A stretch of DNA of 64,000 nt. Source: Fidelibacterota bacterium (GTDB taxonomy: Bacteria; Fidelibacterota; Marinisomatia; Marinisomatales; JABMOV01). The notes under the pieces were generated by a model, which did not search any database, was not told where the DNA came from, and was given only the letters and a program-made list of their open reading frames with translations. The stretch covers positions 9,898 to 73,897 of the forward strand of contig JABMOV010000139.1 in the NCBI GenBank assembly GCA_013203145.1, written 5' to 3'. A program made the translations under genes and the position numbers. The number at the start of each line of letters is the position of its first letter. Within the stretch, counting starts at the first letter, position 1. Positions 1-64,000 of this stretch are shown here, piece by piece.

Positions 1-1378
1 CAGTAAGAACAAACATTGTCCAGACAACCAAATAGATAAAGGGAATAAGCAACTTGACCAAAAGCGAAGCGGGTATTACCATGACAACAATTACGCAAAG
101 AAAGGGAAATATAACGCCAATCAAACTATATGGAATCGGATAAATCTTTCGTGTTTTTAAATAAATAGATAAAGCCATACTGGCATAGGCAATCACACTT
201 GCCCAAGCTGATCCCATTATTCCCCAATAGGGTATCAATACGAGATTAAGAATGATTGCAACCAAGGCACTAACTCCGCGAAACATTGCCACCCATTTTG
301 TATTATCAGTATGATAGATTGCAGGATGTTGCAAAACGTAAATGGCAAAAAACATGTATCCCAAGAGTATTAAAGGCATTATTTGTGTGGAACTCCAAAA
401 TCCTGGCCCAAAAAAGGATATACCAAATAGTGAAGACCGGATGATAGTATCAATCCACAGAATGAGGACAATTGAAACAAATCCCTGTAGCCCAAGAAAA
501 TATTTTGCAACGCGCGCAAAAAGGGGTTTTGCATCTGGATTATCACGTTGTTTTAAGAAATAGGGTGTCCATCCCATATTGAAGCCCATTACCATGAGCA
601 GTCCAAACATACCTAGCTTATATCCTGCAGAGTAGATTCCAACGGTGGCCGTATCTGTAAGCCATTTTAAGAAATATCGATTTGATAATTCCAGAACCAT
701 GGTAAAAATCCCAGCCGGCAGAAATGGCAACGCAAACCAAAAAACCTTTTTAAGAATCTCAGTCGAGATAGTTGAAAATGAAAAGCGCTTAAAGAAAAAT
801 GGAGCTAGGATCAGAACCAAGAAGAAAGAAACAATCAAATTGCTAAACAAAACACCACGAATACCATATTTCAGAGTCAGAACAAAAAAGATATTTAAAA
901 CCAACGTCCCGACAACATTTATCAAATTTAATCCAACAAATGAAAAGGGTTTTTCTTCTGAACGCAAGACGATTGCGGCTAATGTCCATAATGTATCGAA
1001 TAACAGAATTCCTGCAATAAGGATTAAGATGAGTGAATCATGCGTACCCAAAAGAATTGGAGATAAATAATTGCTGAATAAGATTAAAAACCCTGAAAAG
1101 GCAATCCCTGAAAGAATTTGCATGATCAGGATTGTGGTGAAATACGTTGATTTATCATTTTCTGTCTGGGAATAGAATTTCATTAACGCGGTATCTGTGC
1201 CGTACCGATATAACATTAATGCAAAACCAATAAATGCGTACGCCAGAGAAATAACGCCGTATTCTGTTGGAGTAAATATATTCGTATATAGCGGCAGAAG
1301 TAAAAACGTGATAATCCGGGAAATAATATGCCCAAAACCATAAATAAGTGATTGTTTACCAAGCGCACGGATAGACAT
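1..1378 (-). CDS. MOP/Wzx-type polysaccharide flippase, N-terminal ~459 codons (C-terminus runs off the window start)
   Basis: Absent from the ORF track because it has no in-window stop. Manual minus-strand translation from the ATG at 1378-1376 gives MSIRALGKQSLIYGFGHIISRIITFLLLPLYTNIFTPTEYGVISLAYAFIGFALMLYRYGTDTALMKFY..., a multi-TM frame typical of Wzx/PST flippases. The frame was checked stop-free by hand over 1-300 only and read more loosely over the rest. The + strand ORFs 342-563 and 645-1070 are antisense shadows of it. Confidence 0.7.
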   Translation of the reverse strand, partial: MSIRALGKQSLIYGFGHIISRIITFLLLPLYTNIFTPTEYGVISLAYAFIGFALMLYRYGTDTALMKFYSQTENDKSTYFTTILIMQILSGIAFSGFLILFSNYLSPILLGTHDSLILILIAGILLFDTLWTLAAIVLRSEEKPFSFVGLNLINVVGTLVLNIFFVLTLKYGIRGVLFSNLIVSFFLVLILAPFFFKRFSFSTISTEILKKVFWFALPFLPAGIFTMVLELSNRYFLKWLTDTATVGIYSAGYKLGMFGLLMVMGFNMGWTPYFLKQRDNPDAKPLFARVAKYFLGLQGFVSIVLILWIDTIIRSSLFGISFFGPGFWSSTQIMPLILLGYMFFAIYVLQHPAIYHTDNTKWVAMFRGVSALVAIILNLVLIPYWGIMGSAWASVIAYASMALSIYLKTRKIYPIPYSLIGVIFPFLCVIVVMVIPASLLVKLLIPFIYLVVWTMFVLT

Positions 1379-1397
1379 CAATTACCTTTTGATATAT

Positions 1398-2375
1398 TTA
1401 TAACTGAATCTCCAGTGTATCGCGAAACATACCACTTGCACCGAAATTTTCTTTGAACCGACCAAGACCCATATTGGGTTCTTCGTTTACGGTGAAAATT
1501 CCGAAATCAAAGACACGATACTTTTCCTGAATGGCCCAGTCAAAAATAGAATAAAACAAAAAATTCAACGCCCGATATTCCTGATATGATTCATCATGAC
1601 TAATGTAGAACGCTAGAACCACGTTGTCTGTAGCGATAAAATTCACTACACCGGCAACCATGATGTCATCTACAAAAGCTCCAAAAAGATTTATCCGGTC
1701 AGGGAAAAGTTGTTTTAGCTTTTTCAATTCTTCCAACGTGTGTGTTGGTGTAACACCATGTCGAATATTCAAATTTTTCTCAAGGATATGGTAAAAAGCA
1801 TCATAATCCTCAGAAGGATTAACTGTTACCCCCATGCGCTCCGCTTTGCGTACAGCTTGGCGGTGTGAAGGTCTAAAATTTGCTAAGTTTTCTGCTACGG
1901 ATGATTCCAAAAATAGGATGCTTGAAATTTCCCGTTTCACATAATTGAAGCCATGTTTAACAAGTGCAAAATCAACATAATTGGATAGGCGTTTATTATA
2001 TATTGTAGGAGGTAACGTAAGGCGAATCCCAAAGAATCCCTGCTCTTTAGCATGCTGTTTTAATGCTTTGACTAAACCATAGGAATTTGCAAAAGACAAA
2101 TGTTCAGGGACAACAAAGGAGCCGTAGGATGATCCAGGGTGAGAAATAAGCCATTTGTAGCCATCAATTATTTTTTCTGCGGCAGGGAATAATGCCAACG
2201 GTTTATCATTAATGTTAAAGACAAGACTGTGATCTATAAACCGATCCTTGGGATGATAAGAAAGGAACTGGCGGGTATGAAACATGGTTCCGTTATTCAT
2301 GGACCAGACCAGATCATCCCACCCTTCAAATGATTGAGGGGAATAGCGTTGAATTTCGATTGTTGGCGTACTCAC
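1398..2375 (-). CDS. FemAB/BioF2-like GNAT-fold acyltransferase (putative; glycan or peptide-bridge modification)
   Basis: 325-aa ORF immediately downstream of the flippase. Its size and layout resemble FemAB / Acetyltransf_6-type proteins. The assignment rests on general family resemblance only. Confidence 0.4.
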   Translation of the reverse strand: MSTPTIEIQRYSPQSFEGWDDLVWSMNNGTMFHTRQFLSYHPKDRFIDHSLVFNINDKPLALFPAAEKIIDGYKWLISHPGSSYGSFVVPEHLSFANSYGLVKALKQHAKEQGFFGIRLTLPPTIYNKRLSNYVDFALVKHGFNYVKREISSILFLESSVAENLANFRPSHRQAVRKAERMGVTVNPSEDYDAFYHILEKNLNIRHGVTPTHTLEELKKLKQLFPDRINLFGAFVDDIMVAGVVNFIATDNVVLAFYISHDESYQEYRALNFLFYSIFDWAIQEKYRVFDFGIFTVNEEPNMGLGRFKENFGASGMFRDTLEIQL

Positions 2376-2621
2376 TTGGTTTTCATCGTTGATAGTCTAC
2401 GTATTAAAGAAATTAGGGGAACTAAGTTCCATGAACAAAGGGTAGAATGATTAAAGAAGGAATATGTTTTATATCCTTTGTTACCAATAGATCTCGGGTG
2501 CTTAGTTTATAACTTTGCACCGGAAAAGCCATTGTACTCAGAATAAATAATCGCGTATGATATATCTTTAAAATGGTTAGTAAAGAGAATGACAATTACT
2601 TGCGAATTTAAAAATATGGTA

Positions 2622-3338
2622 TTAAACAACACCTGCAAAAATTAATACGTAATAAATTCCTGCGAGAATAAATGTGACCCCCGCTATGTAGCGCATTATT
2701 TTTTCAATTATAGCTATTCTTGAGTAAAAAACTCCAATGCTTCCGGCGGCAAAAGCTAAAAGGTATGTAAATAAAATAACAGGAAGTCCTGTTCCAAAAG
2801 CAAAAACAACGGGTAAGTACAATCCCTTAGCGCTGGAAATTGTTAGTGGGATTAACATGCCAAAATACAAAGCACCACTATACGGACAAAAAGCCAACGC
2901 AAATACCATACCTATAAAGAATGAACTCCAAAGCCCGTTTCCTTCAAATTTATCTGTTAATTTTTGTGTAATACTGGATTTACTAAGGAAGTTTATCCTT
3001 AATACATTGAGCATTATTAATCCAACTATGATTAGTAACGGACCTATATATTTTTCCCCGTTTTGATTAAAAAATCGTGACACTTGAAATTTACTTGCTC
3101 CAAAAAATAAAATTAACCCTATGGTTGAATAACTAAAAGCCCTACCAAACGAATATACAATACCACTCAAAAAAACCAATCTTTTGCTTGAGATGTTTTT
3201 TGAGATAAATGCCGTTGCAGTAATATTTGTTGCAAGAGGACACGGACTAATAGACGTCATTAATCCGAGTACCAATGCAGAAAGAATTGGGATATTATTG
3301 TTTTCGAGTAATGAGCGTAAAAACTCCACCATAATCAC
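2622..3338 (-). CDS. CcdA/DsbD-type transmembrane thiol-disulfide electron transporter (ArsG-like family name in RefSeq, from memory)
   Basis: 238 aa, about 6 TM segments, SPCPL motif in TM1 (MTSISPCPLATN) as in CcdA/DsbD_2. It overlaps the upstream CxxC lipoprotein gene by 4 nt. Confidence 0.6.
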   Translation of the reverse strand: MIMVEFLRSLLENNNIPILSALVLGLMTSISPCPLATNITATAFISKNISSKRLVFLSGIVYSFGRAFSYSTIGLILFFGASKFQVSRFFNQNGEKYIGPLLIIVGLIMLNVLRINFLSKSSITQKLTDKFEGNGLWSSFFIGMVFALAFCPYSGALYFGMLIPLTISSAKGLYLPVVFAFGTGLPVILFTYLLAFAAGSIGVFYSRIAIIEKIMRYIAGVTFILAGIYYVLIFAGVV

Positions 3339-3784
3339 ATATTAGACAAATATTCTTTTAGCATTTCCATCAATTTTTCAGAAAACACCTCTTGGTCTTT
3401 AGCATAAAAAAAAGCGAAATCTGTTAGATTGGTTTGTGTTTCTTTTCCGTCGATAACAACATTAAGGAAAAGAGATGTTCCTGATGCCTCATATTTCTCG
3501 GCTATTTTATAATTTTCTTCTTCATCCACATTGATGGTTCGAAAGGAGATTGTTCCACTTTTCATTTCTTCCGGGAAATAGTTGTTGAGAGTATATATTG
3601 TGCTTGATTCAATTGCATTACACGTCATGCAACGGCGTGTTGAATGAAAATCAATGACTTCTATTTTGTTTGATAATCGTATGTCTACCGGCGGATTGTT
3701 TTGTGTTTTTTTATCACAGGAAATTAGTAGCAGGATCGCCACTATTTGCGAAAGGATTTTAATATGTTTCATTTGTTGTCCCAA
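3335..3784 (-). CDS. Thioredoxin-like CxxC lipoprotein (ArsF-like family name, from memory)
   Basis: 149 aa with a lipoprotein signal (LLLISC) and a CMTC redox motif. It is translationally coupled to the CcdA-like gene. Confidence 0.4.
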   Translation of the reverse strand: MGQQMKHIKILSQIVAILLLISCDKKTQNNPPVDIRLSNKIEVIDFHSTRRCMTCNAIESSTIYTLNNYFPEEMKSGTISFRTINVDEEENYKIAEKYEASGTSLFLNVVIDGKETQTNLTDFAFFYAKDQEVFSEKLMEMLKEYLSNM

Positions 3785-3788
3785 ATTG

Positions 3789-4766
3789 TTAAAAAATCAT
3801 GTTAAATACATATCCTGAAATAATGATACAAAGTGTGACCACTCCCAAAAAAACGGCAATTAGTTTCAAGGTCATTACTTTTTTAAGAAGCATTACCTCA
3901 GGTAAAGAAAGTCCGACAACTGCCATCATAAAAGCAATAGCTGTCCCGAGAGGAATGCCTTTAGAAACCAAGACTTGAACTACAGGTAGTATTCCCGAAG
4001 CATTAGAATACATTGGTACAGCCATGATCGTTGCTAACGGCACGGCAAACAGATTGTTTTTGCTCATATAATTCCCAAAAAATTTTTCAGGGATATATCC
4101 ATGCATCAGACCACCAACAGCAATACCAATTATTACATAAGGGGTAACACCTTTAAGAATTTCAGTAACATCCTTCCATATCACTGGCAACCGATTTCTG
4201 AAAGGTTGTTTCTCTTCTTGATTGGCATTTTGCTCTTTTTCGGCATTTACCAATACTTCTTTTACCCAGAGAGTAAGGAAACGTTCTAACTTTAGTTTTT
4301 GTAAAATTATACCAGAAACTGTACCTAGCAATACACCGCTTACAACGTAAAGAATCGTGACTTTAACGCCAAAAAGACCGATAAACAAACCAATAGCCAC
4401 TTCATTTACTAAAGGCGAAGTCACTAAAAAAGCAAAGGTCACTCCAAGCGGTATTCCTCCGCGAACAAAACCTATAAATAAGGGAACAGATGAGCACGAA
4501 CAAAAAGGCGTGACAACCCCAAATAGACTAGCAAAAAGATATTCCAGTCCGTAGAACTTGTTGCGGGATAGAAAATTTCTTACACGGTCAATTGGAAAGT
4601 AGCTATTAACTATTCCCATTAGGAAAATGATGACAAATAGTAAGAGAAGGATTTTTATGGTATCATAAATGAAAAAGCTCAATGCTTCTGTTAATGGATT
4701 TCCGTCCTTCAATCCGAAAAGATCGAATACTAACCAATCTGCTATTTGCTGTGTCCAGTCAAACAT
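3789..4766 (-). CDS. ArsP/DUF318-family permease
   Basis: 325 aa, multi-TM, with the vicinal cysteine motif TPFCSCSSVPLF characteristic of the PF03773 permease family. It sits in an ArsR operon. Confidence 0.65.
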   Translation of the reverse strand: MFDWTQQIADWLVFDLFGLKDGNPLTEALSFFIYDTIKILLLLFVIIFLMGIVNSYFPIDRVRNFLSRNKFYGLEYLFASLFGVVTPFCSCSSVPLFIGFVRGGIPLGVTFAFLVTSPLVNEVAIGLFIGLFGVKVTILYVVSGVLLGTVSGIILQKLKLERFLTLWVKEVLVNAEKEQNANQEEKQPFRNRLPVIWKDVTEILKGVTPYVIIGIAVGGLMHGYIPEKFFGNYMSKNNLFAVPLATIMAVPMYSNASGILPVVQVLVSKGIPLGTAIAFMMAVVGLSLPEVMLLKKVMTLKLIAVFLGVVTLCIIISGYVFNMIF

Positions 4767-4770
4767 ATAT

Positions 4771-5010
4771 TTAATTATTCAATAATTCCAGGACTTCTGA
4801 TTTTGAAGGGATTCTTCCTTTTATTGTAATTTCCTCGTTGACAACTAAAACGGGAGTGGAGAGCACATTATATTTCATGATCTCAATGATGTCGTCTACT
4901 TTTTCGATGCTTGCATCAATATTGTTTTCTTTCACAACGTCCTCAACGACAGTCATCATTTGGTTGCACTTTGAGCACCCAGTTCCTAAAACTTTAATAA
5001 TATTTCTCAC
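4771..5010 (-). CDS. Small thioredoxin-fold protein (redox-active disulfide protein 2 type)
   Basis: 79 aa with N-terminal GTGCSKC (CxxC), the usual partner of ArsP-type permeases. Confidence 0.7.
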   Translation of the reverse strand: MRNIIKVLGTGCSKCNQMMTVVEDVVKENNIDASIEKVDDIIEIMKYNVLSTPVLVVNEEITIKGRIPSKSEVLELLNN

Positions 5011-5060
5011 AATAGGTTCTTTCTGTTAATCGCCAATAAGCGATTGATCATTAATATTTT

Positions 5061-5384
5061 TTAAGCTATTTCAGACGCACTATTAAAAAAGGCAGAAAAT
5101 AAGCTTTTGGCCTTTCCCCAATTTTCTTGGTTGATACAGTATTTAATTTTTGGGGGATTAAGTTCGCCTTGAATTAAACCTGCATTTTTTAATTCTTTTA
5201 AATGTTGAGAAACGGTGGACTGAGCCAACGGAAACACTTCGACTAAATCTCCGGTAAAGCAACAGGATTGATTTTCCAAATGCCTCATAATGGCAATTCG
5301 TGTCGGATGCCCCATCGCTTTTGCAAAACGCGCCAACTCTTCAGTTCCCTCATTGTATTCTATATCGTGTAATGTTCTTTTCAT
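5061..5384 (-). CDS. ArsR/SmtB-family metalloregulator
   Basis: 107 aa with the wHTH HPTRIAIMRHL...STVSQHLKELKNAGLI and a Cys pair (SCCFTGDL) at the metalloid-site position. Confidence 0.85.
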   Translation of the reverse strand: MKRTLHDIEYNEGTEELARFAKAMGHPTRIAIMRHLENQSCCFTGDLVEVFPLAQSTVSQHLKELKNAGLIQGELNPPKIKYCINQENWGKAKSLFSAFFNSASEIA

Positions 5385-5429
5385 CCCTTAACGCAAATAT
5401 ACGATAAGCTTTCTATTTGGTGAAATCCC

Positions 5430-5711
5430 TTATTTCATACTCATTGAGCGGTAAAATTCTTTCAGATCTAATTTTCTCTCATTGGATAAGTGATGCCATC
5501 GAATTCCCTGTATTGCTCCTTCCAGAGCATACAACATATTGATACAGGCTCCACTATCCTTGCTTGCGGCAATTTTCAAGATTGTTTTTTCGCTTCCGGT
5601 TTCTTTTAATTCTTGTGCGTTTGTAATTCCGACTTTAATTAATTTTTCGACAAGTGTTTTACCAATATTGGGTAATACGCTAAGATTCTTTATATTTTTA
5701 CTTGTTGCCAT
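5430..5711 (-). CDS. TfoX C-terminal domain protein
   Basis: 93 aa with LPNIGKTLVEKLIKVGI (HhH-like) and the overall pattern of TfoX_C. Confidence 0.55.
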   Translation of the reverse strand: MATSKNIKNLSVLPNIGKTLVEKLIKVGITNAQELKETGSEKTILKIAASKDSGACINMLYALEGAIQGIRWHHLSNERKLDLKEFYRSMSMK

Positions 5712-5722
5712 TATAATATTTA

Positions 5723-6745
5723 TTATCGATTATTTTGATAATATTCATCGACCTTTTCGATAAATCCTTTTTTTGTTTTTTCATCGAGAAAACTGGCTTC
5801 GAAGGAATTTTTAGCCAATTCATAAATATCATCTTTAGAAAGATCAAGAGCTTGGGAGACCGCATTATAATTTTCGTTTATATAACCGTCAAAATAGGCG
5901 GGATCATCGGAGTTTATAGTTACTAAAAGTCCTTTGTTGAGCATGATTTTTAACGGATGATCTTTTAAATCCTTTACTACTTTCAATTTAAGGTTGGATA
6001 AGGGACAGACGGTTAACGGCATATTTCGATTCACAAGTTCTTGGACTAATTTGTCATCGTCGAGTGAACGATTGCCGTGATCGACTCGCGATACTTTCAA
6101 CAAATTTAGGGCTTCCCAAACATATTCAGCAGGACCTTCTTCACCTGCATGTGCTACCGTTAAGAATCCTTCTTTTTTGGCTTGCTCAAATACTCGTTGA
6201 AATTTAGATGGAGGATGTCCCACTTCGGAGGAATCAAGTCCAACAGCCGATATTAAATCTTTATATTTTAATGCGACTTTAAGTGTGTCCATTGCTGCAT
6301 CTTCATCAAGGTGTCGAAGAAAACACATAATGATTCGTGAGCTTATACCGAGTTTGTTTTGGGCATCTTTCAATGCCCGGTCAATACCATTAATTACTGT
6401 ACTAAACGCGATACCGCGATCTGTATGTGTTTGGGGATCAAAGAAAATTTCCGCATGAATAACATTTTGCGAATGAACTTTTTCTAAATATGCCCATGTC
6501 ATATCGTAGAAGTCTTGTTCCTCAATGAGCACACTAGCCCCGGCATAATAGATGTCCAAAAATTCCTGTAGATTATCAAAATTATAGGCCTTTTTTAGCT
6601 CTTCTACAGATTCATATTTGATTTTAATATTGTTGCGTCGGGCGATTTCAAACATTAGTTCAGGTTCAAACGTACCTTCAATGTGTAAATGCAATTCTGC
6701 CTTTGGGATACCGTGAATGAAGTCGCGAATGGATGTTGTACTCAT
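5723..6745 (-). CDS. add: Adenosine/adenine deaminase
   Basis: 340 aa with N-terminal metal motif PKAELHLHIEGT, HAGE and SDDPAYF, diagnostic of the adenosine deaminase superfamily. Confidence 0.9.
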   Translation of the reverse strand: MSTTSIRDFIHGIPKAELHLHIEGTFEPELMFEIARRNNIKIKYESVEELKKAYNFDNLQEFLDIYYAGASVLIEEQDFYDMTWAYLEKVHSQNVIHAEIFFDPQTHTDRGIAFSTVINGIDRALKDAQNKLGISSRIIMCFLRHLDEDAAMDTLKVALKYKDLISAVGLDSSEVGHPPSKFQRVFEQAKKEGFLTVAHAGEEGPAEYVWEALNLLKVSRVDHGNRSLDDDKLVQELVNRNMPLTVCPLSNLKLKVVKDLKDHPLKIMLNKGLLVTINSDDPAYFDGYINENYNAVSQALDLSKDDIYELAKNSFEASFLDEKTKKGFIEKVDEYYQNNR

Positions 6746-6854
6746 AAGATACTCATAGTTTATTACACGAAAATTACTAACATATTCTGTTTAGGGAATA
6801 GCACGTTTTTATCAAGGATTATCCAGAATCTAGTGCGCCCAGTAGGGCTTTATC

Positions 6855-7517
6855 CTACTTTAAAAAGTTTATATCGACGGATTCCAGATGGGGTTTTTCA
6901 TAACCGCTAAGAGCGACATGGATCATTGCTTGTCCAACTTTTGTTGTGTCAGTGACGAATTTTGGGAAATGCTTTAAAATTGGATAAAGAGGCTTTAGCA
7001 AAGCATAGAAGATTTGATATACTTTTGTTTTAGTTTTTATTCCTCGCAACGGTTGTATATATCCAGGTCTAAACATAAACGCAGCTTTAAAAGGCAACTT
7101 TAGCAGATCATTTTCTGTTTTGCCTTTTACACGTGCCCACATCATTCGGCTATTTTCCTGAGAATCTGTTCCGGTTCCGGATACATAACAAAACGTCAGG
7201 CCTGGGTTATGTTTTAGAATCGTTTCAGCAAAATGCAAGGTGAGGTCGTAGGTAATGTGCTGGTATTTTTCTTCTGACATACCCGCCGCAGATGTACCCA
7301 AACAGAAAAAACAGGCATTGTATCCAGATAATTCTTTCTCAATACTGGAAAGGTCAAAAAAATCATCGACAAGGAGTTCCTTCAATTTTGGATGCTTAAT
7401 GTTAATCGGCCGTCTGTTGATGACTAGAACATCACTTACATCTGAACTATCCAGACATTCTAACAATGCTCCTTGTCCAACCATTCCGCTTGAGCCTGTA
7501 ATAATTGCTTTTATCAT
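6855..7517 (-). CDS. NAD(P)H-binding short atypical SDR/epimerase-like protein
   Basis: 220 aa with the Rossmann motif ITGSSGMVGQ at the N-terminus. Confidence 0.7.
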   Translation of the reverse strand: MIKAIITGSSGMVGQGALLECLDSSDVSDVLVINRRPINIKHPKLKELLVDDFFDLSSIEKELSGYNACFFCLGTSAAGMSEEKYQHITYDLTLHFAETILKHNPGLTFCYVSGTGTDSQENSRMMWARVKGKTENDLLKLPFKAAFMFRPGYIQPLRGIKTKTKVYQIFYALLKPLYPILKHFPKFVTDTTKVGQAMIHVALSGYEKPHLESVDINFLK

Positions 7518-7873
7518 GCGGGTATTTTACAGGATTATTTGGTTTTATCCCCAACAAGATGTAAAAGGCATATAAATATATTGTGAATGAGATTTTATCG
7601 CGTTTCAAAATTGGAAAGTGGTTCACCATTCCCTCGTATCTAGTTTTTTAAAGCATCATAGAGCTCTTCAATTATGTTCTTCACCTCTTTGGTTTAAATT
7701 AATAGCCAGTTAACAATTAATTGTTATTATACGATATATGCGATATTGATACAACAGGATCCACAAATAAACAATAATGATAGGGTTTTCGATGACCTGA
7801 AGGAATTAATAAAAGGTTTCTCAAATTCAGGCAAAATAGAAACGGATAGAAGAAAATCCATATTTATTTGTAA

Positions 7874-9277
7874 GTGGTTGTAATTTGTAAAAAAGAAATT
7901 ATGAAAAATCTAATAAACTACTGTGCCATTTTGATGATGGGGTCAATGCTTTATCCTTGTACCACTGTTTTAGTTGGAAGAGCCCTCACCGTGGATGGAT
8001 CAATTATACATGCACACAACGAAGATATGGGCAATCGAACTGTGGGACGATTATGGAAGGTTCAATCTGATTTATCAACTGAACCAGATTCAATATGGGT
8101 TCCCTACGTCACAATCCCCGAACTTGGTGAAAAGTTGGGTTATTGGGCATCAGGGAATACCAGCCAAGTTCAGAAAGACGAATTGAATAACGCAACACTT
8201 CCATACGACAATATTCTGGTTGGAATGAATGAAGCGGGTTTAACGATGAGCTGCAACTGGATGTATTCAAAGGATGAAGTTCTTGAAGAAAAAGGTGTTC
8301 GTCGCTATGCCATTCGGCAGTTGATACTGGAGCGCTGCTCTTCAGCAAGCGAAGCTGTCACAATGATTGGAAATTTGATCGATACTTATGGACAAGCAGA
8401 CTGGGGTGGATTAACATATGTATTGGCGGATAAAAATGAAGGATGGATTGTCGAAACAACCACCCATTGTTGGGTAGCAAAAAAGTTAAAGGATTATGAA
8501 ATTATTGCCATCGCAAACCGCTATACAATAGAGGAAGACTTTGATCTTTCCAGTAAAAACCTTATTCAATATGCTACTGATAAGAAGTGGTATGATCCCG
8601 CCGATGGAAACTTCAATTTTAAAAATGTCTATGGCGACCAAGAGTATATGAATGAAAAATACGATAAAGATCGGGAGGAAAGAGTTTATCAATTGTTAAA
8701 TGAGAAAAAAGGCAACATTCGTCCGGTAGACCTGATGACCGTTTTAAGAGATCGTTATAACAATACCGATGAATATACATCTCCTACAACGTTTGAACCC
8801 GATAGGCTAACATGTCGGGAACGGGACGCGAAGCGACCGATCTGCACGAATTTATGCCAGTCATCTTTTGTGGCCCATTTAAGACAGAACCTTCCCGTTG
8901 AATATGGTTCTGTATTCTGGTATACCATGGCGACGCCGGCGTATGGACCTTATTTCCCCATCTATCCCTTTGGATCGGAGATTGATAAACCATTTAGTCT
9001 TGACAATCCAGATGAAACGGAATCTAGCGCATGGTGGACATATCGCCATCTCCAGCAAATTATTGATATCTCTGATGAAGAAACGATTGATCGCACTCGC
9101 AAGGAAGCCGGAGAAATAACGGAAGCAATTAAAGAAAAACAATCCGATCGGGAAAAAAAGCTTCAAGATTACATCAATTCAGGAAAAATTCTCCAAGCAA
9201 GAGAAATTGCGAACAAACAATCAACGCAATCAGCACAAAAATCGCTTCAATATGCTAAGACAGTTGTAAAAAGATAA
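7874..9277 (+). CDS. C69-family dipeptidase (secreted)
   Basis: A signal peptide is followed by the Cys nucleophile context YPCTTVLVG. Length and later motifs fit peptidase C69. The true start is probably the ATG at 7901 (MKNLINY). Confidence 0.7.
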   Translation: MVVICKKEIMKNLINYCAILMMGSMLYPCTTVLVGRALTVDGSIIHAHNEDMGNRTVGRLWKVQSDLSTEPDSIWVPYVTIPELGEKLGYWASGNTSQVQKDELNNATLPYDNILVGMNEAGLTMSCNWMYSKDEVLEEKGVRRYAIRQLILERCSSASEAVTMIGNLIDTYGQADWGGLTYVLADKNEGWIVETTTHCWVAKKLKDYEIIAIANRYTIEEDFDLSSKNLIQYATDKKWYDPADGNFNFKNVYGDQEYMNEKYDKDREERVYQLLNEKKGNIRPVDLMTVLRDRYNNTDEYTSPTTFEPDRLTCRERDAKRPICTNLCQSSFVAHLRQNLPVEYGSVFWYTMATPAYGPYFPIYPFGSEIDKPFSLDNPDETESSAWWTYRHLQQIIDISDEETIDRTRKEAGEITEAIKEKQSDREKKLQDYINSGKILQAREIANKQSTQSAQKSLQYAKTVVKR

Positions 9278-9365
9278 CATTTGTAATATTCAGAGCCGTC
9301 AGACAAAGCGTTCACAACATAACCTGAATACTAATTTCACCTATATAAATCCCTTTTTAACTTGA

Positions 9366-11016
<1,651 letters not shown>

Positions 11017-11020
<4 letters not shown>

Positions 11021-11592
11021 AATCCAAGCTGGTAAAAGACTTCTTCGCCTAATCCTAGTTTTGATTTACAACTGAGTTCTACGTTTGCAGGTGGGCGCTT
11101 AAAATCAAAATATAATTCTGCTGTAACAGATTGTTTTGGCTTTATTATGGCTAAATCCTGGTATTTTCCCTTAAAAGGATTTAATTCCCCACGATTTTCA
11201 CTCTTACCCCCAATTTTCATCATCATCATGGCAGAAAAATCAAAGGTTTTTGACCGCTGATTGGTGATTTTCACTTTAACGGCAATTTGCTTTCCGCCTA
11301 TCTTTGCTGAAAGTACTTTATACTTAATGTCATCAGCAATTTGATCAGTTCCTATCGGTAGCGCAACCCGTGCATCTGTAAAAGCATTTATGGGGATATA
11401 TACATCTATCGTTGTTTTTATATACTTTTTTGATTTATCTAATTTGACTTTGGTAACGGGCATACCTACATCAAGATTTCCAACGGAATTCTCTTCCCCG
11501 GGTTTTAAAAAAATAGGCGTTGATTCTTTTAGCGTTGTTTCTTGGGAAAATAATAATCCAGCTAATACAATCACGAAAAATGGAATTCGCAT
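11017..11592 (-). CDS. Secreted beta-rich hypothetical protein
   Basis: 191 aa with a signal peptide. Its start overlaps the motB-like stop by 1 nt. Confidence 0.4.
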
Positions 11593-12320
11593 CAGGCCTT
11601 TCCTGTAAGCGTCTTAGTTTTGATAAAAGCATCCAAATATATTTCAACACGACGATTTATTGAGCGTGCTTCAAGTATATCCAGTGGATTTACACCAACG
11701 CCATCCATGGGAATGACTGGACGAAATTCTCCATAACCCATGGCAGAGAATTTTTCTTGAGGAATTTGTGAAAATTGACTTAAAAGTTTTACGATATTCA
11801 ACGCACGTGACGTTGACAAGTCCCAGTTGGATTCAAAACGCGCAGTTTCAGGTAGAGCTAAATCATCTGTATGACCTTCACAACGAATTTCCACATTTAA
11901 ATAGCCACCGCGTTTTTCTATAGCAGACAATAATTTAGTATATTTTGGATAATCATCAACATTGAGCACCTTTGAGATACGAATAATACTTCCAATTTGT
12001 CGTATCAGTGGATGTACCATCTGTTGTACTTCCGCTTCCATGGAACCAAAGAGCTCCCCACTAGCCATTGTTATTTTAATTCCTTTTGTTACGCGATCCA
12101 CAGAAACATAGGAAGATTCAATGTCCTTTAGTTCCTCATAGGTTTCGTCCAACAACATGTTGATTACGCGATCAATGTGCTTTTCAGCATCATTTAAAAT
12201 GACGAGCAGTAAAATAAAAAATGTTAGCAGAAGAGTAACAAGATCAGCATATGTAACAGCCCAGGCTGTGCTCTTGGCTTTTGCTTCTGATATGGAAGTG
12301 CCATGTTGTCTTCCCGCCAT
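11592..12320 (-). CDS. motB: MotB/OmpA-family stator protein
   Basis: 242 aa with the N-terminal plug/TM WAVTYADLVTLLLTFFILLL and a C-terminal OmpA-like peptidoglycan-binding motif (NRRVEI). Confidence 0.8.
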   Translation of the reverse strand: MAGRQHGTSISEAKAKSTAWAVTYADLVTLLLTFFILLLVILNDAEKHIDRVINMLLDETYEELKDIESSYVSVDRVTKGIKITMASGELFGSMEAEVQQMVHPLIRQIGSIIRISKVLNVDDYPKYTKLLSAIEKRGGYLNVEIRCEGHTDDLALPETARFESNWDLSTSRALNIVKLLSQFSQIPQEKFSAMGYGEFRPVIPMDGVGVNPLDILEARSINRRVEIYLDAFIKTKTLTGKA

Positions 12321-12322
12321 CT

Positions 12323-13141
12323 TTATTCTCGTTTCTTTCGCATATTGGTGGGAACGAATGTCATCAACTTTTCACGAATAAGGATGGGATGTTCCTTGGC
12401 GTGGATACTGATAATGCCTTCAACGATAATGGTTTTTAACATCAGCTCATCTTCTGATTTTCGTTTTAGTTTTCCACCAATAGGTAAAAAGACGAGGTTT
12501 GAAAACAACACACCATAAAAGGTTGTTATAAGGGCTAAACCCATCCCTCCAAGTAATTCGGCGAATTTTGCTGCTACGTCAAAATCAATAGAATCAACAG
12601 CGCCTCCGTTGCCGCCGGAAAATTTATTCATCATTACAATGAGTCCCATTACAGTCCCAAGCATTCCAAATGCTGGTGCATATGCGCCCATGTATAAGAA
12701 AATTTCCTGACCAATATTATGACGACGTTCAATATTGTTTAATTCAAGATTAAGAAATGTTCTGAGACGACCAGCGTCTCGCTCATTAATGGCTAACTCG
12801 ATACCACTTCTTAAAAATTTATTATCAATTTTATCCAGATCGGCTTCTAATGACATGATTCCAGATTTCCGCGCTTTTTCTGCTTTTTCTACTAAGGCAT
12901 CAATTTCTATCGTATAGCTGTGACTCTCATATATAAAAGCATTTTTCAGGATTTTGAATATACCGAGTACATTTCGTAAAGGGTAATTCACAATCGTTGC
13001 GGATATTGTTCCCCCAAACACGATCATGATAGAATTCAAATTAAAAAACCAATATAAATCGCCATGTCCTCTAACAACACCTACAGCAATTATACCTAAT
13101 CCGGCCAATAATCCTAAGGCTGTACCAAAATCCATATCCAA
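12323..13141 (-). CDS. motA: MotA/PomA-type proton-channel stator protein (MotA/TolQ/ExbB family)
   Basis: 272 aa, 4 TM, with a conserved C-terminal channel region (AFGMLGTVMGLI, LITTFYGVLFSNLVFLP). It lies 2 nt upstream of motB. Confidence 0.8.
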   Translation of the reverse strand: MDMDFGTALGLLAGLGIIAVGVVRGHGDLYWFFNLNSIMIVFGGTISATIVNYPLRNVLGIFKILKNAFIYESHSYTIEIDALVEKAEKARKSGIMSLEADLDKIDNKFLRSGIELAINERDAGRLRTFLNLELNNIERRHNIGQEIFLYMGAYAPAFGMLGTVMGLIVMMNKFSGGNGGAVDSIDFDVAAKFAELLGGMGLALITTFYGVLFSNLVFLPIGGKLKRKSEDELMLKTIIVEGIISIHAKEHPILIREKLMTFVPTNMRKKRE

Positions 13142-13178
13142 TCCCTCACATATTATATAACTGCGTAAATTAGCGTGT

Positions 13179-14486
13179 TTGAAAACCGAACATCAAGCAC
13201 TCTTAATCATTGTAACAATGTCACAATTTATAACCATTAATGATAGATTCTCCTATCTATATGCTTTGGAACGAAAAGGCATAAAGGTAGGATTAAGCCA
13301 CACCAAAGAATTATTGGCGCGGTGTGGTAACCCACATGTTTCATTTCCATCTATTCATATTGCCGGAACGAATGGTAAAGGGTCCACATCAGCAATGATT
13401 GACTCGATACTACGCACGGCTGGTTATAAAGTGGGATTGTATACCTCACCCCATTTAATCAGGTTTAATGAACGAGTACGCGTAAATGGGATTCCAATTT
13501 CAGATGAGGATATCATTCAATTTATTGATCAATATCATCAGGATTTTGAAAATATCGACTCTACCTTTTTTGAAACAACCACGTCGTTGGCTTTCTGGTG
13601 TTTTTCTAAGCAAAAGGTTGATATTGCCATAATTGAAACAGGGCTGGGTGGACGCCTTGATTCTACAAATGTAATAACACCGAAGATTTCAGTAATAACG
13701 CCAGTGGACAAAGATCATAAAGAAATTTTAGGCTCCGATATTCGTGAAATCGCACGAGAAAAAGCCGGAATAATCAAAAAGGGCGTTCCGTTGGTTCTGG
13801 CAATGCAATCACCAAAGGTGAAAGAAACGATTCTTGAAATTGCCAGAAAAATGAAATCCCAAGTTTATAATCTTGAAGAACCAAGCGATATCACGGTTTC
13901 TAAAACAGAAACATCCTTTCAATGGGACAGTAAAAACTTTAAGACAAGTCTTATTGGATCGTATCAGGCACAAAATGCGGCATTGGCCATGAAAACTGTG
14001 TCTCTATTCGATAATCGTATTACCCGGACTCAAATGCGTGAAGCTTTAAACCGTGTAGTATGGCCAGGCAGAATGCAGGTAATGTCTTCTTCGCCGTGGA
14101 TTCTTTATGATGTTGCCCATAATGCCCATGGATTAATTAACGTGCTTGATTCTATAAGACAAATGTCCAATCAGAAACCCCTTGGCGTGATATCTATCAA
14201 GGAGGATAAGGACATTGCAGATATTGCTGATGTTATACGGAACAAATTCGAGCATTTAATAGTTACCAGTGATTCCAATGTGGGAGTGATGTCAGCTGAA
14301 TTATTAGAGGACGGCCTACGCTTACATGACATCCATGCTAATAAAATTAAATCGATGGAAAAGGCAGTTGCTTGGTTAAAAACGCATTTAAAAGAGAATC
14401 AACTGGGATTGATTTTTGGTAGTCATTATATTGGAAAAGCAACATTTAATGCGTTTGAATTTTCCTTTGACAGAGGGGCTATTTAG
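13179..14486 (+). CDS. folC: Folylpolyglutamate synthase / dihydrofolate synthase
   Basis: 435 aa with the Mur-ligase P-loop HIAGTNGKGST. The track start (13179) is a non-ATG codon, so the true start may be the Met at residue 14 (about 13218). Confidence 0.9.
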   Translation: MKTEHQALLIIVTMSQFITINDRFSYLYALERKGIKVGLSHTKELLARCGNPHVSFPSIHIAGTNGKGSTSAMIDSILRTAGYKVGLYTSPHLIRFNERVRVNGIPISDEDIIQFIDQYHQDFENIDSTFFETTTSLAFWCFSKQKVDIAIIETGLGGRLDSTNVITPKISVITPVDKDHKEILGSDIREIAREKAGIIKKGVPLVLAMQSPKVKETILEIARKMKSQVYNLEEPSDITVSKTETSFQWDSKNFKTSLIGSYQAQNAALAMKTVSLFDNRITRTQMREALNRVVWPGRMQVMSSSPWILYDVAHNAHGLINVLDSIRQMSNQKPLGVISIKEDKDIADIADVIRNKFEHLIVTSDSNVGVMSAELLEDGLRLHDIHANKIKSMEKAVAWLKTHLKENQLGLIFGSHYIGKATFNAFEFSFDRGAI

Positions 14487-14584
14487 CGTAATTTAGCTCT
14501 TAAGATATTTATTCTCTTCGAAGGTTTTTTCGTTTAGTACGCTATCCCCCAAAACGCATAAATTGAAACCACAAGGTTTGTAAT

Positions 14585-15832
14585 ATGGATATTAATGAAT
14601 TACAAGCCCAGAAAATCAAGGATTTAACCAAGGTTGCACAAGAATTGGAAATCCAAGGATATTCAGGGCTTAATAAACAAGAACTAATAGTAAAAATTCT
14701 CCAGGCACATGCTGAGAAACAGGGTTCCATGTATGCCAGAGGAACGCTAGAAGTTCTAAAAGATGGATACGGTTTTTTACGTAGCGCCGATTGTAATTAT
14801 TTACCAGGCCCAGATGATATTTATGTTAGTCCTTCCCAGATAAAACGTTTTGGTCTACGAACGGGTCATCATATTGCGGGTCAAATTCGCCCACCAAAGT
14901 CGAAAGAACGATTTTATGCTTTATTAAAAGTTGATTTGGTAAATGAACGTCCCCCAGCGGATGTCCGCCAGGCAATATTATTTGAAAATTTGACACCCAT
15001 GTTTCCTGAAGTAAAATTTACCCTGGACGGTGATCCCCAAAATTTGTCCATGCGTATTATGGATATATTTTGCCCTGTTGGTAAAGGCCAAAGAGCACTT
15101 ATTGTTGCCCAACCAAAAACAGGAAAAACTGTTTTGCTTCAGATGTTGGCAAATACTATTCGCAAAAATAATCCCGATACAAAAATGATGATTCTTCTTA
15201 TCGATGAACGTCCCGAAGAAGTGACGGATATGAAGCGCAATGTGGATGCAGAAGTGGTTAGCTCTACTTTTGATGAGCCGCCAGAACGACATGTTACAGT
15301 TGCGGATATGGTAATGCAAAAAGCAAAACGGATGGTGGAGTTTGGGGAGCACGTTGTTATTCTTTTAGACAGCATAACCCGATTAGCCAGAGCACATAAC
15401 GCAGTAATTCCCCATAGTGGAAAAATCCTCTCAGGTGGTGTGGATACCAATGCCTTAAAAAAACCGAAACAGTTTTTTGGTGCGGCAAGAAGTATTGAAG
15501 AAGGCGGAAGTTTAACGATTATTGCAACTGCACTAATCGATACCGGTAGCCGTATGGATGATGTCATTTTTGAGGAATTTAAGGGAACTGGCAACCTGGA
15601 ATTAGTGCTGGATCGTCGTCTGAGCGACAGACGGATATACCCATCATTTGATATAATTCGTTCAGGTACGCGACGCGAAGAATTGTTATTATCGAAGAAG
15701 TGGCTGGGCAGGATGTGGATATTACGTAAATTGTTGAATGACATGAATGTTGTAGAAGCAATGGAGTTTATTCAGGATCGTTTAAAGCGTACAAAAAATA
15801 ACGATGAATTTTTAGATAATATGAGCGGATAA
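14585..15832 (+). CDS. rho: Transcription termination factor Rho
   Basis: 415 aa with the N-terminal Rho_N, the CSD-like GYGFLR, Walker A QPKTGKT and full-length resemblance. Confidence 0.97.
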
Positions 15833-15877
15833 CACAATTTATTAGCAAGATAAATAATGTATTAGTGAGGTGTAGAA

Positions 15878-16846
15878 ATGGAAGAAGAGAAAAAAATAGT
15901 CCCTTCCGTTACCGTTAAGTTGGTCACGGATAAGCCCGTCAAAAAGACACCGTATCAAGTAAAGGGAGTTTTTATGAGGCAATTCCCCGATGAAGAAATC
16001 GTTCCAATGTTGGACGGTCGCTATCGGGAGAAATTTCTTTATCCACGAGTTCAAGTAAAGATTTTAAATGAACAAATCTATATTTTAGGATTGAATGAAG
16101 GGGTAGAGTCAGTACTGTCATTAGTTGAGAAATTTGATTTCCTTGATTTTGGAAATATCACATTTCAAGTTTTGGGCGCAGATGTGGAGAAAGACGACAA
16201 TCGATTTCGTCCTACAAACCGTCTGATCCGGTACCGTTTTATTACACCGTGGGTAGCCCTGAATCAAATCACAGGTAGCCGGTATCGCTTTTTAAATAAT
16301 GCGGAACGCGCGGTGTTTTTAAATCGACTACTCGGACAAAACATTGTGTTTTTAGCTCGCGAAATGGGTATGGACATTGAGAAAAAGATTTACACAAAAA
16401 CATCATTGACATCACTATTTCCTAAACCGGTTGATGAGCACAATTGGGGTGCCTTTACGGGTGAATTCCGAACCAATTTCATTCTACCAAATTATATTGG
16501 CGTGGGTAATGGTATTACACGCGGGTATGGAACAATTTATGGATTATTCAATCCTGAAATGTTCAAGTTTGATGAAGGAAATGTGGACCAACAGGAATTA
16601 GAAGATTCGGGTGTTGAAGAGATTTCCAAGGATGATACTGAACTGGAAGCAGTAGATGTGGCAGATGTTCCAAAACCAAGAAAACGTCGCCCTGCAGCAG
16701 AAGGCCCAAAAAGCCCAAAAAGCCCAAAAAGCCGTGCTCCCAGGAAAGTATTAAGCGAAGAATTTGATATTGAAGAACAGGATGATGCAGGCGAAGATGA
16801 TCGTTTTAATCGTCCTGAATTCCACAAGAAACAACACGATCTATAA
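15878..16846 (+). CDS. Orphan Cas6-like RAMP-fold protein with a charged, low-complexity C-terminal tail
   Basis: 322 aa. Residues ~1-235 are Cas6-sized and end in an exact GhGxxxxxGhG glycine-rich loop (IGVGNGITRGYGTIYG). The last ~90 aa are acidic/basic low complexity (PKPRKRRPAAEGPKSPKSPKSRAPRK...). No CRISPR array is in the window. Confidence 0.45.
   Translation: MEEEKKIVPSVTVKLVTDKPVKKTPYQVKGVFMRQFPDEEIVPMLDGRYREKFLYPRVQVKILNEQIYILGLNEGVESVLSLVEKFDFLDFGNITFQVLGADVEKDDNRFRPTNRLIRYRFITPWVALNQITGSRYRFLNNAERAVFLNRLLGQNIVFLAREMGMDIEKKIYTKTSLTSLFPKPVDEHNWGAFTGEFRTNFILPNYIGVGNGITRGYGTIYGLFNPEMFKFDEGNVDQQELEDSGVEEISKDDTELEAVDVADVPKPRKRRPAAEGPKSPKSPKSRAPRKVLSEEFDIEEQDDAGEDDRFNRPEFHKKQHDL
16704..16733 (+). 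repeat. Tandem 9-nt repeat GCCCAAAAA x3.3 (encodes PKSPKSPKS)
   Basis: Read directly: gcccaaaaa gcccaaaaa gcccaaaaa gcc, inside the tail of the Cas6-like ORF. Confidence 0.9.
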
Positions 16847-16851
16847 AAATC

Positions 16852-18048
16852 ATGGGTACAGTAACATTAGCAAATCGCGTTGATAGAATAAAGCCTTCCT
16901 TTACATTAGAGATGGCAGGGAAAGCAGCCGCTCTACGTGAAGCAGGTGTGGATGTAATCAACTTCAGCGTTGGTGAACCAGACTTCAATACGCCTGAAAA
17001 TATTCGGAAAGCCGGGTATGATGCGATTGAAGGTGGTTTCACAAAATACACAGCTGGTGCGGGAATGATGGAATTGCGGAAAGCCATCTGTGCCAAGTTA
17101 AAAAGTGAAAATGATCTTGATTATGCTCCCACCCAAATATTGGTATCCAACGGGGAGAAGCAAAGTCTTTCGCTTGCTTGTCAGGCGCTATTTCAAGAAG
17201 GCGATGAAGTCCTTATTTTTACACCTTATTGGGTATCGTTCCCAGAGTTTGTGACTTTGGCTGATGCTACTCCAATTTTGGTAGATACGGTTGCGGAAAA
17301 TCAATTTGAACCGGATTGGGAAGATCTGGAAAATAAAATTAGTGAAAACACCAAAGGTGTTATTATTAATTCACCATCTAATCCCACCGGCGGTGTCTGG
17401 TCGGATGAAGCAGTAAAACGATTATTAACGCTTGCGGCCAAGTATAATTGGACGGTTATTGCAGATGAATGTTACGAGCGACTCGTCTATGATCTGAAAT
17501 TTACTAGCGCCGAGAAACTTAATGATGTTGGTGCTCGAATTATTACCTGCATGAGTGTATCAAAAACGTATGCCATGACAGGTTGGAGAATCGGCTATGC
17601 AGCCGGAGATGAAACAATCATTAAGGCCATGACCAAGATACAGGGACAAGCCACATCGTGTGCAAACGCAATTGGACAAAAAGCCGCAATTGAGGCTCTC
17701 ACGGGTGATCAATCTGCTGTAGAAGAAATGCGTAAGACTTTTCAAGAGCGCCGGGATCTAATTATAGGTTTGTTAAATGAAATCCCGAATGTTAACTGTG
17801 CAATGCCCGGAGGTGCTTTTTACGCCTTCCCCGATTTTTCAAGCTATCTCGGAAAGAAAAATGGCTCCACTGTAATGCATGACACCTTTGACTTGTCCGA
17901 TTATTTACTCGAAACGGCTAAGGTTGTGACAGTTCCAGGAGATGGTTTTGGAGCAAAAGGCCATATCCGTTTTTCGTTTGCTACAAACAAAGACCTGATT
18001 CGCGAAGGTATTAATCGCGTAAAAAAAGCTTTAAATCATTTAGTATAG
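16852..18048 (+). CDS. Aspartate aminotransferase (class I PLP aminotransferase)
   Basis: 398 aa with the PLP-lysine context SVSKTYAMTGWRIGY and NPTG. Confidence 0.9.
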   Translation: MGTVTLANRVDRIKPSFTLEMAGKAAALREAGVDVINFSVGEPDFNTPENIRKAGYDAIEGGFTKYTAGAGMMELRKAICAKLKSENDLDYAPTQILVSNGEKQSLSLACQALFQEGDEVLIFTPYWVSFPEFVTLADATPILVDTVAENQFEPDWEDLENKISENTKGVIINSPSNPTGGVWSDEAVKRLLTLAAKYNWTVIADECYERLVYDLKFTSAEKLNDVGARIITCMSVSKTYAMTGWRIGYAAGDETIIKAMTKIQGQATSCANAIGQKAAIEALTGDQSAVEEMRKTFQERRDLIIGLLNEIPNVNCAMPGGAFYAFPDFSSYLGKKNGSTVMHDTFDLSDYLLETAKVVTVPGDGFGAKGHIRFSFATNKDLIREGINRVKKALNHLV

Positions 18049-18063
18049 AAAAAGGAGTGACGG

Positions 18064-18264
18064 ATGAAACCGAATATCCATCCTGAATATAAAACAGGAA
18101 ATGTACATTGCGTATGTGGAAACACATTTGAAGTGTATAGCACATTGGGTGACCAACGGGTTGATATTTGCAACCAATGCCATCCATTCTTTACCGGCAA
18201 GCAGAAATTAATTGATACAGCAGGACGTATCGAGAAATTCAGACAGAAATACGGTAAGAAATAA
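18064..18264 (+). CDS. rpmE: 50S ribosomal protein L31
   Basis: 66 aa starting [10 protein letters not shown], with the CxCG..CxxCHPF zinc ribbon. Confidence 0.95.
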
Positions 18265-18279
18265 CCACATTCATATTAA

Positions 18280-18321
18280 ATGGCTTCCTTGACCTGTAAT
18301 TCATAGGAAGCCATTTTTTTG
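18280..18321 (+). terminator. Rho-independent terminator after rpmE
   Basis: The stem ATGGCTTCC (18280-18288) pairs with GGAAGCCAT (18306-18314) and is followed by T7 (18315-18321). Confidence 0.7.
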
Positions 18322-19293
18322 TTCATGAAAAAATTCATACAATTGCTCATTACCAAACCGTCGATCCTTGTAGGAGGTCAAGCGGTTATTGAAGGTGTTA
18401 TGATGCGTGTTCCCGGTGCTTACGCAACGGCGGTACGCACGCCCGAAGGTGATATCAAAGTAGATCGCCATGAGTTCAAATCAAAAGCAGAATCCTCAGC
18501 CATTTGGAAACGTCCGGTTTTGCGTGGAATGATAGGATTGTTTGAAGCCATGAAAATTGGATTTCAGACGTTGCAGTGGTCGGCAGAAATTGCCATGCCG
18601 GAAGAATCCAATGGAAAAGAAGGCGGTTCCAAGCTGGGTAATTTCTTATCGACGCTTTTTGCTGTCGTGCTTGCCATAACATTGTTTATGATTATTCCTT
18701 ACGCATTGACAACCTATGTTTTCCATCTCGAAAAGGAAGCGCTTTACTTTAATCTGGTGGCAGGCGGTTTACGAATTACATTTTTCATTTTGTATCTGGT
18801 AATTATTTCACTTTTAAGTGATGTGAAACGATTATTTATGAATCACGGCGCAGAACATAAGGTCGTGTACAATTTTGAATCCGGTAGAGAATTGTCAATC
18901 GATAATGCCCAATCTTTTCCCACACAACATCCACGGTGTGGCACCAGCTTTATGTTTATTGTCTTAATTATTGCTATTTTAGTTTTTGCTCTGGTGGATA
19001 CATTAGCCATCGCACTAATTGGTGAAATATCCATTCCCATTCGGCTGCTAATTCATTTACCATTGATACCGTTCGTAGCAGGTGTTTCCTATGAAGGAAT
19101 TAAAATCACCTCCCGCCACGGTGACAAATTAGTTTTCCGACTCATTAGAGCTCCCGGTTTGTGGCTTCAAAACATTACCACGAAGCAACCTGAAGACGAT
19201 ATGGTTGAAGTTGCTATTACTGCGCTCAAAGAAGCTTTTGGTGATAAGCTAAAAGAATTTGAAGGCAAAACCTTTCAGGCTGACGCTGTGTAA
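18319..19293 (+). CDS. DUF1385 (YqhQ-like) membrane protein
   Basis: Carries the signature [12 protein letters not shown] and HGAEHK, in the usual position between rpmE and prfA. The true start is probably the ATG at 18325 (MKKFIQLL). Confidence 0.85.
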
Positions 19294-20363
19294 TGGAAGA
19301 AAAACTCCAACAGATAATCGATCGCTACACGAAGCTGGGTGTAAAAATGTCAGACCCTGACGTTATTTCTGATCATAATCGGTTACGAGAAACGGGTCAG
19401 GAATACAGTCGTCTGGAGCCCATTGTACACTGTGCACAAAAATATCTGGATATCCACCAACAAATCCTTGATGACAAAGAAATTCTTAATAGTGATGATG
19501 CTGAATTAAAAGAATTAGTCCAAGAAGAGCTCCCGGAATTAGAAGAAAAAAAAGAAGCTCTTGTGGAAAGGCTAAAAGTTTTAATGCTGCCAAAAGATCC
19601 AACCGACGACAAGAATATAATCGTCGAAATTCGAGCTGGGACAGGTGGCGATGAAGCAGGATTATTTGCTGCAGATTTATTTCGTATGTATACCCGTTTT
19701 GCAGAACGCTCAAACTGGAAATTCGAAGTTATGGATTCCAATTCCACCGGAATGGGCGGAATGAAAGAAATTGTTTTTTCCATCCATGGTACTGGCGTTT
19801 ATGGATTAATGAAATTTGAAAGTGGCGTTCATCGTGTGCAGCGTGTACCAAAAACAGAAACCAGCGGTCGTGTACATACTTCAGCCGCTACTGTTGCTGT
19901 TTTACCTGAAGCTGAAGAAGCTGATGTACAGGTTAATACAGGTGATCTAAAAATTGATACGTATCGCGCCAGTGGTTCCGGCGGTCAGCACGTTAATAAA
20001 ACCGAATCAGCTATTCGCATCACACATTTACCAACGGGTTTAGTTGTGACATGCCAGGATGAATCATCTCAGCATAAAAATCGCGCCGCAGCAATGAAAG
20101 TTTTACGATCACGATTATTAGCACAGGAGCAGGAACGTTTAGCCTCTGAGCGATCTGAAGTGAGAAAACTGCAGGTGGGTACAGGTGATCGATCCGCCAA
20201 AATTAGAACATACAATTTTTCTCAGGGTCGTATCACAGACCACAGAATTGGTCTGACGATGTACAATTTAGAAGCAGCACTTGATGGTGATTTAGCAGAA
20301 ATCATTGAGAGAATTCGATTGGCTGACCAGCAAGAACGACTTGCGGCTGTTGGCGAACAGTAA
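19293..20363 (+). CDS. prfA: Peptide chain release factor 1
   Basis: 356 aa with the GGQ motif ([14 protein letters not shown]) and an RF1-type PxT-region sequence. Confidence 0.97.
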
Positions 20364-20393
20364 GGCTAGGGGCAAGATATAAGTTTTAAGGTT
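20364..20393. repeat. Island left-boundary motif (inverted copy of 31008-31028 and 32816-32857)
   Basis: Begins at the base after the prfA stop. The reverse complement reads AACCTTAAAACTTATATCTTGCCCCTAGCC. Confidence 0.65.
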
Positions 20394-20507
20394 CACATTT
20401 CAATTATACGGATACTTCTTCTAAAAATTATCTTTCTTATACCAAAAATTATACAAAACACATCTGTTCTTATATCTGAGTAGTGTTTTATTTTTTCAAT
20501 TTACTAT

Positions 20508-20837
20508 CTAATGTCCACTGAGCGGTGTCCCAAAAATGCCGACTGCTAGTTCTGCCCAAATGAGCAGGAGGACAACCAGAAGAGCTACACAGACAGCAAT
20601 TTGGTACTTGATATTTTTTATCTTCCTTATTACAAGCTCACACATTAGACCAGTGCCGAGCAATAGAGCTCCCGCGACAACAAAATCGAACAAATTCCAA
20701 TTTACTTCATCTGTGAACTGCCCCGCTATTAATGGTATGAGCAATAAAATTGCTGAAGTGACCACGATTATGATAAGTCTTTTATTCTGCATAATTATAA
20801 ATGTTCTTATAAGTCTTACATTTCTGGTAACGGCCAT
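20508..20837 (-). CDS. Small membrane protein, unknown function
   Basis: 109-aa ORF with 3 hydrophobic helices. The start may be the internal Met (MQNKRL). Confidence 0.4.
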   Translation of the reverse strand: MAVTRNVRLIRTFIIMQNKRLIIIVVTSAILLLIPLIAGQFTDEVNWNLFDFVVAGALLLGTGLMCELVIRKIKNIKYQIAVCVALLVVLLLIWAELAVGIFGTPLSGH

Positions 20838-20893
20838 GGCTAAGGCGCGTTTTTAATGCGTCTTTAGCTTCTGTTATATGCTGGCTTTATTTT

Positions 20894-21295
20894 TTAATCT
20901 TCATTTGGTGCTACTAATTCAACTTTTATTCGGTCAGGATCTTCAAAAAAGAGCGCATAGTAATCCTTGCCTCCAGCGAACGGGTACTTATCATCATATA
21001 AAAGTTTGATGTTTTTTTCCTTTAATTTTTGCGTTATATCGTCCACCATTGTACGAGATTCGGCATGAAAGGCTATATGGTTTAGTCCTGTCCTCTTTCT
21101 ATGATATCCCATGTCACGGTATTTTTCTTCTGTCTGAACAAAGACTAAATACGTATCGAACAGTTTATAACTTATCCCTTCCTTCCATTTCTGGTATATG
21201 TCATATCCCAATTCGCTTAAAAACCAGCTCCAAAACTCAGTAGTTCTTCCCAAATCACTAACATATATCTCAATATGGTGTACTGTTCCTTTCAT
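20894..21295 (-). CDS. VOC-family (glyoxalase/bleomycin-resistance/dioxygenase fold) protein
   Basis: 133 aa with N-terminal HHIEIYVSDL and a later NHIAFH metal-ligand pattern. Confidence 0.8.
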   Translation of the reverse strand: MKGTVHHIEIYVSDLGRTTEFWSWFLSELGYDIYQKWKEGISYKLFDTYLVFVQTEEKYRDMGYHRKRTGLNHIAFHAESRTMVDDITQKLKEKNIKLLYDDKYPFAGGKDYYALFFEDPDRIKVELVAPNED

Positions 21296-21307
21296 TTTTT
21301 TGCTTGC

Positions 21308-21491
21308 ACCTAACTTCTCGCTAAACGTAATTATTGGGTTTAGCGGGTTTACTATTTAATACACAGTTACGTTTAAACAGGAATAACACCAATAACCTCC
21401 ATTTATTATAAATCTCAAAAACCGTCCTTTATAAGACTTCACTAATTTAAATCAAATTCCCGTCTCATAACCACATTTAACCGTATCAAAA
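21308..21491. repeat. Junction repeat copy A (attC-like element)
   Basis: Aligns with 30730-30915 over ~185 nt at roughly 85-90% identity by eye. It contains the hairpin CGCTAAAC-11 nt-GTTTAGCG. On the minus strand it ends in GTTAGGT (21314-21308), 12 nt upstream of the VOC start. Confidence 0.6.
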
Positions 21492-21837
21492 CTCATCTCA
21501 AAAGGCCAAAAGTGTGCTTTAATAGGCAATGCTTGTGTCTGGTTTAGTCGTATATAAAGGGGCGGGACATATCAATAAATCCTAACTTAACATCTAGTCC
21601 ATTGATTAGGGGCAGGGCACAAATTTCTAAATGAAACTGTGATTTCAATTTTTCTTACGGTGATTTATTGAATAGGAGTGCTCATGATAGAGGTTTCTTT
21701 TATATCTTCGGGCGTCATTGTGGAACCTAGATTATGAAAATGCTCAGAATTGACAATGAAGCAAATTAAAATGAATGTATTTGTTGTGGCTAAAACAATT
21801 TTAAGAATAAAACGAAAATAAGGGATAACCTGCTATT

Positions 21838-23082
21838 ATGATTGAAATCATTCAAGACTGGCTTGTAAATCAAGGAATCAATAATGCATTATCTGTTGGT
21901 TTGGTAAGAAGTGTTTTATTCATTCTGGTAATCGTTCTTGGGTTTATTGCCAATGGTGTAACCAAACGTATTATCCTGTCAGGATTATCCACTATTATAG
22001 CCCGTACTGAATTTAAATGGGACGACACCTTTCTAAAATGGAACGTCCTTAATAAGCTCTCCCACATGGCTCCGGTCATTGTGATTTATATTGCATCTCC
22101 ACTGGTGCTCACGGGGTATGACCGGTTGATAGCCTTGATTACAAGCGCCCTTTTCATTTACATGATAATTATTGTTATTCTGGTCATTGATTCTGCTCTC
22201 AACGCTTTCCTTGATATTTACAAAACGTATGAGATTGCTAGGGAAATCCCAATCAAAGGTTTGGTTCAGGTTTTAAAGATAGCAGTCTATTTCATAGGTG
22301 GAATCTTTGTTTTGTCCATTATTCTTAACAAAACGCCCATTTATCTGCTGAGTGGTCTTGGTGCATTAACTGCTGTACTCATGTTAATTTTCAAAGATAC
22401 AATCTTGGGATTTGTAGCAGGGATTCAACTTACAGCTAATAAAATGGTAGCATATGGCGACTGGATTGAAATGCCCCAATATGGGGCCGATGGTGACGTT
22501 CTGGAAGTTGCATTAACAACGGTTAAAATACAAAACTGGGATAAAACTATAACGACAATTCCCACTTCAGCTTTAATCAACGAATCATTTAAAAATTGGC
22601 GTGGTATGAGCGAATCGGGTGGACGGCGGATAAAAAGGGCAATCTACCTTGATATAAGCAGTATCAGATTATGCACAGAGGAAATGCTGGAGAATTTTCT
22701 CAAAATTCAATATATCTCAGAATATATTGAGAAGCAGAAACGAGCGGTTGCTGAATACAATGTCACCAGTGGGATTGATGATTCAAGCCTTGTAAATGGA
22801 CGGAGACTTACTAATATCGGGACCTTTCGGGCCTATATTTTTGCCTATCTAAAAAACCATCCTATGATTAACCAGGATATGACTTTTCTTATCCGTCAGT
22901 TAGCGCCCACGAAAGATGGTTTGCCCATTGAGATTTATGTCTTCTGTAAGGACAAAGAATGGATTAACTATGAAAAGATCCAAGCCGACATTTTTGATCA
23001 TCTTCTGGCTATTGTTCCTGAATTTGGTTTAAAAGTTTTTCAAAATCCTACAGGAAGCGATTTTAATGAATTTACTAGATAG
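21838..23082 (+). CDS. MscS-family mechanosensitive channel
   Basis: 414 aa with N-terminal TMs and an MscS beta-domain (GDWIEMPQYGADGDVLEVALTTVKIQNWDKTITTIPTSAL). Confidence 0.85.
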   Translation: MIEIIQDWLVNQGINNALSVGLVRSVLFILVIVLGFIANGVTKRIILSGLSTIIARTEFKWDDTFLKWNVLNKLSHMAPVIVIYIASPLVLTGYDRLIALITSALFIYMIIIVILVIDSALNAFLDIYKTYEIAREIPIKGLVQVLKIAVYFIGGIFVLSIILNKTPIYLLSGLGALTAVLMLIFKDTILGFVAGIQLTANKMVAYGDWIEMPQYGADGDVLEVALTTVKIQNWDKTITTIPTSALINESFKNWRGMSESGGRRIKRAIYLDISSIRLCTEEMLENFLKIQYISEYIEKQKRAVAEYNVTSGIDDSSLVNGRRLTNIGTFRAYIFAYLKNHPMINQDMTFLIRQLAPTKDGLPIEIYVFCKDKEWINYEKIQADIFDHLLAIVPEFGLKVFQNPTGSDFNEFTR

Positions 23083-23098
23083 ACATCGCAATTTGTTT

Positions 23099-24496
23099 TT
23101 ATAGTACATGACTCTTGATTACCATCAGTTTTTCTCTCGTCATTTCGTGCATGGAATATTGAATTCCTCCCATACCAATTCCTGAAGTATCTCGTCCACC
23201 AAAAGGCATCCAATCAACACGGAAAGCAGTATGATCGTTCACCATAACAGCTGTTGCGTTAAGCTTTTTAACACATTCTAGAGCAACATCAATATTTTTT
23301 GTATAAACAGCAGCTTGAAAATGAACATCCAAACTATTGGCAATTTTAATGGCTTCATCACGATTTGAATAAGAATAGATACAAACTACCGGTCCAAAAA
23401 TTTCTAGAGTTGAGACCTTAGCATTTGCCGGTGGATTTAAAAGAACAGTTGGTTGATAACAGGTGTCAGAAATTCTTTTCCCGCCACACAATAATTTCGC
23501 CCCACCTTCTATGGCTTCATTTACCCACTTTTCAACTCTATCAACTTCCCTAGGAAAGATTAGCGGGCCCACTTCTGTTTTTTCATCCATTGGATCACCA
23601 ACTATTAAATTATTTGCCATTGCAGATAATTCATTGGCAACGTCATCACATATACTTTCATGAGCAAAAACGCGCTGGACAGACACACAAACTTGTCCGG
23701 CATGATAAAAACCACCTTTTGAAAGTGCCGGCATCATTTCTTTGAAATCGGCATCTTTTTCTACAATTACAGGAGCAGCTCCACCATGTTCTAGGGCGCA
23801 TCTTGTGCCGGGAGCTAATTTGGATTTCAAATACCAACCTACTTGCGGTGAACCGATGAAGGAAAAATAATTAACCCTCTTATCAGTAACCAAAAGCTCT
23901 CCCGCATCTCTATTGCAGATTACAACCTGGCACCAGCCATCAGGCAACCCTGCTTCCTTCAGGATATTTACTAAAGCCAAACAAGATAGGGGAGTAGCTA
24001 AAGCTGGTTTTATAATAACAGGGCATCCTGCTGCCACAGCGGTAACCACTTGGTGTACAATCAAATTAAGTGGATGATTAAATGCGCTGATAGATGTTAC
24101 TACGCCAATGGGTTCTCTTGTTGTAAAGGCAATTCTTCCTTCGGAAGCCTTGGTTAATCCCATTGGGATTTGTTCCCCCTTGAGTTGACCAATGTGTTCA
24201 GCGGCTATTTTTATTCCATTAATCGCTCTCAATACTTCCACTTTCGAATCGGTATAAGGTTTTCCGCCTTCTTGAGCTGCCGTATTGGTTAGCTCTTCAA
24301 TTCGCGTTTTCATTATTTCCGCGGTTTGTTCTAATATTGCGATTCGTTCATGTGCCGGAATCCACGTTGATTGGTCTAGAAAAAGGTTATATGCCTTTGT
24401 AAGTGCTTTATCTACTTCTTCTTTCCCAACTAATGGAATTTCCTTAATCAGCTTTAAATCATAGGGTGAGTTTACTTTTAACATTGGTTTTGTCAT
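23099..24496 (-). CDS. NAD(P)-dependent aldehyde dehydrogenase
   Basis: 465 aa with ALEHGG (the catalytic Glu region) and catalytic Cys context GQVCVSVQR. Confidence 0.88.
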   Translation of the reverse strand: MTKPMLKVNSPYDLKLIKEIPLVGKEEVDKALTKAYNLFLDQSTWIPAHERIAILEQTAEIMKTRIEELTNTAAQEGGKPYTDSKVEVLRAINGIKIAAEHIGQLKGEQIPMGLTKASEGRIAFTTREPIGVVTSISAFNHPLNLIVHQVVTAVAAGCPVIIKPALATPLSCLALVNILKEAGLPDGWCQVVICNRDAGELLVTDKRVNYFSFIGSPQVGWYLKSKLAPGTRCALEHGGAAPVIVEKDADFKEMMPALSKGGFYHAGQVCVSVQRVFAHESICDDVANELSAMANNLIVGDPMDEKTEVGPLIFPREVDRVEKWVNEAIEGGAKLLCGGKRISDTCYQPTVLLNPPANAKVSTLEIFGPVVCIYSYSNRDEAIKIANSLDVHFQAAVYTKNIDVALECVKKLNATAVMVNDHTAFRVDWMPFGGRDTSGIGMGGIQYSMHEMTREKLMVIKSHVL

Positions 24497-24518
24497 CTTA
24501 ATTCGTTCTCTCTTTATA

Positions 24519-26159
24519 TCAAAGGATACATGTTTTTTCTTTTAACAAAATATTCAATATTGAATGATTTAATGAATAATCTACTGCCAGATCAATTACA
24601 TGAACGCCATCTTTATGTAAACATTTTGTAAGAATTTTTCTAAAATCCTCATCACTTTTCGGTCTGTAACCCTTTGCACCATAGCTTTTTGCGTATTTAA
24701 CAAAATCTGGATTTTTGTAGTCCAACCCAAAGTTATCGAATCCCATTCCTTCTTGTTTCCATTTTATCATTCCATAGGCGCTATCATTCAAAATAATAAC
24801 AACTAAATTTAATCCTAATCGTACAGCCGTTTCTAATTCCTGAGAATTCATCATGAATCCACCATCACCACAAACAGAAATCACTTTTTTATCCGGATTA
24901 ATCAGTTTAGCTAATATTGCAGAAGGCAATCCTGCCCCCATTGTTGCCAAGGCATTATCTAATAATAACGTATTGTGCTGATAACATTTATAGTTTCTAG
25001 CAAACCAAATCTTATAAACACCATTATCCAAAGTAACAATACCATCATCAGTTAATTCTTCTCTGATAATGTGTACTAATCTTTGTGGTAGAATAGGAAA
25101 GCGGATATCTTTGGAGTATTTGCTCAGATGAAGTTCAACCTCATCTTTGACTCTTTGGAAATAGGACAAATCCCAGTTACCTGTTTCACGAATACTTGAA
25201 CCAATTAGTTCAATGGAAGTTGCGATATCGCCAATTACATTTAATTGAGGAAAATAAACTTCATCTACTTCGGCTGGGAAAAAGTTAATATGTATGACCT
25301 TTGTCCCTCCTTCTTCCATAAAAAATGGAGGTTTTTCAATTACATCATGTCCCACGTTTATTATTAAATCGGCTCTACTAATTGCGCAATGCAAAAAATC
25401 ATCTTTGGATAAAGCTGCTGTACCTAAAAATTTAGGGTGTCGTTCATCCACAACTCCTTTACCCATTTGTGTATCAAAAAAAGGAATTCCTGTTTTATCA
25501 ATAAATATAGATAAAGCTTTTTCTGTTCTTTTTCGGTTTGCACCAGCTCCAATTAACAATAAGGGCATTTTTGCCTGTTCAATCATTTTCACCGCATTCT
25601 GAATAGCTAATGTGTCTGCATCGGGTCTGCGATGTCCAACAACTTCAAATATTCTCTCGGTACATTCTTCAGCGGCAATGTCCTCTGGTAATTCTAAATG
25701 TACTGCTCCAGGTCTTTCTTCCATTGCTAAACGGAACGCCTCTCGAACCATTGAAGGGATATTATTTCCATTTACAATTTGTCGTGTGTATTTGGTTATT
25801 GGACGAAGTAGGTCAACTATATCAACAATCTGAAATCGACCTTGTTTTGATTTTTTAATCGGTTTTTGCCCGGTAATCATCATCATAGGCATTGCTCCCA
25901 ATTGCGCGTAGGCTGCCGGAGTAGTAAAGTTTGTAGCACCTGGCCCAAGCGTAGATAAACATACACCCGGTTTTCCCGTCAAACGACCATACGTAGCAGC
26001 CATGAAACCTGCTCCTTGTTCGTGTCGGGTAAGAACTAATTTAATTGTGGAGTGTCTAAGTGAATTCAAAAAATCAAGATTCTCTTCGCCTGGAATTCCA
26101 AAGATATATTCAACACCTTCGTTTTCGAGTGCTTTAATAAATAAATCTGATGCTTTCAT
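24519..26159 (-). CDS. ThDP-dependent acetolactate synthase-like enzyme (catabolic AlsS type)
   Basis: 546 aa with N-terminal GVEYIFGIPGEE and the ThDP-binding GDGGFMMNSQELET...N motif. Confidence 0.85.
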   Translation of the reverse strand: MKASDLFIKALENEGVEYIFGIPGEENLDFLNSLRHSTIKLVLTRHEQGAGFMAATYGRLTGKPGVCLSTLGPGATNFTTPAAYAQLGAMPMMMITGQKPIKKSKQGRFQIVDIVDLLRPITKYTRQIVNGNNIPSMVREAFRLAMEERPGAVHLELPEDIAAEECTERIFEVVGHRRPDADTLAIQNAVKMIEQAKMPLLLIGAGANRKRTEKALSIFIDKTGIPFFDTQMGKGVVDERHPKFLGTAALSKDDFLHCAISRADLIINVGHDVIEKPPFFMEEGGTKVIHINFFPAEVDEVYFPQLNVIGDIATSIELIGSSIRETGNWDLSYFQRVKDEVELHLSKYSKDIRFPILPQRLVHIIREELTDDGIVTLDNGVYKIWFARNYKCYQHNTLLLDNALATMGAGLPSAILAKLINPDKKVISVCGDGGFMMNSQELETAVRLGLNLVVIILNDSAYGMIKWKQEGMGFDNFGLDYKNPDFVKYAKSYGAKGYRPKSDEDFRKILTKCLHKDGVHVIDLAVDYSLNHSILNILLKEKTCIL

Positions 26160-26204
26160 ATTTCCCTTAAGTTTTTTTTAAAGTTAGCCTTTTATTGATT
26201 TAAT

Positions 26205-26305
26205 ACCCAACGTCCTTAATAACTGCAATTATTGGGTACTCTTTAATGCAAAGTTGCGTTTTAACCGGAACAACACATAGCCTTTGTTAGCGTTTCGTTG
26301 TTGTC
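26205..26305. repeat. Junction repeat copy D (short attC-like element)
   Basis: Shares AATTATTGGGTA...AATGCAAAGTTGCGTTTTAACCGGAACAACAC with copies A-C. On the minus strand it ends in GTTGGGT (26211-26205) upstream of the ALS gene and starts with ACAACAACGAAACGCTAAC just after the 195-aa ORF stop. Confidence 0.5.
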
Positions 26306-26317
26306 TTTCTCTTAAAT

Positions 26318-26905
26318 TCATTTTTTGATATTGTCCTTGTTTGGTGATACTAAAGGAATAACTTTTCTTACGATAAATATTATTCCAGTTCTAACATATA
26401 GATAAAGTACAACTCCTATTAAAGCTAATATACTACCCACTCCTGTGGGAAGAACTACACCAAATGTAAATGTCATGCCAATGACAAATCCTAAGAAACA
26501 TTCTGCTCGATAAATTGGAAAGAACAGAGCCAATAGAAAAAGTCCATACATCATATAGCCTGAAAGATTTGAATAACCAAGAGTGAAAAACACCGAAAGT
26601 AGTACTCCAAATGATAAAGCAAAGAGAAACCTGTAAGTAGATTTCATTGGAAAATTTAATGAGTTTGACTTATTACCATTGTTACTAATTAGTCGTTTTT
26701 GTATGCGAAAAGTTAGAAACAATGTAAGTAAAGGAAGTAAGAGACCTCCCCACCAATTAGAAATTTTAGGCAAGTCCTCCTGTTGTAGTATATGGTGGCT
26801 TGGTACACCACCATGGTAATGAGTCCATATTAATAGTGACCATATGCCAATTGCTACTATTCCCGTAAAATATAGACTTCTTTTTAAAAACGTTTTTTCA
26901 GTCAT
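26318..26905 (-). CDS. Polytopic membrane protein, unknown function (single-gene cassette)
   Basis: 195 aa, about 5-6 TM, with no recognisable motif. Confidence 0.5.
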   Translation of the reverse strand: MTEKTFLKRSLYFTGIVAIGIWSLLIWTHYHGGVPSHHILQQEDLPKISNWWGGLLLPLLTLFLTFRIQKRLISNNGNKSNSLNFPMKSTYRFLFALSFGVLLSVFFTLGYSNLSGYMMYGLFLLALFFPIYRAECFLGFVIGMTFTFGVVLPTGVGSILALIGVVLYLYVRTGIIFIVRKVIPLVSPNKDNIKK

Positions 26906-27008
26906 AATAATTTGATTTTAAGCGGTACGTTGTTTTTTCTTTCGTTGTTGTCTGCTGCCCAATTTTTATTTTGCTTGTTACAAACCGTTATTTTTCATCT
27001 AAAGCATT
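26906..27008. repeat. Junction spacer F (degenerate attC-like element)
   Basis: The minus strand reads AAATAACGG...AATTGGGCAG...GACAACAACGAAAG. It shares the ATAACG/ATTGGG half with copy C and the ACAACGAAA box with copies D and E. No clear GTT end is present. Confidence 0.3.
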
Positions 27009-27458
27009 TTACTTTTTGTATAAAGTTCTTACCTGTGGCAGTAAGGCAATAATAATAATGGCAATAGCAAAAAACATATAAAATGTATGTAACCAATGTA
27101 CGGCATGAAGAAACACCATTTGGATCTGTATCCAACTAATGAGTGTAAAAGCAATATAAATACTGTAAGTCCACGACCAGTGCATATCTTTAAATAAATT
27201 GATTTGCTCGGCTAGCTTGGATTCTGTTTTTTTTAGTAACGCAATTATCAGCAACAGGGGAATAAGCCCAAGAACTGAGAATAAAATAACCCCAGGTATA
27301 AAAAAACTACTAAAAGGAGATTTTTCTAACATAGATAAAGGCATTCCAATCAACTCTCCTGTAGGAGAAATTATCAATGCTCCACCTCCTCCAATTGCTC
27401 CCAATCCGAGGAATCCTAATAAAATCAAAAAGATATTTCGCGTTGTTTTTATTTTCAT
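27009..27458 (-). CDS. Four-TM membrane protein, unknown function (single-gene cassette)
   Basis: 149 aa with the Gly-rich first helix GLGAIGGGGALI. Confidence 0.5.
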   Translation of the reverse strand: MKIKTTRNIFLILLGFLGLGAIGGGGALIISPTGELIGMPLSMLEKSPFSSFFIPGVILFSVLGLIPLLLIIALLKKTESKLAEQINLFKDMHWSWTYSIYIAFTLISWIQIQMVFLHAVHWLHTFYMFFAIAIIIIALLPQVRTLYKK

Positions 27459-27503
27459 AACCTTTTCTTCGTTTTTTGGAATTGTCTCATGTGTTTAAAT
27501 GGT

Positions 27504-27713
27504 TTATAACGTCCCGCTAAACGTAATTATTGGGCTTATCGGGCAATACACAGTTATGTTTTAACCGGAAGAAGACCCACATACCTCCATTTATTATACA
27601 TATAATAAACCGTCCTCTTCATATATCTCAAAAATACGTCTTAAAACTCTAAGTCTCAATATGTTGAGATATGAGACACCCGTCCCATAATCAAAATCGA
27701 TTAGACGTTATGC
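27504..27713. repeat. Junction repeat copy C (best attC-like fold)
   Basis: The ends pair: ATAACGTC (27506-27513) with GACGTTAT (27704-27711). An inner pair, AATTATTGGG (27525-27534) with CCCATAAT (27684-27691), has one bulged T. The first ~100 nt are homologous to copies A and B. It contains module 2 (27625-27677). Confidence 0.6.
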
Positions 27714-27720
27714 TGTAGTT

Positions 27721-27966
27721 CTAAAGATCCTTTTTCATCTGATCAAATTCCAATTTGGTAATTTCACCTTTAGCATATCGCTTCTTGAGAATATCCAAAG
27801 CTGTTTCCGATTCTGTGCTATCGCGATGATTCCGGTCTGAATCACCCATCCATGGTGGTCTAAAGCCTCCGCGCCTTGACATTAGGAAAAAGAAAACCAT
27901 CATCGCTAGACACATTATAACGGGGAACATCCACCATCCACCCGACCACATATGTTCATTTCCCAT
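27721..27966 (-). CDS. SHOCT-domain small membrane protein
   Basis: 81 aa with an N-terminal TM and a C-terminal SHOCT motif (LDILKKRYAKGEITKLEFDQMKKDL). Confidence 0.75.
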   Translation of the reverse strand: MGNEHMWSGGWWMFPVIMCLAMMVFFFLMSRRGGFRPPWMGDSDRNHRDSTESETALDILKKRYAKGEITKLEFDQMKKDL

Positions 27967-28037
27967 TTGTATTACTCCTTCATTTTATCCAGTCAGATAT
28001 TACTGATGTGAATAAAATTTGTTAAGTATGGTGTTGT

Positions 28038-28302
28038 GCTTAACGTACTCAATAAATGGTGTTTTGTAAAGAATTAATCCGTTTCATCATCCCTCACCCA
28101 TTGATTGGATCACATTTTGTCCCACAAACCATCCTTTTTAAAACATCTCAAAACTACGTCTTAAAACTTTAATTCTCAATATGTTGAGATATGAGACTCT
28201 CGGGAGCTGTAATAGGCTAAAGTGACGAATAATTCGTGAAAAAATGACATACGAGGCAGTGAAAGGTTTATGGTTTGCTAACGTTTGTTGGCGTTTCGTT
28301 GT
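28038..28302. repeat. Junction repeat copy E (attC-like element downstream of Thoeris)
   Basis: Module 2 at 28145-28197 matches 27625-27677 at 50/53 nt. The minus strand begins ACAACGAAACGCCAAC directly after the thsB stop and ends GTTAAGC (28044-28038). Confidence 0.55.
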
Positions 28303-28872
28303 TTATCCTACCCAATCAGCAAAATTGTTATAACCATCATTATCAATCCAATCATAAACCGAATATAATGATGATAATCTAAAGATTTTATTTCTTTTGA
28401 ATTCTTCAACTTCCTTAACCGTCCAACCATCTAAATCTGTATATTTTGTCCACTTTCCTTGAATGAAATTATGGAGACTTAGTTTCCCCCCTGTTTTGTC
28501 AAAGGAGTATCCTAAATAATAAAATGGATTATTTCCTTTATTTTTAGTTTTACCATCTTTGCCTTTTATGCTATTAATGTGTATTCCCAATAAATCATTG
28601 CCCTTTTCTAGGCTTTTCATTATTTCATAATCAACCCACCTGCGGTTAAATGTATCAGAACCTATAAGTACACAAGTAACAGAAGTATTTTTAAGTTCTC
28701 CATTAATAAGTCTTTTCAGCGCTAAAGCACTAGTTTTCTCTGCTGTTTCCCAAATTGAAGCATCAAAATACCCAGCACTCTTGTCCTTTGTTAATTTATG
28801 CTTTCTTACAACATTTGCTCTAAATTCAATTACATCTTTGTAATGAAAACTAAAAAATACTCGTTTAGCCAT
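28303..28872 (-). CDS. thsB: Thoeris ThsB, TIR-like (DUF1863-type) protein
   Basis: 189 aa with the N-terminal VFFSFHYKDV strand typical of TIR-like DUF1863. Its start lies 1 nt after the thsA stop. Confidence 0.8.
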   Translation of the reverse strand: MAKRVFFSFHYKDVIEFRANVVRKHKLTKDKSAGYFDASIWETAEKTSALALKRLINGELKNTSVTCVLIGSDTFNRRWVDYEIMKSLEKGNDLLGIHINSIKGKDGKTKNKGNNPFYYLGYSFDKTGGKLSLHNFIQGKWTKYTDLDGWTVKEVEEFKRNKIFRLSSLYSVYDWIDNDGYNNFADWVG

Positions 28873-28873
28873 T

Positions 28874-30310
28874 TTAAATATGATTTTGCAATAGGTTGAT
28901 TGCTTTAATTAAATTATTGATAATGGTTGATTCGTCAATATTATCTTGACCTAATGATATTATGGTGTCTTTCAACACCGGATTGTCAGGGTAGTATTCT
29001 TCATATTTATCAATAACCTTTTTCCATAATTCTTTAGATGCATAGCCAGTACATCCTATTGGTATTACTTTTAGTCCCAATTCCACTGCAATTTCAAATT
29101 CTTTTATTAATCCATCGGACAAGACAACTTTATTTTCAACTAATTTGTTTCCAAAAAAGAATATAGCAATACCAGCTTCTCCAAGCATTATGTGTCTATA
29201 ATGATTCCATGATTTTTCCCGTTCTACTGGGTCAGTAATATTCTGAGGAAAAGGTCTTAATATTAGATAATCATCTAATTGCCCTTTTTGGTTGTTGTAA
29301 ACATTTGTAAGAGTTCCATTTATCACAGAACTTCCAATGCCAAGACCAAAACCAGAGATTATCTTATAATTCTTCTCAGCTAACTTGGATGAAAAATTGA
29401 AAATCAAATTTTCAGCACCAAATTTCCCTAAATAGCCGTATTCATGTGCAGCACCTGAAATAAAAATATTTCGTCTACGCAGTTTTGTTTGAATTAATAG
29501 AAGAACTTCGGTAATCTCATTATAATCATCTATCATTAAAGCTTGAATCCCGTATCTTTTCAAATCCTTTATACGGTGTTCCTGCTTAATTTTATCATAC
29601 AGGTATTCATCACATATTTTATAGCTGTCCTCTGAAATTGTTTTGAAAAAACAATAATGGTCAGGAGTATGATTACCAAGAAGAATTCTAATTCGACTTA
29701 ATATATATTCAAGATTTGGGTCTTCAAAACTGAAACCAATAAACAAAAATGTTTTTGATACTAAATCACCTTGTAACGCAGTCGTAAATAACTGACGCTT
29801 TTCATTATAGTTTTCATAATCGTCTTTTGTCAAAACAGCATCATGACTCAGAGTGATATCACCATGCATTTTATAGATTACAGCTTCTCTACGAGGTTTA
29901 CTTATTGCTAAATTTTCAGTACATCTTTTGACATCAGTAATTTTACCAAACTTTTCTATAGTTTTTTCAATTAAATCATCATAATTGGTTGTCCAGTAAG
30001 TTTTAATAGGTAAGGAAGCCAGAATCTGATGATTTATGCTTTCTTTTACATCCTTTGTGAATTGCTCAATTAACTGGTCATTAATACTTCCTCTGCTTCC
30101 CTTCTCATTCTCATAGTATTGAGCAACTGCAATTAAGTCTGTTTCCTTATCGACATTGAGGTTTAATTCCTCTGCCATTTCTCGAAGCAATTCCTTCCAA
30201 TTAACCAACCCAGATGAAACTGACATACCAGCTCCAGCGAATATCGCTGCGTTTTCTGCATTAATTGATTTGATATATTTGTCAACGAATTGTGTTAGTT
30301 GTCTTTTCAT
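28874..30310 (-). CDS. thsA: Thoeris ThsA, SIR2 NADase domain plus C-terminal SLOG sensor domain
   Basis: 478 aa. SIR2_2-type motifs are present (AAIFAGAGMS, WTTNYDDLIE, YKMHGD). The C-terminal half is SLOG-like and Gly-rich (FISGAAHEYG, ISGFGLGIGSSVING). Confidence 0.88.
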   Translation of the reverse strand: MKRQLTQFVDKYIKSINAENAAIFAGAGMSVSSGLVNWKELLREMAEELNLNVDKETDLIAVAQYYENEKGSRGSINDQLIEQFTKDVKESINHQILASLPIKTYWTTNYDDLIEKTIEKFGKITDVKRCTENLAISKPRREAVIYKMHGDITLSHDAVLTKDDYENYNEKRQLFTTALQGDLVSKTFLFIGFSFEDPNLEYILSRIRILLGNHTPDHYCFFKTISEDSYKICDEYLYDKIKQEHRIKDLKRYGIQALMIDDYNEITEVLLLIQTKLRRRNIFISGAAHEYGYLGKFGAENLIFNFSSKLAEKNYKIISGFGLGIGSSVINGTLTNVYNNQKGQLDDYLILRPFPQNITDPVEREKSWNHYRHIMLGEAGIAIFFFGNKLVENKVVLSDGLIKEFEIAVELGLKVIPIGCTGYASKELWKKVIDKYEEYYPDNPVLKDTIISLGQDNIDESTIINNLIKAINLLQNHI

Positions 30311-30320
30311 TTTATCTTAT

Positions 30321-30692
30321 TTATGACAGCACAGTTTTTAAATTATCCCATGTCCAGTCGTACAACGCTCCAGCATTTTCAACTCTTGTTGGGTTTGTTC
30401 CCTGTGGTTTTATTTGAACTGTTTTTATATAATTATTTCTAGCCATTTTAACTTCCTTCTTGACACCACTAGCTCTATAAGTGGATGTGCCAGCTATTAC
30501 AACCACAATATCAGACCTTTTTATTTTAGCAAGAGCTTTATCCTCCCAGTCTTTTTCTGGTACAGCTTCTTTTAAAGACCAATCCGAAATTTCAAATGGT
30601 GAATCGGGTAATTTTGCTTGTCCAGCAAGTAAGTTTTTCAGACTTAAATCATTATCAAAATCAAAGCTTATAAATACTCTTTTTTTACTCAT
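30321..30692 (-). CDS. thsB: Second, divergent Thoeris ThsB-like TIR-like protein
   Basis: 123 aa with RVFISFDFDND...DIVVVIAG...GVKKEV, the pattern of short TIR-like/DUF1863 proteins. It lies 10 nt upstream of thsA. Confidence 0.7.
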   Translation of the reverse strand: MSKKRVFISFDFDNDLSLKNLLAGQAKLPDSPFEISDWSLKEAVPEKDWEDKALAKIKRSDIVVVIAGTSTYRASGVKKEVKMARNNYIKTVQIKPQGTNPTRVENAGALYDWTWDNLKTVLS

Positions 30693-30729
30693 AATATTTC
30701 AATTTAGGTGCATGTGTCTTTACAATGAA

Positions 30730-30915
30730 CGCCAACTTTCCGCTAAACGTAAATTATTAGGTTTAGCGGGTTTATTCTTTAATACAAAGTTACGTTTTAA
30801 CCGGAATAACACCCATATACCTCCATTTATTATAAATTTCAAAAACCATCCCTTTTAAGACTTTACCAATTTAAATCAAAAACTCGTCTCATAACCACAT
30901 TTAACTGTATCAAAA
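30730..30915. repeat. Junction repeat copy B (attC-like element upstream of Thoeris)
   Basis: See copy A. On the minus strand it ends in GTTGGCG (30736-30730), 37 nt upstream of the thsB' start. Confidence 0.6.
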
Positions 30916-31007
30916 TCAATGTCTCAAAATGCAAATATAAGTTTTGAGAAATATTAAAAAAAGAGATGAAAGAAAGATTAACCTCCGGCATCCCATATCA
31001 CTTCATT

Positions 31008-31028
31008 CTTAAAACTTAATATCCTGCC
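31008..31028. repeat. Internal copy of the island-boundary motif
   Basis: CTTAAAACTTAATATCCTGCC matches the reverse complement of 20371-20390 (CTTAAAACTTATATCTTGCC) and 32819-32850. Confidence 0.55.
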
Positions 31029-31091
31029 ACTTGATGAGCCGTTAGCAACAAACTTTTTCGAAATTTCATCAAAATAGTTATTGTATTACAT

Positions 31092-31109
31092 TTACTGCCA
31101 TAGCAGTAA
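31092..31109. promoter_or_regulatory. Putative HipB operator 1
   Basis: TTACTGC-CATA-GCAGTAA, with perfect 7-bp arms. Confidence 0.55.
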
Positions 31110-31162
31110 TACAAAGCAAACAATTCTATTTGTCTATCAAATCTATCTTTTGCGATCAATTA

Positions 31163-31180
31163 ATACCGCCATAGCGGTAA
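31163..31180. promoter_or_regulatory. Putative HipB operator 2
   Basis: ATACCGC-CATA-GCGGTAA, with 6-bp perfect arms, 71 bp from operator 1. Confidence 0.55.
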
Positions 31181-31235
31181 TTATTTCATGTTTTAATATA
31201 AAGAACTTGTTTTTAAAATTAATATCAATCTATAT

Positions 31236-31253
31236 TTACCGCCATGTCAGTAA
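31236..31253. promoter_or_regulatory. Putative HipB operator 3 (overlaps the hipB start codon)
   Basis: TTACCGC-CATG-TCAGTAA, an imperfect copy of the same 18-mer, 73 bp from operator 2. The ATG at 31244 lies in its spacer. Confidence 0.5.
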
Positions 31254-31486
31254 AGAATGAGTTACACAACGTGATTTTATATCACAGAAAAAAAGCAAAA
31301 TTAGGTCGAAATGAGTTGGCAGAATTAGCAGGTGTTGGTAAAACAGTAATATACGATTTAGAAAAAGGTAAAAAGACTGTTAAGTGGTCAACAATAATGA
31401 CAATTCTTGAAGCGTTGAATATTGAGATAACGTTTCAAAGCCCATTAATGGAAGAATATGAGAAAAGCAAGAATAAGAACCCATAA
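31244..31486 (+). CDS. hipB: XRE-family HTH protein, HipB of a tripartite HipBST module
   Basis: 80 aa with the HTH LGRNELAELAGVGKTVIYDLEKGKKTV. Confidence 0.8.
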   Translation: MSVKNELHNVILYHRKKAKLGRNELAELAGVGKTVIYDLEKGKKTVKWSTIMTILEALNIEITFQSPLMEEYEKSKNKNP

Positions 31487-31778
31487 TACTAAAGCCGGGA
31501 TTCTAACCGAGTATAGTAAAACACATTATGTTTTTCAATATGATATTGGTTATGAAGGTCCTCCCATATCTCTTACAATGCCGGTACGAGATAATCCTTA
31601 TGAATTTGACTCTTTCCCGCCCTTTTTTGATGGCTTACTCCCTGAAGGAATACAATTAGAAGGTTTGCTGAAATATAATAAGATAGATAAATCGGATTAC
31701 TTCAAACAATTATTGGCAACGGGGCAGGATTTAGTAGGAGCGGTTACTGTAGAAGAAATCGACACCTTTGATGAATAG
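31458..31778 (+). CDS. hipS: HipS: stand-alone HipA N-terminal-subdomain protein
   Basis: 106 aa matching the HipA N-terminal domain pattern (AGILTE...YVFQYD..., PPFFDGLLPEG). It overlaps hipB by 29 nt and hipT by 11 nt. Confidence 0.78.
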   Translation: MRKARIRTHNTKAGILTEYSKTHYVFQYDIGYEGPPISLTMPVRDNPYEFDSFPPFFDGLLPEGIQLEGLLKYNKIDKSDYFKQLLATGQDLVGAVTVEEIDTFDE

Positions 31779-32697
31779 ATGCCCAATTACATATGAACCA
31801 TGCAAAGGCAAATACAGTAAAACCGGTCTGGCAAAGTTATCGCCTCGCTTAACAGAGTTAGTCGATTTACCATTTACTGCACAAGAGCAAAGACGTGAAG
31901 CGGCCTCAAGAGCAACAAAAACGTCTATCCAGGGAGTTCAGCCTAAACTAAGCGCAAGGCTCTCTGTGAAAAGTTCATCATTGGAAATAGTCGATATTAA
32001 AGGAACGTTTATCCTTAAGCCACAAAGTGACATTTTTAGAGAGGTTCCAGAGAACGAGGATGTTACTATGAAGATGGCTAAAATCCTTGGGATTGATGTT
32101 CCCTTAACCGGGTTAGTTTTCTCAAAGGATGGAAGCTTAAGCTATTTCATAAAGCGATTTGACAGGTACGGTACTAATAAGAAAAAACATTTAGAAGATT
32201 TTGCTCAGTTGACAAATAATACGAGAGAAACAAAATACAATTGGTCTATGGAAAAATTAATTCCCGTAATTGATTCTAATTGTACTTTCCCATTAATTGA
32301 AAAGAGAAAATTGTTCAGAAGGATGCTTTTTTGCTTTCTTATTGGAAACGAGGATATGCATTTAAAGAATTTTAGTTTAATAATGCACGACAATATAATA
32401 GAACTCAGCCCGGCATATGACCTGCTTAACTCTACGATTTCAATGGAAAGGGCAACAGAAGAATTTGCTTTACCACTTGCAGGGAAAAAAAGAAAGATAA
32501 CAAGGAAAGACCTAGTAACATATTTTGGAATGGATTGGTTACGGTTAACAGGAAAAACAATAGAATCTGAAATCCAAAATATAAAAGACAAAAAATCAGA
32601 CCTGGAGAGCTTAATACATATTTCTTTCCTAACTAAAGAAATGAAAGAAAAGTATCTTGAATTAATGTCAAATAGATATGAAAGATTAATGGAATAA
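31768..32697 (+). CDS. hipT: HipT: HipA-family Ser/Thr kinase toxin lacking the N-terminal subdomain
   Basis: 309 aa with the Gly-rich/P-loop TSIQGVQPKLS and catalytic loop GNEDMHLKNFSL, followed by SPAYDLLNS. Confidence 0.85.
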   Translation: MMNRCPITYEPCKGKYSKTGLAKLSPRLTELVDLPFTAQEQRREAASRATKTSIQGVQPKLSARLSVKSSSLEIVDIKGTFILKPQSDIFREVPENEDVTMKMAKILGIDVPLTGLVFSKDGSLSYFIKRFDRYGTNKKKHLEDFAQLTNNTRETKYNWSMEKLIPVIDSNCTFPLIEKRKLFRRMLFCFLIGNEDMHLKNFSLIMHDNIIELSPAYDLLNSTISMERATEEFALPLAGKKRKITRKDLVTYFGMDWLRLTGKTIESEIQNIKDKKSDLESLIHISFLTKEMKEKYLELMSNRYERLME

Positions 32698-32815
32698 AGT
32701 CAGCAGCTTATAGTGTATAAACGAAAGGCGTGGTGAATCATTAATAACTCCCTGCGCAATTAATTTCTTTTAATTCATTCCTCGATAACATCTACCCCTT
32801 TTATCTTTTATAGTA

Positions 32816-32857
32816 AACCTTAAAACTTCAGCCTTCAATTACTATCTTCCCCTAAAT
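32816..32857. repeat. Island right-boundary motif
   Basis: AACCTTAAAACTT-(14-nt insert)-TATCTTCCCCTAAAT, directly upstream of prmC. It is an inverted match to 20364-20393 and a direct match to 31008-31028. Confidence 0.6.
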
Positions 32858-33745
32858 TTGGTGCATTCTATGAGCACTGAACCGAAAACCTGGCGAATTA
32901 TTGATATGCTGAAATGGGCGGAATCCTATTTTGGCGAACATGGTTTTCCCCATCCGCGTCGCGATATTGAAGTTTTGTTACAGGATTTACTACACTGCTC
33001 CCGTGTTGATTTATACTTACGCTTTGATGAGCCGTTGGATCGGCAACAATTAGACAAACTGCGATCATGGATAAAGCGCAGAACAAAAAAAGAGCCCATT
33101 CAATATATTACCGGGAAAACAGAGTTCTATGGACTGGAAATGGAAGTCAACGATTCTGTATTAATTCCGCGCCCCGAGACTGAACGGCTTGTGGATGTTG
33201 CCATTCATACGCTGGGGCAGAATGGATCTTCAAAAATTTTGGATATAGGAACAGGTTCTGGTTGTATTGCCATCGCACTGGCTCATGAAATGCCACAGGC
33301 GCATATTACAGCGGTTGATATTCATGATGCTGCTCTGGATTTGGCGAATACAAATAGCAAACGCCATAACGTGAACAATATTGAGTTTAGACAAATGGAT
33401 TTTCTTAAAGAAATTCCAGGTGGAAATTTTGATATGATTGTATGTAATCCACCCTATGTGCCGGAAATTGAGATGGAGTCGCTCATGCCCGATGTTAGAG
33501 ATTATGAGCCCCGCACTGCTCTCACAGATGGCATAGATGGTTTAACATTCTACCATCGCCTGGCCCAAACAGGTCCTGACATGTTGAAACATCGCGGTTG
33601 GATGATTATGGAAGTCGGTTTAGAAGACCATCCTGAAAACGCCAAGGCAATTTTTCAGAATTATCCCTATGGTTCATTGGAGCTCATATCAGATTATAAC
33701 GGGGATCCGCGAGTATTAAAGGTGCGACTTACGCAAGATGAATAA
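32858..33745 (+). CDS. prmC: Release-factor glutamine N5-methyltransferase PrmC/HemK
   Basis: Carries the SAM motif DIGTGSGCIAIA and catalytic NPPY (VCNPPYV). The track start is a TTG. The ATG at 32870 (MSTEPKTW) is the likelier start. Confidence 0.92.
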   Translation: MVHSMSTEPKTWRIIDMLKWAESYFGEHGFPHPRRDIEVLLQDLLHCSRVDLYLRFDEPLDRQQLDKLRSWIKRRTKKEPIQYITGKTEFYGLEMEVNDSVLIPRPETERLVDVAIHTLGQNGSSKILDIGTGSGCIAIALAHEMPQAHITAVDIHDAALDLANTNSKRHNVNNIEFRQMDFLKEIPGGNFDMIVCNPPYVPEIEMESLMPDVRDYEPRTALTDGIDGLTFYHRLAQTGPDMLKHRGWMIMEVGLEDHPENAKAIFQNYPYGSLELISDYNGDPRVLKVRLTQDE

Positions 33746-34577
33746 ATTTATTGCAGGGATTCGTTTACTGCGCCCGCTGAACTGTCTGACTGGCGCTGTG
33801 GTTGTATTTGTTGCAGCAGCAATTACACATTCACTGGATCACATATCACTATTGCTTACTGCCATGGCCGTTGTCATGTTTTACAATGGTGGCGCCAATG
33901 CAATTAACGATTATTATGATTACGAAATTGATAAAATCAATCGTCCTGATCGTCCATTGAGTTCAGGAATGCTCACAAAAAAAACAGGATTACTCATAGC
34001 CATTTCTTTATTTATTCTGGGAACACTTTTGGCTATTCAATTAAACACAATTGCGATGTTGATTGCCATTTTGTTAGCCATGCCAATTTTAATATTTTAT
34101 ACGATAGGTTTAAAAAATAGACCTTTGATAGGAAATATGGCAGTGGCGTTAATCCTGGGATTGGTTTTCATCTTTGCCGGTGCAGTCTTTGAATCCATAG
34201 CCATCATGATCGTTCCGGCCGTTTTAGCTTTTTTGCTCACATTTCTTAGAGAAGTCATAAAAGACGTAGAAGATATGGAAGGCGATAATAAAATGGGGCT
34301 ACGTACATTCCCCATCGTTGCAGGGACGACGGCAACCTACCGCATTGTTCGTTGGTGGGCATTCTTCACCGGATTAATTATGTTATTACCAGTCTGGTAT
34401 GAATATTACACCATTCAGTATTTATGGATTGTCTTGATCGGTATTAATCTTCCCTTACTGTACATTATAACAAAATTTTCATTTGAGCCGGATATGAAAA
34501 CGGTTTCATTATCAGCGAAACTCCTTAAAATCAGTACCATTGCAGGTGTAATTGCAGTTTATTTTGGTTCTGTTTAA
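33738..34577 (+). CDS. UbiA-family prenyltransferase
   Basis: 279 aa, polytopic, with the Asp-rich motif NDYYDYEIDKINRPDRPL and a second motif KDVEDMEGD. It overlaps prmC by 8 nt. Confidence 0.85.
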   Translation: MNKFIAGIRLLRPLNCLTGAVVVFVAAAITHSLDHISLLLTAMAVVMFYNGGANAINDYYDYEIDKINRPDRPLSSGMLTKKTGLLIAISLFILGTLLAIQLNTIAMLIAILLAMPILIFYTIGLKNRPLIGNMAVALILGLVFIFAGAVFESIAIMIVPAVLAFLLTFLREVIKDVEDMEGDNKMGLRTFPIVAGTTATYRIVRWWAFFTGLIMLLPVWYEYYTIQYLWIVLIGINLPLLYIITKFSFEPDMKTVSLSAKLLKISTIAGVIAVYFGSV

Positions 34578-34653
34578 CAGGGAAGACAACCAAGCGATGA
34601 AATCTCAATCAATTATAGAAACGTTGTAAATTGAACCTCACTTTGGAGTAATT

Positions 34654-36093
34654 ATGCGAAATTTTATAATTCTAATTCTGTTGTTTTCTTTTGGATTTTC
34701 TCAACCTGACGATACAGGGCTCACTCTGGAACGTTACCCAATTCTTGTTCTTCCTGCTGACACCACCACGGACTCAGAATCCATTGAAGTTACCTTAACC
34801 AATATAGTTGGAAGTCAGGCTACAAATCTTAATCGATTTGATGTCATTGACCGCGCACAATTGGAAAGCATTTTGAATGAACAAGCGCTTCAAATGTCGG
34901 GGATTGTAAGTGATGAGGATGTGGTAGAGGCAGGGCGTGTAGCATCTGCAAAAGAGGCGTTGGTTGTAAAAGTGATCAATTTTGGACAAAAGGGCGTACC
35001 ACCAGAGGATGAAGAAGAGGAAGACGAAAAAGACCGCAAAGAAGCGCGTAAATCTGGACTTTTTGGAGTACTTGCAAAAGGAATCGTGGATGCCGTTGTC
35101 GATAAGGCGATGGAAGATGTGGAACGTTACCCCAATAATATTCAGACTGTAATCCAGGCGGAAGTACGGAAGATTGATATCGAAAGCGGCAAGTCGGTTG
35201 CTTCATTTCCCATAAATGTGACGCATACGGGAGGGAATCTATCAAAATCTCTTGGAAGTGCATTAGCCGTAGTGACCGCACAAGTTTCCTCCGAATTGAG
35301 AAATCTTTATTTGTTAACCAGCGAATTATTAGATGTAAACGGTGAAGAAATCATGCTGCTTTTGGGTCATGATTTAGGTCTTGAATCCGGTATGCGATTT
35401 GAAATTGTTACACCGGAAGTAAAACGCACAGTTCGAGACAGAGAAATCACCATTCCCGGTCGTAGTGTTGGTTTGGTCAAAGTTGATGAAGTCAGTGGCG
35501 ATGCCAGCCGTGGCAGAGTCTTGAGATCGTGGGACGATTTAGAACCAGGTTATCGTGCAGTTGAATATTTAAAGCCCGTATTTAGTATGGGAATTCTTCT
35601 TGCTACCGCTCCTGCAAATACTATTTACCGATTAGAATTCCAAGCAACTCCGTTGCCCTTTGAGCGGTTCATTGCAATGGGAGTATTTAATCTGGGTACA
35701 ATCAAAGATACATTTGATGACACAGATTTCAGCTTTGGAATTGGCGCCAAACTGGGATGGAAATTTTTACACGGCTCTGGGCGATCTATAGGTTTTATGC
35801 TTTCATTACCCATGCATTTTGCATCGCGTTCTGATGATAAATCACATATCGTAATTCTTCCCATCTTTGCACCTAGCATTGGGGCTTCCACAGCGATTCA
35901 AATAAGCAAAAGCCGTGACATCATTTTTAATGTGGACTATGTTTTTACATCTGCCAAAGGTAGTTGGAAATACTCCAAAGATAATGATGACGATGAAACG
36001 GATATGTTTGATGCTGAATGGGATGATGATGCTCCCGATGTCAAACCTGAAGGATTGTATTTTTCTCTTGGGATGAGATTTTTGACACTATAA
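34654..36093 (+). CDS. Secreted protein with a CsgG/LpoB-like N-terminal module and a probable C-terminal beta-barrel
   Basis: 479 aa with a signal peptide. The segment NRFDVIDRAQLESILNEQALQMSGIV resembles CsgG/LpoB-type modules. An acidic linker follows, and the protein ends in an aromatic-rich beta pattern (...GLYFSLGMRFLTL). Confidence 0.4.
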   Translation: MRNFIILILLFSFGFSQPDDTGLTLERYPILVLPADTTTDSESIEVTLTNIVGSQATNLNRFDVIDRAQLESILNEQALQMSGIVSDEDVVEAGRVASAKEALVVKVINFGQKGVPPEDEEEEDEKDRKEARKSGLFGVLAKGIVDAVVDKAMEDVERYPNNIQTVIQAEVRKIDIESGKSVASFPINVTHTGGNLSKSLGSALAVVTAQVSSELRNLYLLTSELLDVNGEEIMLLLGHDLGLESGMRFEIVTPEVKRTVRDREITIPGRSVGLVKVDEVSGDASRGRVLRSWDDLEPGYRAVEYLKPVFSMGILLATAPANTIYRLEFQATPLPFERFIAMGVFNLGTIKDTFDDTDFSFGIGAKLGWKFLHGSGRSIGFMLSLPMHFASRSDDKSHIVILPIFAPSIGASTAIQISKSRDIIFNVDYVFTSAKGSWKYSKDNDDDETDMFDAEWDDDAPDVKPEGLYFSLGMRFLTL

Positions 36094-36097
36094 TTAG

Positions 36098-36253
36098 ATG
36101 ACCAAAACCAACAATATCTGTCATAACTGCGGATCGCAGCTTTCCGGTCATTTTTGTTCTAGTTGCGGCCAAAAAAGCACCGATAAAAATATAAGTCTTA
36201 AAATCATGCTTGAGGATTTATTCGCGGATGTATTCACAGAATTGAATTGTTGA
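36098..36253 (+). CDS. 51-aa zinc-ribbon peptide (possible truncated DUF3667-type gene)
   Basis: Below the track threshold. Manual translation gives MTKTNNICHNCGSQLSGHFCSSCGQKSTDKNISLKIMLEDLFADVFTELNC*. The CxxC-x8-CxxC N-terminus is like that of much longer DUF3667 proteins. Confidence 0.3.
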   Translation: MTKTNNICHNCGSQLSGHFCSSCGQKSTDKNISLKIMLEDLFADVFTELNC

Positions 36254-36316
36254 TAAATGGGGTTTCCTACGGAGAAATCACTTTTGAATTACTAGTTTGA
36301 TAAAACCAATTATATA

Positions 36317-36859
36317 ATGCACAGAAAACACCTTTTAGAGAATTTAGATCAATATTCCATTAATCATATGGAAGAAACCCAAACGGTTGACTTAGTAAAA
36401 GATTTTGTTATAACGAATACACATTGTTTCGAACGGTCTTTAGATATAGGTCATATCACTGGTTCAGCGTGGATTGTAAATAGGGACAGAACTGAAGTTT
36501 GTCTTACACATCATCGCAAATTAAATATCTGGGTTCAACCTGGCGGCCATGCCGATGGAGAATCAAATATCTTATCTGTAGCGCTTAAGGAAGCACAAGA
36601 AGAAACAGGACTCAAAACACTTCGGATTTTATCAGAAGACATTTTTGACATAGATGTTCACCGTATTCCATCCAGACCAGAAAATGCAAATCATTTTCAT
36701 TATGATATACGATATTATTTAGAAGCGGACTCAGAAGAACTGCCCACCGTAAGCGATGAATCCCATGATGTAACATGGATTCCGATAAACGATATTGAAC
36801 ATGTTACAAAAGAAGAATCAGTTCTTAGAATGTGTAGAAAAATGAAAAAGCTGCATTAG
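36317..36859 (+). CDS. NUDIX hydrolase
   Basis: 180 aa with the Nudix box GGHADGESNILSVALKEAQEETGL. Confidence 0.85.
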   Translation: MHRKHLLENLDQYSINHMEETQTVDLVKDFVITNTHCFERSLDIGHITGSAWIVNRDRTEVCLTHHRKLNIWVQPGGHADGESNILSVALKEAQEETGLKTLRILSEDIFDIDVHRIPSRPENANHFHYDIRYYLEADSEELPTVSDESHDVTWIPINDIEHVTKEESVLRMCRKMKKLH

Positions 36860-36869
36860 ACATTTTGCT

Positions 36870-37391
36870 TTGAGTCTGAAAACAAAATCGCAACTACCAA
36901 ATCGTAAATCAATACGTCTTCAAGGTTGGGATTATTCTAATCCGGGGATGTATTTTGTGACGATTGTATTACAAGAGAGGAAACCAAAATTTGGGGAAAT
37001 TCTTAATAAAACCGTTATTTTAAATGAGATTGGAAAATTGATTGAAAAATGGTGGATTTCAATTCCAAATAGATACAATAATGCTTCATTGGATTCATAT
37101 ATTATTATGCCGGATCATCTGCATGGCATAATTAGCATAAATGAAAGCGTACGGGCGATTCATGAATCGCCCCAACCTATCGAGGAAGATATTCATTCCC
37201 GAAGACAAATGACATTATCTAAAATCATGGGATATTTTAAAATGAATACAACCAAACAAATAAATCTACGCCAGCAAACACCGGGTAACCAGATTTGGCA
37301 ACGTGGCTACTATGATCGCATCATCCGCAACGAAGATGAATTACATAATATTCAAAATTATATAAAGCAGAATCCAACAGCCTCACACTAA
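36870..37391 (+). CDS. REP-associated tyrosine transposase (RAYT / IS200-like Y1 HUH enzyme)
   Basis: 173 aa with N-terminal NRKSIRLQGWDYSNPGMYFVTI, the HUH motif PDHLHGII, and the C-terminal Tyr motif WQRGYYDRIIRNEDELHNIQNYIKQNP. The start codon is non-ATG per the track. Confidence 0.8.
   Translation: MSLKTKSQLPNRKSIRLQGWDYSNPGMYFVTIVLQERKPKFGEILNKTVILNEIGKLIEKWWISIPNRYNNASLDSYIIMPDHLHGIISINESVRAIHESPQPIEEDIHSRRQMTLSKIMGYFKMNTTKQINLRQQTPGNQIWQRGYYDRIIRNEDELHNIQNYIKQNPTASH
37147..37177. repeat. REP-like palindrome copy 1 (inside the RAYT ORF)
   Basis: gcgtacGGGCGATTCATGAATCGCCCcaacc. The 20-bp core at 37153-37172 is a perfect palindrome and encodes VRAIHESPQP. Confidence 0.85.
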
Positions 37392-37410
37392 TATAAAAAT
37401 CACTAAACCA

Positions 37411-38634
37411 TTATTCTCTAAATAAATCTTTTACATCTTCGATTTTTCCATCTGCCGCCGGATTAGGTTCAATTCCTAGAATTTCTGCAACAATAGGATA
37501 AACCTGTATGTTTTCCATTGAATCACGACGATAACCGTCTTTAAATGCTGGTCCATCGGCCAAAAAGATTGCCTGCATACTCTGCAATTGATTATCGTAA
37601 CCATGGGTAGCACCGGAAGTCATATACTCCATGTGTTTTGGATCGTCGATTCGTTTTTCGTCTAAAATGCTCCAACCCTCATCAGCAACCAATAAGATTT
37701 GTTTTATTCTATAATGATTTTTGAAGTGATATCGTTCTGGGATATCTTCTTTTAAATAGGCTGTGAGATGAGGTGCTTTATTTAATTTTCTAACAATCTT
37801 TTTTGCACGTTTGTGAGGGATATTATAAAGAAATGAAAAAGGGCCGTTTCGCTCTTGAGTCACACCATCAAGATTCACATAATCTGATAATGTAATAACT
37901 CGATCGGGTGAAAGATCTGCCATTCCATGATCGCTGACGACAACAATGTTCAAGTTATTGGCGATATCCAATTTCCCCATGGTGGATACAATGACACCAA
38001 GTAAGGAATCCAGAGATTCTACTATTGATTTGGTTTGTGGAGATGTAACACCATTTTGATGACTGGTTTCGTCCGGTTCATGAAAATAGAGCGCAACAAA
38101 ATGTGGACGTCGATCCTCAGGTAACGAAAACCAGGAAGCAACGGAATCAATCCGTGAATAAAAAGGCATGTGGTGATCATACCGTTTCCAGATGGACGGT
38201 TGAATCCCACTTATTGGAGCCTCTGATCCAACCCAAAACATGGATGCTGATTTCACGCCTTGTTTTTCTGCTGTTACCCAGATGGGTTCTCCACCATAAA
38301 AACGTGTGTCTTCAACTTTTGTGCGATCGCTGAGTTTATATGTATCGTCTAATATCGGATCATAAAAGAAATTATCAATGAGACCATGATTCTCAATGTA
38401 CATCCCAGTGGCAAGCGTGTAATGATTTGGAAATGTTTTAGTCACGTAAACTGGCTGCATTTTATCTGCGCTGACACCATTTTCGGCGAATGCATCCATA
38501 TTTGGGGTGTCATACCATTCCCGATAGTCGGCACGGAAACCATCGAATGAAATAAGTAAAACATATGGGCGATTCTCTTGCGAAAAACCAAGCGTCAGGA
38601 AGATGGTTAGTATAAATAGTTTTTTATTTTTCAT
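37411..38634 (-). CDS. Ectonucleotide pyrophosphatase/phosphodiesterase (NPP, alkaline-phosphatase superfamily), secreted
   Basis: 407 aa with a signal peptide, the nucleophile context TKTFPNHYTLATG, and the metal motif VVSDHGM. Confidence 0.85.
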   Translation of the reverse strand: MKNKKLFILTIFLTLGFSQENRPYVLLISFDGFRADYREWYDTPNMDAFAENGVSADKMQPVYVTKTFPNHYTLATGMYIENHGLIDNFFYDPILDDTYKLSDRTKVEDTRFYGGEPIWVTAEKQGVKSASMFWVGSEAPISGIQPSIWKRYDHHMPFYSRIDSVASWFSLPEDRRPHFVALYFHEPDETSHQNGVTSPQTKSIVESLDSLLGVIVSTMGKLDIANNLNIVVVSDHGMADLSPDRVITLSDYVNLDGVTQERNGPFSFLYNIPHKRAKKIVRKLNKAPHLTAYLKEDIPERYHFKNHYRIKQILLVADEGWSILDEKRIDDPKHMEYMTSGATHGYDNQLQSMQAIFLADGPAFKDGYRRDSMENIQVYPIVAEILGIEPNPAADGKIEDVKDLFRE

Positions 38635-38786
38635 TCTGTATCTTCTGTTTTTTTAGCCGAAAACTTAAAAAGAGACTGTTTTGTCATTGCGATCCCGATG
38701 TATTGGGAGAAGCAATCTACTGTTGGTTCAAAATGAGGTCACGTCGTTGTTTCGCTACATAATTATCTATCACGGAATTTTCCATA

Positions 38787-39809
38787 TTAATCAAAAGCAT
38801 GCGGAACAAACATAAGAATCGTGCGAGGATGCTTATCGGTAATTAGAATAAATCCCTTATCGTCCAATCGGACGATTCCTTCCCAATTACGTGATTTTTG
38901 CTTTGGTTGAGTTAAATATATCGGAGGAGTATCGGTTAAATAAAAATGATCCTCTTTATATTCAATTTCCACCAACCGTTCAAGATCAGAACCTTTTGTT
39001 ACTTTACCAAATGGATTTTGAAATACATCGTGTGCCGGTTTTAATTTGCGGTAATCGCCACTCCATAAATAATTAATGACCCAAAATTTCCCATTCTCAT
39101 CGGGTTGGGTTGCATCTGTTACGCGATACTCAATATTGGGAAACGGAATTTTATCTTCTACGATTAAGTCTGTTGAAATGCTGAGAACCCACGGGTCTCT
39201 ATAAACCTTTGCTCCATTAGCTTCATAAATCGGAATCAACTGGTTTTCATCAAGAATCAGGCTTTCGAACGCCATATTTCCAATTGTTTCGGGTGCGGAA
39301 AGGTGTAAAATATTCTCACTGTTTAACATTATGCCCGACGATAACGATGAAATATTACCAGAAACAAAATATCCTCCGATTGCCTTTTTTGTCTCATACT
39401 CGATACTAAGAAAGACCAATGAATCCTTAAAGACAAGCGCCTCGAAACCTTCATATCCAGGGAGAACCCGCGTAAAATCATCGCCACGGAAGGGTACCCT
39501 AACAGGTGTGATATTATTATTATCGGAATCTATCGCTGTCGTTAAATCATCCTTGGAAATTGCCAGTAAATAGCCAGTTGGATATTGTGGGAGTAAAATA
39601 AGATAATCACCATACCATGCTAATCCGGAATATTCGTTCTGAGCATCATCATAGGGTGATGGCAATTTTAGCTCAATCGTTTCACCGGGCGAAGCAATCA
39701 CGAGCGACAACAAATAAATACTGATATGAATAAATCGGGGAGTTTTCAATGATGATCCTGTAAATTTGCTTGGTGAGTTTAGGACGGACGGTGATAAAGG
39801 AAAACCCAA
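38787..39809 (-). CDS. Secreted hypothetical protein (possibly a phytase-like beta-propeller)
   Basis: 340-aa ORF with an internal hydrophobic leader (ISIYLLSLVIAS). The real start is probably downstream of the track start. The family call is weak. Confidence 0.35.
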   Translation of the reverse strand: MGFPLSPSVLNSPSKFTGSSLKTPRFIHISIYLLSLVIASPGETIELKLPSPYDDAQNEYSGLAWYGDYLILLPQYPTGYLLAISKDDLTTAIDSDNNNITPVRVPFRGDDFTRVLPGYEGFEALVFKDSLVFLSIEYETKKAIGGYFVSGNISSLSSGIMLNSENILHLSAPETIGNMAFESLILDENQLIPIYEANGAKVYRDPWVLSISTDLIVEDKIPFPNIEYRVTDATQPDENGKFWVINYLWSGDYRKLKPAHDVFQNPFGKVTKGSDLERLVEIEYKEDHFYLTDTPPIYLTQPKQKSRNWEGIVRLDDKGFILITDKHPRTILMFVPHAFD

Positions 39810-40432
39810 ATTTCATAAAATTGCGTAAGCAAATGGTGGAAGAACAACTTCGCCAACGATCTATAAGCGATGAGCGCGTATTGGAAGCAATGGGCGAAAT
39901 ACCTCGGCATGAATTTGTGAAAACTTGTGACCTTCCGGCTGCCTATTATGATGGACCATTGCCCATCGGATTTGGACAAACGATTAGTCAACCGTTTATT
40001 GTCGCGTATATGACAGCAGCATTACATATCAATTCGGCAAATTCAATCCTGGAGATTGGAACCGGATGTGGATATCAGACCGTAATTTTGTGCAAATTAG
40101 GAAAACAGATAACGTCCATAGAACGAATTCCAGAGTTGGCTGAGAATTCCCGAAGGACCATGAAAAGGCTTGGTTTTGAAAATGTTGATATTATTACTGC
40201 TGATGGATACAAAGGCTGGAAAGAAAACGCACCGTATGATCGCATTCTGGTTACAGCGTCACCGAGGCGAATTCCAAAAGCCTTAACAGATCAATTAGCG
40301 AACAATGGGCGAATGGTGGTTCCGGTTGGAGCGACGGTTTTCACCCAACATTTGTGGATAATTACAAAAGATGAAGACGGTATCATCAACAAAACAAAAT
40401 CATTAGGAGTACGATTTGTACCAATGGTCTAA
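39770..40432 (+). CDS. pcm: Protein-L-isoaspartate O-methyltransferase
   Basis: Carries the SAM motif LEIGTGCGYQT, QTISQPFIVA and a C-terminal VRFVPM. The start is likely the Met at 39833 (MVEEQL). Confidence 0.9.
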   Translation: MVSLGRTVIKENPNFIKLRKQMVEEQLRQRSISDERVLEAMGEIPRHEFVKTCDLPAAYYDGPLPIGFGQTISQPFIVAYMTAALHINSANSILEIGTGCGYQTVILCKLGKQITSIERIPELAENSRRTMKRLGFENVDIITADGYKGWKENAPYDRILVTASPRRIPKALTDQLANNGRMVVPVGATVFTQHLWIITKDEDGIINKTKSLGVRFVPMV

Positions 40433-40907
40433 AGTCACCTTTATAGGAATAGTAACGTTAATCATTATTGGTGGCTGTAGTGAAAAACCGAAGTTGGTAG
40501 AAGCAACAGCAACTGAGATATTGGACGTTGTTTCTACGCATGCAGGCAAGGATGCCGTTATAGTTAATTTTTGGGCAACATGGTGTGAACCATGTGTAGA
40601 AGAATTTCCAATGATTGTTGAGTTGGGCAATGAATATGAGAATCTGCAAATCTATTTTGTGAGTGTAGACTTTCAAGATGAAGCATCTGCTGTAGTATCT
40701 TTTTTGAAAGAATATCAGGTCAGTGGAATCAGTTTTTTAAAGAATCAAAAAGACATGCCATTTATTAATGGTATTCAAAAGCAATGGACTGGAGCGGTAC
40801 CATTCACGATGGTATTTCATCAGTCAGATGGAAAAATTGTGGATTTTTGGGAAGGGAAAATGCCCAAAGAAAAATTTGAACAAGCAATCACAAGAGCATT
40901 TAAATAA
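40416..40907 (+). CDS. TlpA-like thiol-disulfide oxidoreductase (thioredoxin fold)
   Basis: 163 aa with a membrane anchor and the active site FWATWCEPC. Confidence 0.8.
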   Translation: MYQWSKVTFIGIVTLIIIGGCSEKPKLVEATATEILDVVSTHAGKDAVIVNFWATWCEPCVEEFPMIVELGNEYENLQIYFVSVDFQDEASAVVSFLKEYQVSGISFLKNQKDMPFINGIQKQWTGAVPFTMVFHQSDGKIVDFWEGKMPKEKFEQAITRAFK

Positions 40908-40917
40908 AGGAGAACAC

Positions 40918-41502
40918 ATGAAATTATTTTTATCGACCATTCTTATATTTTCGTTTCTTATTGGCGGAGAACTTGAGCTGGGATCAGAAATCCCTTTGGC
41001 AGACATAAAGATGCTGGATATTTCTGGTCAAGAATTGAGTCTGAATGATATCAAAGGTGAGAATGGATTGCTGGTGATTTTTTCATGCAATACCTGTCCC
41101 TGGGTCATCCGTTGGCAGGATCGTTATGTGGAGATAACCAATGAATACAAGGATCAAGGTGTTGGGATTGTTGCCATCAACTCGAATGAGGGCTATCGCG
41201 CAAAAGATGATAGTTTTGAAGCCATGAAAGAACATGCCCTAAACAACGGATACAATTTTTATTATACCGTCGACAAAGAATCAAAACTCGCACTTGAATT
41301 TGGTGCAACCAGAACGCCCCACGTATTTCTATTTAACGGGGAGGAGAAACTGGTTTTCCGTGGAGCCATTGATGATGATGCTAAAAACGCTGATAACGTG
41401 GAAGATCATTATCTAAAAGACGCTTTAAATGCCATGCTAGCTGGCGATGAAATAAAGTTGGCGAGTACCAAAGCGCTGGGGTGCTCGATAAAATTTGAAT
41501 AG
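40918..41502 (+). CDS. Redoxin/thioredoxin-like protein (CxxC = CNTC)
   Basis: The track ORF (40768-41502) overlaps the previous gene. The in-frame ATG at 40918 follows a AAAGGAGA RBS and yields the signal peptide MKLFLSTILIFSFLIGG. The active site is FSCNTCPW. Confidence 0.7.
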   Translation: MKLFLSTILIFSFLIGGELELGSEIPLADIKMLDISGQELSLNDIKGENGLLVIFSCNTCPWVIRWQDRYVEITNEYKDQGVGIVAINSNEGYRAKDDSFEAMKEHALNNGYNFYYTVDKESKLALEFGATRTPHVFLFNGEEKLVFRGAIDDDAKNADNVEDHYLKDALNAMLAGDEIKLASTKALGCSIKFE

Positions 41503-41570
41503 AAATGTCGGGAGAGTCAGTATTGTCCGTAATTCTCATTTGTCTTCGGGAATGAATATCCTCCTCAATA

Positions 41571-41600
41571 GGTTGGGGCGATTCATGAATCGCCCGTACG
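41571..41600. repeat. REP-like palindrome copy 2 (intergenic, inverted relative to copy 1)
   Basis: ggttgGGGCGATTCATGAATCGCCCgtacg equals the reverse complement of 37148-37177, 30/30 nt. Confidence 0.85.
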
Positions 41601-41637
41601 TAAATATGAATTATATTTCATAATAAAATGCAATGCG

Positions 41638-41660
41638 GAGACGTATCAGCGATACGTCTC
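41638..41660. terminator. Perfect 10-bp hairpin between convergent genes (bidirectional terminator or second REP type)
   Basis: GAGACGTATC-AGC-GATACGTCTC. T-rich on the + side only after 5 nt (tacctatttt). Confidence 0.45.
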
Positions 41661-41663
41661 TAC

Positions 41664-42515
41664 CTATTTTCGTAAAGAAGCTTTTGAAAATAAATGCTCC
41701 GGGATATCCACATCAAAAGAGATTTCATCAATAATGAATTCTGTTCCTTCGCCCTTTGACAAAGCATCCTTAAATATCATTCTTTTTGGATACCAACGCC
41801 CTTCAATCTGAAATACTTCTTCGATGGATGTTGTTTTCAAAAGTTTACCACTTTTTGCATTTCGATCTTCCCGTAGTGGAATCATTCGTTCTTTATCAAC
41901 CCAGGTTTTTCTTGAATGATAGGCTACATCATCCTTCTTTGCAGTGAGTTGAACAACCCAACAATCGCGATCTCCAATCGACTCTGATCCCAGAACTTCC
42001 GCTTGGTACGTATCCAACAAACTTTGATCTTCCATCATATCCTCATAGGATAAATCAGATCCCATCATGGATTGCCTTAGCATATGTCCGGCAATGCGAA
42101 TCACTCGATCTGATTGCGGGGAATACATCCAAAGCTGATCATCAATCTTGAGCATTTTGGTGCCTTTTTCACGAGCCGGTGCAAGATATTCTGTGAAGGA
42201 TTGGTTCTCTCCCTGTATCCACGATTTTGCAGTAATGGAACGGCTGGTTCTGCGACCATGGATTGTCATGGTAGACGTCGCTGAACGGTTTCCGGCAATC
42301 GTATTGGCATCGATGGCCCTGAGGATTTCTTCGCCGGTTGGTGTTTGAGTATACCCAATAGATGTGGAGAATATGATTGCAGCCACAATTGACCACAAGA
42401 AATGAAAGAATGTCTTTTCGAGATTGCTTTGCCCGGTTGGAATCGTAATCTGTTGGGGCGATTCATGAATAGCCTGCACTTGAATAAATAAATATGGATT
42501 TAAATTTTTCATCAT
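41664..42515 (-). CDS. LolA-like outer-membrane lipoprotein-sorting protein family
   Basis: 283 aa. The body (TMTIHGRRTSRS...KMLKIDDQLWMYSP...RWYPKRMIF) fits the LolA-like domain found with FtsX/ABC exporters. The first ~36 codons contain the REP-like sequence and precede the signal-like helix, so the true start is uncertain. Confidence 0.65.
   Translation of the reverse strand: MMKNLNPYLFIQVQAIHESPQQITIPTGQSNLEKTFFHFLWSIVAAIIFSTSIGYTQTPTGEEILRAIDANTIAGNRSATSTMTIHGRRTSRSITAKSWIQGENQSFTEYLAPAREKGTKMLKIDDQLWMYSPQSDRVIRIAGHMLRQSMMGSDLSYEDMMEDQSLLDTYQAEVLGSESIGDRDCWVVQLTAKKDDVAYHSRKTWVDKERMIPLREDRNAKSGKLLKTTSIEEVFQIEGRWYPKRMIFKDALSKGEGTEFIIDEISFDVDIPEHLFSKASLRK
42452..42478. repeat. REP-like palindrome copy 3 (degenerate, inside the 5' end of the LolA-like ORF)
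   Basis: GTTGGGGCGATTCATGAATagcctgcac. Its first 19 nt are identical to copy 2 and the distal arm is decayed. On the coding strand it encodes VQAIHESPQQ. Confidence 0.7.
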
Positions 42516-43786
42516 ACTTCCAATTCTTTAAATAGTTGTGCGGTTTGACGCTTATAGATGCCGACACCGGAAAGCATTGTGCCAAGAACGGTGGAAAACA
42601 ATCCCGGGTAGAAACCGATGTAATACGTCTCTTCTGTGATGGCTGCCCGAAATATATTTGGCATCATCATATTGCTGCTTTTCATGAAAGCGCTGATATC
42701 GAGACCTTTTACTTGTAGCCAATAGGCACAACCAAGGCCTAAACCGGTTCCGATTACTGAACCCACGAGCCCAATAAATACTGATTCATAAATCAGGGAT
42801 CGGTAGATATGACCTTTTGGTTCGCCGATAGCCAGGCGGATACCTACTTCACCGTAACGTCGCAAACCTCCTAACAGTCCAGCATTCCAGAGTACGATTG
42901 ACATAATAACGACAAAGATTAATACCATAATACCCGTGACGCTGCCAGCATAATTCAGGTAGTCGCCAAGGCTGCTCAATTCAACCAACTTACCCATAAC
43001 TGGGGCAAATTCATCATCCACATCATCATATTGCAGATTAAAACGTTCAACAATCTCCTTAGCAGTATTATCATCATAAATACGGTTGGGAAGATATCCG
43101 AGGATTCCGCCTGCAGCGTCTTCCATGTTAAGAGCTAATTGAACGTCATTCACATCGACAATAATGGCTCCGCGATCCATAGCCATAATTCCAAATTTTA
43201 TTGTACCAACTACTGTGAAATTGTGCATGGTCATGGATCCGTACATCGTTGAACTCAACAATGTGGCGGCATCTCCAAGGTTAACGTCTAGTTTTTCTGC
43301 CAGCAGGTCGCTGATCAGAATTTCGCCAGGTTTTTCAGGCATTCGTCCTCGAACTACAGATTTTGCAACATTCATAGTATGGATTTCTGTACTACCAGGT
43401 GATAATAAATCAATCCCTAGTCCCATTACAGGTGCCTGAGACCGCGTTTCACCTTCAGAATTCGGAATATCAAGTAATCCTCCAAAACTAATCCGCTTAA
43501 CCCAGGTCATTTCTGGATATTCAGACTGCATATCTGCCATTATCTGTTCGACACCCATCAAGGCCAAATCGTTGGGAATCTGATCTTTATTTTCAGCAAA
43601 AGCGCGCGACATTATTTTTACATGTCCGGTAGAAAATCTGGCGGTAGTGTCAACCATATCGCCTAGCACACCCGTCAAATACGCCTGCATAAAAACGGTT
43701 ATCCAAACACCAATGGAAACGATAATTATGGGAAAAAGACTACGGTGGTGATCCCGAAGCAGACCATTTATTATAAACCTAATCAT
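42512..43786 (-). CDS. ABC transporter permease, FtsX/MacB-like
   Basis: 424 aa with an N-terminal TM, a large periplasmic domain and 3 C-terminal TMs. It overlaps both neighbours by 4 nt. Confidence 0.85.
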   Translation of the reverse strand: MIRFIINGLLRDHHRSLFPIIIVSIGVWITVFMQAYLTGVLGDMVDTTARFSTGHVKIMSRAFAENKDQIPNDLALMGVEQIMADMQSEYPEMTWVKRISFGGLLDIPNSEGETRSQAPVMGLGIDLLSPGSTEIHTMNVAKSVVRGRMPEKPGEILISDLLAEKLDVNLGDAATLLSSTMYGSMTMHNFTVVGTIKFGIMAMDRGAIIVDVNDVQLALNMEDAAGGILGYLPNRIYDDNTAKEIVERFNLQYDDVDDEFAPVMGKLVELSSLGDYLNYAGSVTGIMVLIFVVIMSIVLWNAGLLGGLRRYGEVGIRLAIGEPKGHIYRSLIYESVFIGLVGSVIGTGLGLGCAYWLQVKGLDISAFMKSSNMMMPNIFRAAITEETYYIGFYPGLFSTVLGTMLSGVGIYKRQTAQLFKELEV

Positions 43787-44955
43787 TGGATTTTCCCCCT
43801 AATAGCATCGGTGGGTTTCATTTTAGATATTCTTCGGGAAGGAATATAACTGACAATAGTTGTAGTAATAAGAACCAGCAGTGTTGTGCCAACAACTAAA
43901 CCAACAGAGTATGCTGGGTAAATTATCTCAGCAATTGTCATTCCAAAATCATCAGTTCCACTGGGCATTTTCCAGCCATTAACAGCTTGTATGTAGAGGA
44001 GCGGCGCACCATAGACGGCTGCTAAGATTGCCGCCAGGATTGAGTGCATAGCTCCTTCAATAGTGAACAATGCGACAACCTGCCGTTGGGTCATGCCAAG
44101 GGCGATGTGAGTGCCAATTTCTTTCTGACGGCGGAAGATTGATAGTACCTGTGTGTCGAAAATGGCAAGCATGGACAGCGACATGAGAATGATAAACATA
44201 ATTGAACCGCCGACAGACTTCATTTCAATCATTTCACGGATTTCAGTTAAAAGGAAATAATGATCTTTGAATTCATAACCATTGATTGATCCAATTGAAC
44301 CACTTTCCTGACTGGTTACAAGGATTGTAGCTTCATTTTCCATTTGCATCATATCCTGCAACCTATCAATTGGAATCCACACCACACCATTGTCAAGAGT
44401 TGAAACATTTGTTTTGAAAATGTGAACGATCTGAATCTCTTTGGCATCGAAAGTACCATTGATATCCCGCCAGCGAACAGTGACGAAATCACCAATATTC
44501 AATTTATAGTTTCTGGCTGACCGATGCCCGATCATGGCCGGAATCTCTTCCATGTCGCTTTCCAAATTAACCGTGGGCATCAACAACAACTTTTGTTCTG
44601 GATCAATACCGCGGAGTGACACAGTCTGGATTCGTCCCTCAGGGTAAATGGTGGCCTGTGAAATTAGAATCGGGGTCAAGTCACCCTGTGTTATCGCATT
44701 TTGGGTGGCATCGGATATTTTTCCATGACTTTCTTCAATCGTAAACGCATCATAAGGATCATAGTTTTCATGCCAATACTGTCCACCACCAATTTCCCAT
44801 TCAATCGTATCACGGCGGGCTTCTTGATCCCAGCCATTCAGGATACCTTTATTCCATATAATAACCAGAAAAGCAAAAGACAATACAATCATATTCAACC
44901 AGGTTCGCAACTTGGCTCCCATGAGATTTCGATAAGCTAATTTTAATGCTAACAT
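43783..44955 (-). CDS. ABC transporter permease, FtsX/MacB-like
   Basis: 390 aa with the same architecture. It ends in MKPTDAIRGK, typical of FtsX-domain permeases. Confidence 0.85.
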   Translation of the reverse strand: MLALKLAYRNLMGAKLRTWLNMIVLSFAFLVIIWNKGILNGWDQEARRDTIEWEIGGGQYWHENYDPYDAFTIEESHGKISDATQNAITQGDLTPILISQATIYPEGRIQTVSLRGIDPEQKLLLMPTVNLESDMEEIPAMIGHRSARNYKLNIGDFVTVRWRDINGTFDAKEIQIVHIFKTNVSTLDNGVVWIPIDRLQDMMQMENEATILVTSQESGSIGSINGYEFKDHYFLLTEIREMIEMKSVGGSIMFIILMSLSMLAIFDTQVLSIFRRQKEIGTHIALGMTQRQVVALFTIEGAMHSILAAILAAVYGAPLLYIQAVNGWKMPSGTDDFGMTIAEIIYPAYSVGLVVGTTLLVLITTTIVSYIPSRRISKMKPTDAIRGKIQ

Positions 44956-44967
44956 ATCTGCCTCCGA

Positions 44968-45669
44968 TCAATGGCTGGAAGTTGATTCGTCGCTTACCAC
45001 CCGGCCGTCATCCAAACTAATTTTGCGTTGTAAGTACTGGATAACTTTTTCATCATGGGTGGCAAAAAGGAAAGTGGTTTTCAATTCTGAATTCAGCTTC
45101 TCCATTGTTTTGAGAATATTATGAGAATTTTTTGCATCCAGATTGGCGGTTGGTTCGTCAGCGAGCACGAGCTTTGGTTGCTTCACCATCGCGCGGGCTA
45201 TTGATACACGCTGGCATTCACCCCCGGACAATTGAGCCGGACGCGATTTTATCTTGTCCAGCAAACCGACCCATTCCAACGATTGTAAAACAGCCTTTTT
45301 CCGCTCATTTGCTGACATTTTTAGCAGCAATAATGGCAACTCTACATTTTCATAGACTGTGTAAACAGGCAATAAATTGTATGTTTGGAAAATAAATCCC
45401 AGGTGATGGTTGCGCAAAGCGGCAGCTTTTTTAATTGTCAAACCACTAATGGATTGTCCCAACACGTGTGCATCACCTTCGGTAGGAATATCTAGTGAGC
45501 CAATGATGTTCAAAAGGGTGGTTTTCCCAGAACCGCTGGGTCCGACCAATCCACAAAATTCACCTTCATTTATGGTGAGATTGATTTTGTTTAATGCAGT
45601 AAACCAACCTTTACCGACAGGAAACTTTTTTATCAAATTATCAGTGGTAATGAGCGCGTGATTATTCAT
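44968..45669 (-). CDS. ABC transporter ATP-binding protein (LolD/MacB-type)
   Basis: Walker A GPSGSGKTT, signature LSGGECQRVSIARA, Walker B LVLADEPT. Confidence 0.95.
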   Translation of the reverse strand: MNNHALITTDNLIKKFPVGKGWFTALNKINLTINEGEFCGLVGPSGSGKTTLLNIIGSLDIPTEGDAHVLGQSISGLTIKKAAALRNHHLGFIFQTYNLLPVYTVYENVELPLLLLKMSANERKKAVLQSLEWVGLLDKIKSRPAQLSGGECQRVSIARAMVKQPKLVLADEPTANLDAKNSHNILKTMEKLNSELKTTFLFATHDEKVIQYLQRKISLDDGRVVSDESTSSH

Positions 45670-45678
45670 AATAAATCC

Positions 45679-46788
45679 TTAATGATTAAAGGTGAGCATG
45701 AATCGTATTCCAGATGAACCGGGTAAAGTTTGTGTGCCTAAAAATGTTGAATCGAATGAAACCTCAGTGGCTTTATATGCGCTAAACAGAATGATAACGT
45801 TATCCAACGTGCGCTGCCAGCTAAGATATACGATGGCTAAATCAGACTTAGGATGGTATGTAATAAAGCTTGAGATATTATCTAACCAAGAAACGGGGTA
45901 AGAAAACATGATGGCGCAAATATTATCAGACCGCACATCATCCTTCATTTGAGTTATCATCGACATCCATTCACCCGTTAGGTAAAGTCCGCTGCCAATT
46001 CCAAATGTATAATCAATTCCCAATGTGTTTAAGACCATGGATTCCGGTTGAAGGGGTGAATTCAATATAACTGAACTTGAGTTTTCAAACCACATTCCTA
46101 TACCATATTCAGCGTATCCGTCTATTCCAAGGCGGAGTTCTACTGGGATTGAGTCATCATTGGTACTATTCAAAGGTCGCAAATGCGATGTAACACCAAG
46201 ATCAATCATTCCAGTTGGATATTCAATTCGTCCACCAATCTCAGGCAGATCAGGATCGGATTTAAATATTTCTTTCCCTTTTAGGTCATCGTTTCCCATA
46301 AGAACCCAACCCCACAGGGAATGATTATTCGAAGAAGCATATTTACCTTTGATGCCCCAGACTCCCGTAGTTTGATTTGTAGGATCTCGGGGATCAAGTT
46401 GATCAAACCATTGCAGGGATCGTAAAATTTTCCCTGGACCAAAATTTATTTTCTGGAGCCCGGCTTTCCATTCCCAATAGGTTGTGGTGTATCTGACCCA
46501 AGCTCGGTACGGGCGTAAGAAGTCAGGAGCATTCGTGGAATTTGTAAAGGTCAAATTAGGAGAAAGATTCAGATTTATATCGTTTTGGAACCAATCCAGT
46601 TCTGGAATATATCGGAGGGTATTTGTCGTAGAAAAACTGGACATTGACAAGTTAGCCACAGCCTGACCACGGAAATCTAATTGAGAGAAGAGTTTGGAGT
46701 TGGGCGCTAGGAGCAGAATAAGGGAGGGGTTTACTAAAGCCTTTATAAAAAATCTTTTTGTCTTTGCGGTGAAGAAGGTGGACATCAT
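45679..46788 (-). CDS. Putative outer-membrane beta-barrel protein
   Basis: 369 aa with a signal-like N-terminus and alternating beta pattern throughout. It is the second gene of the TetR-led operon. No family was recognised. Confidence 0.4.
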   Translation of the reverse strand: MMSTFFTAKTKRFFIKALVNPSLILLLAPNSKLFSQLDFRGQAVANLSMSSFSTTNTLRYIPELDWFQNDINLNLSPNLTFTNSTNAPDFLRPYRAWVRYTTTYWEWKAGLQKINFGPGKILRSLQWFDQLDPRDPTNQTTGVWGIKGKYASSNNHSLWGWVLMGNDDLKGKEIFKSDPDLPEIGGRIEYPTGMIDLGVTSHLRPLNSTNDDSIPVELRLGIDGYAEYGIGMWFENSSSVILNSPLQPESMVLNTLGIDYTFGIGSGLYLTGEWMSMITQMKDDVRSDNICAIMFSYPVSWLDNISSFITYHPKSDLAIVYLSWQRTLDNVIILFSAYKATEVSFDSTFLGTQTLPGSSGIRFMLTFNH

Positions 46789-47372
46789 TCTTCCTTCTCC
46801 ATGATACCATAAAAGAAGAATGATGTTAAGTCCCTTGTAAGCGTGTACGTGTCAGCATATTTATCCAGCAAAACCGGGTCGCGGACAATTTCATTCATTT
46901 TGTTCAGGAAGTAGGAAATAAAACTGATACTCACTGATTTTCTAATAAATCCCTTTTTTTGCGCGTCTTCTAACATTGTAAGGAATTCCAACTGAATCCG
47001 ACGACTCCAACCAGATATCAACTGTTGTACTTTGGGTGAATATGAAATCCAGTCCAGATAAAATTCTTTACTGAGGGTTTTGCCATATTCGAGTTTAAAA
47101 GCGATGAAGCGTTCTATTTTTTCTGCAAAGGGAATATCCTCATTCATGATGGTGCGATATTTCTCTTCACCATCATGTAACATTTTCTCAATAAGGGTAA
47201 ATGCCAGATCTTCTTTATTTGAAAAATATTTATAGAACGTGACTTTACTGACAGATGATGTTTTGCAGATTTCTTCGATTGAGACCCGGCGAATTCCATA
47301 CTTTGAAAACAATTCCATAGCAGTTGAAACAAGTTGAGTATATTTTTTTGTAGGAGATTTTGCTTCAGGCAT
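46785..47372 (-). CDS. TetR/AcrR-family transcriptional regulator
   Basis: 195 aa with the N-terminal HTH FSKYGIRRVSIEEICKTSSVSKVTFYKYF. Confidence 0.9.
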   Translation of the reverse strand: MPEAKSPTKKYTQLVSTAMELFSKYGIRRVSIEEICKTSSVSKVTFYKYFSNKEDLAFTLIEKMLHDGEEKYRTIMNEDIPFAEKIERFIAFKLEYGKTLSKEFYLDWISYSPKVQQLISGWSRRIQLEFLTMLEDAQKKGFIRKSVSISFISYFLNKMNEIVRDPVLLDKYADTYTLTRDLTSFFFYGIMEKEE

Positions 47373-47550
47373 AGGTTTACGAAATGTTACATTAATTACT
47401 ACAAACGTTAACTAATATTATAAATAGTAAACTATGCGTTTCAAGGATAATCGTGTTTTGTTGGAATAAATTGTTCTTTAAGTCAAGAGTGTAACCATTA
47501 ATATAGAATTACATCTACCATATATAATCACAACAACGATAGGTCAAGCA

Positions 47551-47940
47551 ATGGAAATGAAAATTCACTTTCCCGGTGGGAAAAAGGTATATGCCGACTA
47601 CGGCCAACACACAATTGAAACAGATCAACCTGTAAGAGGCGGAGGCGAAGATTCTGCCCCTGCGCCATTCGATTTGTTTCTGGCATCCATGGGAACCTGT
47701 GCAGGCATTTATGTATTAGGCTTTTGTCAGCAACGGGGAATTAATACTGAAGGTATGACCATAACTCAATCATTGGAGTTCAATCCTACAACACGTTTGG
47801 TTGGTCAGGTGAATTTAGAGATTAATTTACCAGAAGGTTTTCCAGATAAGTACAAATCTGCAATTATAAACGCAGCCAATTTATGCGCAGTTAAAAAACA
47901 CTTAGCCAATCCACCTACTTTCAACGTGACAGCTGAATAA
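47551..47940 (+). CDS. OsmC-family protein
   Basis: 129 aa with the pattern GGGEDSAPAPFDLFLASMGTCAG...LCAVKKH, carrying the two conserved Cys. Confidence 0.85.
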   Translation: MEMKIHFPGGKKVYADYGQHTIETDQPVRGGGEDSAPAPFDLFLASMGTCAGIYVLGFCQQRGINTEGMTITQSLEFNPTTRLVGQVNLEINLPEGFPDKYKSAIINAANLCAVKKHLANPPTFNVTAE

Positions 47941-47967
47941 ATATATTTATATACGTTACTCTCCATT

Positions 47968-48004
47968 CCCGACCTATTTGTAATAATGGGTCGGGTTTTT
48001 TATT
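47968..48004 (+). terminator. Rho-independent terminator after the OsmC gene
   Basis: The stem CCCGACC (47968-47974) pairs with GGTCGGG (47989-47995) and is followed by a T run (tttttta tttt). Confidence 0.8.
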
Positions 48005-48135
48005 TTGATTTATTTATGATCAGTATTTGAAGTTGAAATCAAACAATACGACTCAGTTTCATCCATTGCCATTTACCGAAGTGTATTATAATATCCATCA
48101 GTCAGAATAATTAATATTCTTACTTAGGAAAGGAA

Positions 48136-48495
48136 TTGGCATTGAAACCTGTATTAGATTCCAGTCGGCTCGAACAGTTAAAATCACTAGGTGGCCCAAA
48201 CTTGTTGGGACAAATGTGTGGATTATTTATAGAAAATGCACCGGATAGAGTAAAGGGTGTCCTCACTGGATGGAAAGAAAAAGATTTTAAACGCATCGAA
48301 CAAAGTGCCCATTCCTTGAAATCAAGTTCAGGAAACCTTGGCGCCATGGATCTCATGAATTTGTGTCAGATAATTGAATCAGCTGCAGAAAAATCCGATG
48401 AAACGACTCTGTCGGAAACTTTAGTGGAATTTGAAACAATGGCAAATGTTGTTCTAGATGCAGTAATACAGGAGAAAAAGACAACCGATGAGTAA
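48136..48495 (+). CDS. Hpt (histidine phosphotransfer) domain protein
   Basis: 119 aa with a TTG start after an AGGAAAGGAA RBS. The Hpt motif is SAHSLKSSSGNLGA. Confidence 0.8.
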   Translation: MALKPVLDSSRLEQLKSLGGPNLLGQMCGLFIENAPDRVKGVLTGWKEKDFKRIEQSAHSLKSSSGNLGAMDLMNLCQIIESAAEKSDETTLSETLVEFETMANVVLDAVIQEKKTTDE

Positions 48496-48856
48496 AAAAG
48501 TAGCAATAGTCGAAGATAATCCTGATAACCTCCTATTGGTTCAAGCACTTCTTGGAAATCGATACGATATCGTTGCTTACCAAGATAGTTATGAGGCACT
48601 CAATAAATTGAAAAATGAACAACCAGATATCATTTTGATGGATATCTCTATGCCAGTATTAGATGGTGTCGAATTATTGAAGAAACTAAGAGTAGACGAA
48701 AGCACAAAAGATATTCCTGTTATTGCGCTCACAGCCCACGCTATGGAAGGAGATAGGGAAAAATATATTTCCCTTGGGTTTAATGATTATTTGGCAAAAC
48801 CGATATTTGATGAAAATTTACTCTTTGGGGCAATAGAATCAAATTTACCAGGTTAG
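48488..48856 (+). CDS. Single-domain response regulator (CheY-like REC)
   Basis: 122 aa with VEDNPDN, DIILMDISMP, ALTAHA and KP. Confidence 0.9.
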   Translation: MSKKVAIVEDNPDNLLLVQALLGNRYDIVAYQDSYEALNKLKNEQPDIILMDISMPVLDGVELLKKLRVDESTKDIPVIALTAHAMEGDREKYISLGFNDYLAKPIFDENLLFGAIESNLPG

Positions 48857-48859
48857 TAA

Positions 48860-51472
48860 ATGAGCATTGACGTTACCGTTGAATCTATTAGGGCTTTTAT
48901 CCTAATAGCCATTTTTGGCTACTTGTTATATAATGGGAGGAAACGCGGTGTTTACAACCATAAGGGATGGAATTCTCTGGTTGCTGGTTTTGCACTGATT
49001 TTTGTGGGCTCAATTATAGATGTCACAGATAATTTTCCAGAATTAAATAAATACATATTCATTGGTGACACTCCCGCCCAGGCTATTTTAGAAAAGCTTG
49101 TTTTCTCTCTTGGTGGTTTCATGCTGCTCTATTATGGATTCCGTGAATGGCTACCTTATGTGGCTCGATTTCAGGACATTGAAGTGGAGAAACGATATCG
49201 CAGTATTATTGAAAAATCTACTGATATTGTTTATACAGCTGATATAGAAGGGTATTTTACATATGTAAACCCGGTTGCAGCAAAATTAACGGGTTATTCA
49301 GAAGAAGAGCTAATGACAATGCGTTTTACCGACTTGGTCGATCACGATTATCGCGACTATGTAAATGCACATTATTACGAACAGTTTAAAGAAAAGAGAC
49401 CTGAAACAATTTGCACGTTTCCTATCCATACCAAAGAAAACGATCGGAGATGGGTTGAGCAAGTAGTCACTCTTCAGTTAAAAGATAACCAAATTTCAGG
49501 ATTTCAAAGTATTGTGCGGGATATTACTGAGCGGTATTTAACCGAGGAAGCTCTTATTGAGAGTGAAGAGAAATATCGAACACTTACATCTAATTTACAT
49601 GTAGGTATTTTTAGAACGACCCCTGGGCCAGACGGTGATTTTCTTGAAATAAACCCAGGATTCTTGTCCATTTTTGGATTTGCTTCAAAATCCGAATTAA
49701 TGGAAAATAGAGTCTCTGATATTTACTTTGAGCCAAACGATCGCAAAGAATTTGACAAAGCAATGCGATTAAAAGGCAAGGTCACAGACCGCGAAATAAA
49801 ATATCAAAGAAAGGATGGATCTACATTTGTAGGCTCACTATCTGCGATTGCTGTCAAAGATGAAAAAGACGATGTACTCTACTATGATGGATTTGTAGAA
49901 GATATTACCGAGCGAAAAGAAGCCGAGAGAGCCTTGATTCTCGCAAAATTAGAAGCTGAAGCATCAAGTGCTTCTAAAAGTGAATTTCTGGCAAATATGA
50001 GTCATGAACTACGCACTCCGCTTAACTCAGTCATTGGGTTTTCCAATATCCTGATAAAAAACCAGGCTGGGACTTTTAGTGAATCTGATTTGAATTTTCT
50101 CAATCGAATTAGTGAAAATGGGAAACATCTGCTGGGTAATATTAATGATATATTAGATTTATCTAAGGTTGAAGCGGGCAAAATGGAAGTACAGCTTTCG
50201 AAAGTGAACCTGCAAGAACTTATAATTCAGACGCTTTCCAAATTTGAACCACAAATTGCCGGGAAACCAATTGAGCTGACAAATGAAGGCCCTGAAGAAG
50301 TTCTATGGCTTAATACGGATGAAGCCAAACTAAAACAAATCATTATAAATTTAATTAGCAATGCGATAAAATTCACAGAATCAGGACAGATTTCAATTAC
50401 TGTAATACCTTATGAACTTTCTAATTCACCACAATTCATTCATGTGAAAGACACTGGTATTGGGATTCGTAAAGAACAAATTGATACAATTTTTGATAGC
50501 TTCAAACAAGCCGATACCAGCAGTACTCGCAAATTTGGCGGCACGGGACTTGGATTAACATTATGTAAACAATTTTCAAATTTGCTTGGACTGTCATTAT
50601 CTGTTACAAGCAATGTTGGGAAAGGATCTCAGTTTACTATTGAAATCCCTGAGCAAAAGAGCGATAGCGACATTTATCCGGAAATCTCATTATCAAAAAA
50701 ATTGTCAAGTGCTGAACATGTAGATATGACAGGCAAGAAGATTCTTGTCGTTGACGATGACAAAGACTCGGCATTCTTAATAACAAAAATCATTAACGAG
50801 TATGGAGCTGAAACGATTGAAGCTTATAATGGAGCAGACGCAATCAAGTTGGCAGAGGAAGAACAACCGGATCTAATTTCTTTAGATTTAGAGCTTCCTG
50901 ATATACCCGGCTGGGAAATATTAAAGCAATTAAAAAACAATCCCGCAACAAGTTCTATACCTGTGATTATCGTGAGTATTGTTGCCAAGGAGAAAAAGGG
51001 CTCTATTCTTGGTGCTATGGATTACATACAAAAACCAGTAGACAGGTCAGAATTGTATTCCGCGATTAATCGAAATTTGGATCGACCACCAACTTCTGTA
51101 TTAATTGTGGATGATGATTTAGCTGCACGCAAGCAAATAACCTATAGCTTAAAACCCTTTGGTGTTAATCTGATAGAAGCCATGGATGGTATACATGCCA
51201 AGGAATATATTGATCAAGGTGGATCTCCTGATGTCATCATTTTGGATTTAGCGTTACCCAGAATGAATGGATTATCTTTTTTTAAACATGTGCGCCAAAT
51301 CGGAAAATTAAAGCAAGTCCCGGTAATTATTGTTACATCAAAAGATCTTGATCAGGATGAAAAAAAGTATTTTGAGAATGAAGCACGAGCGGTAGTTCAA
51401 AAGGGACCAGAATTGATAACGGAATTACGCCATTTGTTTAAACCGTTAATAGAATTGGGAGGGGTAACGTGA
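48860..51472 (+). CDS. Hybrid sensor histidine kinase (TM sensor, 2 PAS, HisKA, HATPase_c, 2 REC)
   Basis: 870 aa with the H-box MSHELRTPLN, the N box NLISNAIKFT, G boxes DTGIGI and GGTGLGL, then two receiver domains (VVDDDKDS...DLELPD; IVDDDLAA...DLALPR). Confidence 0.92.
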   Translation: MSIDVTVESIRAFILIAIFGYLLYNGRKRGVYNHKGWNSLVAGFALIFVGSIIDVTDNFPELNKYIFIGDTPAQAILEKLVFSLGGFMLLYYGFREWLPYVARFQDIEVEKRYRSIIEKSTDIVYTADIEGYFTYVNPVAAKLTGYSEEELMTMRFTDLVDHDYRDYVNAHYYEQFKEKRPETICTFPIHTKENDRRWVEQVVTLQLKDNQISGFQSIVRDITERYLTEEALIESEEKYRTLTSNLHVGIFRTTPGPDGDFLEINPGFLSIFGFASKSELMENRVSDIYFEPNDRKEFDKAMRLKGKVTDREIKYQRKDGSTFVGSLSAIAVKDEKDDVLYYDGFVEDITERKEAERALILAKLEAEASSASKSEFLANMSHELRTPLNSVIGFSNILIKNQAGTFSESDLNFLNRISENGKHLLGNINDILDLSKVEAGKMEVQLSKVNLQELIIQTLSKFEPQIAGKPIELTNEGPEEVLWLNTDEAKLKQIIINLISNAIKFTESGQISITVIPYELSNSPQFIHVKDTGIGIRKEQIDTIFDSFKQADTSSTRKFGGTGLGLTLCKQFSNLLGLSLSVTSNVGKGSQFTIEIPEQKSDSDIYPEISLSKKLSSAEHVDMTGKKILVVDDDKDSAFLITKIINEYGAETIEAYNGADAIKLAEEEQPDLISLDLELPDIPGWEILKQLKNNPATSSIPVIIVSIVAKEKKGSILGAMDYIQKPVDRSELYSAINRNLDRPPTSVLIVDDDLAARKQITYSLKPFGVNLIEAMDGIHAKEYIDQGGSPDVIILDLALPRMNGLSFFKHVRQIGKLKQVPVIIVTSKDLDQDEKKYFENEARAVVQKGPELITELRHLFKPLIELGGVT

Positions 51473-53328
51473 ATATCAAGCAACATTTTATACAAGGATT
51501 AATGCCAAGATTAGATGCGTTGAATGCTTCAAGAGAACACCTGAAAACGAATAAAGAAGAGGCTGAGAAATCTATTCGAAGGATTGCGCATATTTTACGA
51601 GGATCTGGGGGCACGTTTGGTTTTCAGGATGTAACCGATATGGCAGGAAAAGTAGAAGATGCTACATCAGAAAATATGTTACAAGCCCTGTCGGGTCTCA
51701 TCCGGCTATTGACAACTCTTATCACAGAACAAGATGTCATTCATATCCAAAATCCAACCCAGATTCATTCAAAGGATGAATTACCCGTACATTTTTTATT
51801 ACCAGCCAATTTGGACGAATCATCCTATATTTTGAAAATGATTGCAAAGGATTCAAAGGGTCGCCAAGCAACAAAAACCATAAGTACAATTATAGTAGAT
51901 TACCAGTGGCGTGATGAAATGAATGAAGCATTGGATACTTCCTCAACGGTATTCAATAATGGGAAAACTCAACGCATTGAAGTGAATTTTACAAGTCCAG
52001 GTTTTCCATTAGAAATCAGCTTTAAACTTTATAATTCAGCAAAGCATCGGCAACTTCCTATTTTGCTTGTAGAAGACACCCCGGAGGATGCACTTATAGC
52101 GAAATCAGTATTGAACCAGGCCAATTATGAAGTTATTCATACGGAGACAGCAGAAGAAGCCAAGAAAATAATGGCCCAAAAACAGATATCAATGGTCATC
52201 CTTGATTTAATGTTAGACGATTTTGACGGTCGAGATTTTCTAATTCAGTTAAAAAGCAATCAGGTAACGGAAAATATCCCAGCGATTATATTATCTTCTA
52301 AAACAGATACACAGACAAAAACGGAATGTCTTGCTTTAGGCGCCAATGCCTATTTTGAAAAACCCTTGGATCCTGATTTACTATTAGCGACAATTTCGGC
52401 TCATCTAAATATGAGTCAAAAACACCAAATGGAATCACGGTATGACACGCTTACTGAATTACCAAATCGTGTCGCTTTTAAAGAGGAATATAGCCGGACT
52501 TTGGCATCCATGGAACGAAGAACAATGAAGGTTTTTTCAGTGGGGATGGTTGATTTTGATTATTTTAAACGTGTGAATGATAAATATGGTCATGAAATTG
52601 GCGACAAAGTTCTTTATTACGTTTCCAATTTCATTAAAACGAATCTAAGAAAATCAGACGTCACTGCACGTTGGGGAGGGGAAGAGTTTGCCATTTTATT
52701 TCCCAATACAGATGCCAAAGGTGCAAAACAAGCTCTCGACAAAGTTCGGGCGCAATTAAAGAAACAACCGTTCTCAATGTCCAGCGAAATAACGATTCCC
52801 ATCAATATTTCAGGTGGTATTATCGCTGTTACAGAATCAACTCCAATGGAAGCAGCAATTTCAAGAGCAGATAATTATCTATATAAAGCAAAAGAAACCG
52901 GTCGTGATATGGTTCTGACAGAATCAGACAAAATTGTGCAAGCGGTAAAAGAGATTGTACTGGTTGACGATGATGATATCACAGCAGAATTTGTTCAACA
53001 TCGATTAGAAAAAGAAGGATACAACGTTCAACGATTTAATAACGGACAAGATGCCTATAATGCACTAAAAGAACTCACTCCATCTTTGATTATAACAGAT
53101 GTAAAAATGCCCGGAATGGATGGATTTGAATTATTGAATCGTCTCCGCAATACACCAGGTCTAATCGAAACGCCAATAATAATGCTTACATCTATTGGTA
53201 AAGAAAAGGATATTGCCCGCGGATTAAATAGTGGTGCGAACGATTACATTATAAAACCATTCTCAGCGACGGAATTGCTTGCCCGTATTGATCGCTTATT
53301 ACGTAAACATGAAAATATTAATTATTGA
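51469..53328 (+). CDS. Hpt-like / REC / GGDEF / REC diguanylate cyclase
   Basis: 619 aa. It has an N-terminal Hpt-like motif (IAHILRGSGGTFGF), an unassigned ~100-aa middle segment, a REC domain (LLVEDTPED...LDLMLDD), a GGDEF domain with an intact active site (RWGGEEFAILF) and a C-terminal REC domain (LVDDDDI...TDVKMPGMDG). Confidence 0.9.
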   Translation: MNIKQHFIQGLMPRLDALNASREHLKTNKEEAEKSIRRIAHILRGSGGTFGFQDVTDMAGKVEDATSENMLQALSGLIRLLTTLITEQDVIHIQNPTQIHSKDELPVHFLLPANLDESSYILKMIAKDSKGRQATKTISTIIVDYQWRDEMNEALDTSSTVFNNGKTQRIEVNFTSPGFPLEISFKLYNSAKHRQLPILLVEDTPEDALIAKSVLNQANYEVIHTETAEEAKKIMAQKQISMVILDLMLDDFDGRDFLIQLKSNQVTENIPAIILSSKTDTQTKTECLALGANAYFEKPLDPDLLLATISAHLNMSQKHQMESRYDTLTELPNRVAFKEEYSRTLASMERRTMKVFSVGMVDFDYFKRVNDKYGHEIGDKVLYYVSNFIKTNLRKSDVTARWGGEEFAILFPNTDAKGAKQALDKVRAQLKKQPFSMSSEITIPINISGGIIAVTESTPMEAAISRADNYLYKAKETGRDMVLTESDKIVQAVKEIVLVDDDDITAEFVQHRLEKEGYNVQRFNNGQDAYNALKELTPSLIITDVKMPGMDGFELLNRLRNTPGLIETPIIMLTSIGKEKDIARGLNSGANDYIIKPFSATELLARIDRLLRKHENINY

Positions 53329-53683
53329 CGATGATCCGGACATACGTCTGGTTATTCGGCTAACCCTCTCGACCTATGAATCGATTACCATATTTGAAGC
53401 TGAAAATATAAATGAAGCTTTGGAATGTGTACGTAAAGAATTGCCAGATGTAATCCTGTTGGATTATCATTTAGAATCCATAACGGGGGATGAAGTTCTA
53501 AAGGAAATTTTATTATTACCGCAAGGAGAAAAAAGTAAAACCATTTTTCTGACAGCCAAAACGTCCCATGATATATTAGAGTCTTTACATAAACTTCCCA
53601 TTGTTGGGATTATCAACAAGCCATTTGATATAAACACTTTTGCTGATGAATTATTTGCGATGGTAGGCCATCCTCATGTTTAA
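53309..53683 (+). CDS. Single-domain response regulator
   Basis: The in-frame ATG at 53309 gives MKILIIDDDPD, whereas the track start at 53279 would overlap the previous gene by 50 nt. It carries LLDYHL...LTAK...KPF. Confidence 0.85.
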   Translation: MKILIIDDDPDIRLVIRLTLSTYESITIFEAENINEALECVRKELPDVILLDYHLESITGDEVLKEILLLPQGEKSKTIFLTAKTSHDILESLHKLPIVGIINKPFDINTFADELFAMVGHPHV

Positions 53684-54752
53684 ACAATTTCTTCCTGAAC
53701 ATATCGAATTAACAAATGTTGAGATTACCCTCATCATACTTGTTATTCTGGTTTTTGTGCTATTGGGGATTGCTTTGTTATTAGCATTAATGACCATTTA
53801 TCTGCGATTCCGCAACATGGCCATGTCCAAACGTTGGCGCAAACTCGAGGAAAAATGGAATTCAATCATTATTCAAATCATTTCCGAAAAGGTACCGATA
53901 GAGCGATTGACTGCAACAATTCATAAATCTGAAAAATTATACTTTATTCAATTTCTTATGCGCTTCGCTGAGAGATTTACGGGCAAAGAATTTAAAATTA
54001 TTGAGCAACTGGCCCGACCGTTTTTGCCCCTTATTGTGGAACGAAGTCAAGGAGGGAACCCTGAAAGGAGAGCTCGCGCAATCCAAACCTTGAGCGTATT
54101 AGGATTTGATGAATTTTCGTATTCCATTGTCAAATCATTAGACGATGAATCTCCCATGGTTGCTATGGTGGCTGCCCGTTCGTTAGCTAGAAAAGATTAT
54201 TCGGATTATATAAAATTTATATTACCCAGAATGGATCGTTTTGAAAATTGGAGCCTGAACTATTTTTCTTCACTTCTAACCAGTTTTGGTCCTGGCGCAT
54301 TAAAAGAAATCCGCAATACCTACGGAGACCCGGCACAATCAAGCAGGATTCGTGTAGCCTGTATGTCGGCGATGCGTAACTTATCTGATTTAGAAGGAGT
54401 ACCCGTTGCTCAGAGGGTATTGGGTGAAACCGATGATATTGAACTCTTAGCCACAACACTACGATTTATCAAAAAAATGGGTTCACAAAAACAGCATGAT
54501 GCTGTTAGACCGCTCATTGAGCATAAAGATTTTATTGTGCGTGCAAACGCGCTTTCAGCTTTAGGCCGAATCGGATCAACGGCAGATGAAGTATGTTTAA
54601 AAAAAGGACTTGAGGATGATTCAAATTGGGTCGCAGTCCATGCCGCAAAAGCACTATTACTACTTGGGATGAAGCGAGCTTTAGAGTTAATTGCCGATTC
54701 GAATCATCCCAGGGCTAATCTGGCAAATCAAGTTTTAACTGAGAACGTGTAA
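53676..54752 (+). CDS. Membrane-anchored HEAT-repeat protein
   Basis: 358 aa with an N-terminal TM and repeated HEAT/PBS-lyase-like units (PERRARAIQTLSVLG, SPMVAMVAARSLA, FIVRANALSALGRIG, NWVAVHAAKALLLLG). Confidence 0.7.
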   Translation: MFKQFLPEHIELTNVEITLIILVILVFVLLGIALLLALMTIYLRFRNMAMSKRWRKLEEKWNSIIIQIISEKVPIERLTATIHKSEKLYFIQFLMRFAERFTGKEFKIIEQLARPFLPLIVERSQGGNPERRARAIQTLSVLGFDEFSYSIVKSLDDESPMVAMVAARSLARKDYSDYIKFILPRMDRFENWSLNYFSSLLTSFGPGALKEIRNTYGDPAQSSRIRVACMSAMRNLSDLEGVPVAQRVLGETDDIELLATTLRFIKKMGSQKQHDAVRPLIEHKDFIVRANALSALGRIGSTADEVCLKKGLEDDSNWVAVHAAKALLLLGMKRALELIADSNHPRANLANQVLTENV

Positions 54753-54753
54753 G

Positions 54754-56175
54754 ATGACGTTATTTATTCGTCTTACACAAATTATTATTGAATCCTTCAA
54801 TGTAATTGTACTGTTTTATTTTATTTCGCTCAATTTCTTCTATTTATTGACCAGCATTATTTCTTTTAAATCATTACGAGCATATTCCTTCAGATTGAAA
54901 GCCATCAATCTGGAGGACCTCATCCGCGATGCTGGAGCCCCTCCAGTAACGTTAATTGCACCAGCATACAATGAGGAACCCACGTGTGTGGAATCCACCC
55001 GTGCATTGCTAACATTGAACTATCCAGAATTTGAAATTATAGTGGTAAACGACGGCTCAAAGGATAATACACTGCGAAGCATGATTGACGCTTTTGACAT
55101 GAATCCGGTTCATCGAGCTCGAGTGTCCTTTCTGGAATCAGCAACAGTACGAGGGATATATAGAAGTGCCTACCAACCAAATCTATGGCTTATAGACAAA
55201 GAAAATGGCGGAAAAGCAGATGCATTAAATACGGGGTTAAACTTTTGTCGTACACCGCTTTTTTGTGCCATGGATGCTGATAGTATTTTAGAAAGTGATT
55301 CTTTACTGCGAATTGTTCGACCTTTTTTAGAAGATGCACACACCATCGCCGCAGGGGGCATAATTCGTATAATAAATGATTGTACAATCAAACATGGAAG
55401 CGTTACACAGGTACGATTACCAAAAAAGTTTTTAGCCAAGTTTCAAGTACTTGAATATTTACGAGCTTATTTGTCCGGAAGAATGGGATGGAGCACTTTA
55501 AAAGCGACTCTTATTATATCCGGAGCCTTTGGCATTTTTAAACGCGAAATGGTGGTAGATGTCGGTGGATACAACACAGATACCGTTGGTGAAGATATGG
55601 AACTCATTGTAAAGCTGCATCGCCATTGTAAAGAAAATGATATTAAATATTCTATTAATTTTGTACCTGATCCCGTGGCATGGACAGAATGTCCCGAATC
55701 CATAAAAATCCTTGGACGCCAAAGAGACCGTTGGCAACGTGGTTTATACGAAGTGCTAACTCAGCATCGGAAAATGCTTTTTAACCCAAAATACGGGCGC
55801 ATTGGAATGTTGGCATATCCTTATTTCTATTTTTTGGAGATGTTGGGTCCTGCCATTGAATTTCCAGGGTACATTTTATTTATTGTAGCAATGATCATGG
55901 GCACAATATCAGTTCCGTATATGTTGGCATTCTTTTCTGTAGCTTTCGTTTTTGGTATCGCGCTTTCCATTTCTTCTGTTGCTCTAGAAGAATTAACTTT
56001 CCGGCGGTATCCAAGGATGCGCGATCTATTCCAGCTGTTTGGTTTGGCAATTCTTGAAAACTTTGGTTACAGACAATTAACTATCTATTGGAGAATTCAT
56101 GGACTGATCTCTGCCATGCGAAATGTTAAGGGTTGGGGTCAAATGGAACGGAAAGGATTTAAAACAGAATTATAA
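54754..56175 (+). CDS. Processive family-2 glycosyltransferase (PgaC/IcaA/NfrB-like polysaccharide synthase)
   Basis: 473 aa with TMs flanking a GT2 domain: APAYNEE, VNDGSKD, AMDADS, VGEDMEL and the QxxRW motif (GRQRDRWQRG). Confidence 0.9.
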   Translation: MTLFIRLTQIIIESFNVIVLFYFISLNFFYLLTSIISFKSLRAYSFRLKAINLEDLIRDAGAPPVTLIAPAYNEEPTCVESTRALLTLNYPEFEIIVVNDGSKDNTLRSMIDAFDMNPVHRARVSFLESATVRGIYRSAYQPNLWLIDKENGGKADALNTGLNFCRTPLFCAMDADSILESDSLLRIVRPFLEDAHTIAAGGIIRIINDCTIKHGSVTQVRLPKKFLAKFQVLEYLRAYLSGRMGWSTLKATLIISGAFGIFKREMVVDVGGYNTDTVGEDMELIVKLHRHCKENDIKYSINFVPDPVAWTECPESIKILGRQRDRWQRGLYEVLTQHRKMLFNPKYGRIGMLAYPYFYFLEMLGPAIEFPGYILFIVAMIMGTISVPYMLAFFSVAFVFGIALSISSVALEELTFRRYPRMRDLFQLFGLAILENFGYRQLTIYWRIHGLISAMRNVKGWGQMERKGFKTEL

Positions 56176-57500
56176 TGTCACACATTCTCAGGCCATTGAT
56201 TATTATAATATTTGCAGGGACGATGCTGGTTGCACAAGTTGATTCCCTTGAATTAGATATTTTAACAAAAGCTCAGACACATATGACTGAAGGTCGGTAT
56301 AAGGCTGCTCGAATCGCCTATACTATTTATCTTAAAACAGACGCCACATCATATTCTGCTCTTTATGGAATGGCAAGAATCAACGCATTTGAAAACAATT
56401 TTGATGAATCGATACAGTACTACAATATGGTGCTTCAGCACTATAAAGGTGATCCTGATGCTGTATTAGGCCGAGCACGTGTTTACGCCTGGAAGGGCGA
56501 ATATAGTCTGGCAGAAAAAGAATTCATCGCAATTACAAAACGATTCCCAGATTACGAAGATGCCTGGGTGGCTCTAGCAGATCTCTATCGGTGGTGGAAC
56601 AAGCCAGATGAGGCTGAAGAAGTTTATTCTCACCTTATTTCTCTAAAACCCGAGAACCCAAATTATTATATTAAACGTGGCAATGTTTATTTATCGCAAG
56701 ATCGCATAAATGAAGCCCGCTTCGACCTGGAGCGGGCTGTGGCGTTGGGGGGAGACAATCGAAAAACATTTACTCTTTTACAAAAAATTAATCGCTCGCC
56801 GGGACAAGCTGTGCTTAACGGTGGTATTTCTTATATCAATGAGGCCTTTTCCAGTAATGAGGCGCTAAACTGGTCAGCATATAATGAAATGGGAAAACTT
56901 GCCGGTCGAAAAGGCACTTATATTTTTCATGGAATCCAGGCTTTTCGCTCAGGCTTTAGCGATGATGCCATTGCCTTAGATAGCTATTTCAATACATGGA
57001 ATAATGCTTATATGAATATTTACGGTCAAGTGACCGATGCACCCAACTTTTTACCATTCAGCATTGTTCGATTAGAACTATTTCAGGGGTTTGGTAGCGG
57101 ATGGGAAACATCGTTTGGAACAACCCGCATGAATTTCCCCAAAAACCCCGTCGATATGTATCAGGTTACGGGAGCAAAATATGCAGGTAATTGGTACCTC
57201 CGAACGAAACTGCTGTGGATACCAATCGATAATAAAACAAGTCGTTTATATACATTATATGGCAGACGATTTTTGAAAACGATTAATCAATATGTGGAAT
57301 TTTTCTATGGATGGAGTGCTGTACCAAGCTCAATCATATCCATGGAAGATTTATCAAGAGCCGATGCCATTTTGTATGGTATCACGCTTCAAAAACAAAT
57401 GTTTGGGCAACGATTGGTATTTATTACCTGGGCAATGAGAAAAGAAGTGGATGCATCCACTCAAACGATTTCGTTCGGTTATTGGCTCAACGCTAATTAA
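56175..57500 (+). CDS. TPR-repeat plus YaiO-like outer-membrane beta-barrel protein (putative polysaccharide export porin)
   Basis: 441 aa with a signal peptide, about 5 TPR units in the N-terminal half, and a beta-strand-rich C-terminal half resembling YaiO-type barrels. Its start shares a base with the GT2 stop. Confidence 0.65.
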   Translation: MSHILRPLIIIIFAGTMLVAQVDSLELDILTKAQTHMTEGRYKAARIAYTIYLKTDATSYSALYGMARINAFENNFDESIQYYNMVLQHYKGDPDAVLGRARVYAWKGEYSLAEKEFIAITKRFPDYEDAWVALADLYRWWNKPDEAEEVYSHLISLKPENPNYYIKRGNVYLSQDRINEARFDLERAVALGGDNRKTFTLLQKINRSPGQAVLNGGISYINEAFSSNEALNWSAYNEMGKLAGRKGTYIFHGIQAFRSGFSDDAIALDSYFNTWNNAYMNIYGQVTDAPNFLPFSIVRLELFQGFGSGWETSFGTTRMNFPKNPVDMYQVTGAKYAGNWYLRTKLLWIPIDNKTSRLYTLYGRRFLKTINQYVEFFYGWSAVPSSIISMEDLSRADAILYGITLQKQMFGQRLVFITWAMRKEVDASTQTISFGYWLNAN

Positions 57501-57508
57501 GAAATTAT

Positions 57509-58684
57509 ATGAAACATAAACTCATTCGGACTATTAGGCGACCGTTTGAAATTATCGTAATCCGATACCTTCTTGGTGCGGCACTGCTAACACCTCTTTT
57601 CATGTGGATATTTTGGTTTATTCAGACTCCTGTTCCATTTTCATTATTCATATTAGACAAATCTGTATTAGATAATAGAGCTCAAGAACATTGTTCGATC
57701 TCTTGGGTATTAGCACAAGAGAAAATAACAAAATCCAATGGTGACCTTTATGATATCAATCAAGACTACTATGGCTTTTTTCCGTTAGAAGGAAATCGCA
57801 TGTTTAGCATCCGCGATTTGGGAGGCTGGAAAGAGGAAAAAATCGATAGTTTGAGCGCAGAATATGATGGAGCTTATATTGCAGAATCATATGGTGTTTA
57901 TCGGAAAGATTTAATACCGGAATACACCGGGCAAAACAAACTTCTTTACGGTGGATTGACCAACGAAGAAGCATATTTTTTAAAAAAAATGGTGGAGCAA
58001 AATAAACCCGTTATTTCTGAATTCAATTTTATAGGTACACCAACGATTTCAAGTGTTCGCAAAGAGATGGAAGAAACATTTGGGATAAGATGGTCAGGAT
58101 GGGTTGGTCGATTAATGGAATCATTGGATACAACAAAAAATTTGGATATTCCAGAATGGTTACCGAATTCATATATGGAACAGAATAATGGGCAATGGCC
58201 ATTCAAAGGATCGGGCGTTATTTTTGTCCATACCAGCGGTGAATTATTTGTGATGGAGCACGAGAAACATTTGCGAATAAAAACCCCTGTAATTCAAACT
58301 CGAAAAAACCAGCGGGATGTTTATGGATTGCCAAAAGTAATGGAATATCCATTTTGGTTTGATATTACTTTTCCAACCCAGACGGAACATATCGTTTCCT
58401 ATTACACGTTGTACACGACTCAATTGGGAGATTCTCTGTTAGCCAGTCATGGTTTACCGGGATCATTTCCTGCAGTGATTCATAATCCCGATGTTGGTGG
58501 GGGGTTTTATTATTTTGCAGGTGATTTTGCAGATAATCCCATTTCAACCTTATCGGCTTATTTTAAAGGCGTACATTGGTTTCAAACTTTTTTTTATAAT
58601 CCACAGGATATCACTGACAGACGAGATTTTTTCTGGAATTACTACCGCCCACTTCTAACGACCATTATGAAAGAGAATATTTAA
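57509..58684 (+). CDS. Membrane-anchored protein of unknown function (last gene of the EPS module)
   Basis: 391 aa with one N-terminal TM. No motif was recognised. Confidence 0.5.
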   Translation: MKHKLIRTIRRPFEIIVIRYLLGAALLTPLFMWIFWFIQTPVPFSLFILDKSVLDNRAQEHCSISWVLAQEKITKSNGDLYDINQDYYGFFPLEGNRMFSIRDLGGWKEEKIDSLSAEYDGAYIAESYGVYRKDLIPEYTGQNKLLYGGLTNEEAYFLKKMVEQNKPVISEFNFIGTPTISSVRKEMEETFGIRWSGWVGRLMESLDTTKNLDIPEWLPNSYMEQNNGQWPFKGSGVIFVHTSGELFVMEHEKHLRIKTPVIQTRKNQRDVYGLPKVMEYPFWFDITFPTQTEHIVSYYTLYTTQLGDSLLASHGLPGSFPAVIHNPDVGGGFYYFAGDFADNPISTLSAYFKGVHWFQTFFYNPQDITDRRDFFWNYYRPLLTTIMKENI

Positions 58685-58686
58685 AA

Positions 58687-59241
58687 TTATCTAAATATTA
58701 ATAATCGGTTTCCCTTATTCAAATCATCGGCGGTGATTGTCCATTCTTCTATAATAAATCGCTGATCCAATTGCGACACTACTTCATGACTGGAATATGT
58801 TTTTTTTCTAAAAGAAAGTTCGTTCTTTGTTTTACTCAAGACGTTTGAATTCTTCGGATTTGCTAATAATAATAGAATGCGAATATCGCTGACTTGAGTG
58901 GCTAATTCATTCCAGGTATAACCTGCAAAACTGGATATGGGTATAGGTGAATTGAGTTTTATATTTGTGAGATAATTTTTTTGATTGGTTTCTCCGGGGT
59001 AATAAAGATCACCAAAAATATCCCGACGGCCCTCTTTATAATTAACAATAAACACGAGGACTACATTATCAGCGTTGTTTGTTGGCAATTTTTCAAACTG
59101 GATATAAAGAGAATCGGGAGTGTGTTGTGTTATGTCAGACGGCTTACCCTGACCATAAAAAAATGTGCTCATCAAAAGGAACAACAAGGGCAATGAATGG
59201 CAAGGTTTAATTATCGTCTTCATCATCATCGTCTTCATCAT
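58687..59241 (-). CDS. Secreted hypothetical protein
   Basis: 184-aa ORF with a signal-like leader. Its 5' end overlaps the upstream gene by 35 nt, so a later Met may be the start. Confidence 0.4.
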   Translation of the reverse strand: MMKTMMMKTIIKPCHSLPLLFLLMSTFFYGQGKPSDITQHTPDSLYIQFEKLPTNNADNVVLVFIVNYKEGRRDIFGDLYYPGETNQKNYLTNIKLNSPIPISSFAGYTWNELATQVSDIRILLLLANPKNSNVLSKTKNELSFRKKTYSSHEVVSQLDQRFIIEEWTITADDLNKGNRLLIFR

Positions 59242-60484
59242 TATTGTTCATATCTACAGTGAAGATTTTTAATCCCCCTAATCCGCTGGCTACAAAGAGA
59301 ACGTCATTGTTGTACTCAACATGGTTAGCAGAAAGACCATCGCCAATTCGAAATTTTCCAACCAGATGGAGGGAATCCAAAGAACATGTATTATCGTTGA
59401 GGTTTGAATTTGTAGCAGCGACATATACGCCAGCTTCACCATTGGCAATAAACAAAAGACGTTTGTCAGCAGAAACTGAATTTGTCACAGTTTTGGATAG
59501 AGGTAGATCGTCGAGTTCGGGTTGTGGGATTTCATCAATGATGTTCCCATTATCTAAACAAACAATCTGAGTCCCGCCGTCACCCAGCCCGAGAATTGCT
59601 TTCCTTTTCCGCAATTTTACAGTGGATTTGGAAAAGTCAATGTTGGCACCAGATAGAGAATAAGTATCAACAACCTCTCCGGAATATTTATCAAAAATAA
59701 CTAACTGTGCAGGTGTGCCAGCCACGACACCGATATCATTCCCATCACTATCTACACCTCTGGCATCCTCAACCGACAGCGAATCTATTTTTTCTAGCGA
59801 AGATTTATCAAGAGTTGTGACATAGCCATTATCCGCCCCAGAGGATACAAATATGTAATTCCCTGCAATATCAACATCCGTAGCTGCCCAACTGGGAATA
59901 TCCACAATGGTACTATTGGTTGTTAAAATACCATTGTTCACAGCGATACGCTCCAGAATGGCAGGCGATGAATAGTCGCCACCGTTGGTGGCTGAAGCCA
60001 GATAGAGATAATCATTTTTGAAAGTTAGTCCATTAACATCTGTATCTGTAAATAAGGCTTGAGAAATGAGGGTTGGATTATAGATGTCGTCAATATCAAA
60101 GACATCGACGCCACCTAAAAAAGTTTCTCCCGCAACATTATAAGCAACATATGCCCTTTTCCCCTTAATCTTCACATCATTGGCCTGTAATGTGTCGCCA
60201 TTCCAAATTGGGGGATCAACTTCCGCTACAAGCGTTAATATAATTGTATCTGGGACGGCTGCAACAGAACGGCCCATTTGTGGAATTGAGTCTAATGCGA
60301 CAATCTCATTTCGCTGGGTAAGTCGTTGGGCCAAGACAGCTTCATTGTCTTCAAGGACAATCCGCTGATCTGTCTCATTTTCCAATTTTGGGCATGCAAT
60401 CATTAGCAAAGACAGTAAAGCAAATGAAAGCAATAATAATGCTGAATTCATATTTTTCACAATAAAACTCCGATGTGATAACAA
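59207..60484 (-). CDS. Lipoprotein with LVIVD-like beta-propeller repeats and a poly-acidic C-terminus
   Basis: 425 aa with a lipobox-like LLMIAC and repeats of the type GGVDVFDIDD / GGLKIFTVD. The tail is NNNDEDDDDEDDN. Confidence 0.5.
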   Translation of the reverse strand: MLSHRSFIVKNMNSALLLLSFALLSLLMIACPKLENETDQRIVLEDNEAVLAQRLTQRNEIVALDSIPQMGRSVAAVPDTIILTLVAEVDPPIWNGDTLQANDVKIKGKRAYVAYNVAGETFLGGVDVFDIDDIYNPTLISQALFTDTDVNGLTFKNDYLYLASATNGGDYSSPAILERIAVNNGILTTNSTIVDIPSWAATDVDIAGNYIFVSSGADNGYVTTLDKSSLEKIDSLSVEDARGVDSDGNDIGVVAGTPAQLVIFDKYSGEVVDTYSLSGANIDFSKSTVKLRKRKAILGLGDGGTQIVCLDNGNIIDEIPQPELDDLPLSKTVTNSVSADKRLLFIANGEAGVYVAATNSNLNDNTCSLDSLHLVGKFRIGDGLSANHVEYNNDVLFVASGLGGLKIFTVDMNNNDEDDDDEDDN

Positions 60485-60519
60485 ATATTACTCTAAAGTA
60501 CCCAAGAAATCCAGTATCC

Positions 60520-63414
60520 TTAAAATGGATTTATGAGCGCGAACCGCAAATAATTATTGGGGATTTCTTCTTTTTCCCATTCATCAAGGAGCTGGGCTGT
60601 TCCATAGGACAGAATTACAATGGGAGAACTTCCGACTGTGATTGATATTCTGGCTTCATATCCTGCAGTAAAAATAGGCTTCACTGAAGAATCTTTATCC
60701 CATGCGTTTCCATAATCAGCAATAAGCGCTCCTGTAATACTGCCCAAGGACAATCCCAATACATTTACAATGGGGAATTTCGGGATCATTGGGAATCGAA
60801 ATTCTGCAGTTCCCATATATGCTTGTTCACCAAAACGAATTCCTTCCCAGCCGCGAGGATTCATTGATTCAGGACCAAGGAGAGCTCCGACACTGCCGGG
60901 GAAATAGAGTGTCCAATCATTGCTCAAACCAACCACTTCCTGTGAAGGTGGAGAACTTCCGGCAATTTTATGATAACGTCCGCGCAAAAAGAGCGCGCCA
61001 AAACCAGTTGGGAGATTGATAAATGCGTCTGATTCAATACGCGAATAATTAAAATCACCATAAATGTTTTTATTCGCCATCTTGTACGACGCATTAAGAC
61101 CCCAACCGTTTTTTGGTAAATCGGCATTTGATTTATGTGGGCGACGGTTTATCCAGGTATAGGAGAGACTCAATAAGCCCTCTTTTCCTTCTTCTGGAGT
61201 TGGAAATTCATTCGAAAGACCTTCCCAGTAGGGTTTGCGATTATGTAATCGGAATCCACCAAGAATCGTATGATTGGAACTCGTATGGTTCCCAAAATTA
61301 AATGTTTCGCCCATCCAGAAACGAATTCCGTCTTTTACCTCCCAAAGAGATCGATCATTATATGTTTGATATTGAAAGTCGATACGATTAACAATATCTA
61401 TTCCCCAGAGTGGACCAGACATGGCATTCACATAAGAAAACACATAGGAGGGATATTCAAATTTCCAATCGGTTGATATGACTCCCTGAAAAATATGCCG
61501 TCCCATGGCGTCCGTCCAGATTGTCATTCCTTCAAAACGCTCAAATGGTAACACAAAAGAGGATAAATGTTTGATATGTTTTGTAAAACGATATTTTGTA
61601 TCAGAGGTGATATTTACCGGCCATGACTCATCCAGGTCGGACAATGGCGAAGCTGGAATATGAGTCCGCCAGGATGTAAATGTTTCCCGCATTGCTAATT
61701 GTTTGGTATCCGGTGTGCGATGGGGATTTACTTTTACTAATCGAACGGAATCCACATCAGATAAAGTGGTAGCGAGAATGGTAGAACCTTTGGGATTCCA
61801 TTGCCCAGTCCAAATGGCATCACCAACATCTGTAATCTGTTTAACAATGCCCGTTTCTAGTTGGACTGTGAACAAGTTTGGGGTAGAACCTTCATGGGAA
61901 GTAAACGTGATGTACTTGCCGTCTGGATGCCATACGGGTAGATAATCCACATCGGGATGATCTGTAATTCGGATGGATTTCTGTGTTTTGAAATTGTAGA
62001 CAAAAATATCCAGATTCCCATCTGACTCGGATTTGGCGTAGGCCAAAGATGAACCATCAGGAGAATATTTTGGGCTTAGTATTTGCGTATCATAAACAAA
62101 GTTTGTTAATGGTTCAGGAGTCCCACCATCTGAAGAAATTGTGTATAAATTTGTCACGCTATTTTTGTGTGCAACAAAGACAATCTGTTTTCCGTCAGGT
62201 GACCAATCAGGATAGCTTGCACGAAAAGAATGTGTCAGCCATTTCTTATTCCCATTTTCAACATCAGCAATCCGAATATCCCAGACCATAGATTGATGAT
62301 CACCAAAATGGTATTTTGAGTAGGCTACTTGTTTTCCGTCGGGCGACCAAGAAAGACTTCCATGAAATATACCATAATCAAGTTCTTCAGATTCCCAATT
62401 GATGGTTTTTTTCTTTTTTGCTACACCCTTCTTTCCCTCTTTTTGAAACAAGGAAAATGGAAATTTCTCTTTGTTGTGCTTTTTTGAAGTATCCTGCGTG
62501 AAAATAAGGAGTGAGCGATCTTTTTGGTTTTCATCTTCACGACCAATAATGGCCATTTTGAGGCTGTCTTGTGAAAGGGCAGCGCCGCGCATAGATTTTA
62601 CCGGAAGTGTAAATGTTTCACCGACTTCTCTAATGAGTTCCTTTTGTGAGCGATAGCCATAATAATAGGTGTTCATGTGGCGTCGCCAATCTTCATTAAA
62701 CTGGTCCACATCTAATCCCGTAGCTTTTTTGAATCCGTCGCCAAAATCGAAGATTTTCAATTTATTTCGATGGTGAACTATATTAACAAAGGTAGAGTCA
62801 CCAAATTGCTCTGCAAGGTACAAGAGCTTGGAAAACCCATCATGATGGGGATCCATTTCATCCTCTTTTTGTTTTAGAACATGCCATTTGTGAGATAAGT
62901 CTGAACGATGGGGGCGCCATCGTTCTGTATAATATTCAGCAGCACCTTCGACAAACCAACTAGGAATCCCAGAAAATAAAAGCCCAAATGGTTCAGGCAT
63001 CCACGACTTAACCGCATTCATTAAGACAATATGTTGTAATTCGTGGGCAGTTACCTGATACAGCCATTTTTCATCTTCGAGCCACACAGCCACATCATTT
63101 TGATCTACCCAGATAAACACCATATTGGTAAATAACGCATATCCGTTCATGATTTCATCTTCGGATGTATATGTAATATCGATTGTGGGCATTGATTCAA
63201 CGCCCATTTGTTTCATTAGATCAGGAAGGACTTGTTCTGATATGCTGGCACCTTGTTTGGCAATTTCTTCAATACCTTCATGATAATGAATATTGAAATG
63301 TTCGGTTTTCAGAGTTCGCCATTTTAATTCAGGATGGGTTCGTCCTGACCATTGCCATGTGCCCTGTGAGAAAACAGTGTTAAAAAGGAGTATAATATAT
63401 ATCAACTTTTTCAT
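60520..63414 (-). CDS. Large secreted fusion: HExxH metallopeptidase-like domain, TolB-type PD40 beta-propeller, C-terminal beta-barrel
   Basis: 964 aa with a signal peptide and the zinc motif TAHELQHIV. It has at least four PD40 repeats (WSPDGKQVAY, WSPDGKQIVFV, YSPDGSSLAYA, WHPDGKYITFT). The C-terminal ~350 aa are beta-rich and end LRFALINPF, like OM barrels. Confidence 0.7.
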   Translation of the reverse strand: MKKLIYIILLFNTVFSQGTWQWSGRTHPELKWRTLKTEHFNIHYHEGIEEIAKQGASISEQVLPDLMKQMGVESMPTIDITYTSEDEIMNGYALFTNMVFIWVDQNDVAVWLEDEKWLYQVTAHELQHIVLMNAVKSWMPEPFGLLFSGIPSWFVEGAAEYYTERWRPHRSDLSHKWHVLKQKEDEMDPHHDGFSKLLYLAEQFGDSTFVNIVHHRNKLKIFDFGDGFKKATGLDVDQFNEDWRRHMNTYYYGYRSQKELIREVGETFTLPVKSMRGAALSQDSLKMAIIGREDENQKDRSLLIFTQDTSKKHNKEKFPFSLFQKEGKKGVAKKKKTINWESEELDYGIFHGSLSWSPDGKQVAYSKYHFGDHQSMVWDIRIADVENGNKKWLTHSFRASYPDWSPDGKQIVFVAHKNSVTNLYTISSDGGTPEPLTNFVYDTQILSPKYSPDGSSLAYAKSESDGNLDIFVYNFKTQKSIRITDHPDVDYLPVWHPDGKYITFTSHEGSTPNLFTVQLETGIVKQITDVGDAIWTGQWNPKGSTILATTLSDVDSVRLVKVNPHRTPDTKQLAMRETFTSWRTHIPASPLSDLDESWPVNITSDTKYRFTKHIKHLSSFVLPFERFEGMTIWTDAMGRHIFQGVISTDWKFEYPSYVFSYVNAMSGPLWGIDIVNRIDFQYQTYNDRSLWEVKDGIRFWMGETFNFGNHTSSNHTILGGFRLHNRKPYWEGLSNEFPTPEEGKEGLLSLSYTWINRRPHKSNADLPKNGWGLNASYKMANKNIYGDFNYSRIESDAFINLPTGFGALFLRGRYHKIAGSSPPSQEVVGLSNDWTLYFPGSVGALLGPESMNPRGWEGIRFGEQAYMGTAEFRFPMIPKFPIVNVLGLSLGSITGALIADYGNAWDKDSSVKPIFTAGYEARISITVGSSPIVILSYGTAQLLDEWEKEEIPNNYLRFALINPF

Positions 63415-63426
63415 AGCAGTTCCACG

Positions 63427-64000
63427 TTAGGTGTTAGCCTGAATTAAAGTGACGGTTCCGAATGTCATATTTTTAATAGATACGTGTTTAAATCCATTTT
63501 TCAGGACGAGTGTTTCAAGTTTGGATCGCGAAGGAAATTCTCCCACCGATTCTGGTAAATAGCGATAGGCATCCGCTCTTGAAAAAAAAGCTGCTAAACG
63601 TGGAAGTATAACATGAAAATACCAACGATATAAAGCGGCAAATATTTTGGATTGTGGTAGGGCAAATTCAAGAATAAGCAAAGATCCACCGGGAACAAGT
63701 ACACGGCTGAATTCCTGTAAAGCATTATCATAATGACCAATATTTCGGAAGCCGAATGATATGGTAATGGCAGAGAAGGACTGATCTGGGAAAGGCAATA
63801 ATTCACCGTCGCCCTGGAGTACGTAAAATGCTGGACACTTTTTTGCCTTGGTTTTTTCCAAACAGTGTCGAGTCATTTGAAAGGAATAATCCAGGCCATA
63901 AACAGTACTTTTCGGATGGACTTTTTGAATGAGAACACCAACATCGCCAGTCCCGGTAGCCACATCAAGCACTGGTTTATCCATTAGAACGGGAAGGGCG
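63427..64000 (-). CDS. ubiE: Demethylmenaquinone/ubiquinone methyltransferase UbiE/MenG (N-terminus off the window end)
   Basis: Carries the SAM motif VLDVATGTGDVG, then DYSFQM, and the FGFRN motif typical of UbiE. The frame stays open upstream of the track Met to position 64000. Confidence 0.85.
   Translation of the reverse strand, partial: ALPVLMDKPVLDVATGTGDVGVLIQKVHPKSTVYGLDYSFQMTRHCLEKTKAKKCPAFYVLQGDGELLPFPDQSFSAITISFGFRNIGHYDNALQEFSRVLVPGGSLLILEFALPQSKIFAALYRWYFHVILPRLAAFFSRADAYRYLPESVGEFPSRSKLETLVLKNGFKHVSIKNMTFGTVTLIQANT

Follow-up and report, generated by a model that had tools for sequence, protein, structure and literature searches.

The prfA-prmC interval and its cargo

The window analysed here is a 64-kb stretch of DNA from a Marinimicrobia genome. 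In this genome, prfA (peptide chain release factor 1; 19293-20363, + strand; Pfam PCRF 1e-74, RF-1 2e-41) and prmC (release-factor glutamine methyltransferase; 32858-33745, + strand; TIGR03534, 287 bits with a cut-off of 199) lie 12.5 kb apart, and the interval between them (20364-32857) is the split of the pair that an earlier note on this DNA had described. Upstream, rpmE and DUF1385 are on the + strand together with prfA (Pfam, NCBIfam, PADLOC), and the order AT-rpmE-DUF1385-prfA is syntenic in 80 relatives. Gene callers start prmC at ATG 32870. Comparison with relatives places the start at TTG 32858 or GTG 32861, with the PrmC N-terminus VHS... aligned with the GTGCAT of L006.

The earlier note took the two genes to be neighbors normally, and this holds for the lineage: of 80 species-level relatives, 76 have prfA next to prmC. 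Among 13 nearer relatives inspected, at least 10 have the prmC start codon directly behind the prfA stop codon, which makes it meaningful that, as the note had observed, the first base of the island is the one next to that stop. In the sister species (L099/L100), the site is nearly empty, with a spacer of just 262 nt. Other lineages carry other cargo at the same site: in L075 and L082 synteny diverges exactly at the prfA stop, and in L101 the gene upstream of prmC is not prfA.

The gene content and strands are as the earlier note called them. Module 1 (20508-21295, - strand) consists of a VOC/glyoxalase-family protein (20894-21295; Pfam Glyoxalase 3e-8) and a small membrane protein, memA (20508-20789 or -20837). 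An MscS-family mechanosensitive channel follows on the + strand (21838-23082; Pfam MS_channel_2nd 4e-17), convergent with the aldehyde dehydrogenase (ALDH, 23099-24496) of module 2. This second module (23099-26214, - strand, native 5' UTR included) also encodes an ALS-like TPP enzyme (24519-26159; NCBIfam NF006187, 881 bits). Over 3116 nt its DNA shares 84.9% identity with L106-L110; its DNA identity to a Maribacter mer island is 77.5%, and the ALS protein is 84-92% identical across phyla. Module 3 (26318-27458, - strand) encodes two multi-pass membrane proteins of 195 aa (26318-26905) and 149 aa (27009-27458) that had no matches in Pfam, PADLOC or NCBIfam. Module 4 (27721-27966, - strand) is a small membrane protein with a SHOCT domain (Pfam SHOCT 2e-8), and module 5 is a type I Thoeris system on the same strand (see below).

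Module 6 (31244-32697, + strand) is a HipBST tripartite toxin-antitoxin, a family in which a kinase toxin is restrained by HipS and HipB. Its three overlapping ORFs form an operon in which an HTH HipB (31244-31486; Pfam HTH_3) comes first and HipA is split into HipS (31458-31778, 106 aa; Couple_hipA 7e-24) and the kinase HipT (31768-32697, 309 aa; HipA_C 4e-44). This order of HTH HipB, HipA-N-like HipS and HipA-C kinase is that of Legionella pneumophila and E. coli O127, and HipT matches the Legionella HipT structures 7VKB/8EZR with an E value of 3e-101. Sequence reading and a repeat search revealed three TTACYGCCATRKCRGTAA palindromes (31093-31110, 31163-31180 and 31236-31253, + strand), the third overlapping the hipB start. 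They are likely HipB operators.

We compared the window with a conspecific strain (FLOH01000018.1, hereafter FLOH; 95-98% DNA identity to the window). FLOH lacks 27617-30767, that is, the SHOCT and Thoeris modules. It carries an additional 4-kb module in place of the roughly 30-nt filler at 21588-21617; Pfam searches of the FLOH ORFs identified two beta-lactamase-family hydrolases and an LCM-type methyltransferase in this module, which also has its own repeat copy, RB. The island is thus in flux. Modules 1 and 3 are kept in both strains, with a 99-nt spacer between VOC and memA (20793-20891) missing from FLOH. Both the empty junction and the different cargo that the earlier note had proposed to look for are therefore present among the relatives.

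Composition bore out only part of the skew anticipated in that note. The GC content is 35.0% in the island versus 39.1% outside. Tetranucleotide usage deviates over 26-33 kb only (z 3.6-5.4), and the 21-26 kb part, the MscS-ALDH-ALS half on the left, is backbone-like.

A lineage-specific chromosomal rearrangement could have placed native genes between prfA and prmC, in a subclade where the pair was already uncoupled, with no horizontal acquisition. The composition of MscS-ALDH-ALS fits this explanation, as do the core genes found at both broken ends in L005/L102 (prfA-LpxK and rplI-prmC) and the spacer of about 260 nt already present in the subclade ancestor. However, native genes moved by rearrangement would account poorly for a module content that differs between conspecific strains, for the strong deviation over 26-33 kb, or for Thoeris and ALS-ALDH recurring elsewhere at 77-85% DNA identity when PrfA of the sister species is 82% identical at the protein level. 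We regard such a rearrangement as very improbable. A mis-joined assembly is a negligible prospect: two JGI contigs do terminate within ALDH, and the repeats are break points of several short contigs, but independent assemblies (JGI L001/L002/L098, Logan L003/L097, ENA L087) show the same two junctions and the same internal order, and the 749-kb FLOH contig spans the site.

The edges of the interval

The left edge (20364-20507) is, by comparison with L099, a remnant of the ancestral prfA-prmC spacer. It carries TAGGGGCA (20367-20374) and the left arm AAGTTTTAAGGTT (20381-20393). At the right edge (32698-32869), the right arm AACCTTAAAACTT (32816-32828) is followed by CCCCTAAATTTG (32846-32857), which alignment with relatives shows to be conserved upstream of prmC. 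The arms form a perfect 13-nt inverted repeat, AAGTTTTAAGGTT and its complement, and the 13-mer has two copies in the whole 64 kb, both at the edges. Of 1000 shuffles, 11 matched the core block of the motif. After a 14-nt insertion comes a second block, TAGGGG(C)AAGATA. Of the same ~30-nt inverted motif reported at both edges in the earlier note, the 13-nt repeat thus stands, and the continuity does not.

The blocks also occur in species without the island. In L099, the sister species without the island, the left inner block, GTTTTAAGGT, comes directly after the prfA stop. The right outer block, CCCCTAAATTG, recurs as a conserved motif ahead of prmC in three related species that lack this island; L099, L101 and L102 share the arrangement CCCCTAAATTG-N14-ATG. 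Because the edge motif is largely native spacer sequence, it is not a transposon signature, and we do not retain the earlier view of it as a mark of mobile acquisition.

A transposon or MITE with terminal inverted repeats, being or having seeded the island, would have used a TA of the prfA-prmC spacer as its insertion site and would end in TAGGGGCAAGATA...AAGGTT and its complement. The inverted repeat (13 nt perfect plus 10/11), the TA flanking each arm, and the presence of only two copies of TAGGGGCA in 64 kb, one marking the left edge and the other a strain-variable junction (21607, within the filler), are compatible with this scenario. Yet the left inner and right outer blocks are native motifs, the outer block is not conserved in FLOH (which has TAGGCGCAAGATTT), there is no transposase, and no further copy of the arm was found in 1.5 Mb of related loci. 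The TA is self-complementary and so indistinguishable from an extension of the repeat, leaving no unambiguous duplication. Repeats brought in with the element, a clear target-site duplication and other copies in the genome are what would mark an element of this kind, which is highly improbable here.

Island repeats and the Thoeris cassette

A direct repeat of about 75-215 nt, ending in ...GACGTT followed by RGG, stands at the head of each minus-strand module. The core measures 74-85 nt, and the element reaches about 215 nt with its distal module. There are four to five copies, in a single orientation and all inside the island. Across the whole metagenome collection, the core 22-mer occurs in this species only, and a covariance-model search of 593 kb found one further copy, a diverged one upstream of ALS in L106.

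The copies were delimited on the - strand by repeat search and alignment, those of R1 to R4 with a covariance model in addition (102 bits for R1). R1 (21308-21503) has its core at 21308-21391 plus distal module b, and ends in ...GAGAAGTT followed by AGGT, 12 nt ahead of the VOC start. R2 (26205-26302) combines a core (26205-26278) from which most of the 3' hairpin arm (TTACGTTTAGCGG) is missing with a box, ACAACGAAACGCTAACAAAGGCTATGTG, directly after the memB stop. R3 (27504-27709) has its core at 27504-27578 and distal module c at 27618-27682; its 8-nt box ATAACGTC (about 27700-27707) is complementary to the R3 terminal GACGTTAT. An ORF-less segment (28041-28276) holds a degenerate repeat, with a copy of module c at 28138-28202, and ends in GTACGTT followed by AAGC before SHOCT. 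R4 (30730-30915) has an intact palindrome, CCGCTAAAC/GTTTAGCGG, in its core (30730-30814), also carries distal module b, and ends in ...GCGGAAAG followed by TTGGCG.

The repeat ends resemble GTTRRRY boxes (GTTAGGT, GTTGGGT, GTTAGGC). The repeats themselves do not have the organization of attC sites, which are imperfect R''-L''...L'-R' hairpins of 57-141 nt between cassettes. A simple scan for attC grammar gave 20 matches in the window versus 19-40 in shuffles and picked up R1 alone of the repeats. Whole elements did not fold as one hairpin (z -0.3 and -2.3), covariation was absent from both candidate stems, and two repeat paralogues have lost a hairpin arm wholly or partly.

The Thoeris module (28284-30736, - strand) encodes a TIR protein (30321-30692), the SIR2-SLOG protein ThsA (28874-30310; PADLOC ThsA1 2e-197; Pfam SIR2_2 6e-29, STALD 1e-70) and ThsB (28303-28872; PADLOC ThsB1 8e-55), the two TIR genes matching Pfam ThsB_TIR at 4e-21 and 4e-8. 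A ThsA with SIR2 and SLOG/STALD domains thus lies beside TIR-domain ThsB proteins, as in type I Thoeris. ThsA shares its domain architecture with that of Bacillus cereus MSX-D12 (6LHX, 9e-130) and conserves the residues aligned with N112 and H152; ThsB (6LHY/9B7D, 6e-74) conserves the glutamate of YEIMKS. A second TIR gene is present, as in many Thoeris loci. Thoeris detects phage through its TIR proteins, which produce a cyclic ADP-ribose signal; this activates the SIR2 NADase of ThsA and leads to death of the infected cell. From its family membership and conserved catalytic positions, the system described here would likewise act against phage through a cyclic ADP-ribose signal and NAD+ depletion. 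Unlike the Bacillus system, it forms a cassette within a Marinimicrobia island.

Its boundaries are those of a cassette. From the G of the GTT at 30736 to the R'' box at 28284, the module shares 81.7% DNA identity with L111-L113, and homology to L111 begins exactly at the GTT. The L111 copy sits elsewhere, in an attC-punctuated defence array, where an intact 131-nt attC-like hairpin follows Thoeris (fold z -4.3) and has a second copy 77% identical to it. Direct comparison with this intact site revealed a collapsed attC in the window, ACAACGAAACGCCAACAA/ACGTTAGC (28277-28302, - strand), in which only the outer boxes R'' and R' remain and the internal hairpin is deleted. The 5' GTTGGCGTT of the cassette is perfectly complementary to its 3' AACGCCAAC. 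The R2 box ACAACGAAACGCTAACAAAGGCTATGTG, for its part, corresponds to the beginning of the attC-like site that follows Thoeris in L111, with 27 of the first 28 nt identical. Judged by these comparisons, the Thoeris module is an integron-type gene cassette with its 5' boundary at a GTT core site and a remnant attC at its 3' end. A 5' G/TT, a 3' attC of its own and occurrence in other arrays come together in this module only. It is the single module demonstrated as a cassette.

Is the whole island then a working integron cassette array? An array without intI is by definition a CALIN; here the repeats would be unusual long attC sites, IntI would be encoded elsewhere in the genome and G/TT recombination would be ongoing. 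Much is shared with CALINs and sedentary chromosomal integrons carrying defence genes and toxin-antitoxins: co-oriented modules with co-oriented direct repeats between them, repeat ends with a GTT core site in GTTRRRY-like boxes, the complementary ATAACGTC/GACGTTAT flanking R3, strain-variable cassettes, a Thoeris cassette that starts at G/TT, has R''/R' remnants and is shared with an attC-bearing array, and a toxin-antitoxin at the array end, which is typical of chromosomal integrons. Searches of the 64 kb for integrases and other recombinases turned up a lone RAYT, which comes with its own, unrelated REP hairpins: with IntI1 and XerD as queries, tblastn on the window returned nothing below E 1.7, and in a Pfam search of about 40 flanking ORFs the RAYT was the sole recombinase-type match. 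No intI was seen in the related loci examined, either.

In other respects the island departs from CALINs. Its repeats match attC grammar at chance level, lack both a global hairpin and covariation, and at up to about 215 nt are larger than usual attC sites. They are 5' leaders with promoter-like boxes, and a core copy travels with ALS as a 5' leader in another genome (L106). Several modules hold more than one gene, and the sole recognisable attC is collapsed. The strain differences also lie away from G/TT. The crossover of the SHOCT-Thoeris indel falls inside two repeats, R3 and R4, leaving FLOH with a hybrid repeat that is R4-like on the distal side and R3-like in the core; of the two ends of the 4-kb indel, only one coincides with a repeat boundary. 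We therefore consider a working CALIN unlikely.

Assembly and nature of the island

Taken together, these results suggest, with a probability that we put at about 70%, that the segment is an additive, strain-variable genomic island that occupies the prfA-prmC junction in one Marinimicrobia species, a mosaic in which six or more modules, all acquired horizontally, were brought together by repeat-ended GTT capture and then by homologous recombination. The horizontally acquired, recombination-built hotspot for defence and addiction that the earlier note had proposed is supported by the empty site, the variable cargo, the synteny breaks at the prfA stop and the recurrence of two modules at 82-85% DNA identity in unrelated contexts. 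The island is real but fairly ordinary, a horizontally built cassette island and defence hotspot whose capture mechanism is partly resolved.

Like defence islands, core-genome hotspots and the additive flexible islands of marine bacteria, it places variable cargo between two conserved core genes at a site that is empty in relatives and holds other cargo in other lineages, and it mixes defence, toxin-antitoxin and niche genes. Unlike them, it is lodged not at a tRNA gene or in an intergenic gap but between two genes that normally abut and are probably coupled in translation, and it has internal repeat punctuation that in this genome is not found outside the island.

We infer that cargo was captured by integron-like recombination at the GTT ending each repeat, with an enzyme that may have been supplied in trans or since lost. 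The direct repeats would now act mainly as portable homology through which modules are lost, swapped and re-acquired by homologous recombination, and they are probably also promoters. HipBST, going by what is known of its family, could stabilise the island; lying on the + strand at the right end, its operon probably also feeds transcription into prmC.

A more speculative possibility, and a rather improbable one, is that the island repeats are new cassette-docking sites, each a leader that carries a promoter together with a hairpin, a 5-nt spacer and a GTT as the crossover point. Each would serve as a private attI that captures and expresses integron-type cassettes, as with Thoeris. If so, the array would consist of independently promoted docking sites and a recombinase encoded elsewhere, rather than of one attI and many attC sites.

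Gene content of the island and its flanks

The island (20364-32857) separates prfA (19293-20363) from prmC by 12.5 kb. Pfam, NCBIfam and PADLOC bore out all the gene names and strands proposed in the earlier note. rpmE, DUF1385 and prfA lie on the + strand up to 20363, and prmC has three start candidates: 32858 (TTG), 32861 (GTG) and 32870 (ATG; used in public gene calls). From left to right, the island carries a small membrane protein and a VOC protein (− strand), MscS (+), an ALDH and an ALS-like TPP enzyme (−), two unclassified membrane proteins (−), a SHOCT protein (−), ThsB, ThsA and a second TIR protein (−), and HipB, HipS and HipT at its right end (+). The host organism belongs to Marinimicrobia/Neomarinimicrobiota. 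A search of the window found no tRNA genes.

The functions of the Thoeris and HipBST cargo are predicted from family knowledge. ThsA matches Bacillus cereus ThsA (E 9e-130) and conserves the residues aligned to N112 and H152; ThsB, which retains the catalytic-site glutamate context YEIMKS, matches 6LHY/9B7D (6e-74); PADLOC calls ThsA1 and ThsB1. HipT matches Legionella HipT (3e-101), and the domains of HipS and HipB are as expected. Three near-identical 18-nt palindromes TTACYGCCATRKCRGTAA (31093-31110, 31163-31180 and 31236-31253), spaced ~70 nt apart, lie upstream of the hipB start and overlap it; they are probably HipB operators.

Outside the island, between rho and the aminotransferase, a 322-aa protein (15878-16846) has precomputed Cas6b_N/Cas6b_C Pfam matches. 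Relatives keep it at this position (L005, where it is 86% identical, and L099). Neither a CRISPR array nor further cas genes can be seen around it, and NCBIfam gave no match.

The prfA-prmC junction in relatives

We compared 80 species-level relatives, fetched around prfA. The order AT-rpmE-(DUF1385)-prfA-prmC-UbiA, with prfA and prmC adjacent, was found in 76 of them; the split is thus unusual in the lineage. Among 13 nearer relatives inspected, at least 10 have the prmC start directly after the prfA stop (TAA-GTG, TAA-TTG, TAA/TGA-ATG). The island, said to begin at the base after the prfA stop, therefore begins literally at the ancestral junction.

Closer relatives, located via PrmC homologues, show that the pair was already loosened in this subclade. 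In the sister species (L099 and L100; PrfA 82% and PrmC 81% identical) the site is nearly empty, and prfA and prmC are separated by a 262-nt spacer; Rfam gave no match on the L099 spacer. The L100 contig (GCA_011682625.1, JAACEI010000083.1) was deposited in a bin labelled Simkaniaceae, probably a binning error since its gene order and sequence are Marinimicrobia-like. In another species (L101) the ORF upstream of prmC is not prfA, and in a third, rearranged species (L005 and L102) prfA faces LpxK and rplI precedes prmC. A more distant species pair from a second Marinimicrobia lineage, L075 and L082, is collinear up to the prfA stop and unrelated beyond: L082 continues with a Schlafen group 3 helicase (DUF2075-like) and CopA (11068-13068), L075 with a YidD-like protein and a trypsin-like peptidase (11076-15537). 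With rearrangement or divergence at the prfA stop in several lineages, the prfA 3' end is a recurrent breakpoint. Repeat punctuation comparable to that of the island was not found in L075, L082 or L005.

The earlier note had also seen one motif, inverted, at both island edges and taken it as a sign of acquisition. The 13-nt inverted repeat is real and unique within the window; 11 of 1000 shuffles matched it. Beyond a 14-nt gap it continues in a second block, and TA flanks each arm. An element with terminal inverted repeats and a TA duplication was attractive until the sister-species spacer showed the arms to be partly native: GTTTTAAGGT stands right after the prfA stop in the island-free sister species, and CCCCTAAATTG ~14 nt before the prmC ATG in the sister species, L101 and L102. 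Because these motifs are native in relatives and the outer block is not conserved in FLOH (a conspecific strain), the arms are largely remnants of the ~260-nt ancestral spacer within which the island grew, not transposon-borne ends, which weakens that reading of the motif. An ancestral hairpin split by the insertion was ruled out because the junction in relatives has no hairpin.

Composition sets off only part of the island. Its GC content is lower (35.0% versus 39.1% outside), but tetranucleotide deviation (z 3.6-5.4) is strong only in 26-33 kb, which holds membrane proteins, SHOCT, Thoeris and HipBST; MscS-ALDH-ALS is backbone-like.

By tblastn, IntI1 and XerD had no match in the window or any fetched locus. 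Pfam on ~40 flanking ORFs found only a REP-associated tyrosine transposase (RAYT, 36870-37391; 76.9 bits to NF047646, whose cut-off is 80), 4 kb to the right of the island. Three REP-like hairpins GGGGCGATTCATGAATCGCCC lie near it (37144-37183, 41567-41606 and 42447-42486), one inside the annotated ORF. We did not link RAYT to the island because these hairpins are unlike the island palindrome.

Island repeats and strain variation

No repeat longer than 30 nt that involves the island has a copy outside it. On the − strand, a copy heads each operon: Thoeris has R4, SHOCT a degenerate R5, the membrane pair R3, ALS-ALDH R2 and VOC R1. In strain FLOH a further copy, RB, precedes a methyltransferase. 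The core of each copy measures 74-85 nt (GTGTTMTTCCGGTTAAAACRYAACTKTG...CCCAATAATTACGTTTAGCGGGACGTT), and likeness among copies ends within a few bases past GTT. Most also carry a distal module of ~110 nt, in two variants, with TTAWAA-N18-TATAAT-like boxes. That these boxes are promoters is only a suggestion: sigma-70 and terminator scans did not rise above shuffles. A Bacteroidota-type TAnnTTTG promoter reading of CCCCTAAATTTG and the repeat core was dropped because intergenic DNA shows no enrichment of the motif (13 of 76 copies).

The repeat family is the only element here that lacks a known counterpart. In a metagenome collection, the core 22-mer occurred in this species only, four times on a 749-kb contig and always within the island; eight extra matches were chance, with flanks lacking similarity. 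A covariance model of the core, run over 593 kb of fetched loci, found nothing else except a diverged copy directly upstream of ALS in L106 (a locus with related ALS-ALDH), so core and ALS are linked elsewhere too. The core had 0 matches among viral contigs, and Rfam had none at the repeats (window at gathering threshold; island at E up to 5).

The metagenome scan with the internal-repeat core recovered the 749-kb contig, FLOH01000018.1, from the conspecific strain. Three fetched contiguous pieces match window 18725-34853 at 95-98% identity. FLOH lacks 27617-30767, that is, SHOCT and the entire Thoeris, and the 99-nt VOC/memA spacer; at ~21588-21617 it has an extra 4 kb that encodes two beta-lactamase-family hydrolases and an LCM-type methyltransferase and contains one further repeat copy. 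Different cargo at the same site, which the earlier note proposed to look for, is thus present within the species. An assembly chimera is excluded, since both arrangements, like both outer junctions, recur in independent assemblies.

In place of R4...R3, FLOH has a single repeat that is distally R4-like and R3-like in its core; the change from one to the other falls within the shared block GGAYGGTTT...TATAATAAATGGAGG. This is the pattern given by homologous recombination between direct repeats; the strain differences lie elsewhere than at G|TT. Of the two ends of the 4-kb FLOH module, one coincides exactly with the distal edge of its own repeat and the other lies beside a GTWAGG box. Paralogous repeats are 64-90% identical, versus 92-95% for orthologues between strains, so the array is older than the strain split.

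Two further likenesses were noted. The 37 nt upstream of the small membrane gene (20797-20833) are 92% identical to L086 5277-5313, which in the FLOH extra module spans the 5' UTR and the start of a beta-lactamase-family gene; they are a trace of past shuffling between modules. The string TAGGGGCA occurs only twice in 64 kb, at the island left edge (20367-20374) and at the junction of the FLOH 4-kb module (21607-21614).

Mobile modules and the making of the island

Two island modules, Thoeris and ALS-ALDH, are demonstrably mobile. ThsA homologues were found at 86-88% identity, one of them in L111-L113, where Thoeris adjoins Gabija (OLD-TOPRIM and UvrD), an EcoRI-like methylase and GmrSD. The Thoeris DNA is 81.7% identical to the window, and homology begins exactly at the G of GTTGGCGTT (30736) and ends at ACAACGAAACGCYAACAA (28284), a little beyond the ThsB stop. 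In L111 this cassette is followed by a 131-nt element that is a textbook attC-like site: R'' ACGCTAAC, a 5-nt spacer, a 22-nt stem (95% complementary), a 65-nt loop, a spacer and R' ACGTTAGC. Its single strand folds at -25.5 kcal/mol (z -4.3), and 6.6 kb upstream stands a second copy with 77% identity. The window keeps ACAACGAAACGCCAACAA|ACGTTAGC, the R'' and R' boxes of L111 with the hairpin excised, and the start of R''-spacer-L'' (ACAACGAAACGCTAACAAAGGCTATGTG) also stands directly after the memB stop.

L111 1-12209 (ENA ERZ27262921 k141_116510) is itself a defence array: Gabija, three-gene Thoeris and EcoRI-like methylase with GmrSD, separated by ~131-nt attC-like hairpins at 1381-1511 and 8022-8152. 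No integrase was found in its 12 kb. In another Thoeris copy (L114 1590-4333), ThsB is truncated to 108 aa, and IS21-type transposase genes (rve/Mu-transposase C-terminal domain and IstB) come next.

The island repeats themselves are not canonical attC sites. A simple scan for the R''/L''/L'/R' grammar gave 20 matches in the window versus 19-40 in shuffles, and caught only R1. Whole repeat elements showed no hairpin closure (z -0.3 and -2.3); RNAalifold recovered only the central palindrome, with a positive covariation term; and both candidate stems, 86-88% paired, had no compensatory changes. Most of the 3' hairpin arm is missing from R2; in R3 the 5' arm is mutated and there is a 9-nt deletion. 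Placing R'' inside the repeat core (ACGYAAC) was unsupported: the recognisable R'' is ACGCYAAC, right after the ThsB and memB stops. A literature search on Marinimicrobia and integron found nothing relevant.

The ALS-ALDH DNA is 84.9% identical to that of L106-L110, in a different chromosomal context, and 77.5% identical (coding sequence only; window 23099-26159) to a copy in the mercury-resistance region of Maribacter sp. 4G9 (L115, MDGL01000035.1 4001-7082), beside MerT, MerP, MerA, a CsoR-like regulator and a P-type ATPase. Across Bacteroidota, KSB1 and Marinimicrobia, the ALS protein keeps 84-92% identity; such identity across several phyla suggests that the pair is a widely transferred module.

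The analysis shows the empty site in relatives, the strain variation, Thoeris as a cassette, the mobility of ALS-ALDH, repeats confined to the island and sharing one orientation, and where the crossover lies. A horizontally built, strain-variable cassette island is the best-supported reading, in line with the recombination-built locus proposed originally. On this reading at least part of the cargo came in as integron-type cassettes, joined at the terminal GTT of the island repeats, with present turnover via homologous recombination between the repeats. The recombining enzyme would act in trans or have been lost, the repeats may act as promoters, and transcription may read through from hipBST into prmC.

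To a specialist, the island would be neat rather than surprising. The Marinimicrobia (SAR406), which abound in the ocean, are uncultured bacteria, and to our knowledge their mobile genetic repertoire is almost undescribed. The prfA|prmC junction provides a concrete, re-findable hotspot where defence and niche genes turn over between strains, and integron-type cassettes with a complete Thoeris circulate between an attC array elsewhere and Marinimicrobia. The repeat family is small and well defined, and its role (promoter, recombination site, or both) is testable. Finally, an essential gene pair that normally abuts and is probably translationally coupled can be split, provided that the island gives prmC a new upstream region.

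Follow-up and report, generated by a model that had tools for sequence, protein, structure and literature searches.

An island in a Marinimicrobia genome that is probably an integron-derived cassette array with degenerate or chimeric attC repeats

The window analysed here, a stretch of 64,000 nt taken whole, comes from a Marinimicrobia/Fidelibacterota MAG and carries a chromosomal island that is probably an integron-derived, CALIN-like cassette array without its integrase, the repeats at its junctions being attC-derived and degenerate or chimeric. The original prediction of an integron-type array with no integrase in view was borne out by unit boundaries at G|TT, by complementarity between the two ends of the same unit, and by an attC in a sister strain (64 bits). 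The host does lie outside the Proteobacteria, as had been proposed; since integrons and CALINs have already been reported in the FCB group (PMC9024848), placing an integron-derived array in a new phylum, the Marinimicrobia, is only moderately novel as to context.

The island (20358-32847, 12.5 kb) is located between prfA (19293-20363, plus strand) and prmC (32858-33745, plus strand). In a related species (L014) these two genes are adjacent, separated by a spacer of 243 nt, and synteny with the window breaks at 20357 and 32848; on this comparison the region between them is identified as accessory. Its GC content is 0.35, versus 0.39 in the remainder of the window. The gene units are as follows.

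20508-20831, minus: unit starting G|TTACCAGAAATGTAAGACTTAT, followed by a membrane-protein ORF of 94/109 aa
20894-21307, minus: glyoxalase unit (ORF 20894-21295; Pfam)
21838-26204, unstranded as a whole: segment starting TTGGGT, with MscS channel (21838-23082, plus), aldehyde dehydrogenase (23099-24496, minus) and TPP enzyme (24519-26159, minus), all by Pfam
26318-26905: 195-aa ORF preceding repeat copy B
26906-27503, minus: 149-aa membrane-protein cassette (ORF 27009-27458), starting GTTATAAACC, with R'' GGTTTGTAAC at 26977-26986; element F, which lies downstream, has a degenerate R' (ACGTAC)
27714-28037, minus: SHOCT cassette (ORF 27721-27966; Pfam), starting TTAAGC and followed by GCATAAC
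28287-30735, minus: Thoeris cassette (Pfam and cross-genome blastn), starting TT GGCGTT, with R'' AACGCCAAC after ThsB; TIR gene (30321-30692), ThsA SIR2-STALD (28874-30310) and ThsB (28303-28872), all minus and by Pfam
31244-32697, plus: hipB/hipA-N/hipA-C toxin-antitoxin module (Pfam), in opposite orientation at the prmC-proximal end of the island

The Thoeris cassette holds a complete type I set (TIR, ThsA SIR2-STALD and ThsB) in 2.45 kb, and the same three-gene unit is present in three unrelated metagenomic contexts. In the comparison with one of these, L032, blastn covers positions 30736-28285 at 84%. Homology opens at G|TTGGCG and closes just beyond CGCCAAC, the upstream DNA is unrelated across the four contexts, and R' and R'' covary (GTTGGCGTT/AACGCCAAC in the window, GTTAGCGTT/AACGCTAAC in the other contexts). 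This cross-genome comparison proves the cassette boundaries to lie at G|TT. The unit lies inside textbook cassette arrays in L032, L034 and L036, where the start of each unit is the reverse complement (9-10/10) of the sequence after its last ORF; the cassette of the window came from a pool on which Bacteroidota-type arrays also draw. Immediately upstream of the array in L032 and L034, and on the same strand, is a recombinase of the Xer/IntI clade. Integrons with an “inverted integrase,” oriented as the cassettes are, occur in Spirochaetes, Chlorobi and other groups; the L032 and L034 recombinases resemble these in position, but they fall under the curated cut-offs for integron integrases (TIGR02249, 202/196 versus 265; NF040815, 213/206 versus 220), and none is found in the window. 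Phage-defence integron cassettes have been described as BRiCs, with homologues in defence islands that carry non-recombinogenic pseudo-attC sites (bioRxiv 10.1101/2024.07.02.601719). Thoeris here is likewise a defence system borne as an integron cassette; unlike BRiCs, it is a complete type I system in one cassette, found in four contexts and at least two phyla.

For three units the first bases had been noted to complement a sequence behind the unit, and this proved stronger than claimed, with 9/9 matches for Thoeris, 9/10 for the 149-aa cassette and 6/7 for SHOCT. In the case of the 149-aa cassette (sister-strain sequence GTTACCAACC) the complementarity stands, but R'' is GGTTTGTAAC rather than AAATAAC. 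Four units (Thoeris, SHOCT, 149-aa and, in the sister strain, LCM) are gene cassettes: each opens with the TT of a G|TT crossover and has, just behind its last ORF, an inverse box complementing its own first bases. These features are the footprint of a tyrosine recombinase of the IntI type that recombines circular cassettes as folded single strands. A permutation test over the window and the sister strain gave cognate scores of 9, 7, 10, 5, 8, 6 and 11 of 12 and a non-cognate maximum of 8; the observed cognate sum was reached in 5 of 5040 permutations, and terminal complementarity is thus cognate-specific. The glyoxalase unit is probably a cassette as well; its start GTTAGGTGCAAG agrees with CCAGCATATAAC behind the ORF at 8/12 positions, equal to the best non-cognate score. 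The TPP-ALDH-MscS segment has no cognate R'' and scores 5/12, which is background, and its cassette status is doubtful. The 109-aa unit displayed no cognate complementarity in the cognate versus non-cognate test; in the sister strain, the attC that precedes the 5′ end of this unit is a different one. One cassette 5′ end (TTAYCAGAAATGTAAGACTTAT) is found behind two unlike upstream elements, in both cases with the join at G|TT.

From 11 attCs of Thoeris-bearing arrays, with compensatory changes in 17 of 20 pairs, we derived a covariance model (R1), which recovers held-out attCs at 84, 80, 68, 48 and 43 bits. It scores the element after the LCM cassette of the sister strain, a bona fide attC, at 64.1 bits (E 1.5e-11). 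In the window it gives no significant match, the best scores being 12.8 and 11.7 bits (E 0.17-0.3), and the repeats score at most 7.5 bits. With a model that detects held-out attCs, this rules out the repeats as canonical attC sites. No integrase was found in the 64-kb window, nor in ~28 kb of sequence from the sister strain.

The repeats and related elements are located at the junctions between units.

20822-20883, minus: short hairpin element G, after the glyoxalase unit
21308-21507, minus: repeat copy A, ending GCGAGAAG|TTAGGT, upstream of the glyoxalase unit
26205-26316, minus: repeat copy B, after the 195-aa ORF, ending GGACG|TTGGGT
27504-27713, minus: repeat copy C, at the junction after SHOCT, containing a module-2 copy (27618-27682)
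28038-28302, minus: junction element E, after ThsB, ending GAGTACG|TTAAGC, containing a module-2 copy (28138-28202)
30730-30927, minus: repeat copy D (nhmmer 30731-30927), ending GCGGAAAG|TTGGCG, at the junction upstream of the Thoeris cassette

The four copies of the repeat family are all on the minus strand and within the island. A repeat search recovers the family. That the copies are related, as predicted, is far beyond chance: the degenerate 26-mer TTCCNGTTNAAACNNAACTNTGNATT has exactly four matches, all minus (21358-21383, 26245-26270, 27545-27570 and 30781-30806), and none in 100 shuffles. The predicted similarity of copies A and D (85-90%) and the second module were confirmed, with 162/186 identities (87%) and 50/53 (27625-27677 versus 28145-28197), respectively, and the heptamers GTTAGGT, GTTGGGT, GTTAAGC, GTTGGCG and GTTATAA all stand where they had been placed. 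A genome-wide repeat had been set against a confined one; within the window the copies occur in the island only, no further copies were found in the related loci searched, and genome and metagenome scans returned the repeat from this species only.

Homology among the copies stops exactly at G|TT, in agreement with the divergence described after (A/C)GTT. Common to all of them is only the final ~70 nt (“m4”) of the ~185-nt repeat; over its full length the repeat does not act like a single attC. The order in this part is ACRYAAC, an L''-like remnant GTATTAAAG, the hairpin CGCTAAAC/GTTTAGCG, and (A/C)G|TT; this order appears attC-like, the spacing non-canonical, and the distal box lost in most copies, from which the copies are most readily taken as derivatives of attC that are degenerate or chimeric. 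The hairpin CGCTAAAC-N11-GTTTAGCG, described as ending each element, is present in A and D but imperfect in C and missing from B. Copy C is the only one with end-to-end R/L pairing (R'' GCATAACGTC, R' GACGTTAT, 10-nt spacers). The pairing anticipated for its ends (ATAACGTC/GACGTTAT, 27704-27713/27506-27513) and an inner stem, TGATTATGGG/CCCAATAATTA, in which a single base is bulged, are both there. Positions 26277-26301 of copy B are 100% identical to the 5′ end of the canonical attC (R'' plus the start of L'') in L034-L037, which makes this copy a chimera in which the beginning of a canonical attC is joined to the shared repeat core. Element E includes a collapsed attC remnant, CGCCAAC-AAA-CG|TTAGC (28273-28297; 12.8 bits, E 0.17, with the model interior deleted), and a duplicated 5′ end of the 149-aa cassette at 28265-28282. 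In single-strand folding, the 3′ core of copy D is strongly structured (z -3.1 on the coding strand, -5.0 on the complement; attC model 7.5 bits, E 2.5) and the complement folds better in 5 of 6 elements; the core of copy C alone is no more stable than shuffles; the values for copy A are z -1.5/-2.0 and 5.1 bits.

Three indels distinguish the two available strains. The differences are bounded by the repeats, but none is bounded at G|TT, the crossover lying inside the repeat. This indicates homologous or microhomology-mediated recombination between repeat copies rather than cassette excision at G|TT, and with 0/3 indels at G|TT there is no direct evidence of integrase activity in the lineage; the array appears to be sedentary now.

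The repeats might instead be functional attCs of a divergent, lineage-specific, “VCR-like” resident class served by an unseen Marinimicrobia integrase elsewhere in the genome, in which case the array would belong to a sedentary integron that is still active, or would have separated from one recently. We consider this unlikely. The loss of homology at G|TT in all copies, with the G|TT of D being the exact Thoeris joint, is in its favor, as are the stems of copy C (R of 8 bp, L of 10 bp with one bulge, symmetric spacers), the bottom-strand structure of D, and an inter-copy similarity like that of attCs in sedentary integrons. The internal ACRYAAC also pairs with the terminal GTTRRRY at 4-6/7, and B shows a compensatory change of one pair, from T-A to C-G. 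The divergent attC class of the original prediction is nevertheless not supported, on several counts besides the model scores, the chimeric nature of B and its missing hairpin, the indel crossovers and the lack of an integrase in the sequence searched: the distal AAC box of C is missing from A, D and the copies in the sister strain, the hairpin of A and D has no extrahelical bases, and the R-L spacing is 19 versus 3 nt in the short fold and 10/10 nt in C, compared to 3-7 nt in 15 collected attCs.

Somewhat less probable still is that the repeat is primarily a promoter and 5′-leader module for promoterless cassettes, which homologous recombination copied from junction to junction and which owes its contact with G|TT to an attC remnant to which it fused. 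From each copy to the first start codon of the unit that follows is 13-46 nt, the intergenic regions that contain A and D are divergent, and TATAAT is invariant in the six full-length copies, with TTAYAA 18 nt upstream; a CALIN, having no Pc promoter, would need internal promoters. However, promoter-like sites in the region are not enriched (40 versus 48.8 expected), the TATAAT part is missing from copy B although an operon of two genes follows it, the leader matches no RNA family, and a promoter module does not alone account for homology ending exactly at G|TT. Insertion into attCs of a non-autonomous mobile element (MITE/PATE-like, or an IS1111-attC or group IIC-attC relic) is very improbable. 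Copy B does resemble a canonical attC into which the repeat cuts after 26 nt, the copies have subterminal hairpins, and the window contains a Y1 (IS200-like) transposase fragment and REP-like palindromes. Against this, the remaining 3′ half of that attC does not turn up behind the repeat, neither inverted repeats at the termini nor duplicated target sites are present, the copies have ragged 5′ ends that vary from one to the next, and the repeat resembles neither the REP family near the Y1 gene nor a group II intron or other Rfam entry. The restriction to one island and, in the genome and metagenome scans, to one species, and the absence of further copies from complete genomes of the species, also weigh against it. 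In the reading that we prefer, an integron-derived array with degenerate attC derivatives, the ~100-210-nt repeat would be a lineage-specific module in place of attC between cassettes. Its copies, which possibly carry a promoter (one consensus match in addition to the conserved TATAAT), may have been retained for an outward promoter (TTAYAA-N18-TATAAT) and the leader of the downstream cassette.

IntegronFinder (Cury et al. 2016, PMC4889954; Neron et al. 2022, PMC9024848) applies the term CALIN to attC clusters that have no integron integrase, and these are interpreted as degraded integrons. The island similarly strings together small accessory units in one orientation, has no integrase close by, and shows unit boundaries at G|TT with an inverse box after the ORF. 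Most of its junctions, however, carry a lineage-specific repeat instead of a recognizable attC, and where the definition takes at least two attC matches by the IntegronFinder model, our class model finds no significant match in the window and one in the sister strain. The VCRs of Vibrio cholerae are conserved from R'' to R', fold end to end and measure ~120 nt. Like these sites of sedentary integrons, the junctions of this genome are 78-90% alike, end at the crossover and break assemblies; unlike them, they share the 3′ part only, have mosaic 5′ parts, mostly lack R'' and span 100-210 nt.

Element G, which is absent from the sister strain, has the layout ATATAAC-AGAA-GCTAAAG..CTTAGC-CATGGCC-G|TTACCAG, which is attC-like; the class model scores it at a sub-threshold 11.7 bits (E 0.3), and its circular fold reaches -10.6 kcal/mol on the bottom strand and -6.7 on the top.

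The island (20358-32847) is located between prfA and prmC, which are adjacent in a related species (81% PrmC identity); both the island and the repeats are absent in relatives at 63-81% PrmC identity. The PrmC of the window matches, at 100% identity, a protein assigned by NCBI to a Candidatus Marinimicrobia MAG. Read on the minus strand, the order of features is:

hipBA, opposite strand
30730-30927, minus strand, junction repeat copy D
TIR-ThsA-ThsB, the Thoeris unit
28038-28302, junction element E
SHOCT gene
27504-27713, minus strand, junction repeat copy C
149-aa gene
junction element F
195-aa gene
26205-26316, minus strand, junction repeat copy B
TPP enzyme and aldehyde dehydrogenase genes
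MscS gene, opposite strand
21308-21507, minus strand, junction repeat copy A
glyoxalase gene
20822-20883, hairpin element G
109-aa ORF

Three 16-18-nt palindromes upstream of hipB (31092-31109, 31164-31179 and 31236-31253; TTACYGCCATRKCRGTAA, TACCGCCATAGCGGTA) are probably HipB operator sites.

The junction repeat family of the original prediction was recovered by repeat search, copies A and D being identical at 162 of 186 positions; its second module likewise holds at 50 of 53 positions, and the five GTT heptamers were found in place. A degenerate 26-mer from the repeat core has four matches, all on the minus strand (21358, 26245, 27545 and 30781), and none in 100 shuffles. On the minus strand, the coding strand of its neighbours, each copy is followed by a start codon at a distance of 13-46 nt, and homology among the copies ends at ..(A/C)G|TT. 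All four window copies lie within the island at unit junctions. An nhmmer profile built from eight copies, four from the window and four from the sister strain (FLOH01000018.1, GCA_900089805.1), found nothing further in the window (64 kb) or across related loci totalling ~190 kb. The 749-kb sister-strain contig contains only two exact matches to the repeat pattern, both inside the island, and genome, metagenome and viral collections yielded only the sister strain and chance matches inside coding DNA (L001-L004, L006, L007), with no match in viral contigs. Comparison of copy D with plasmids (blastn) gave chance matches only, and Rfam gave nothing relevant, either for the whole window at gathering thresholds or for the island at E-value thresholds. 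The repeats are also where metagenome assemblies of the window strain break.

This island-confined distribution, together with the fact that no terminal inverted repeats or target duplications were seen, led us to reject a dispersed element of the MITE or REP type. The conserved GGAGG..ATG might be read as the start of a leader peptide, but its frame differs between copies. The 185-nt repeat was also considered as an ORF-less cassette beginning at an internal GTTAAAT, and rejected: the complement was not found (6/12, at background level), and homology at the 5′ end does not stop at a GTT. REP-like palindromes (GGGGCGATTCATGAATCGCCC) bearing no sequence relation to the junction repeats occur elsewhere in the window (37144-37183, 41567-41606 and 42447-42486), where they accompany an IS200-like Y1 transposase fragment (36870-37391; Pfam match to residues 109-168 only). 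At 97% identity, a 65-nt stretch near 37150-37210 recurs at 41536-41600; NUDIX and the Y1-fragment ORF are missing from the related species L014.

The closest homologues of the Thoeris system (86-88% ThsA identity) are found in three unrelated contexts, namely locus L032, loci L034/L035 and loci L036/L037. In a blastn comparison with the window, L032 covers exactly 30736-28285; homology starts at the G of GTTGGCGTTC and stops ~10 nt past AACGCCAAC, while the DNA upstream of the Thoeris GTT is unrelated across all four contexts. Since this GTT boundary recurs in four contexts, the unit starts as a cassette does, at the TT of G|TTRRRY. Its ends covary, the pair being GTTGGCGTT/AACGCCAAC in the window and L032, and GTTAGCGTT/AACGCTAAC in L034 and L036. 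A second cassette 5′ end, TTAYCAGAAATGTAAGACTTAT, that of the minus-strand beta-lactamase-family gene, comes after element G in the window and after another attC in the sister strain, in both cases joined at G|TT.

For the window and sister-strain units, complementarity was scored between the first 12 nt of a unit and the 70 nt that follow either its own last ORF or the last ORF of another unit. Cognate scores were 9, 7, 10, 5, 8, 6 and 11, against a non-cognate mean of 6.0 and maximum of 8, and the observed cognate sum was reached by 5 of 5040 permutations. The inverse core (RYYYAAC) is complementary to its own cassette start at 9/9 positions for Thoeris, 12/13 for the LCM unit, 9/10 for the 149-aa unit and 6/7 for the SHOCT unit. 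Such cognate complementarity was not found for the TPP enzyme-aldehyde dehydrogenase-MscS segment or the 109-aa unit, and an unrestricted scan for pairs of GTT-10mers and complements proved too noisy. The cassette logic of the original prediction is thus borne out by the cross-genome G|TT boundaries, the cognate complementarity and the permutations. Three independent lines of evidence (cross-genome boundaries, comparison arrays and the cognate test) show that the island units are integron-type cassettes.

The comparison loci L032 (5518-20600), L034 (4432-17400) and L036 (3139-13900) read as textbook cassette arrays; in all of their units, the start and the sequence after the last ORF are reverse complements at 9-10 of 10 positions. 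Their attCs are 124-205 nt long, mostly 137-141, and their units include Thoeris, UvrD, GmrSD (twice), a methylase with an HNH protein, and an OLD-family ATPase with a UvrD helicase, the last of which would, from its domains, be a Gabija-like pair. In L032 and L034 a recombinase of the Xer/IntI clade lies directly upstream of the array on the same strand. These two proteins score 213 and 206 bits, respectively, with NF040815 (cut-off 220) and 202 and 196 with TIGR02249 "integron integrase" (cut-off 265). Their best PDB matches are XerA (5hxy) and a XerC-like recombinase (4a8e), then IntI4 (2a3v), and their relatives are mostly from Flavobacteriaceae under the NCBI name "site-specific tyrosine recombinase/integron integrase." In locus L033 (1916-4333), an IS21-type insertion (rve/Mu-transposase C and IstB) leaves a truncated ThsB of 108 aa, and three attC-model matches (68-84 bits) are located further along that contig.

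No integrase had been in view, and this holds: none of the scanned window ORFs matches Phage_integrase, tblastn of the L032 and L034 array-adjacent recombinases found no match in the window, and the array is flanked by prfA and prmC. It is not a complete integron in the sense of an IntI-domain recombinase adjoining the array with attI and Pc. A CALIN, as defined by IntegronFinder, has at least two attCs by the IntegronFinder model and no intI within 4 kb; with a class attC covariance model, R1, as a surrogate for IntegronFinder's own, no attC reaches significance in the window and one does so in the ~28 kb read of the 749-kb sister-strain contig.

R1 was trained on an alignment of 11 attCs from L032, L034 and L036. 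RNAalifold folds these into an R stem and a long L stem with short unpaired spacers, and 17 of the 20 pairs show compensatory changes; on attCs outside the training set the model scored 84, 80, 68, 48 and 43 bits, with three weaker at 20-24 bits. The sister-strain element after the LCM methyltransferase gene scored 64.1 bits (E 1.5e-11), so a genuine attC of this class exists at least once in the lineage. The original prediction had the junction repeats as a divergent attC class, and this part of it is not supported. With default filters R1 has no match in the window; with filters off, the best are a 25-nt collapsed remnant after ThsB (12.8 bits, E 0.17) and element G (11.7 bits, E 0.3), and repeats A, B and D, which reach 7.5 bits at most (E at least 2.5), are not recognised.

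Structure points the same way. R and L stems with ~5-nt spacers and extrahelical bases were found in none of A, B, C or D. Copy C is the only one paired end to end, with an 8-bp R stem, 10-nt spacers and a 10-bp inner (L) stem with one bulge; A, D and the sister-strain copies have TTTTGAG in place of C's AAC box. The shared 3′ core contains an internal ACRYAAC-TKT-GTATTAAAG, which resembles the way the canonical class begins (R″-N3-L″). An unrelated perfect hairpin comes next, 3 nt from the GTT, the ACGTAAC box of A and D being 19 nt from this hairpin; copy B has no hairpin. The bottom strand folds better than the top in the cores of D (-16.3 vs -13.0 kcal/mol) and A (-8.5 vs -7.6), and also in G, the LCM attC and the L032 attC; the C core is the exception. 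In stability, the 3′ core of D folds well (z -3.1 and -5.0), that of A weakly and that of C not at all. The 3′ ends do follow GTTRRRY with crossover at G|TT, exactly in three of five cases and at 5/7 positions in the other two, and the G|TT of D is the Thoeris junction. Whole junction elements measure 100-265 nt and the 3′ core, from ACRYAAC to GTTRRRY, 66-75 nt, against a length criterion of 57-141 nt for attCs and the 124-205 nt of the attCs in the comparison arrays.

The 5′ 26 nt of copy B are 100% identical to canonical attC 5′ ends in L034-L037 and are followed by the repeat core; B is a chimera of the two. We conclude that the repeats hold attC positions and the crossover end, yet are attC-derived or degenerate and, as tested, not members of the attC family. 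It seems rather improbable that the 185-nt module is a new long, promoter-bearing attC for a Xer/IntI-like Marinimicrobia recombinase or, more broadly, that the L032 and L034 recombinases, beside arrays of uniform 138-nt attCs and multi-gene defence units, mark an under-recognised FCB integron lineage trading cassettes such as Thoeris across phyla. Right after ThsB, at 28273-28297 on the minus strand, is a collapsed attC consisting of the inverse core CGCCAAC, 3 nt (AAA) and CG|TTAGC, with the interior missing. It is followed by 17 nt (28265-28282, GTTAGCAAACCATAAACC) similar to the first bases of the 149-aa cassette (27493-27510), so that Thoeris may once have been directly upstream of the 149-aa gene.

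TATAAT is invariant in six full-length repeat copies, with TTAYAA 18 nt upstream; promoter-like matches show no enrichment in the region. In an integrase-less array without Pc, a role for the repeat as a predicted promoter plus leader is plausible.

Our strain comparison is of two strains, that of the window and the sister strain (94-98% identical), with three differences. The sister strain is without SHOCT and Thoeris and has a single repeat there instead, its 5′ half A/D-like and its 3′ half orthologous to C (4 differences in 88 nt, 95% identical); this hybrid fits a deletion via recombination inside the repeats. It also has an extra 4 kb, with repeat copy A″, the LCM gene and attC, and a pair of beta-lactamase-family genes, in place of ~30-70 nt in the window; the breakpoints lie away from G|TT. 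Lastly, it is without 100 nt including element G, the flanks of which are an AATAAA(A)G microhomology. The expectation that cassette content varies between strains while the repeats persist is thus upheld for these two. Simple excision or insertion at G|TT was rejected on the evidence of the hybrid repeat, the breakpoints and the microhomology, and the mechanism visible between the two strains appears to be homologous or microhomology recombination. Within the sister-strain segment (L022 13549-17145), the two beta-lactamase-family (serine hydrolase) genes are convergent, and the LCM-family methyltransferase has an N-terminal membrane segment. The window retains the first ~40 nt of the minus-strand hydrolase gene (20793-20833), where they form the leader of the 109-aa ORF.

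Within the FCB group, Chlorobi, Ignavibacteriae and Salinibacter are known to carry integrons and CALINs (PMC9024848), and defence systems have been described as integron cassettes, with pseudo-attC sites beside defence genes (bioRxiv 10.1101/2024.07.02.601719). Our literature search found no paper joining integron, Marinimicrobia and attC, and of those naming both integron and Marinimicrobia none is, by title, on integrons in this phylum. The present analysis places integron-type cassettes in Marinimicrobia/Fidelibacterota. The cassette array itself is of a known kind; the homogenised junction module is the unusual trait. The Thoeris system, complete with its three genes, moves between unrelated genomes as a single cassette whose boundaries are exact to the base, an extension of the recent finding that integrons serve as stockpiles of anti-phage systems. 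After integrase loss, such an array would decay as its attCs collapse, turn chimeric or give way to a homogenised junction module, and homologous recombination would take over cassette gain and loss. Decayed arrays of this sort are invisible to finders based on attC models and can be recovered by cognate end-complementarity with cross-genome boundary mapping.

Outside the island, between rho and an aminotransferase gene, a 322-aa ORF (15878-16846, plus strand) has precomputed Pfam matches to Cas6b_N and Cas6b_C. The sister strain and L014, the related species, have this ORF too, and neither a CRISPR array nor another cas gene is in view.

Follow-up and report, generated by a model that had tools for sequence, protein, structure and literature searches.

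A type I Thoeris system that looks functional is, in all likelihood, encoded in the window (the whole 64,000-nucleotide, or 64-kb, stretch of DNA analysed here, from a Marinimicrobia MAG) on an integron-type cassette that has since lost its attC site and that strains now gain and lose through the repeats around it. Three genes make up the system, a putative NADase effector and two TIR-type sensors, and the DNA that carries them begins and ends at short complementary sequences shared with related loci in other metagenomes.

The three minus-strand ORFs are co-oriented, contiguous and tightly packed, with gaps of 10 nt (thsB'/thsA) and 1 nt (thsA/thsB) (Table 1), in agreement with the single operon described in an earlier note on this DNA. 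That note had also called the operon a complete Thoeris system with ThsA and two TIR-like ThsB proteins, a proposal borne out by Pfam, PADLOC and alignments. Pfam places SIR2_2 and STALD domains in ThsA and ThsB_TIR in both TIR proteins, all above gathering scores, so that the 478-aa protein does fit the SIR2-SLOG family and the flanking proteins do fit TIR families. The PF18185 match spans 209 of 211 profile positions, and PADLOC assigns the effector to ThsA1 (2e-197) and the 189-aa sensor to ThsB1 (8e-55).

Both proteins closely resemble those of Bacillus cereus MSX-D12, whose ThsA (476 aa against 478 aa here) likewise combines SIR2 and SLOG domains. Against BcThsA (6LHX), the window protein scores 436 bits and keeps the catalytic Asn and His, N109 and H149 aligning with N112 and H152. 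The SLOG Arg, Lys and Glu are also kept, with residues matching Bc R371, K388, G399 and E403 in place and Ala instead of S290. The 189-aa ThsB aligns over its full length with BcThsB (6LHY/9B7D) at 251 bits and retains the conserved catalytic Glu as E83, within WVDYEI (the WVxYEI motif). We take 6LHX and 6LHY to be ThsA and ThsB of the B. cereus MSX-D12 type I system, which was reportedly described by Doron in 2018 and Ofir in 2021. Similar to that system, the genes here are adjacent and co-oriented; unlike it, the operon has an additional, unrelated 123-aa TIR gene upstream of thsA, sits on an attC-type cassette and comes from a Marinimicrobia MAG, not from a Firmicute. Judged by sequence, the operon is a canonical type I Thoeris system and a near relative of the B. 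cereus model, and its homology suggests an anti-phage function.

Compared with each other by BLASTP, the two TIR proteins have no similarity (best E = 0.098), and both clear the Pfam ThsB_TIR gathering score, as expected from the earlier description of them as TIR-like and unrelated to each other. An AF2 model of ThsB' (pLDDT 91.8) predicts a TIR fold with a conserved Glu: its best PDB matches are a B. cereus TIR (8FZ9, TM 0.77), EcThsB (8WCF) and the SARM1 TIR, and E80 is invariant across 27 homologues. The 123-aa protein had been thought to lie at the minimal end for a TIR-like fold, a view that does not survive comparison with its family, in which this is the standard size (more than 1,000 same-length proteins; 1,108 homologues, almost all of 122-124 aa). 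Doron reportedly described several diverse thsB genes around thsA in 2018, and Bacillus dafuensis ThsB1/ThsB2 is presumably an example of such a multi-ThsB locus. The window operon shares with these loci a single ThsA and two divergent TIR sensors per operon and differs from them in its second TIR, a compact MTH538/DUF1863-like form of 123 aa. Gene order is the same in six related metagenomic loci (L017, L019, L021, L022, L024 and L027); in L023, a 207-aa TIR_2 protein replaces the 123-aa TIR and the cassette ends are unchanged.

By analogy with B. cereus, one or both TIR proteins (ThsB, 189 aa; ThsB', 123 aa) would sense phage infection and, once activated, produce a cyclic ADP-ribose isomer (3'cADPR) from NAD+. 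Binding of 3'cADPR to the ThsA SLOG domain would switch on the SIR2 NADase, and the ensuing NAD+ depletion would abort phage replication (abortive infection). Two unrelated TIR sensors would widen the spectrum of recognised phages. The effector-sensor logic of such a system, type I Thoeris of the textbook kind, is already understood.

Table 1. Features of the Thoeris cassette and its surroundings, in window coordinates
Feature	Position	Strand	Description
thsB'	30321..30692	-	First operon gene; TIR-like protein of 123 aa; PF08937 ThsB_TIR 4e-8, 34 bits (cut-off 21.2)
thsA	28874..30310	-	478 aa, SIR2 (NADase) plus SLOG/STALD effector; PF13289 5.7e-29, PF18185 1.3e-70
thsB	28303..28872	-	189-aa TIR cyclase-type sensor; PF08937 4.4e-21
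Cassette 5' end, core site R'	30723..30736	-	G|TTGGCGTTCATTG; cassette starts at TT (30735)
Inverse core R''	28287..28301	-	CAACGAAACGCCAAC, 2 nt past the thsB stop; complementary to the cassette start
Apparent attC 3'-end remnant	28277..28286	-	AAAC + G|TTAGC; cassette end at G 28282
Local attC-like hairpin j30k	30728..30796	+	Upstream core site takes its G from here; folds as DNA at -16.3 kcal/mol (z = -4.2)
Conserved unstructured arm of ~190-nt junction repeat	30797..30915		Upstream of the Thoeris cassette; 83-89% identical to 21372-21491
Degenerate junction-repeat copy	28038..28276		Gene-less, between Thoeris and the SHOCT gene; end GTTAAGC (28044..28038)
Variable cassette-array-like island	20400..32857		Between prfA and prmC; from Pfam scans
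SHOCT gene and Thoeris cassette segment missing from sister genome FLOH01000018.1	27616..30734		From the L007 alignment
R'/R'' variant GTTGGCGTT/AACGCCAAC			Window, L017, L023
R'/R'' variant GTTAGCGTT/AACGCTAAC			L019, L020, L027
R'/R'' variant GTTAGCGGTC/GACCGCTAAC			L022

The ends of the operon carry the argument for a cassette. GTTGGCGTT at 28287-28295 (plus strand) and its complement at 30728-30736 are the sole two copies in the window (expected 0.32), and this inverted 9-mer is therefore not common elsewhere in it. The match extends to 28287-28301 versus 30723-30736, with 13 of 15 positions matching and one 1-nt bulge. Homology to L017, L019, L020, L023 and L027 starts exactly at the R' core site, the sequences upstream being unrelated. 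By BLASTN to L017 and L019/L020 it covers exactly 30736..28285/28284, diverging upstream immediately before GTT and fading downstream past AACGCCAACAA. Across at least five other metagenomic contexts, the DNA homology of the module starts and stops exactly at the inverted repeats. G|TTGGCGTT (30736/30735) is the meeting point of two independent blocks of homology, one that stops there (the local hairpin family) and one that starts there (the Thoeris cassette family), and the core site GTTGGCG matches GTTRRRY at 5 of 7 positions.

The two ends also change together. Co-varying end pairs are GTTGGCGTT/AACGCCAAC, GTTAGCGTT/AACGCTAAC and GTTAGCGGT/ACCGCTAAC, L019/L020/L027 and L022 being the loci where R'' and R' change together. 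All 13 R'/R'' pairs tallied are fully (100%) paired, with two double-sided changes and no single-sided ones, counts that come from three distinct end-pairs only and a weak shuffle control (68/500). On these nucleotide comparisons, the covariation indicates that pairing between the ends is under selection, and the inverted repeat is the core/inverse-core pair of a cassette. The earlier note had placed the 9-nt repeat at just these positions, and homology boundaries and compensatory changes agree with it. Together, these observations support reading the operon as a discrete 2,454-bp integron-type cassette running from 30735 to 28282 on the minus strand.

Terminal inverted repeats could also belong to a non-autonomous, MITE-like mobile insertion cassette, moved by a transposase in trans and independent of integrons. 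Near-perfect repeats of 13-15 bp do bound the shared DNA exactly in several genomes, and IS elements lie close by in L017, L018 and L024. We consider this origin very unlikely: target-site duplications are absent at the window, L017 and L019 junctions; the left end is always G|TT and abuts the end of a hairpin site; and the right end in L017, L019, L022, L023 and L027 leads into a canonical R''-L''-loop-L'-R' site ending in G|TT. Unrelated adjacent genes moreover share the architecture with complementary ends of their own, such as GTTATGCAA/TTGCATAAC beside the L027 cassette, and attC-like inverted repeats likewise separate neighbouring genes in L019, L022, L023 and L027. Covariation of the ends is what strand pairing predicts, whereas a transposase binding both ends would require identical sequences.

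We give as little credence to an ordinary defence-island Thoeris, spread by generic horizontal transfer, with the 9-mers and junction repeats incidental (for example, REP-like). Homologous modules in L021 and L025/L026 do lack core sites and occupy plain defence or phage-like contexts, and homologous recombination between repeats explains the sister-strain difference described below. Against this, homology stops at the repeats in each of six independent contexts, the ends co-vary and the 9-mer is limited to its two positions in the window.

Orthologous loci carry a canonical attC hairpin of 130-135 nt after the inverse core, which folds with z = -5.2 in L019 and z = -2.4 in L017 and is complete by sequence in L022, L023 and L027. 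In the window, R'' is followed by just AAAC-GTTAGC, the same 10 nt with which the L019 attC finishes (CAAAC GTTAGC), and the ~110-nt L''-loop-L' part present in L017, L019, L022, L023 and L027 is absent. No foldable attC closing the window cassette was found (28180-28302 folds no better than shuffles, z = -1.0), so its cassette status rests on comparison with the other loci. The attC appears to have collapsed through deletion of its stem-loop, and the window copy is consequently probably no longer mobilisable. Since orthologues have an attC after the inverse core and the hairpin is apparently deleted here, the true cassette would be 28282-30735 and not 28038-30736, the unit that the earlier note had drawn between junction repeats. 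A single cassette stands, and its 3' boundary moves from 28038 to the end of the conserved segment at ~28282-28285. We assign 28038-28281 to a separate, degenerate local repeat outside the conserved cassette, in which 28138-28202 is 88% identical to 27618-27682.

Were the longer unit still mobilisable, the 260-nt stretch from 28295 (AACGCCAAC) to GTTAAGC would be a very long attC, acted on by an integrase in trans. GTTAAGC fits GTTRRRY and lies where repeat conservation stops, the SHOCT cassette has GCATAAC directly past its stop codon (6 of 7 positions of the GTTAAGC complement), and attC-like sites ~175 nt long occur in L019. This reading is improbable, if less so than the two weighed above: shuffled sequence folds as well as 28030-28300 does (z = +1.06), the hairpin part of the 28038-28276 repeat copy has decayed, the host genome is without a known integrase, and orthologues end in a compact attC whose final 10 nt remain directly after the window R''.

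A cassette with a deleted attC, the reading we prefer, would lie in an island whose gene content varies between strains. Its genes are a 109-aa membrane ORF, glyoxalase, MscS, ALDH plus TPP enzyme, two hypothetical membrane proteins, SHOCT, Thoeris and HipBA-like genes, and its GC content is 0.35, compared with 0.39 outside the island and 0.32 in the Thoeris cassette. Junction repeats occupy ~21313-21491, 26205-26302, 27503-27715, 28038-28276 and 30725-30915. There are five or six attC-like junctions with G|TT as their end, of which j30k alone has a significant fold, with the structure AACG..CAAC / CCGCTAAAC-loop-GTTTAGCGG / GTT.ACGTT. In all copies, the local hairpin family is conserved as far as the AAC/GTT triplet and never past it; an alignment of the copies yielded no covariation and several broken pairs. 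When the whole ~190-260-nt junction repeats were considered as long attC folds, significance was confined to the 70-nt hairpin of j30k, and 30797..30915 gave no stable fold. Within this arm lies a promoter-like TTAAAA-18-TATAAT (minus strand, 30858..30829), and the operon may be expressed from a promoter in the upstream repeat; in a sigma-70-like promoter scan, the match was not above chance for the region.

We found no integron integrase, attI or Pc in the 64-kb window, and no tyrosine recombinase in it by Pfam scans of flanking ORFs and tblastn. Flanking ORFs at 14-40 kb are housekeeping genes (rho, aminotransferase, DUF1385, prfA, prmC, UbiA and others), and an Rfam scan of the window, with a database that holds no attC family, returned no matches. 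With no integrase or attI in the window, the array is at best CALIN-like, not the sedentary integron against which the cassette had earlier been set.

RF-1 assigns the host to Fidelibacterota/Marinimicrobia, and a ThsA identical to that of the window is annotated in a Ca. Marinimicrobia MAG; ThsA homologues at no less than 65% identity number several hundred. To place the locus among relatives, we scanned the junction-repeat motif TTCCNGTTNAAACNNAACTNTGNATT in GTDB representative genomes and JGI metagenomes. The single GTDB genome match (L003) was rejected as chance, lying inside an ABC permease gene, and L006 and 4 of 6 metagenome matches (L004, L005, L008 and L009) had no similarity to the window. 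Only the sister genome FLOH01000018.1 (L007) was informative: it aligns to 23358-27616 (97.8%) and 30734-34853 (94.2%), and its junction repeat is a mosaic. The junction looks like recombination between ~190-nt local repeats. Integrase cut sites were rejected as the cause of this indel, since the repeat of FLOH01 is a mosaic and the crossover falls within the repeat, near 27616/30851; the difference lies off the G|TT sites, so that integrase-mediated movement is only conjectural for this lineage.

We infer that the small array lying between prfA and prmC, which has no integrase, received the cassette at the G|TT of a local attC-like hairpin, and that the cassette later lost its own attC stem-loop. 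Gain and loss from strain to strain would now proceed mainly via homologous recombination between the ~190-nt junction repeats, leaving the cassette probably immobilised in an integrase-less array of a Marinimicrobia chromosome.

Elsewhere, the same cassette circulates in further uncultured bacteria, Bacteroidales-like ones among them, where it retains the canonical 130-135-nt attC and shares arrays with different defence cassettes; an L021-type ThsA has a Bacteroidales label by cluster look-up. We put forward only as a tentative idea, with the balance somewhat against it, that uncultured bacteria of the FCB group, Marinimicrobia among them, exchange full-size multi-gene defence systems as attC-type cassettes.

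Two features of the related contigs deserve separate mention. A ~4-kb Gabija system in L019 would be a second example of such a cassette. In L017 and L027, a gene for a Xer-like tyrosine recombinase immediately precedes the cassettes in the same orientation, and an attI-like G|TT junction lies 48-95 nt past its stop codon. We rejected both recombinases as bona fide IntI: they fall below the TIGR02249 cut-off and miss ~42 aa at the IntI-specific insertion. If a Xer-like recombinase drives cassette exchange, it would form a non-canonical integron platform, one not bound by the limits on size and on component number (at most two) inferred from Vibrio and RefSeq integrons. The Xer-like recombinases heading these two arrays are the side observation most worth follow-up.

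The mechanism is not new, and the window locus is of known kinds, a type I Thoeris system and an integron-type cassette. Its value lies in mobility, as a clear example at sequence level of a complete, non-streamlined three-gene defence system that moves as one attC-bounded cassette between distantly related uncultured bacteria. Loss of the attC hairpin, followed by gain and loss through homologous recombination between junction repeats, would also be a route to cassette fixation and so bear on the persistence of integrase-less arrays (CALINs). CALINs count as integron-derived arrays, and pseudo-attC copies occur outside integrons (bioRxiv 10.1101/2024.07.02.601686, 10.1101/2024.07.02.601719). 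Similar to the integrase-less arrays described in 2016 (PMC4889954), the island has short co-oriented genes with attC-like hairpins between them, conservation halting at G|TT, no integrase nearby and a toxin-antitoxin module reversed in orientation. It differs from them in that its sites, several of them decayed, lie within repeats of ~190 nt that have a long conserved arm devoid of structure.

It is already established that integron cassettes carry defence systems (Darracq 2024 preprint, bioRxiv 10.1101/2024.07.02.601686; Kieffer 2025 preprint, bioRxiv 10.1101/2024.07.02.601719). Integron-borne systems are described as streamlined and 'never exceed 2 components', with 73% in Vibrio (Darracq et al., bioRxiv 10.1101/2024.07.02.601686), and ThsB homologues were found only with non-ThsA partners (Kieffer et al., bioRxiv 10.1101/2024.07.02.601719). 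The locus is of moderate interest because a full-size three-gene cassette exceeds this reported two-component limit; relative to the survey of complete RefSeq genomes, with at most two components and mostly Vibrio, it extends both size and taxonomic range. In common with the integron-borne systems of Darracq and Kieffer, the related cassettes have an anti-phage system flanked by successive attC-type sites and share their arrays with further defence cassettes; in contrast to those systems, the cassette described here (2.45 kb) consists of a three-gene Thoeris system at full length, and the genomes are from the FCB group and Marinimicrobia.

The three minus-strand open reading frames, separated by gaps of 10 nt (thsB'–thsA) and 1 nt (thsA–thsB), are laid out as an earlier note had described, and its reading of them as a complete Thoeris system, with a SIR2-SLOG ThsA and two TIR-like partners, agrees with Pfam, PADLOC and structure comparisons. 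ThsA carries SIR2_2 (5.7e-29) and STALD/SLOG (1.3e-70) domains, matches the B. cereus ThsA structure (6LHX) at 436 bits, keeps the NADase Asn/His residues (N109/H149, equivalent to N112/H152 of B. cereus ThsA) and, compared with 6LHX, retains the SLOG Arg/Lys/Glu. Pfam ThsB_TIR is assigned to both flanking proteins (75.6 and 34 bits; cut-off 21.2), and the PADLOC models ThsA1 (2e-197) and ThsB1 (8e-55) were matched. ThsB aligns over its full length with BcThsB (6LHY, 9B7D; 251 bits), catalytic Glu included. Pairwise similarity between ThsB' and ThsB was undetectable. An AlphaFold model of ThsB' (27-sequence alignment, pLDDT 91.8) adopts a TIR/flavodoxin-like fold closest to a B. cereus TIR protein (8FZ9, TM 0.77), EcThsB and the SARM1 TIR, and Glu80 is invariant in 27 homologues. 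ThsB' had been placed at the minimal end for such a fold, but its family of ~1100 proteins, some annotated as ThsB-like TIR in Bacteroidales, Campylobacterota and Verrucomicrobia, is almost entirely 122–124 aa long, so its small size is normal. On every criterion that sequence can address, this is type I Thoeris. Thoeris loci with multiple ThsB are known, and in Bacillus Thoeris the NADase of ThsA is switched on by a cADPR isomer that a TIR protein makes, which leads to abortive infection. By analogy, the same chain of events would operate here.

Features of the Thoeris locus, its surroundings and homologous contigs (coordinates without prefix refer to the window)
Feature	Location	Strand	Details
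thsB'	30692..30321	minus	123 aa
thsA	30310..28874	minus	478 aa
thsB	28872..28303	minus	189 aa
Core (R') and inverse core (R''), window, L017, L023			R' GTTGGCGTT; R'' AACGCCAAC
R'/R'', L019, L020, L027			R' GTTAGCGTT; R'' AACGCTAAC
R'/R'', L022			R' GTTAGCGGTC; R'' GACCGCTAAC
Junction repeat family between island genes	~21313-21491, 26205-26302, 27503-27715, 28038-28276, 30725-30915		
Other island genes			glyoxalase; small membrane proteins; SHOCT peptide; ALDH/TPP-enzyme pair
MscS gene	in island	opposite orientation	
HipBA-like three-gene module	31244-32697	plus (against array)	HTH 80 aa, Couple_hipA 106 aa, HipA_C 309 aa
TTAAAA-18-TATAAT	30829-30858 and equivalents	minus	in unstructured repeat arm
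Cas6b-domain ORF	15878-16846	plus	Cas6b_N + Cas6b_C
REP-like palindromes	37144-37183, 41567-41606, 42447-42486		GGGGCGATTCATGAATCGCCC
IS200-like Y1 transposase ORF	36870-37391		
Xer-like tyrosine recombinase	L027:553-2010	co-oriented with cassettes	450 aa
Xer-like tyrosine recombinase	L017:5518-6725	co-oriented with cassettes	383 aa
Gabija pair	L019:3150-7370		GajA (OLD family) 714 aa, GajB (UvrD-like) 576 aa
Cassette with TIR_2 gene	L023:7331-10160		first gene 207 aa

The operon is bracketed by GTTGGCGTT at 28287-28295 and its reverse complement at 30728-30736, the sole copies in the 64-kb window (0.32 expected by chance), with complementarity stretching to 28287-28301 against 30723-30736 (13 of 15 positions, one bulged A). 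ThsA homologues of 77–88% identity occur in other metagenomic contigs (labelled L017 to L027); the order ThsB'(123)-ThsA-ThsB(189–194) is shared by L017, L019, L021, L022, L024 and L027. BLASTN of the window against L017, L019 and L020 aligned only 30736..28285/28284, coinciding exactly with the inverted-repeat-bounded unit. In every compared cassette locus, 5' flanks are unrelated up to G|TT(G/A)GCG(T/G)TCATTG, and CAACGA(A)(A/C)CGC(C/T)AAC directly follows the thsB stop codon. Across 13 R'/R'' pairs, 100% are paired, with two double-sided changes and zero single-sided, under a shuffle control that is weak (68/500, just three distinct rows). Textbook attC sites lie 3' of the inverse core in L017, L019/L020, L022, L023 and L027, comprising a 3-nt spacer, an imperfect 20–23-bp stem, a variable loop and a G|TT core 130–135 nt downstream; they fold better than shuffles in L019 (z = -5.2) and L017 (z = -2.4). 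Similar attC-like inverted repeats also separate neighbouring genes in L019, L022, L023 and L027, where the neighbours include Gabija GajA/GajB, GmrSD, an EcoRI-like methylase, a radical-SAM pair and small unknowns. Given these exact boundaries, co-varying ends, orthologue attC sites and attC-separated neighbours, the comparisons identify the operon as a genuine integron-type cassette family, upholding the reading of the inverted 9-mers as core and inverse-core sites. The module occurs outside cassettes too, since end sites are absent from homologous modules in L021 and L025/L026, and L024 and L018 carry decayed or IS-disrupted versions.

Several of these contigs show further arrangements. The L019 Gabija pair, ~4 kb and flanked by two attC-like sites immediately upstream of the Thoeris cassette, forms an unusually large defence cassette. 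In L023, the ends and attC are those of the Thoeris cassette and TIR_2 replaces ThsB' as first gene, a sensor exchange inside a fixed cassette frame; L021 has both TIR genes.

The window copy is altered at its 3' end. Sequence beyond the inverse core reads AAAC-GTTAGC, the final 10 nt of the L019 attC, and lacks the ~110-nt stem-loop; no folded structure forms in this region. The attC has thus probably collapsed, hairpin deletion being the simplest reading of the sequence; the last base of the cassette would then be G 28282 and its length 2,454 bp, leaving 28281..28045 as a separate gene-less segment with a degenerate local repeat. That the whole 260 nt up to GTTAAGC (28044..28038) acts as a long attC is disfavoured, as the fold test found no structure there. 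The 3' boundary, formerly placed at 28038, is corrected to 28282. The family inverse core, AACAACGAAACGC(C/T)AACAAA (28279-28303), recurs at 26278-26302, 3' of an unrelated 195-aa ORF (26318-26905); in this copy it runs into a local hairpin, with AACGCTAACAAAGGCTATGTG corresponding to the beginning of the L019 attC, and the site suggests a chimeric or decayed attC.

The cassette sits in a ~12.5-kb island between prfA and prmC (GC 0.35, against 0.39 outside and 0.32 for the cassette), whose remaining genes are mainly short and minus-strand. The adjacent RF-1 is 98% identical to that of a sister-strain genome, FLOH01 (GCA_900089805.1), its nearest named relatives are Fidelibacterota/Ca. Marinimicrobia MAGs, and the database entry for this exact ThsA reads 'MAG: SIR2 family protein [Candidatus Marinimicrobia bacterium]'. 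The HipBA-like module adjoins prmC and resembles toxin–antitoxin cassettes stabilising chromosomal integron arrays. Each junction repeat ends in a ~70-nt hairpin, its other ~120 nt being unstructured. In all copies, including those of the sister genome, an AAC/GTT triplet marks the exact limit of conservation and the next four bases differ, a pattern that attC core sites would be expected to show. Of these copies, the one upstream of Thoeris alone has a fold significantly more stable than its shuffles (z = -4.2); the hairpin alignment revealed no compensatory changes and some broken pairs. The conserved TTAAAA-18-TATAAT, directed into the downstream cassette, may be a repeat-borne promoter, with a match no better than chance for the region in a promoter scan. 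No tyrosine recombinase is encoded in the 64-kb window, which makes the array at best CALIN-like and not a sedentary integron.

Elsewhere in the window, the Cas6b-domain ORF lies between rho and an aminotransferase, as in the related loci L010 and L014; neither a CRISPR array nor a cas gene is found in its vicinity. The REP-like palindromes adjoin or fall inside the Y1 transposase ORF, with which they may form a REP/RAYT pair; L021 has similar palindromes, GGGCGAAT...ATTCGCCC.

FLOH01 is 94–98% identical to the window in the flanks and lacks 27616-30734 (SHOCT and Thoeris). Its junction is a mosaic repeat, with a hairpin part like the 27.5-kb copy and a distal part like the 30.8-kb/21.4-kb type, an outcome expected from homologous recombination between direct repeats; a G|TT cut would not leave a mosaic repeat. 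FLOH01 also has ~4 kb (L010:12143-16168) in place of 74 unrelated bp (21545-21617), encoding two beta-lactamase-fold genes and an LCM-type methyltransferase and holding one additional junction repeat, an event that does not look like simple repeat–repeat recombination. In a more distant relative (82% RF-1), prfA is not followed by an island. These differences mark the island as a strain-variable hotspot whose present reshuffling shows no visible sign of an integrase at work.

In L017 and L027, a co-directional tyrosine recombinase precedes the array, and Thoeris occupies the second cassette position after it. The first cassette starts 48–95 nt past the recombinase stop codon at an attI-like junction, G|TTATGTGC (L017) or G|TTATGCAA (L027), each able to pair at 9/9 positions with the inverse core in its own first cassette's attC. 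The two recombinases (43% identity) score below the integron-integrase cut-off (TIGR02249), align contiguously with XerA-type enzymes and lack ~42 residues at the site of the IntI-specific insertion in VchIntIA. They may drive cassette exchange, which would make them a candidate non-canonical integron platform.

It is already established that integron cassettes and CALINs can carry defence systems: 783 were counted in RefSeq integron cassettes, 73% in Vibrio, and such systems are stated to be streamlined and to 'never exceed 2 components', with Thoeris unmentioned in the main text (Darracq et al., bioRxiv 10.1101/2024.07.02.601686). Pseudo-attC copies outside integrons have been described, as have ThsB homologues with non-ThsA partners in mobile-integron cassettes (Kieffer et al., bioRxiv 10.1101/2024.07.02.601719). 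Integrons have been reported in numerous phyla, Bacteroidota among them; the 2021 list (PMC8618304) does not include Marinimicrobia. The extension is modest and twofold: a full-length three-gene system within one cassette, and a cassette common to Marinimicrobia and Bacteroidales-like genomes. Unlike the streamlined systems of at most two components, the window cassette is full-length with three genes, and in contrast to the mobile-integron cassettes, its ThsB is found with ThsA.
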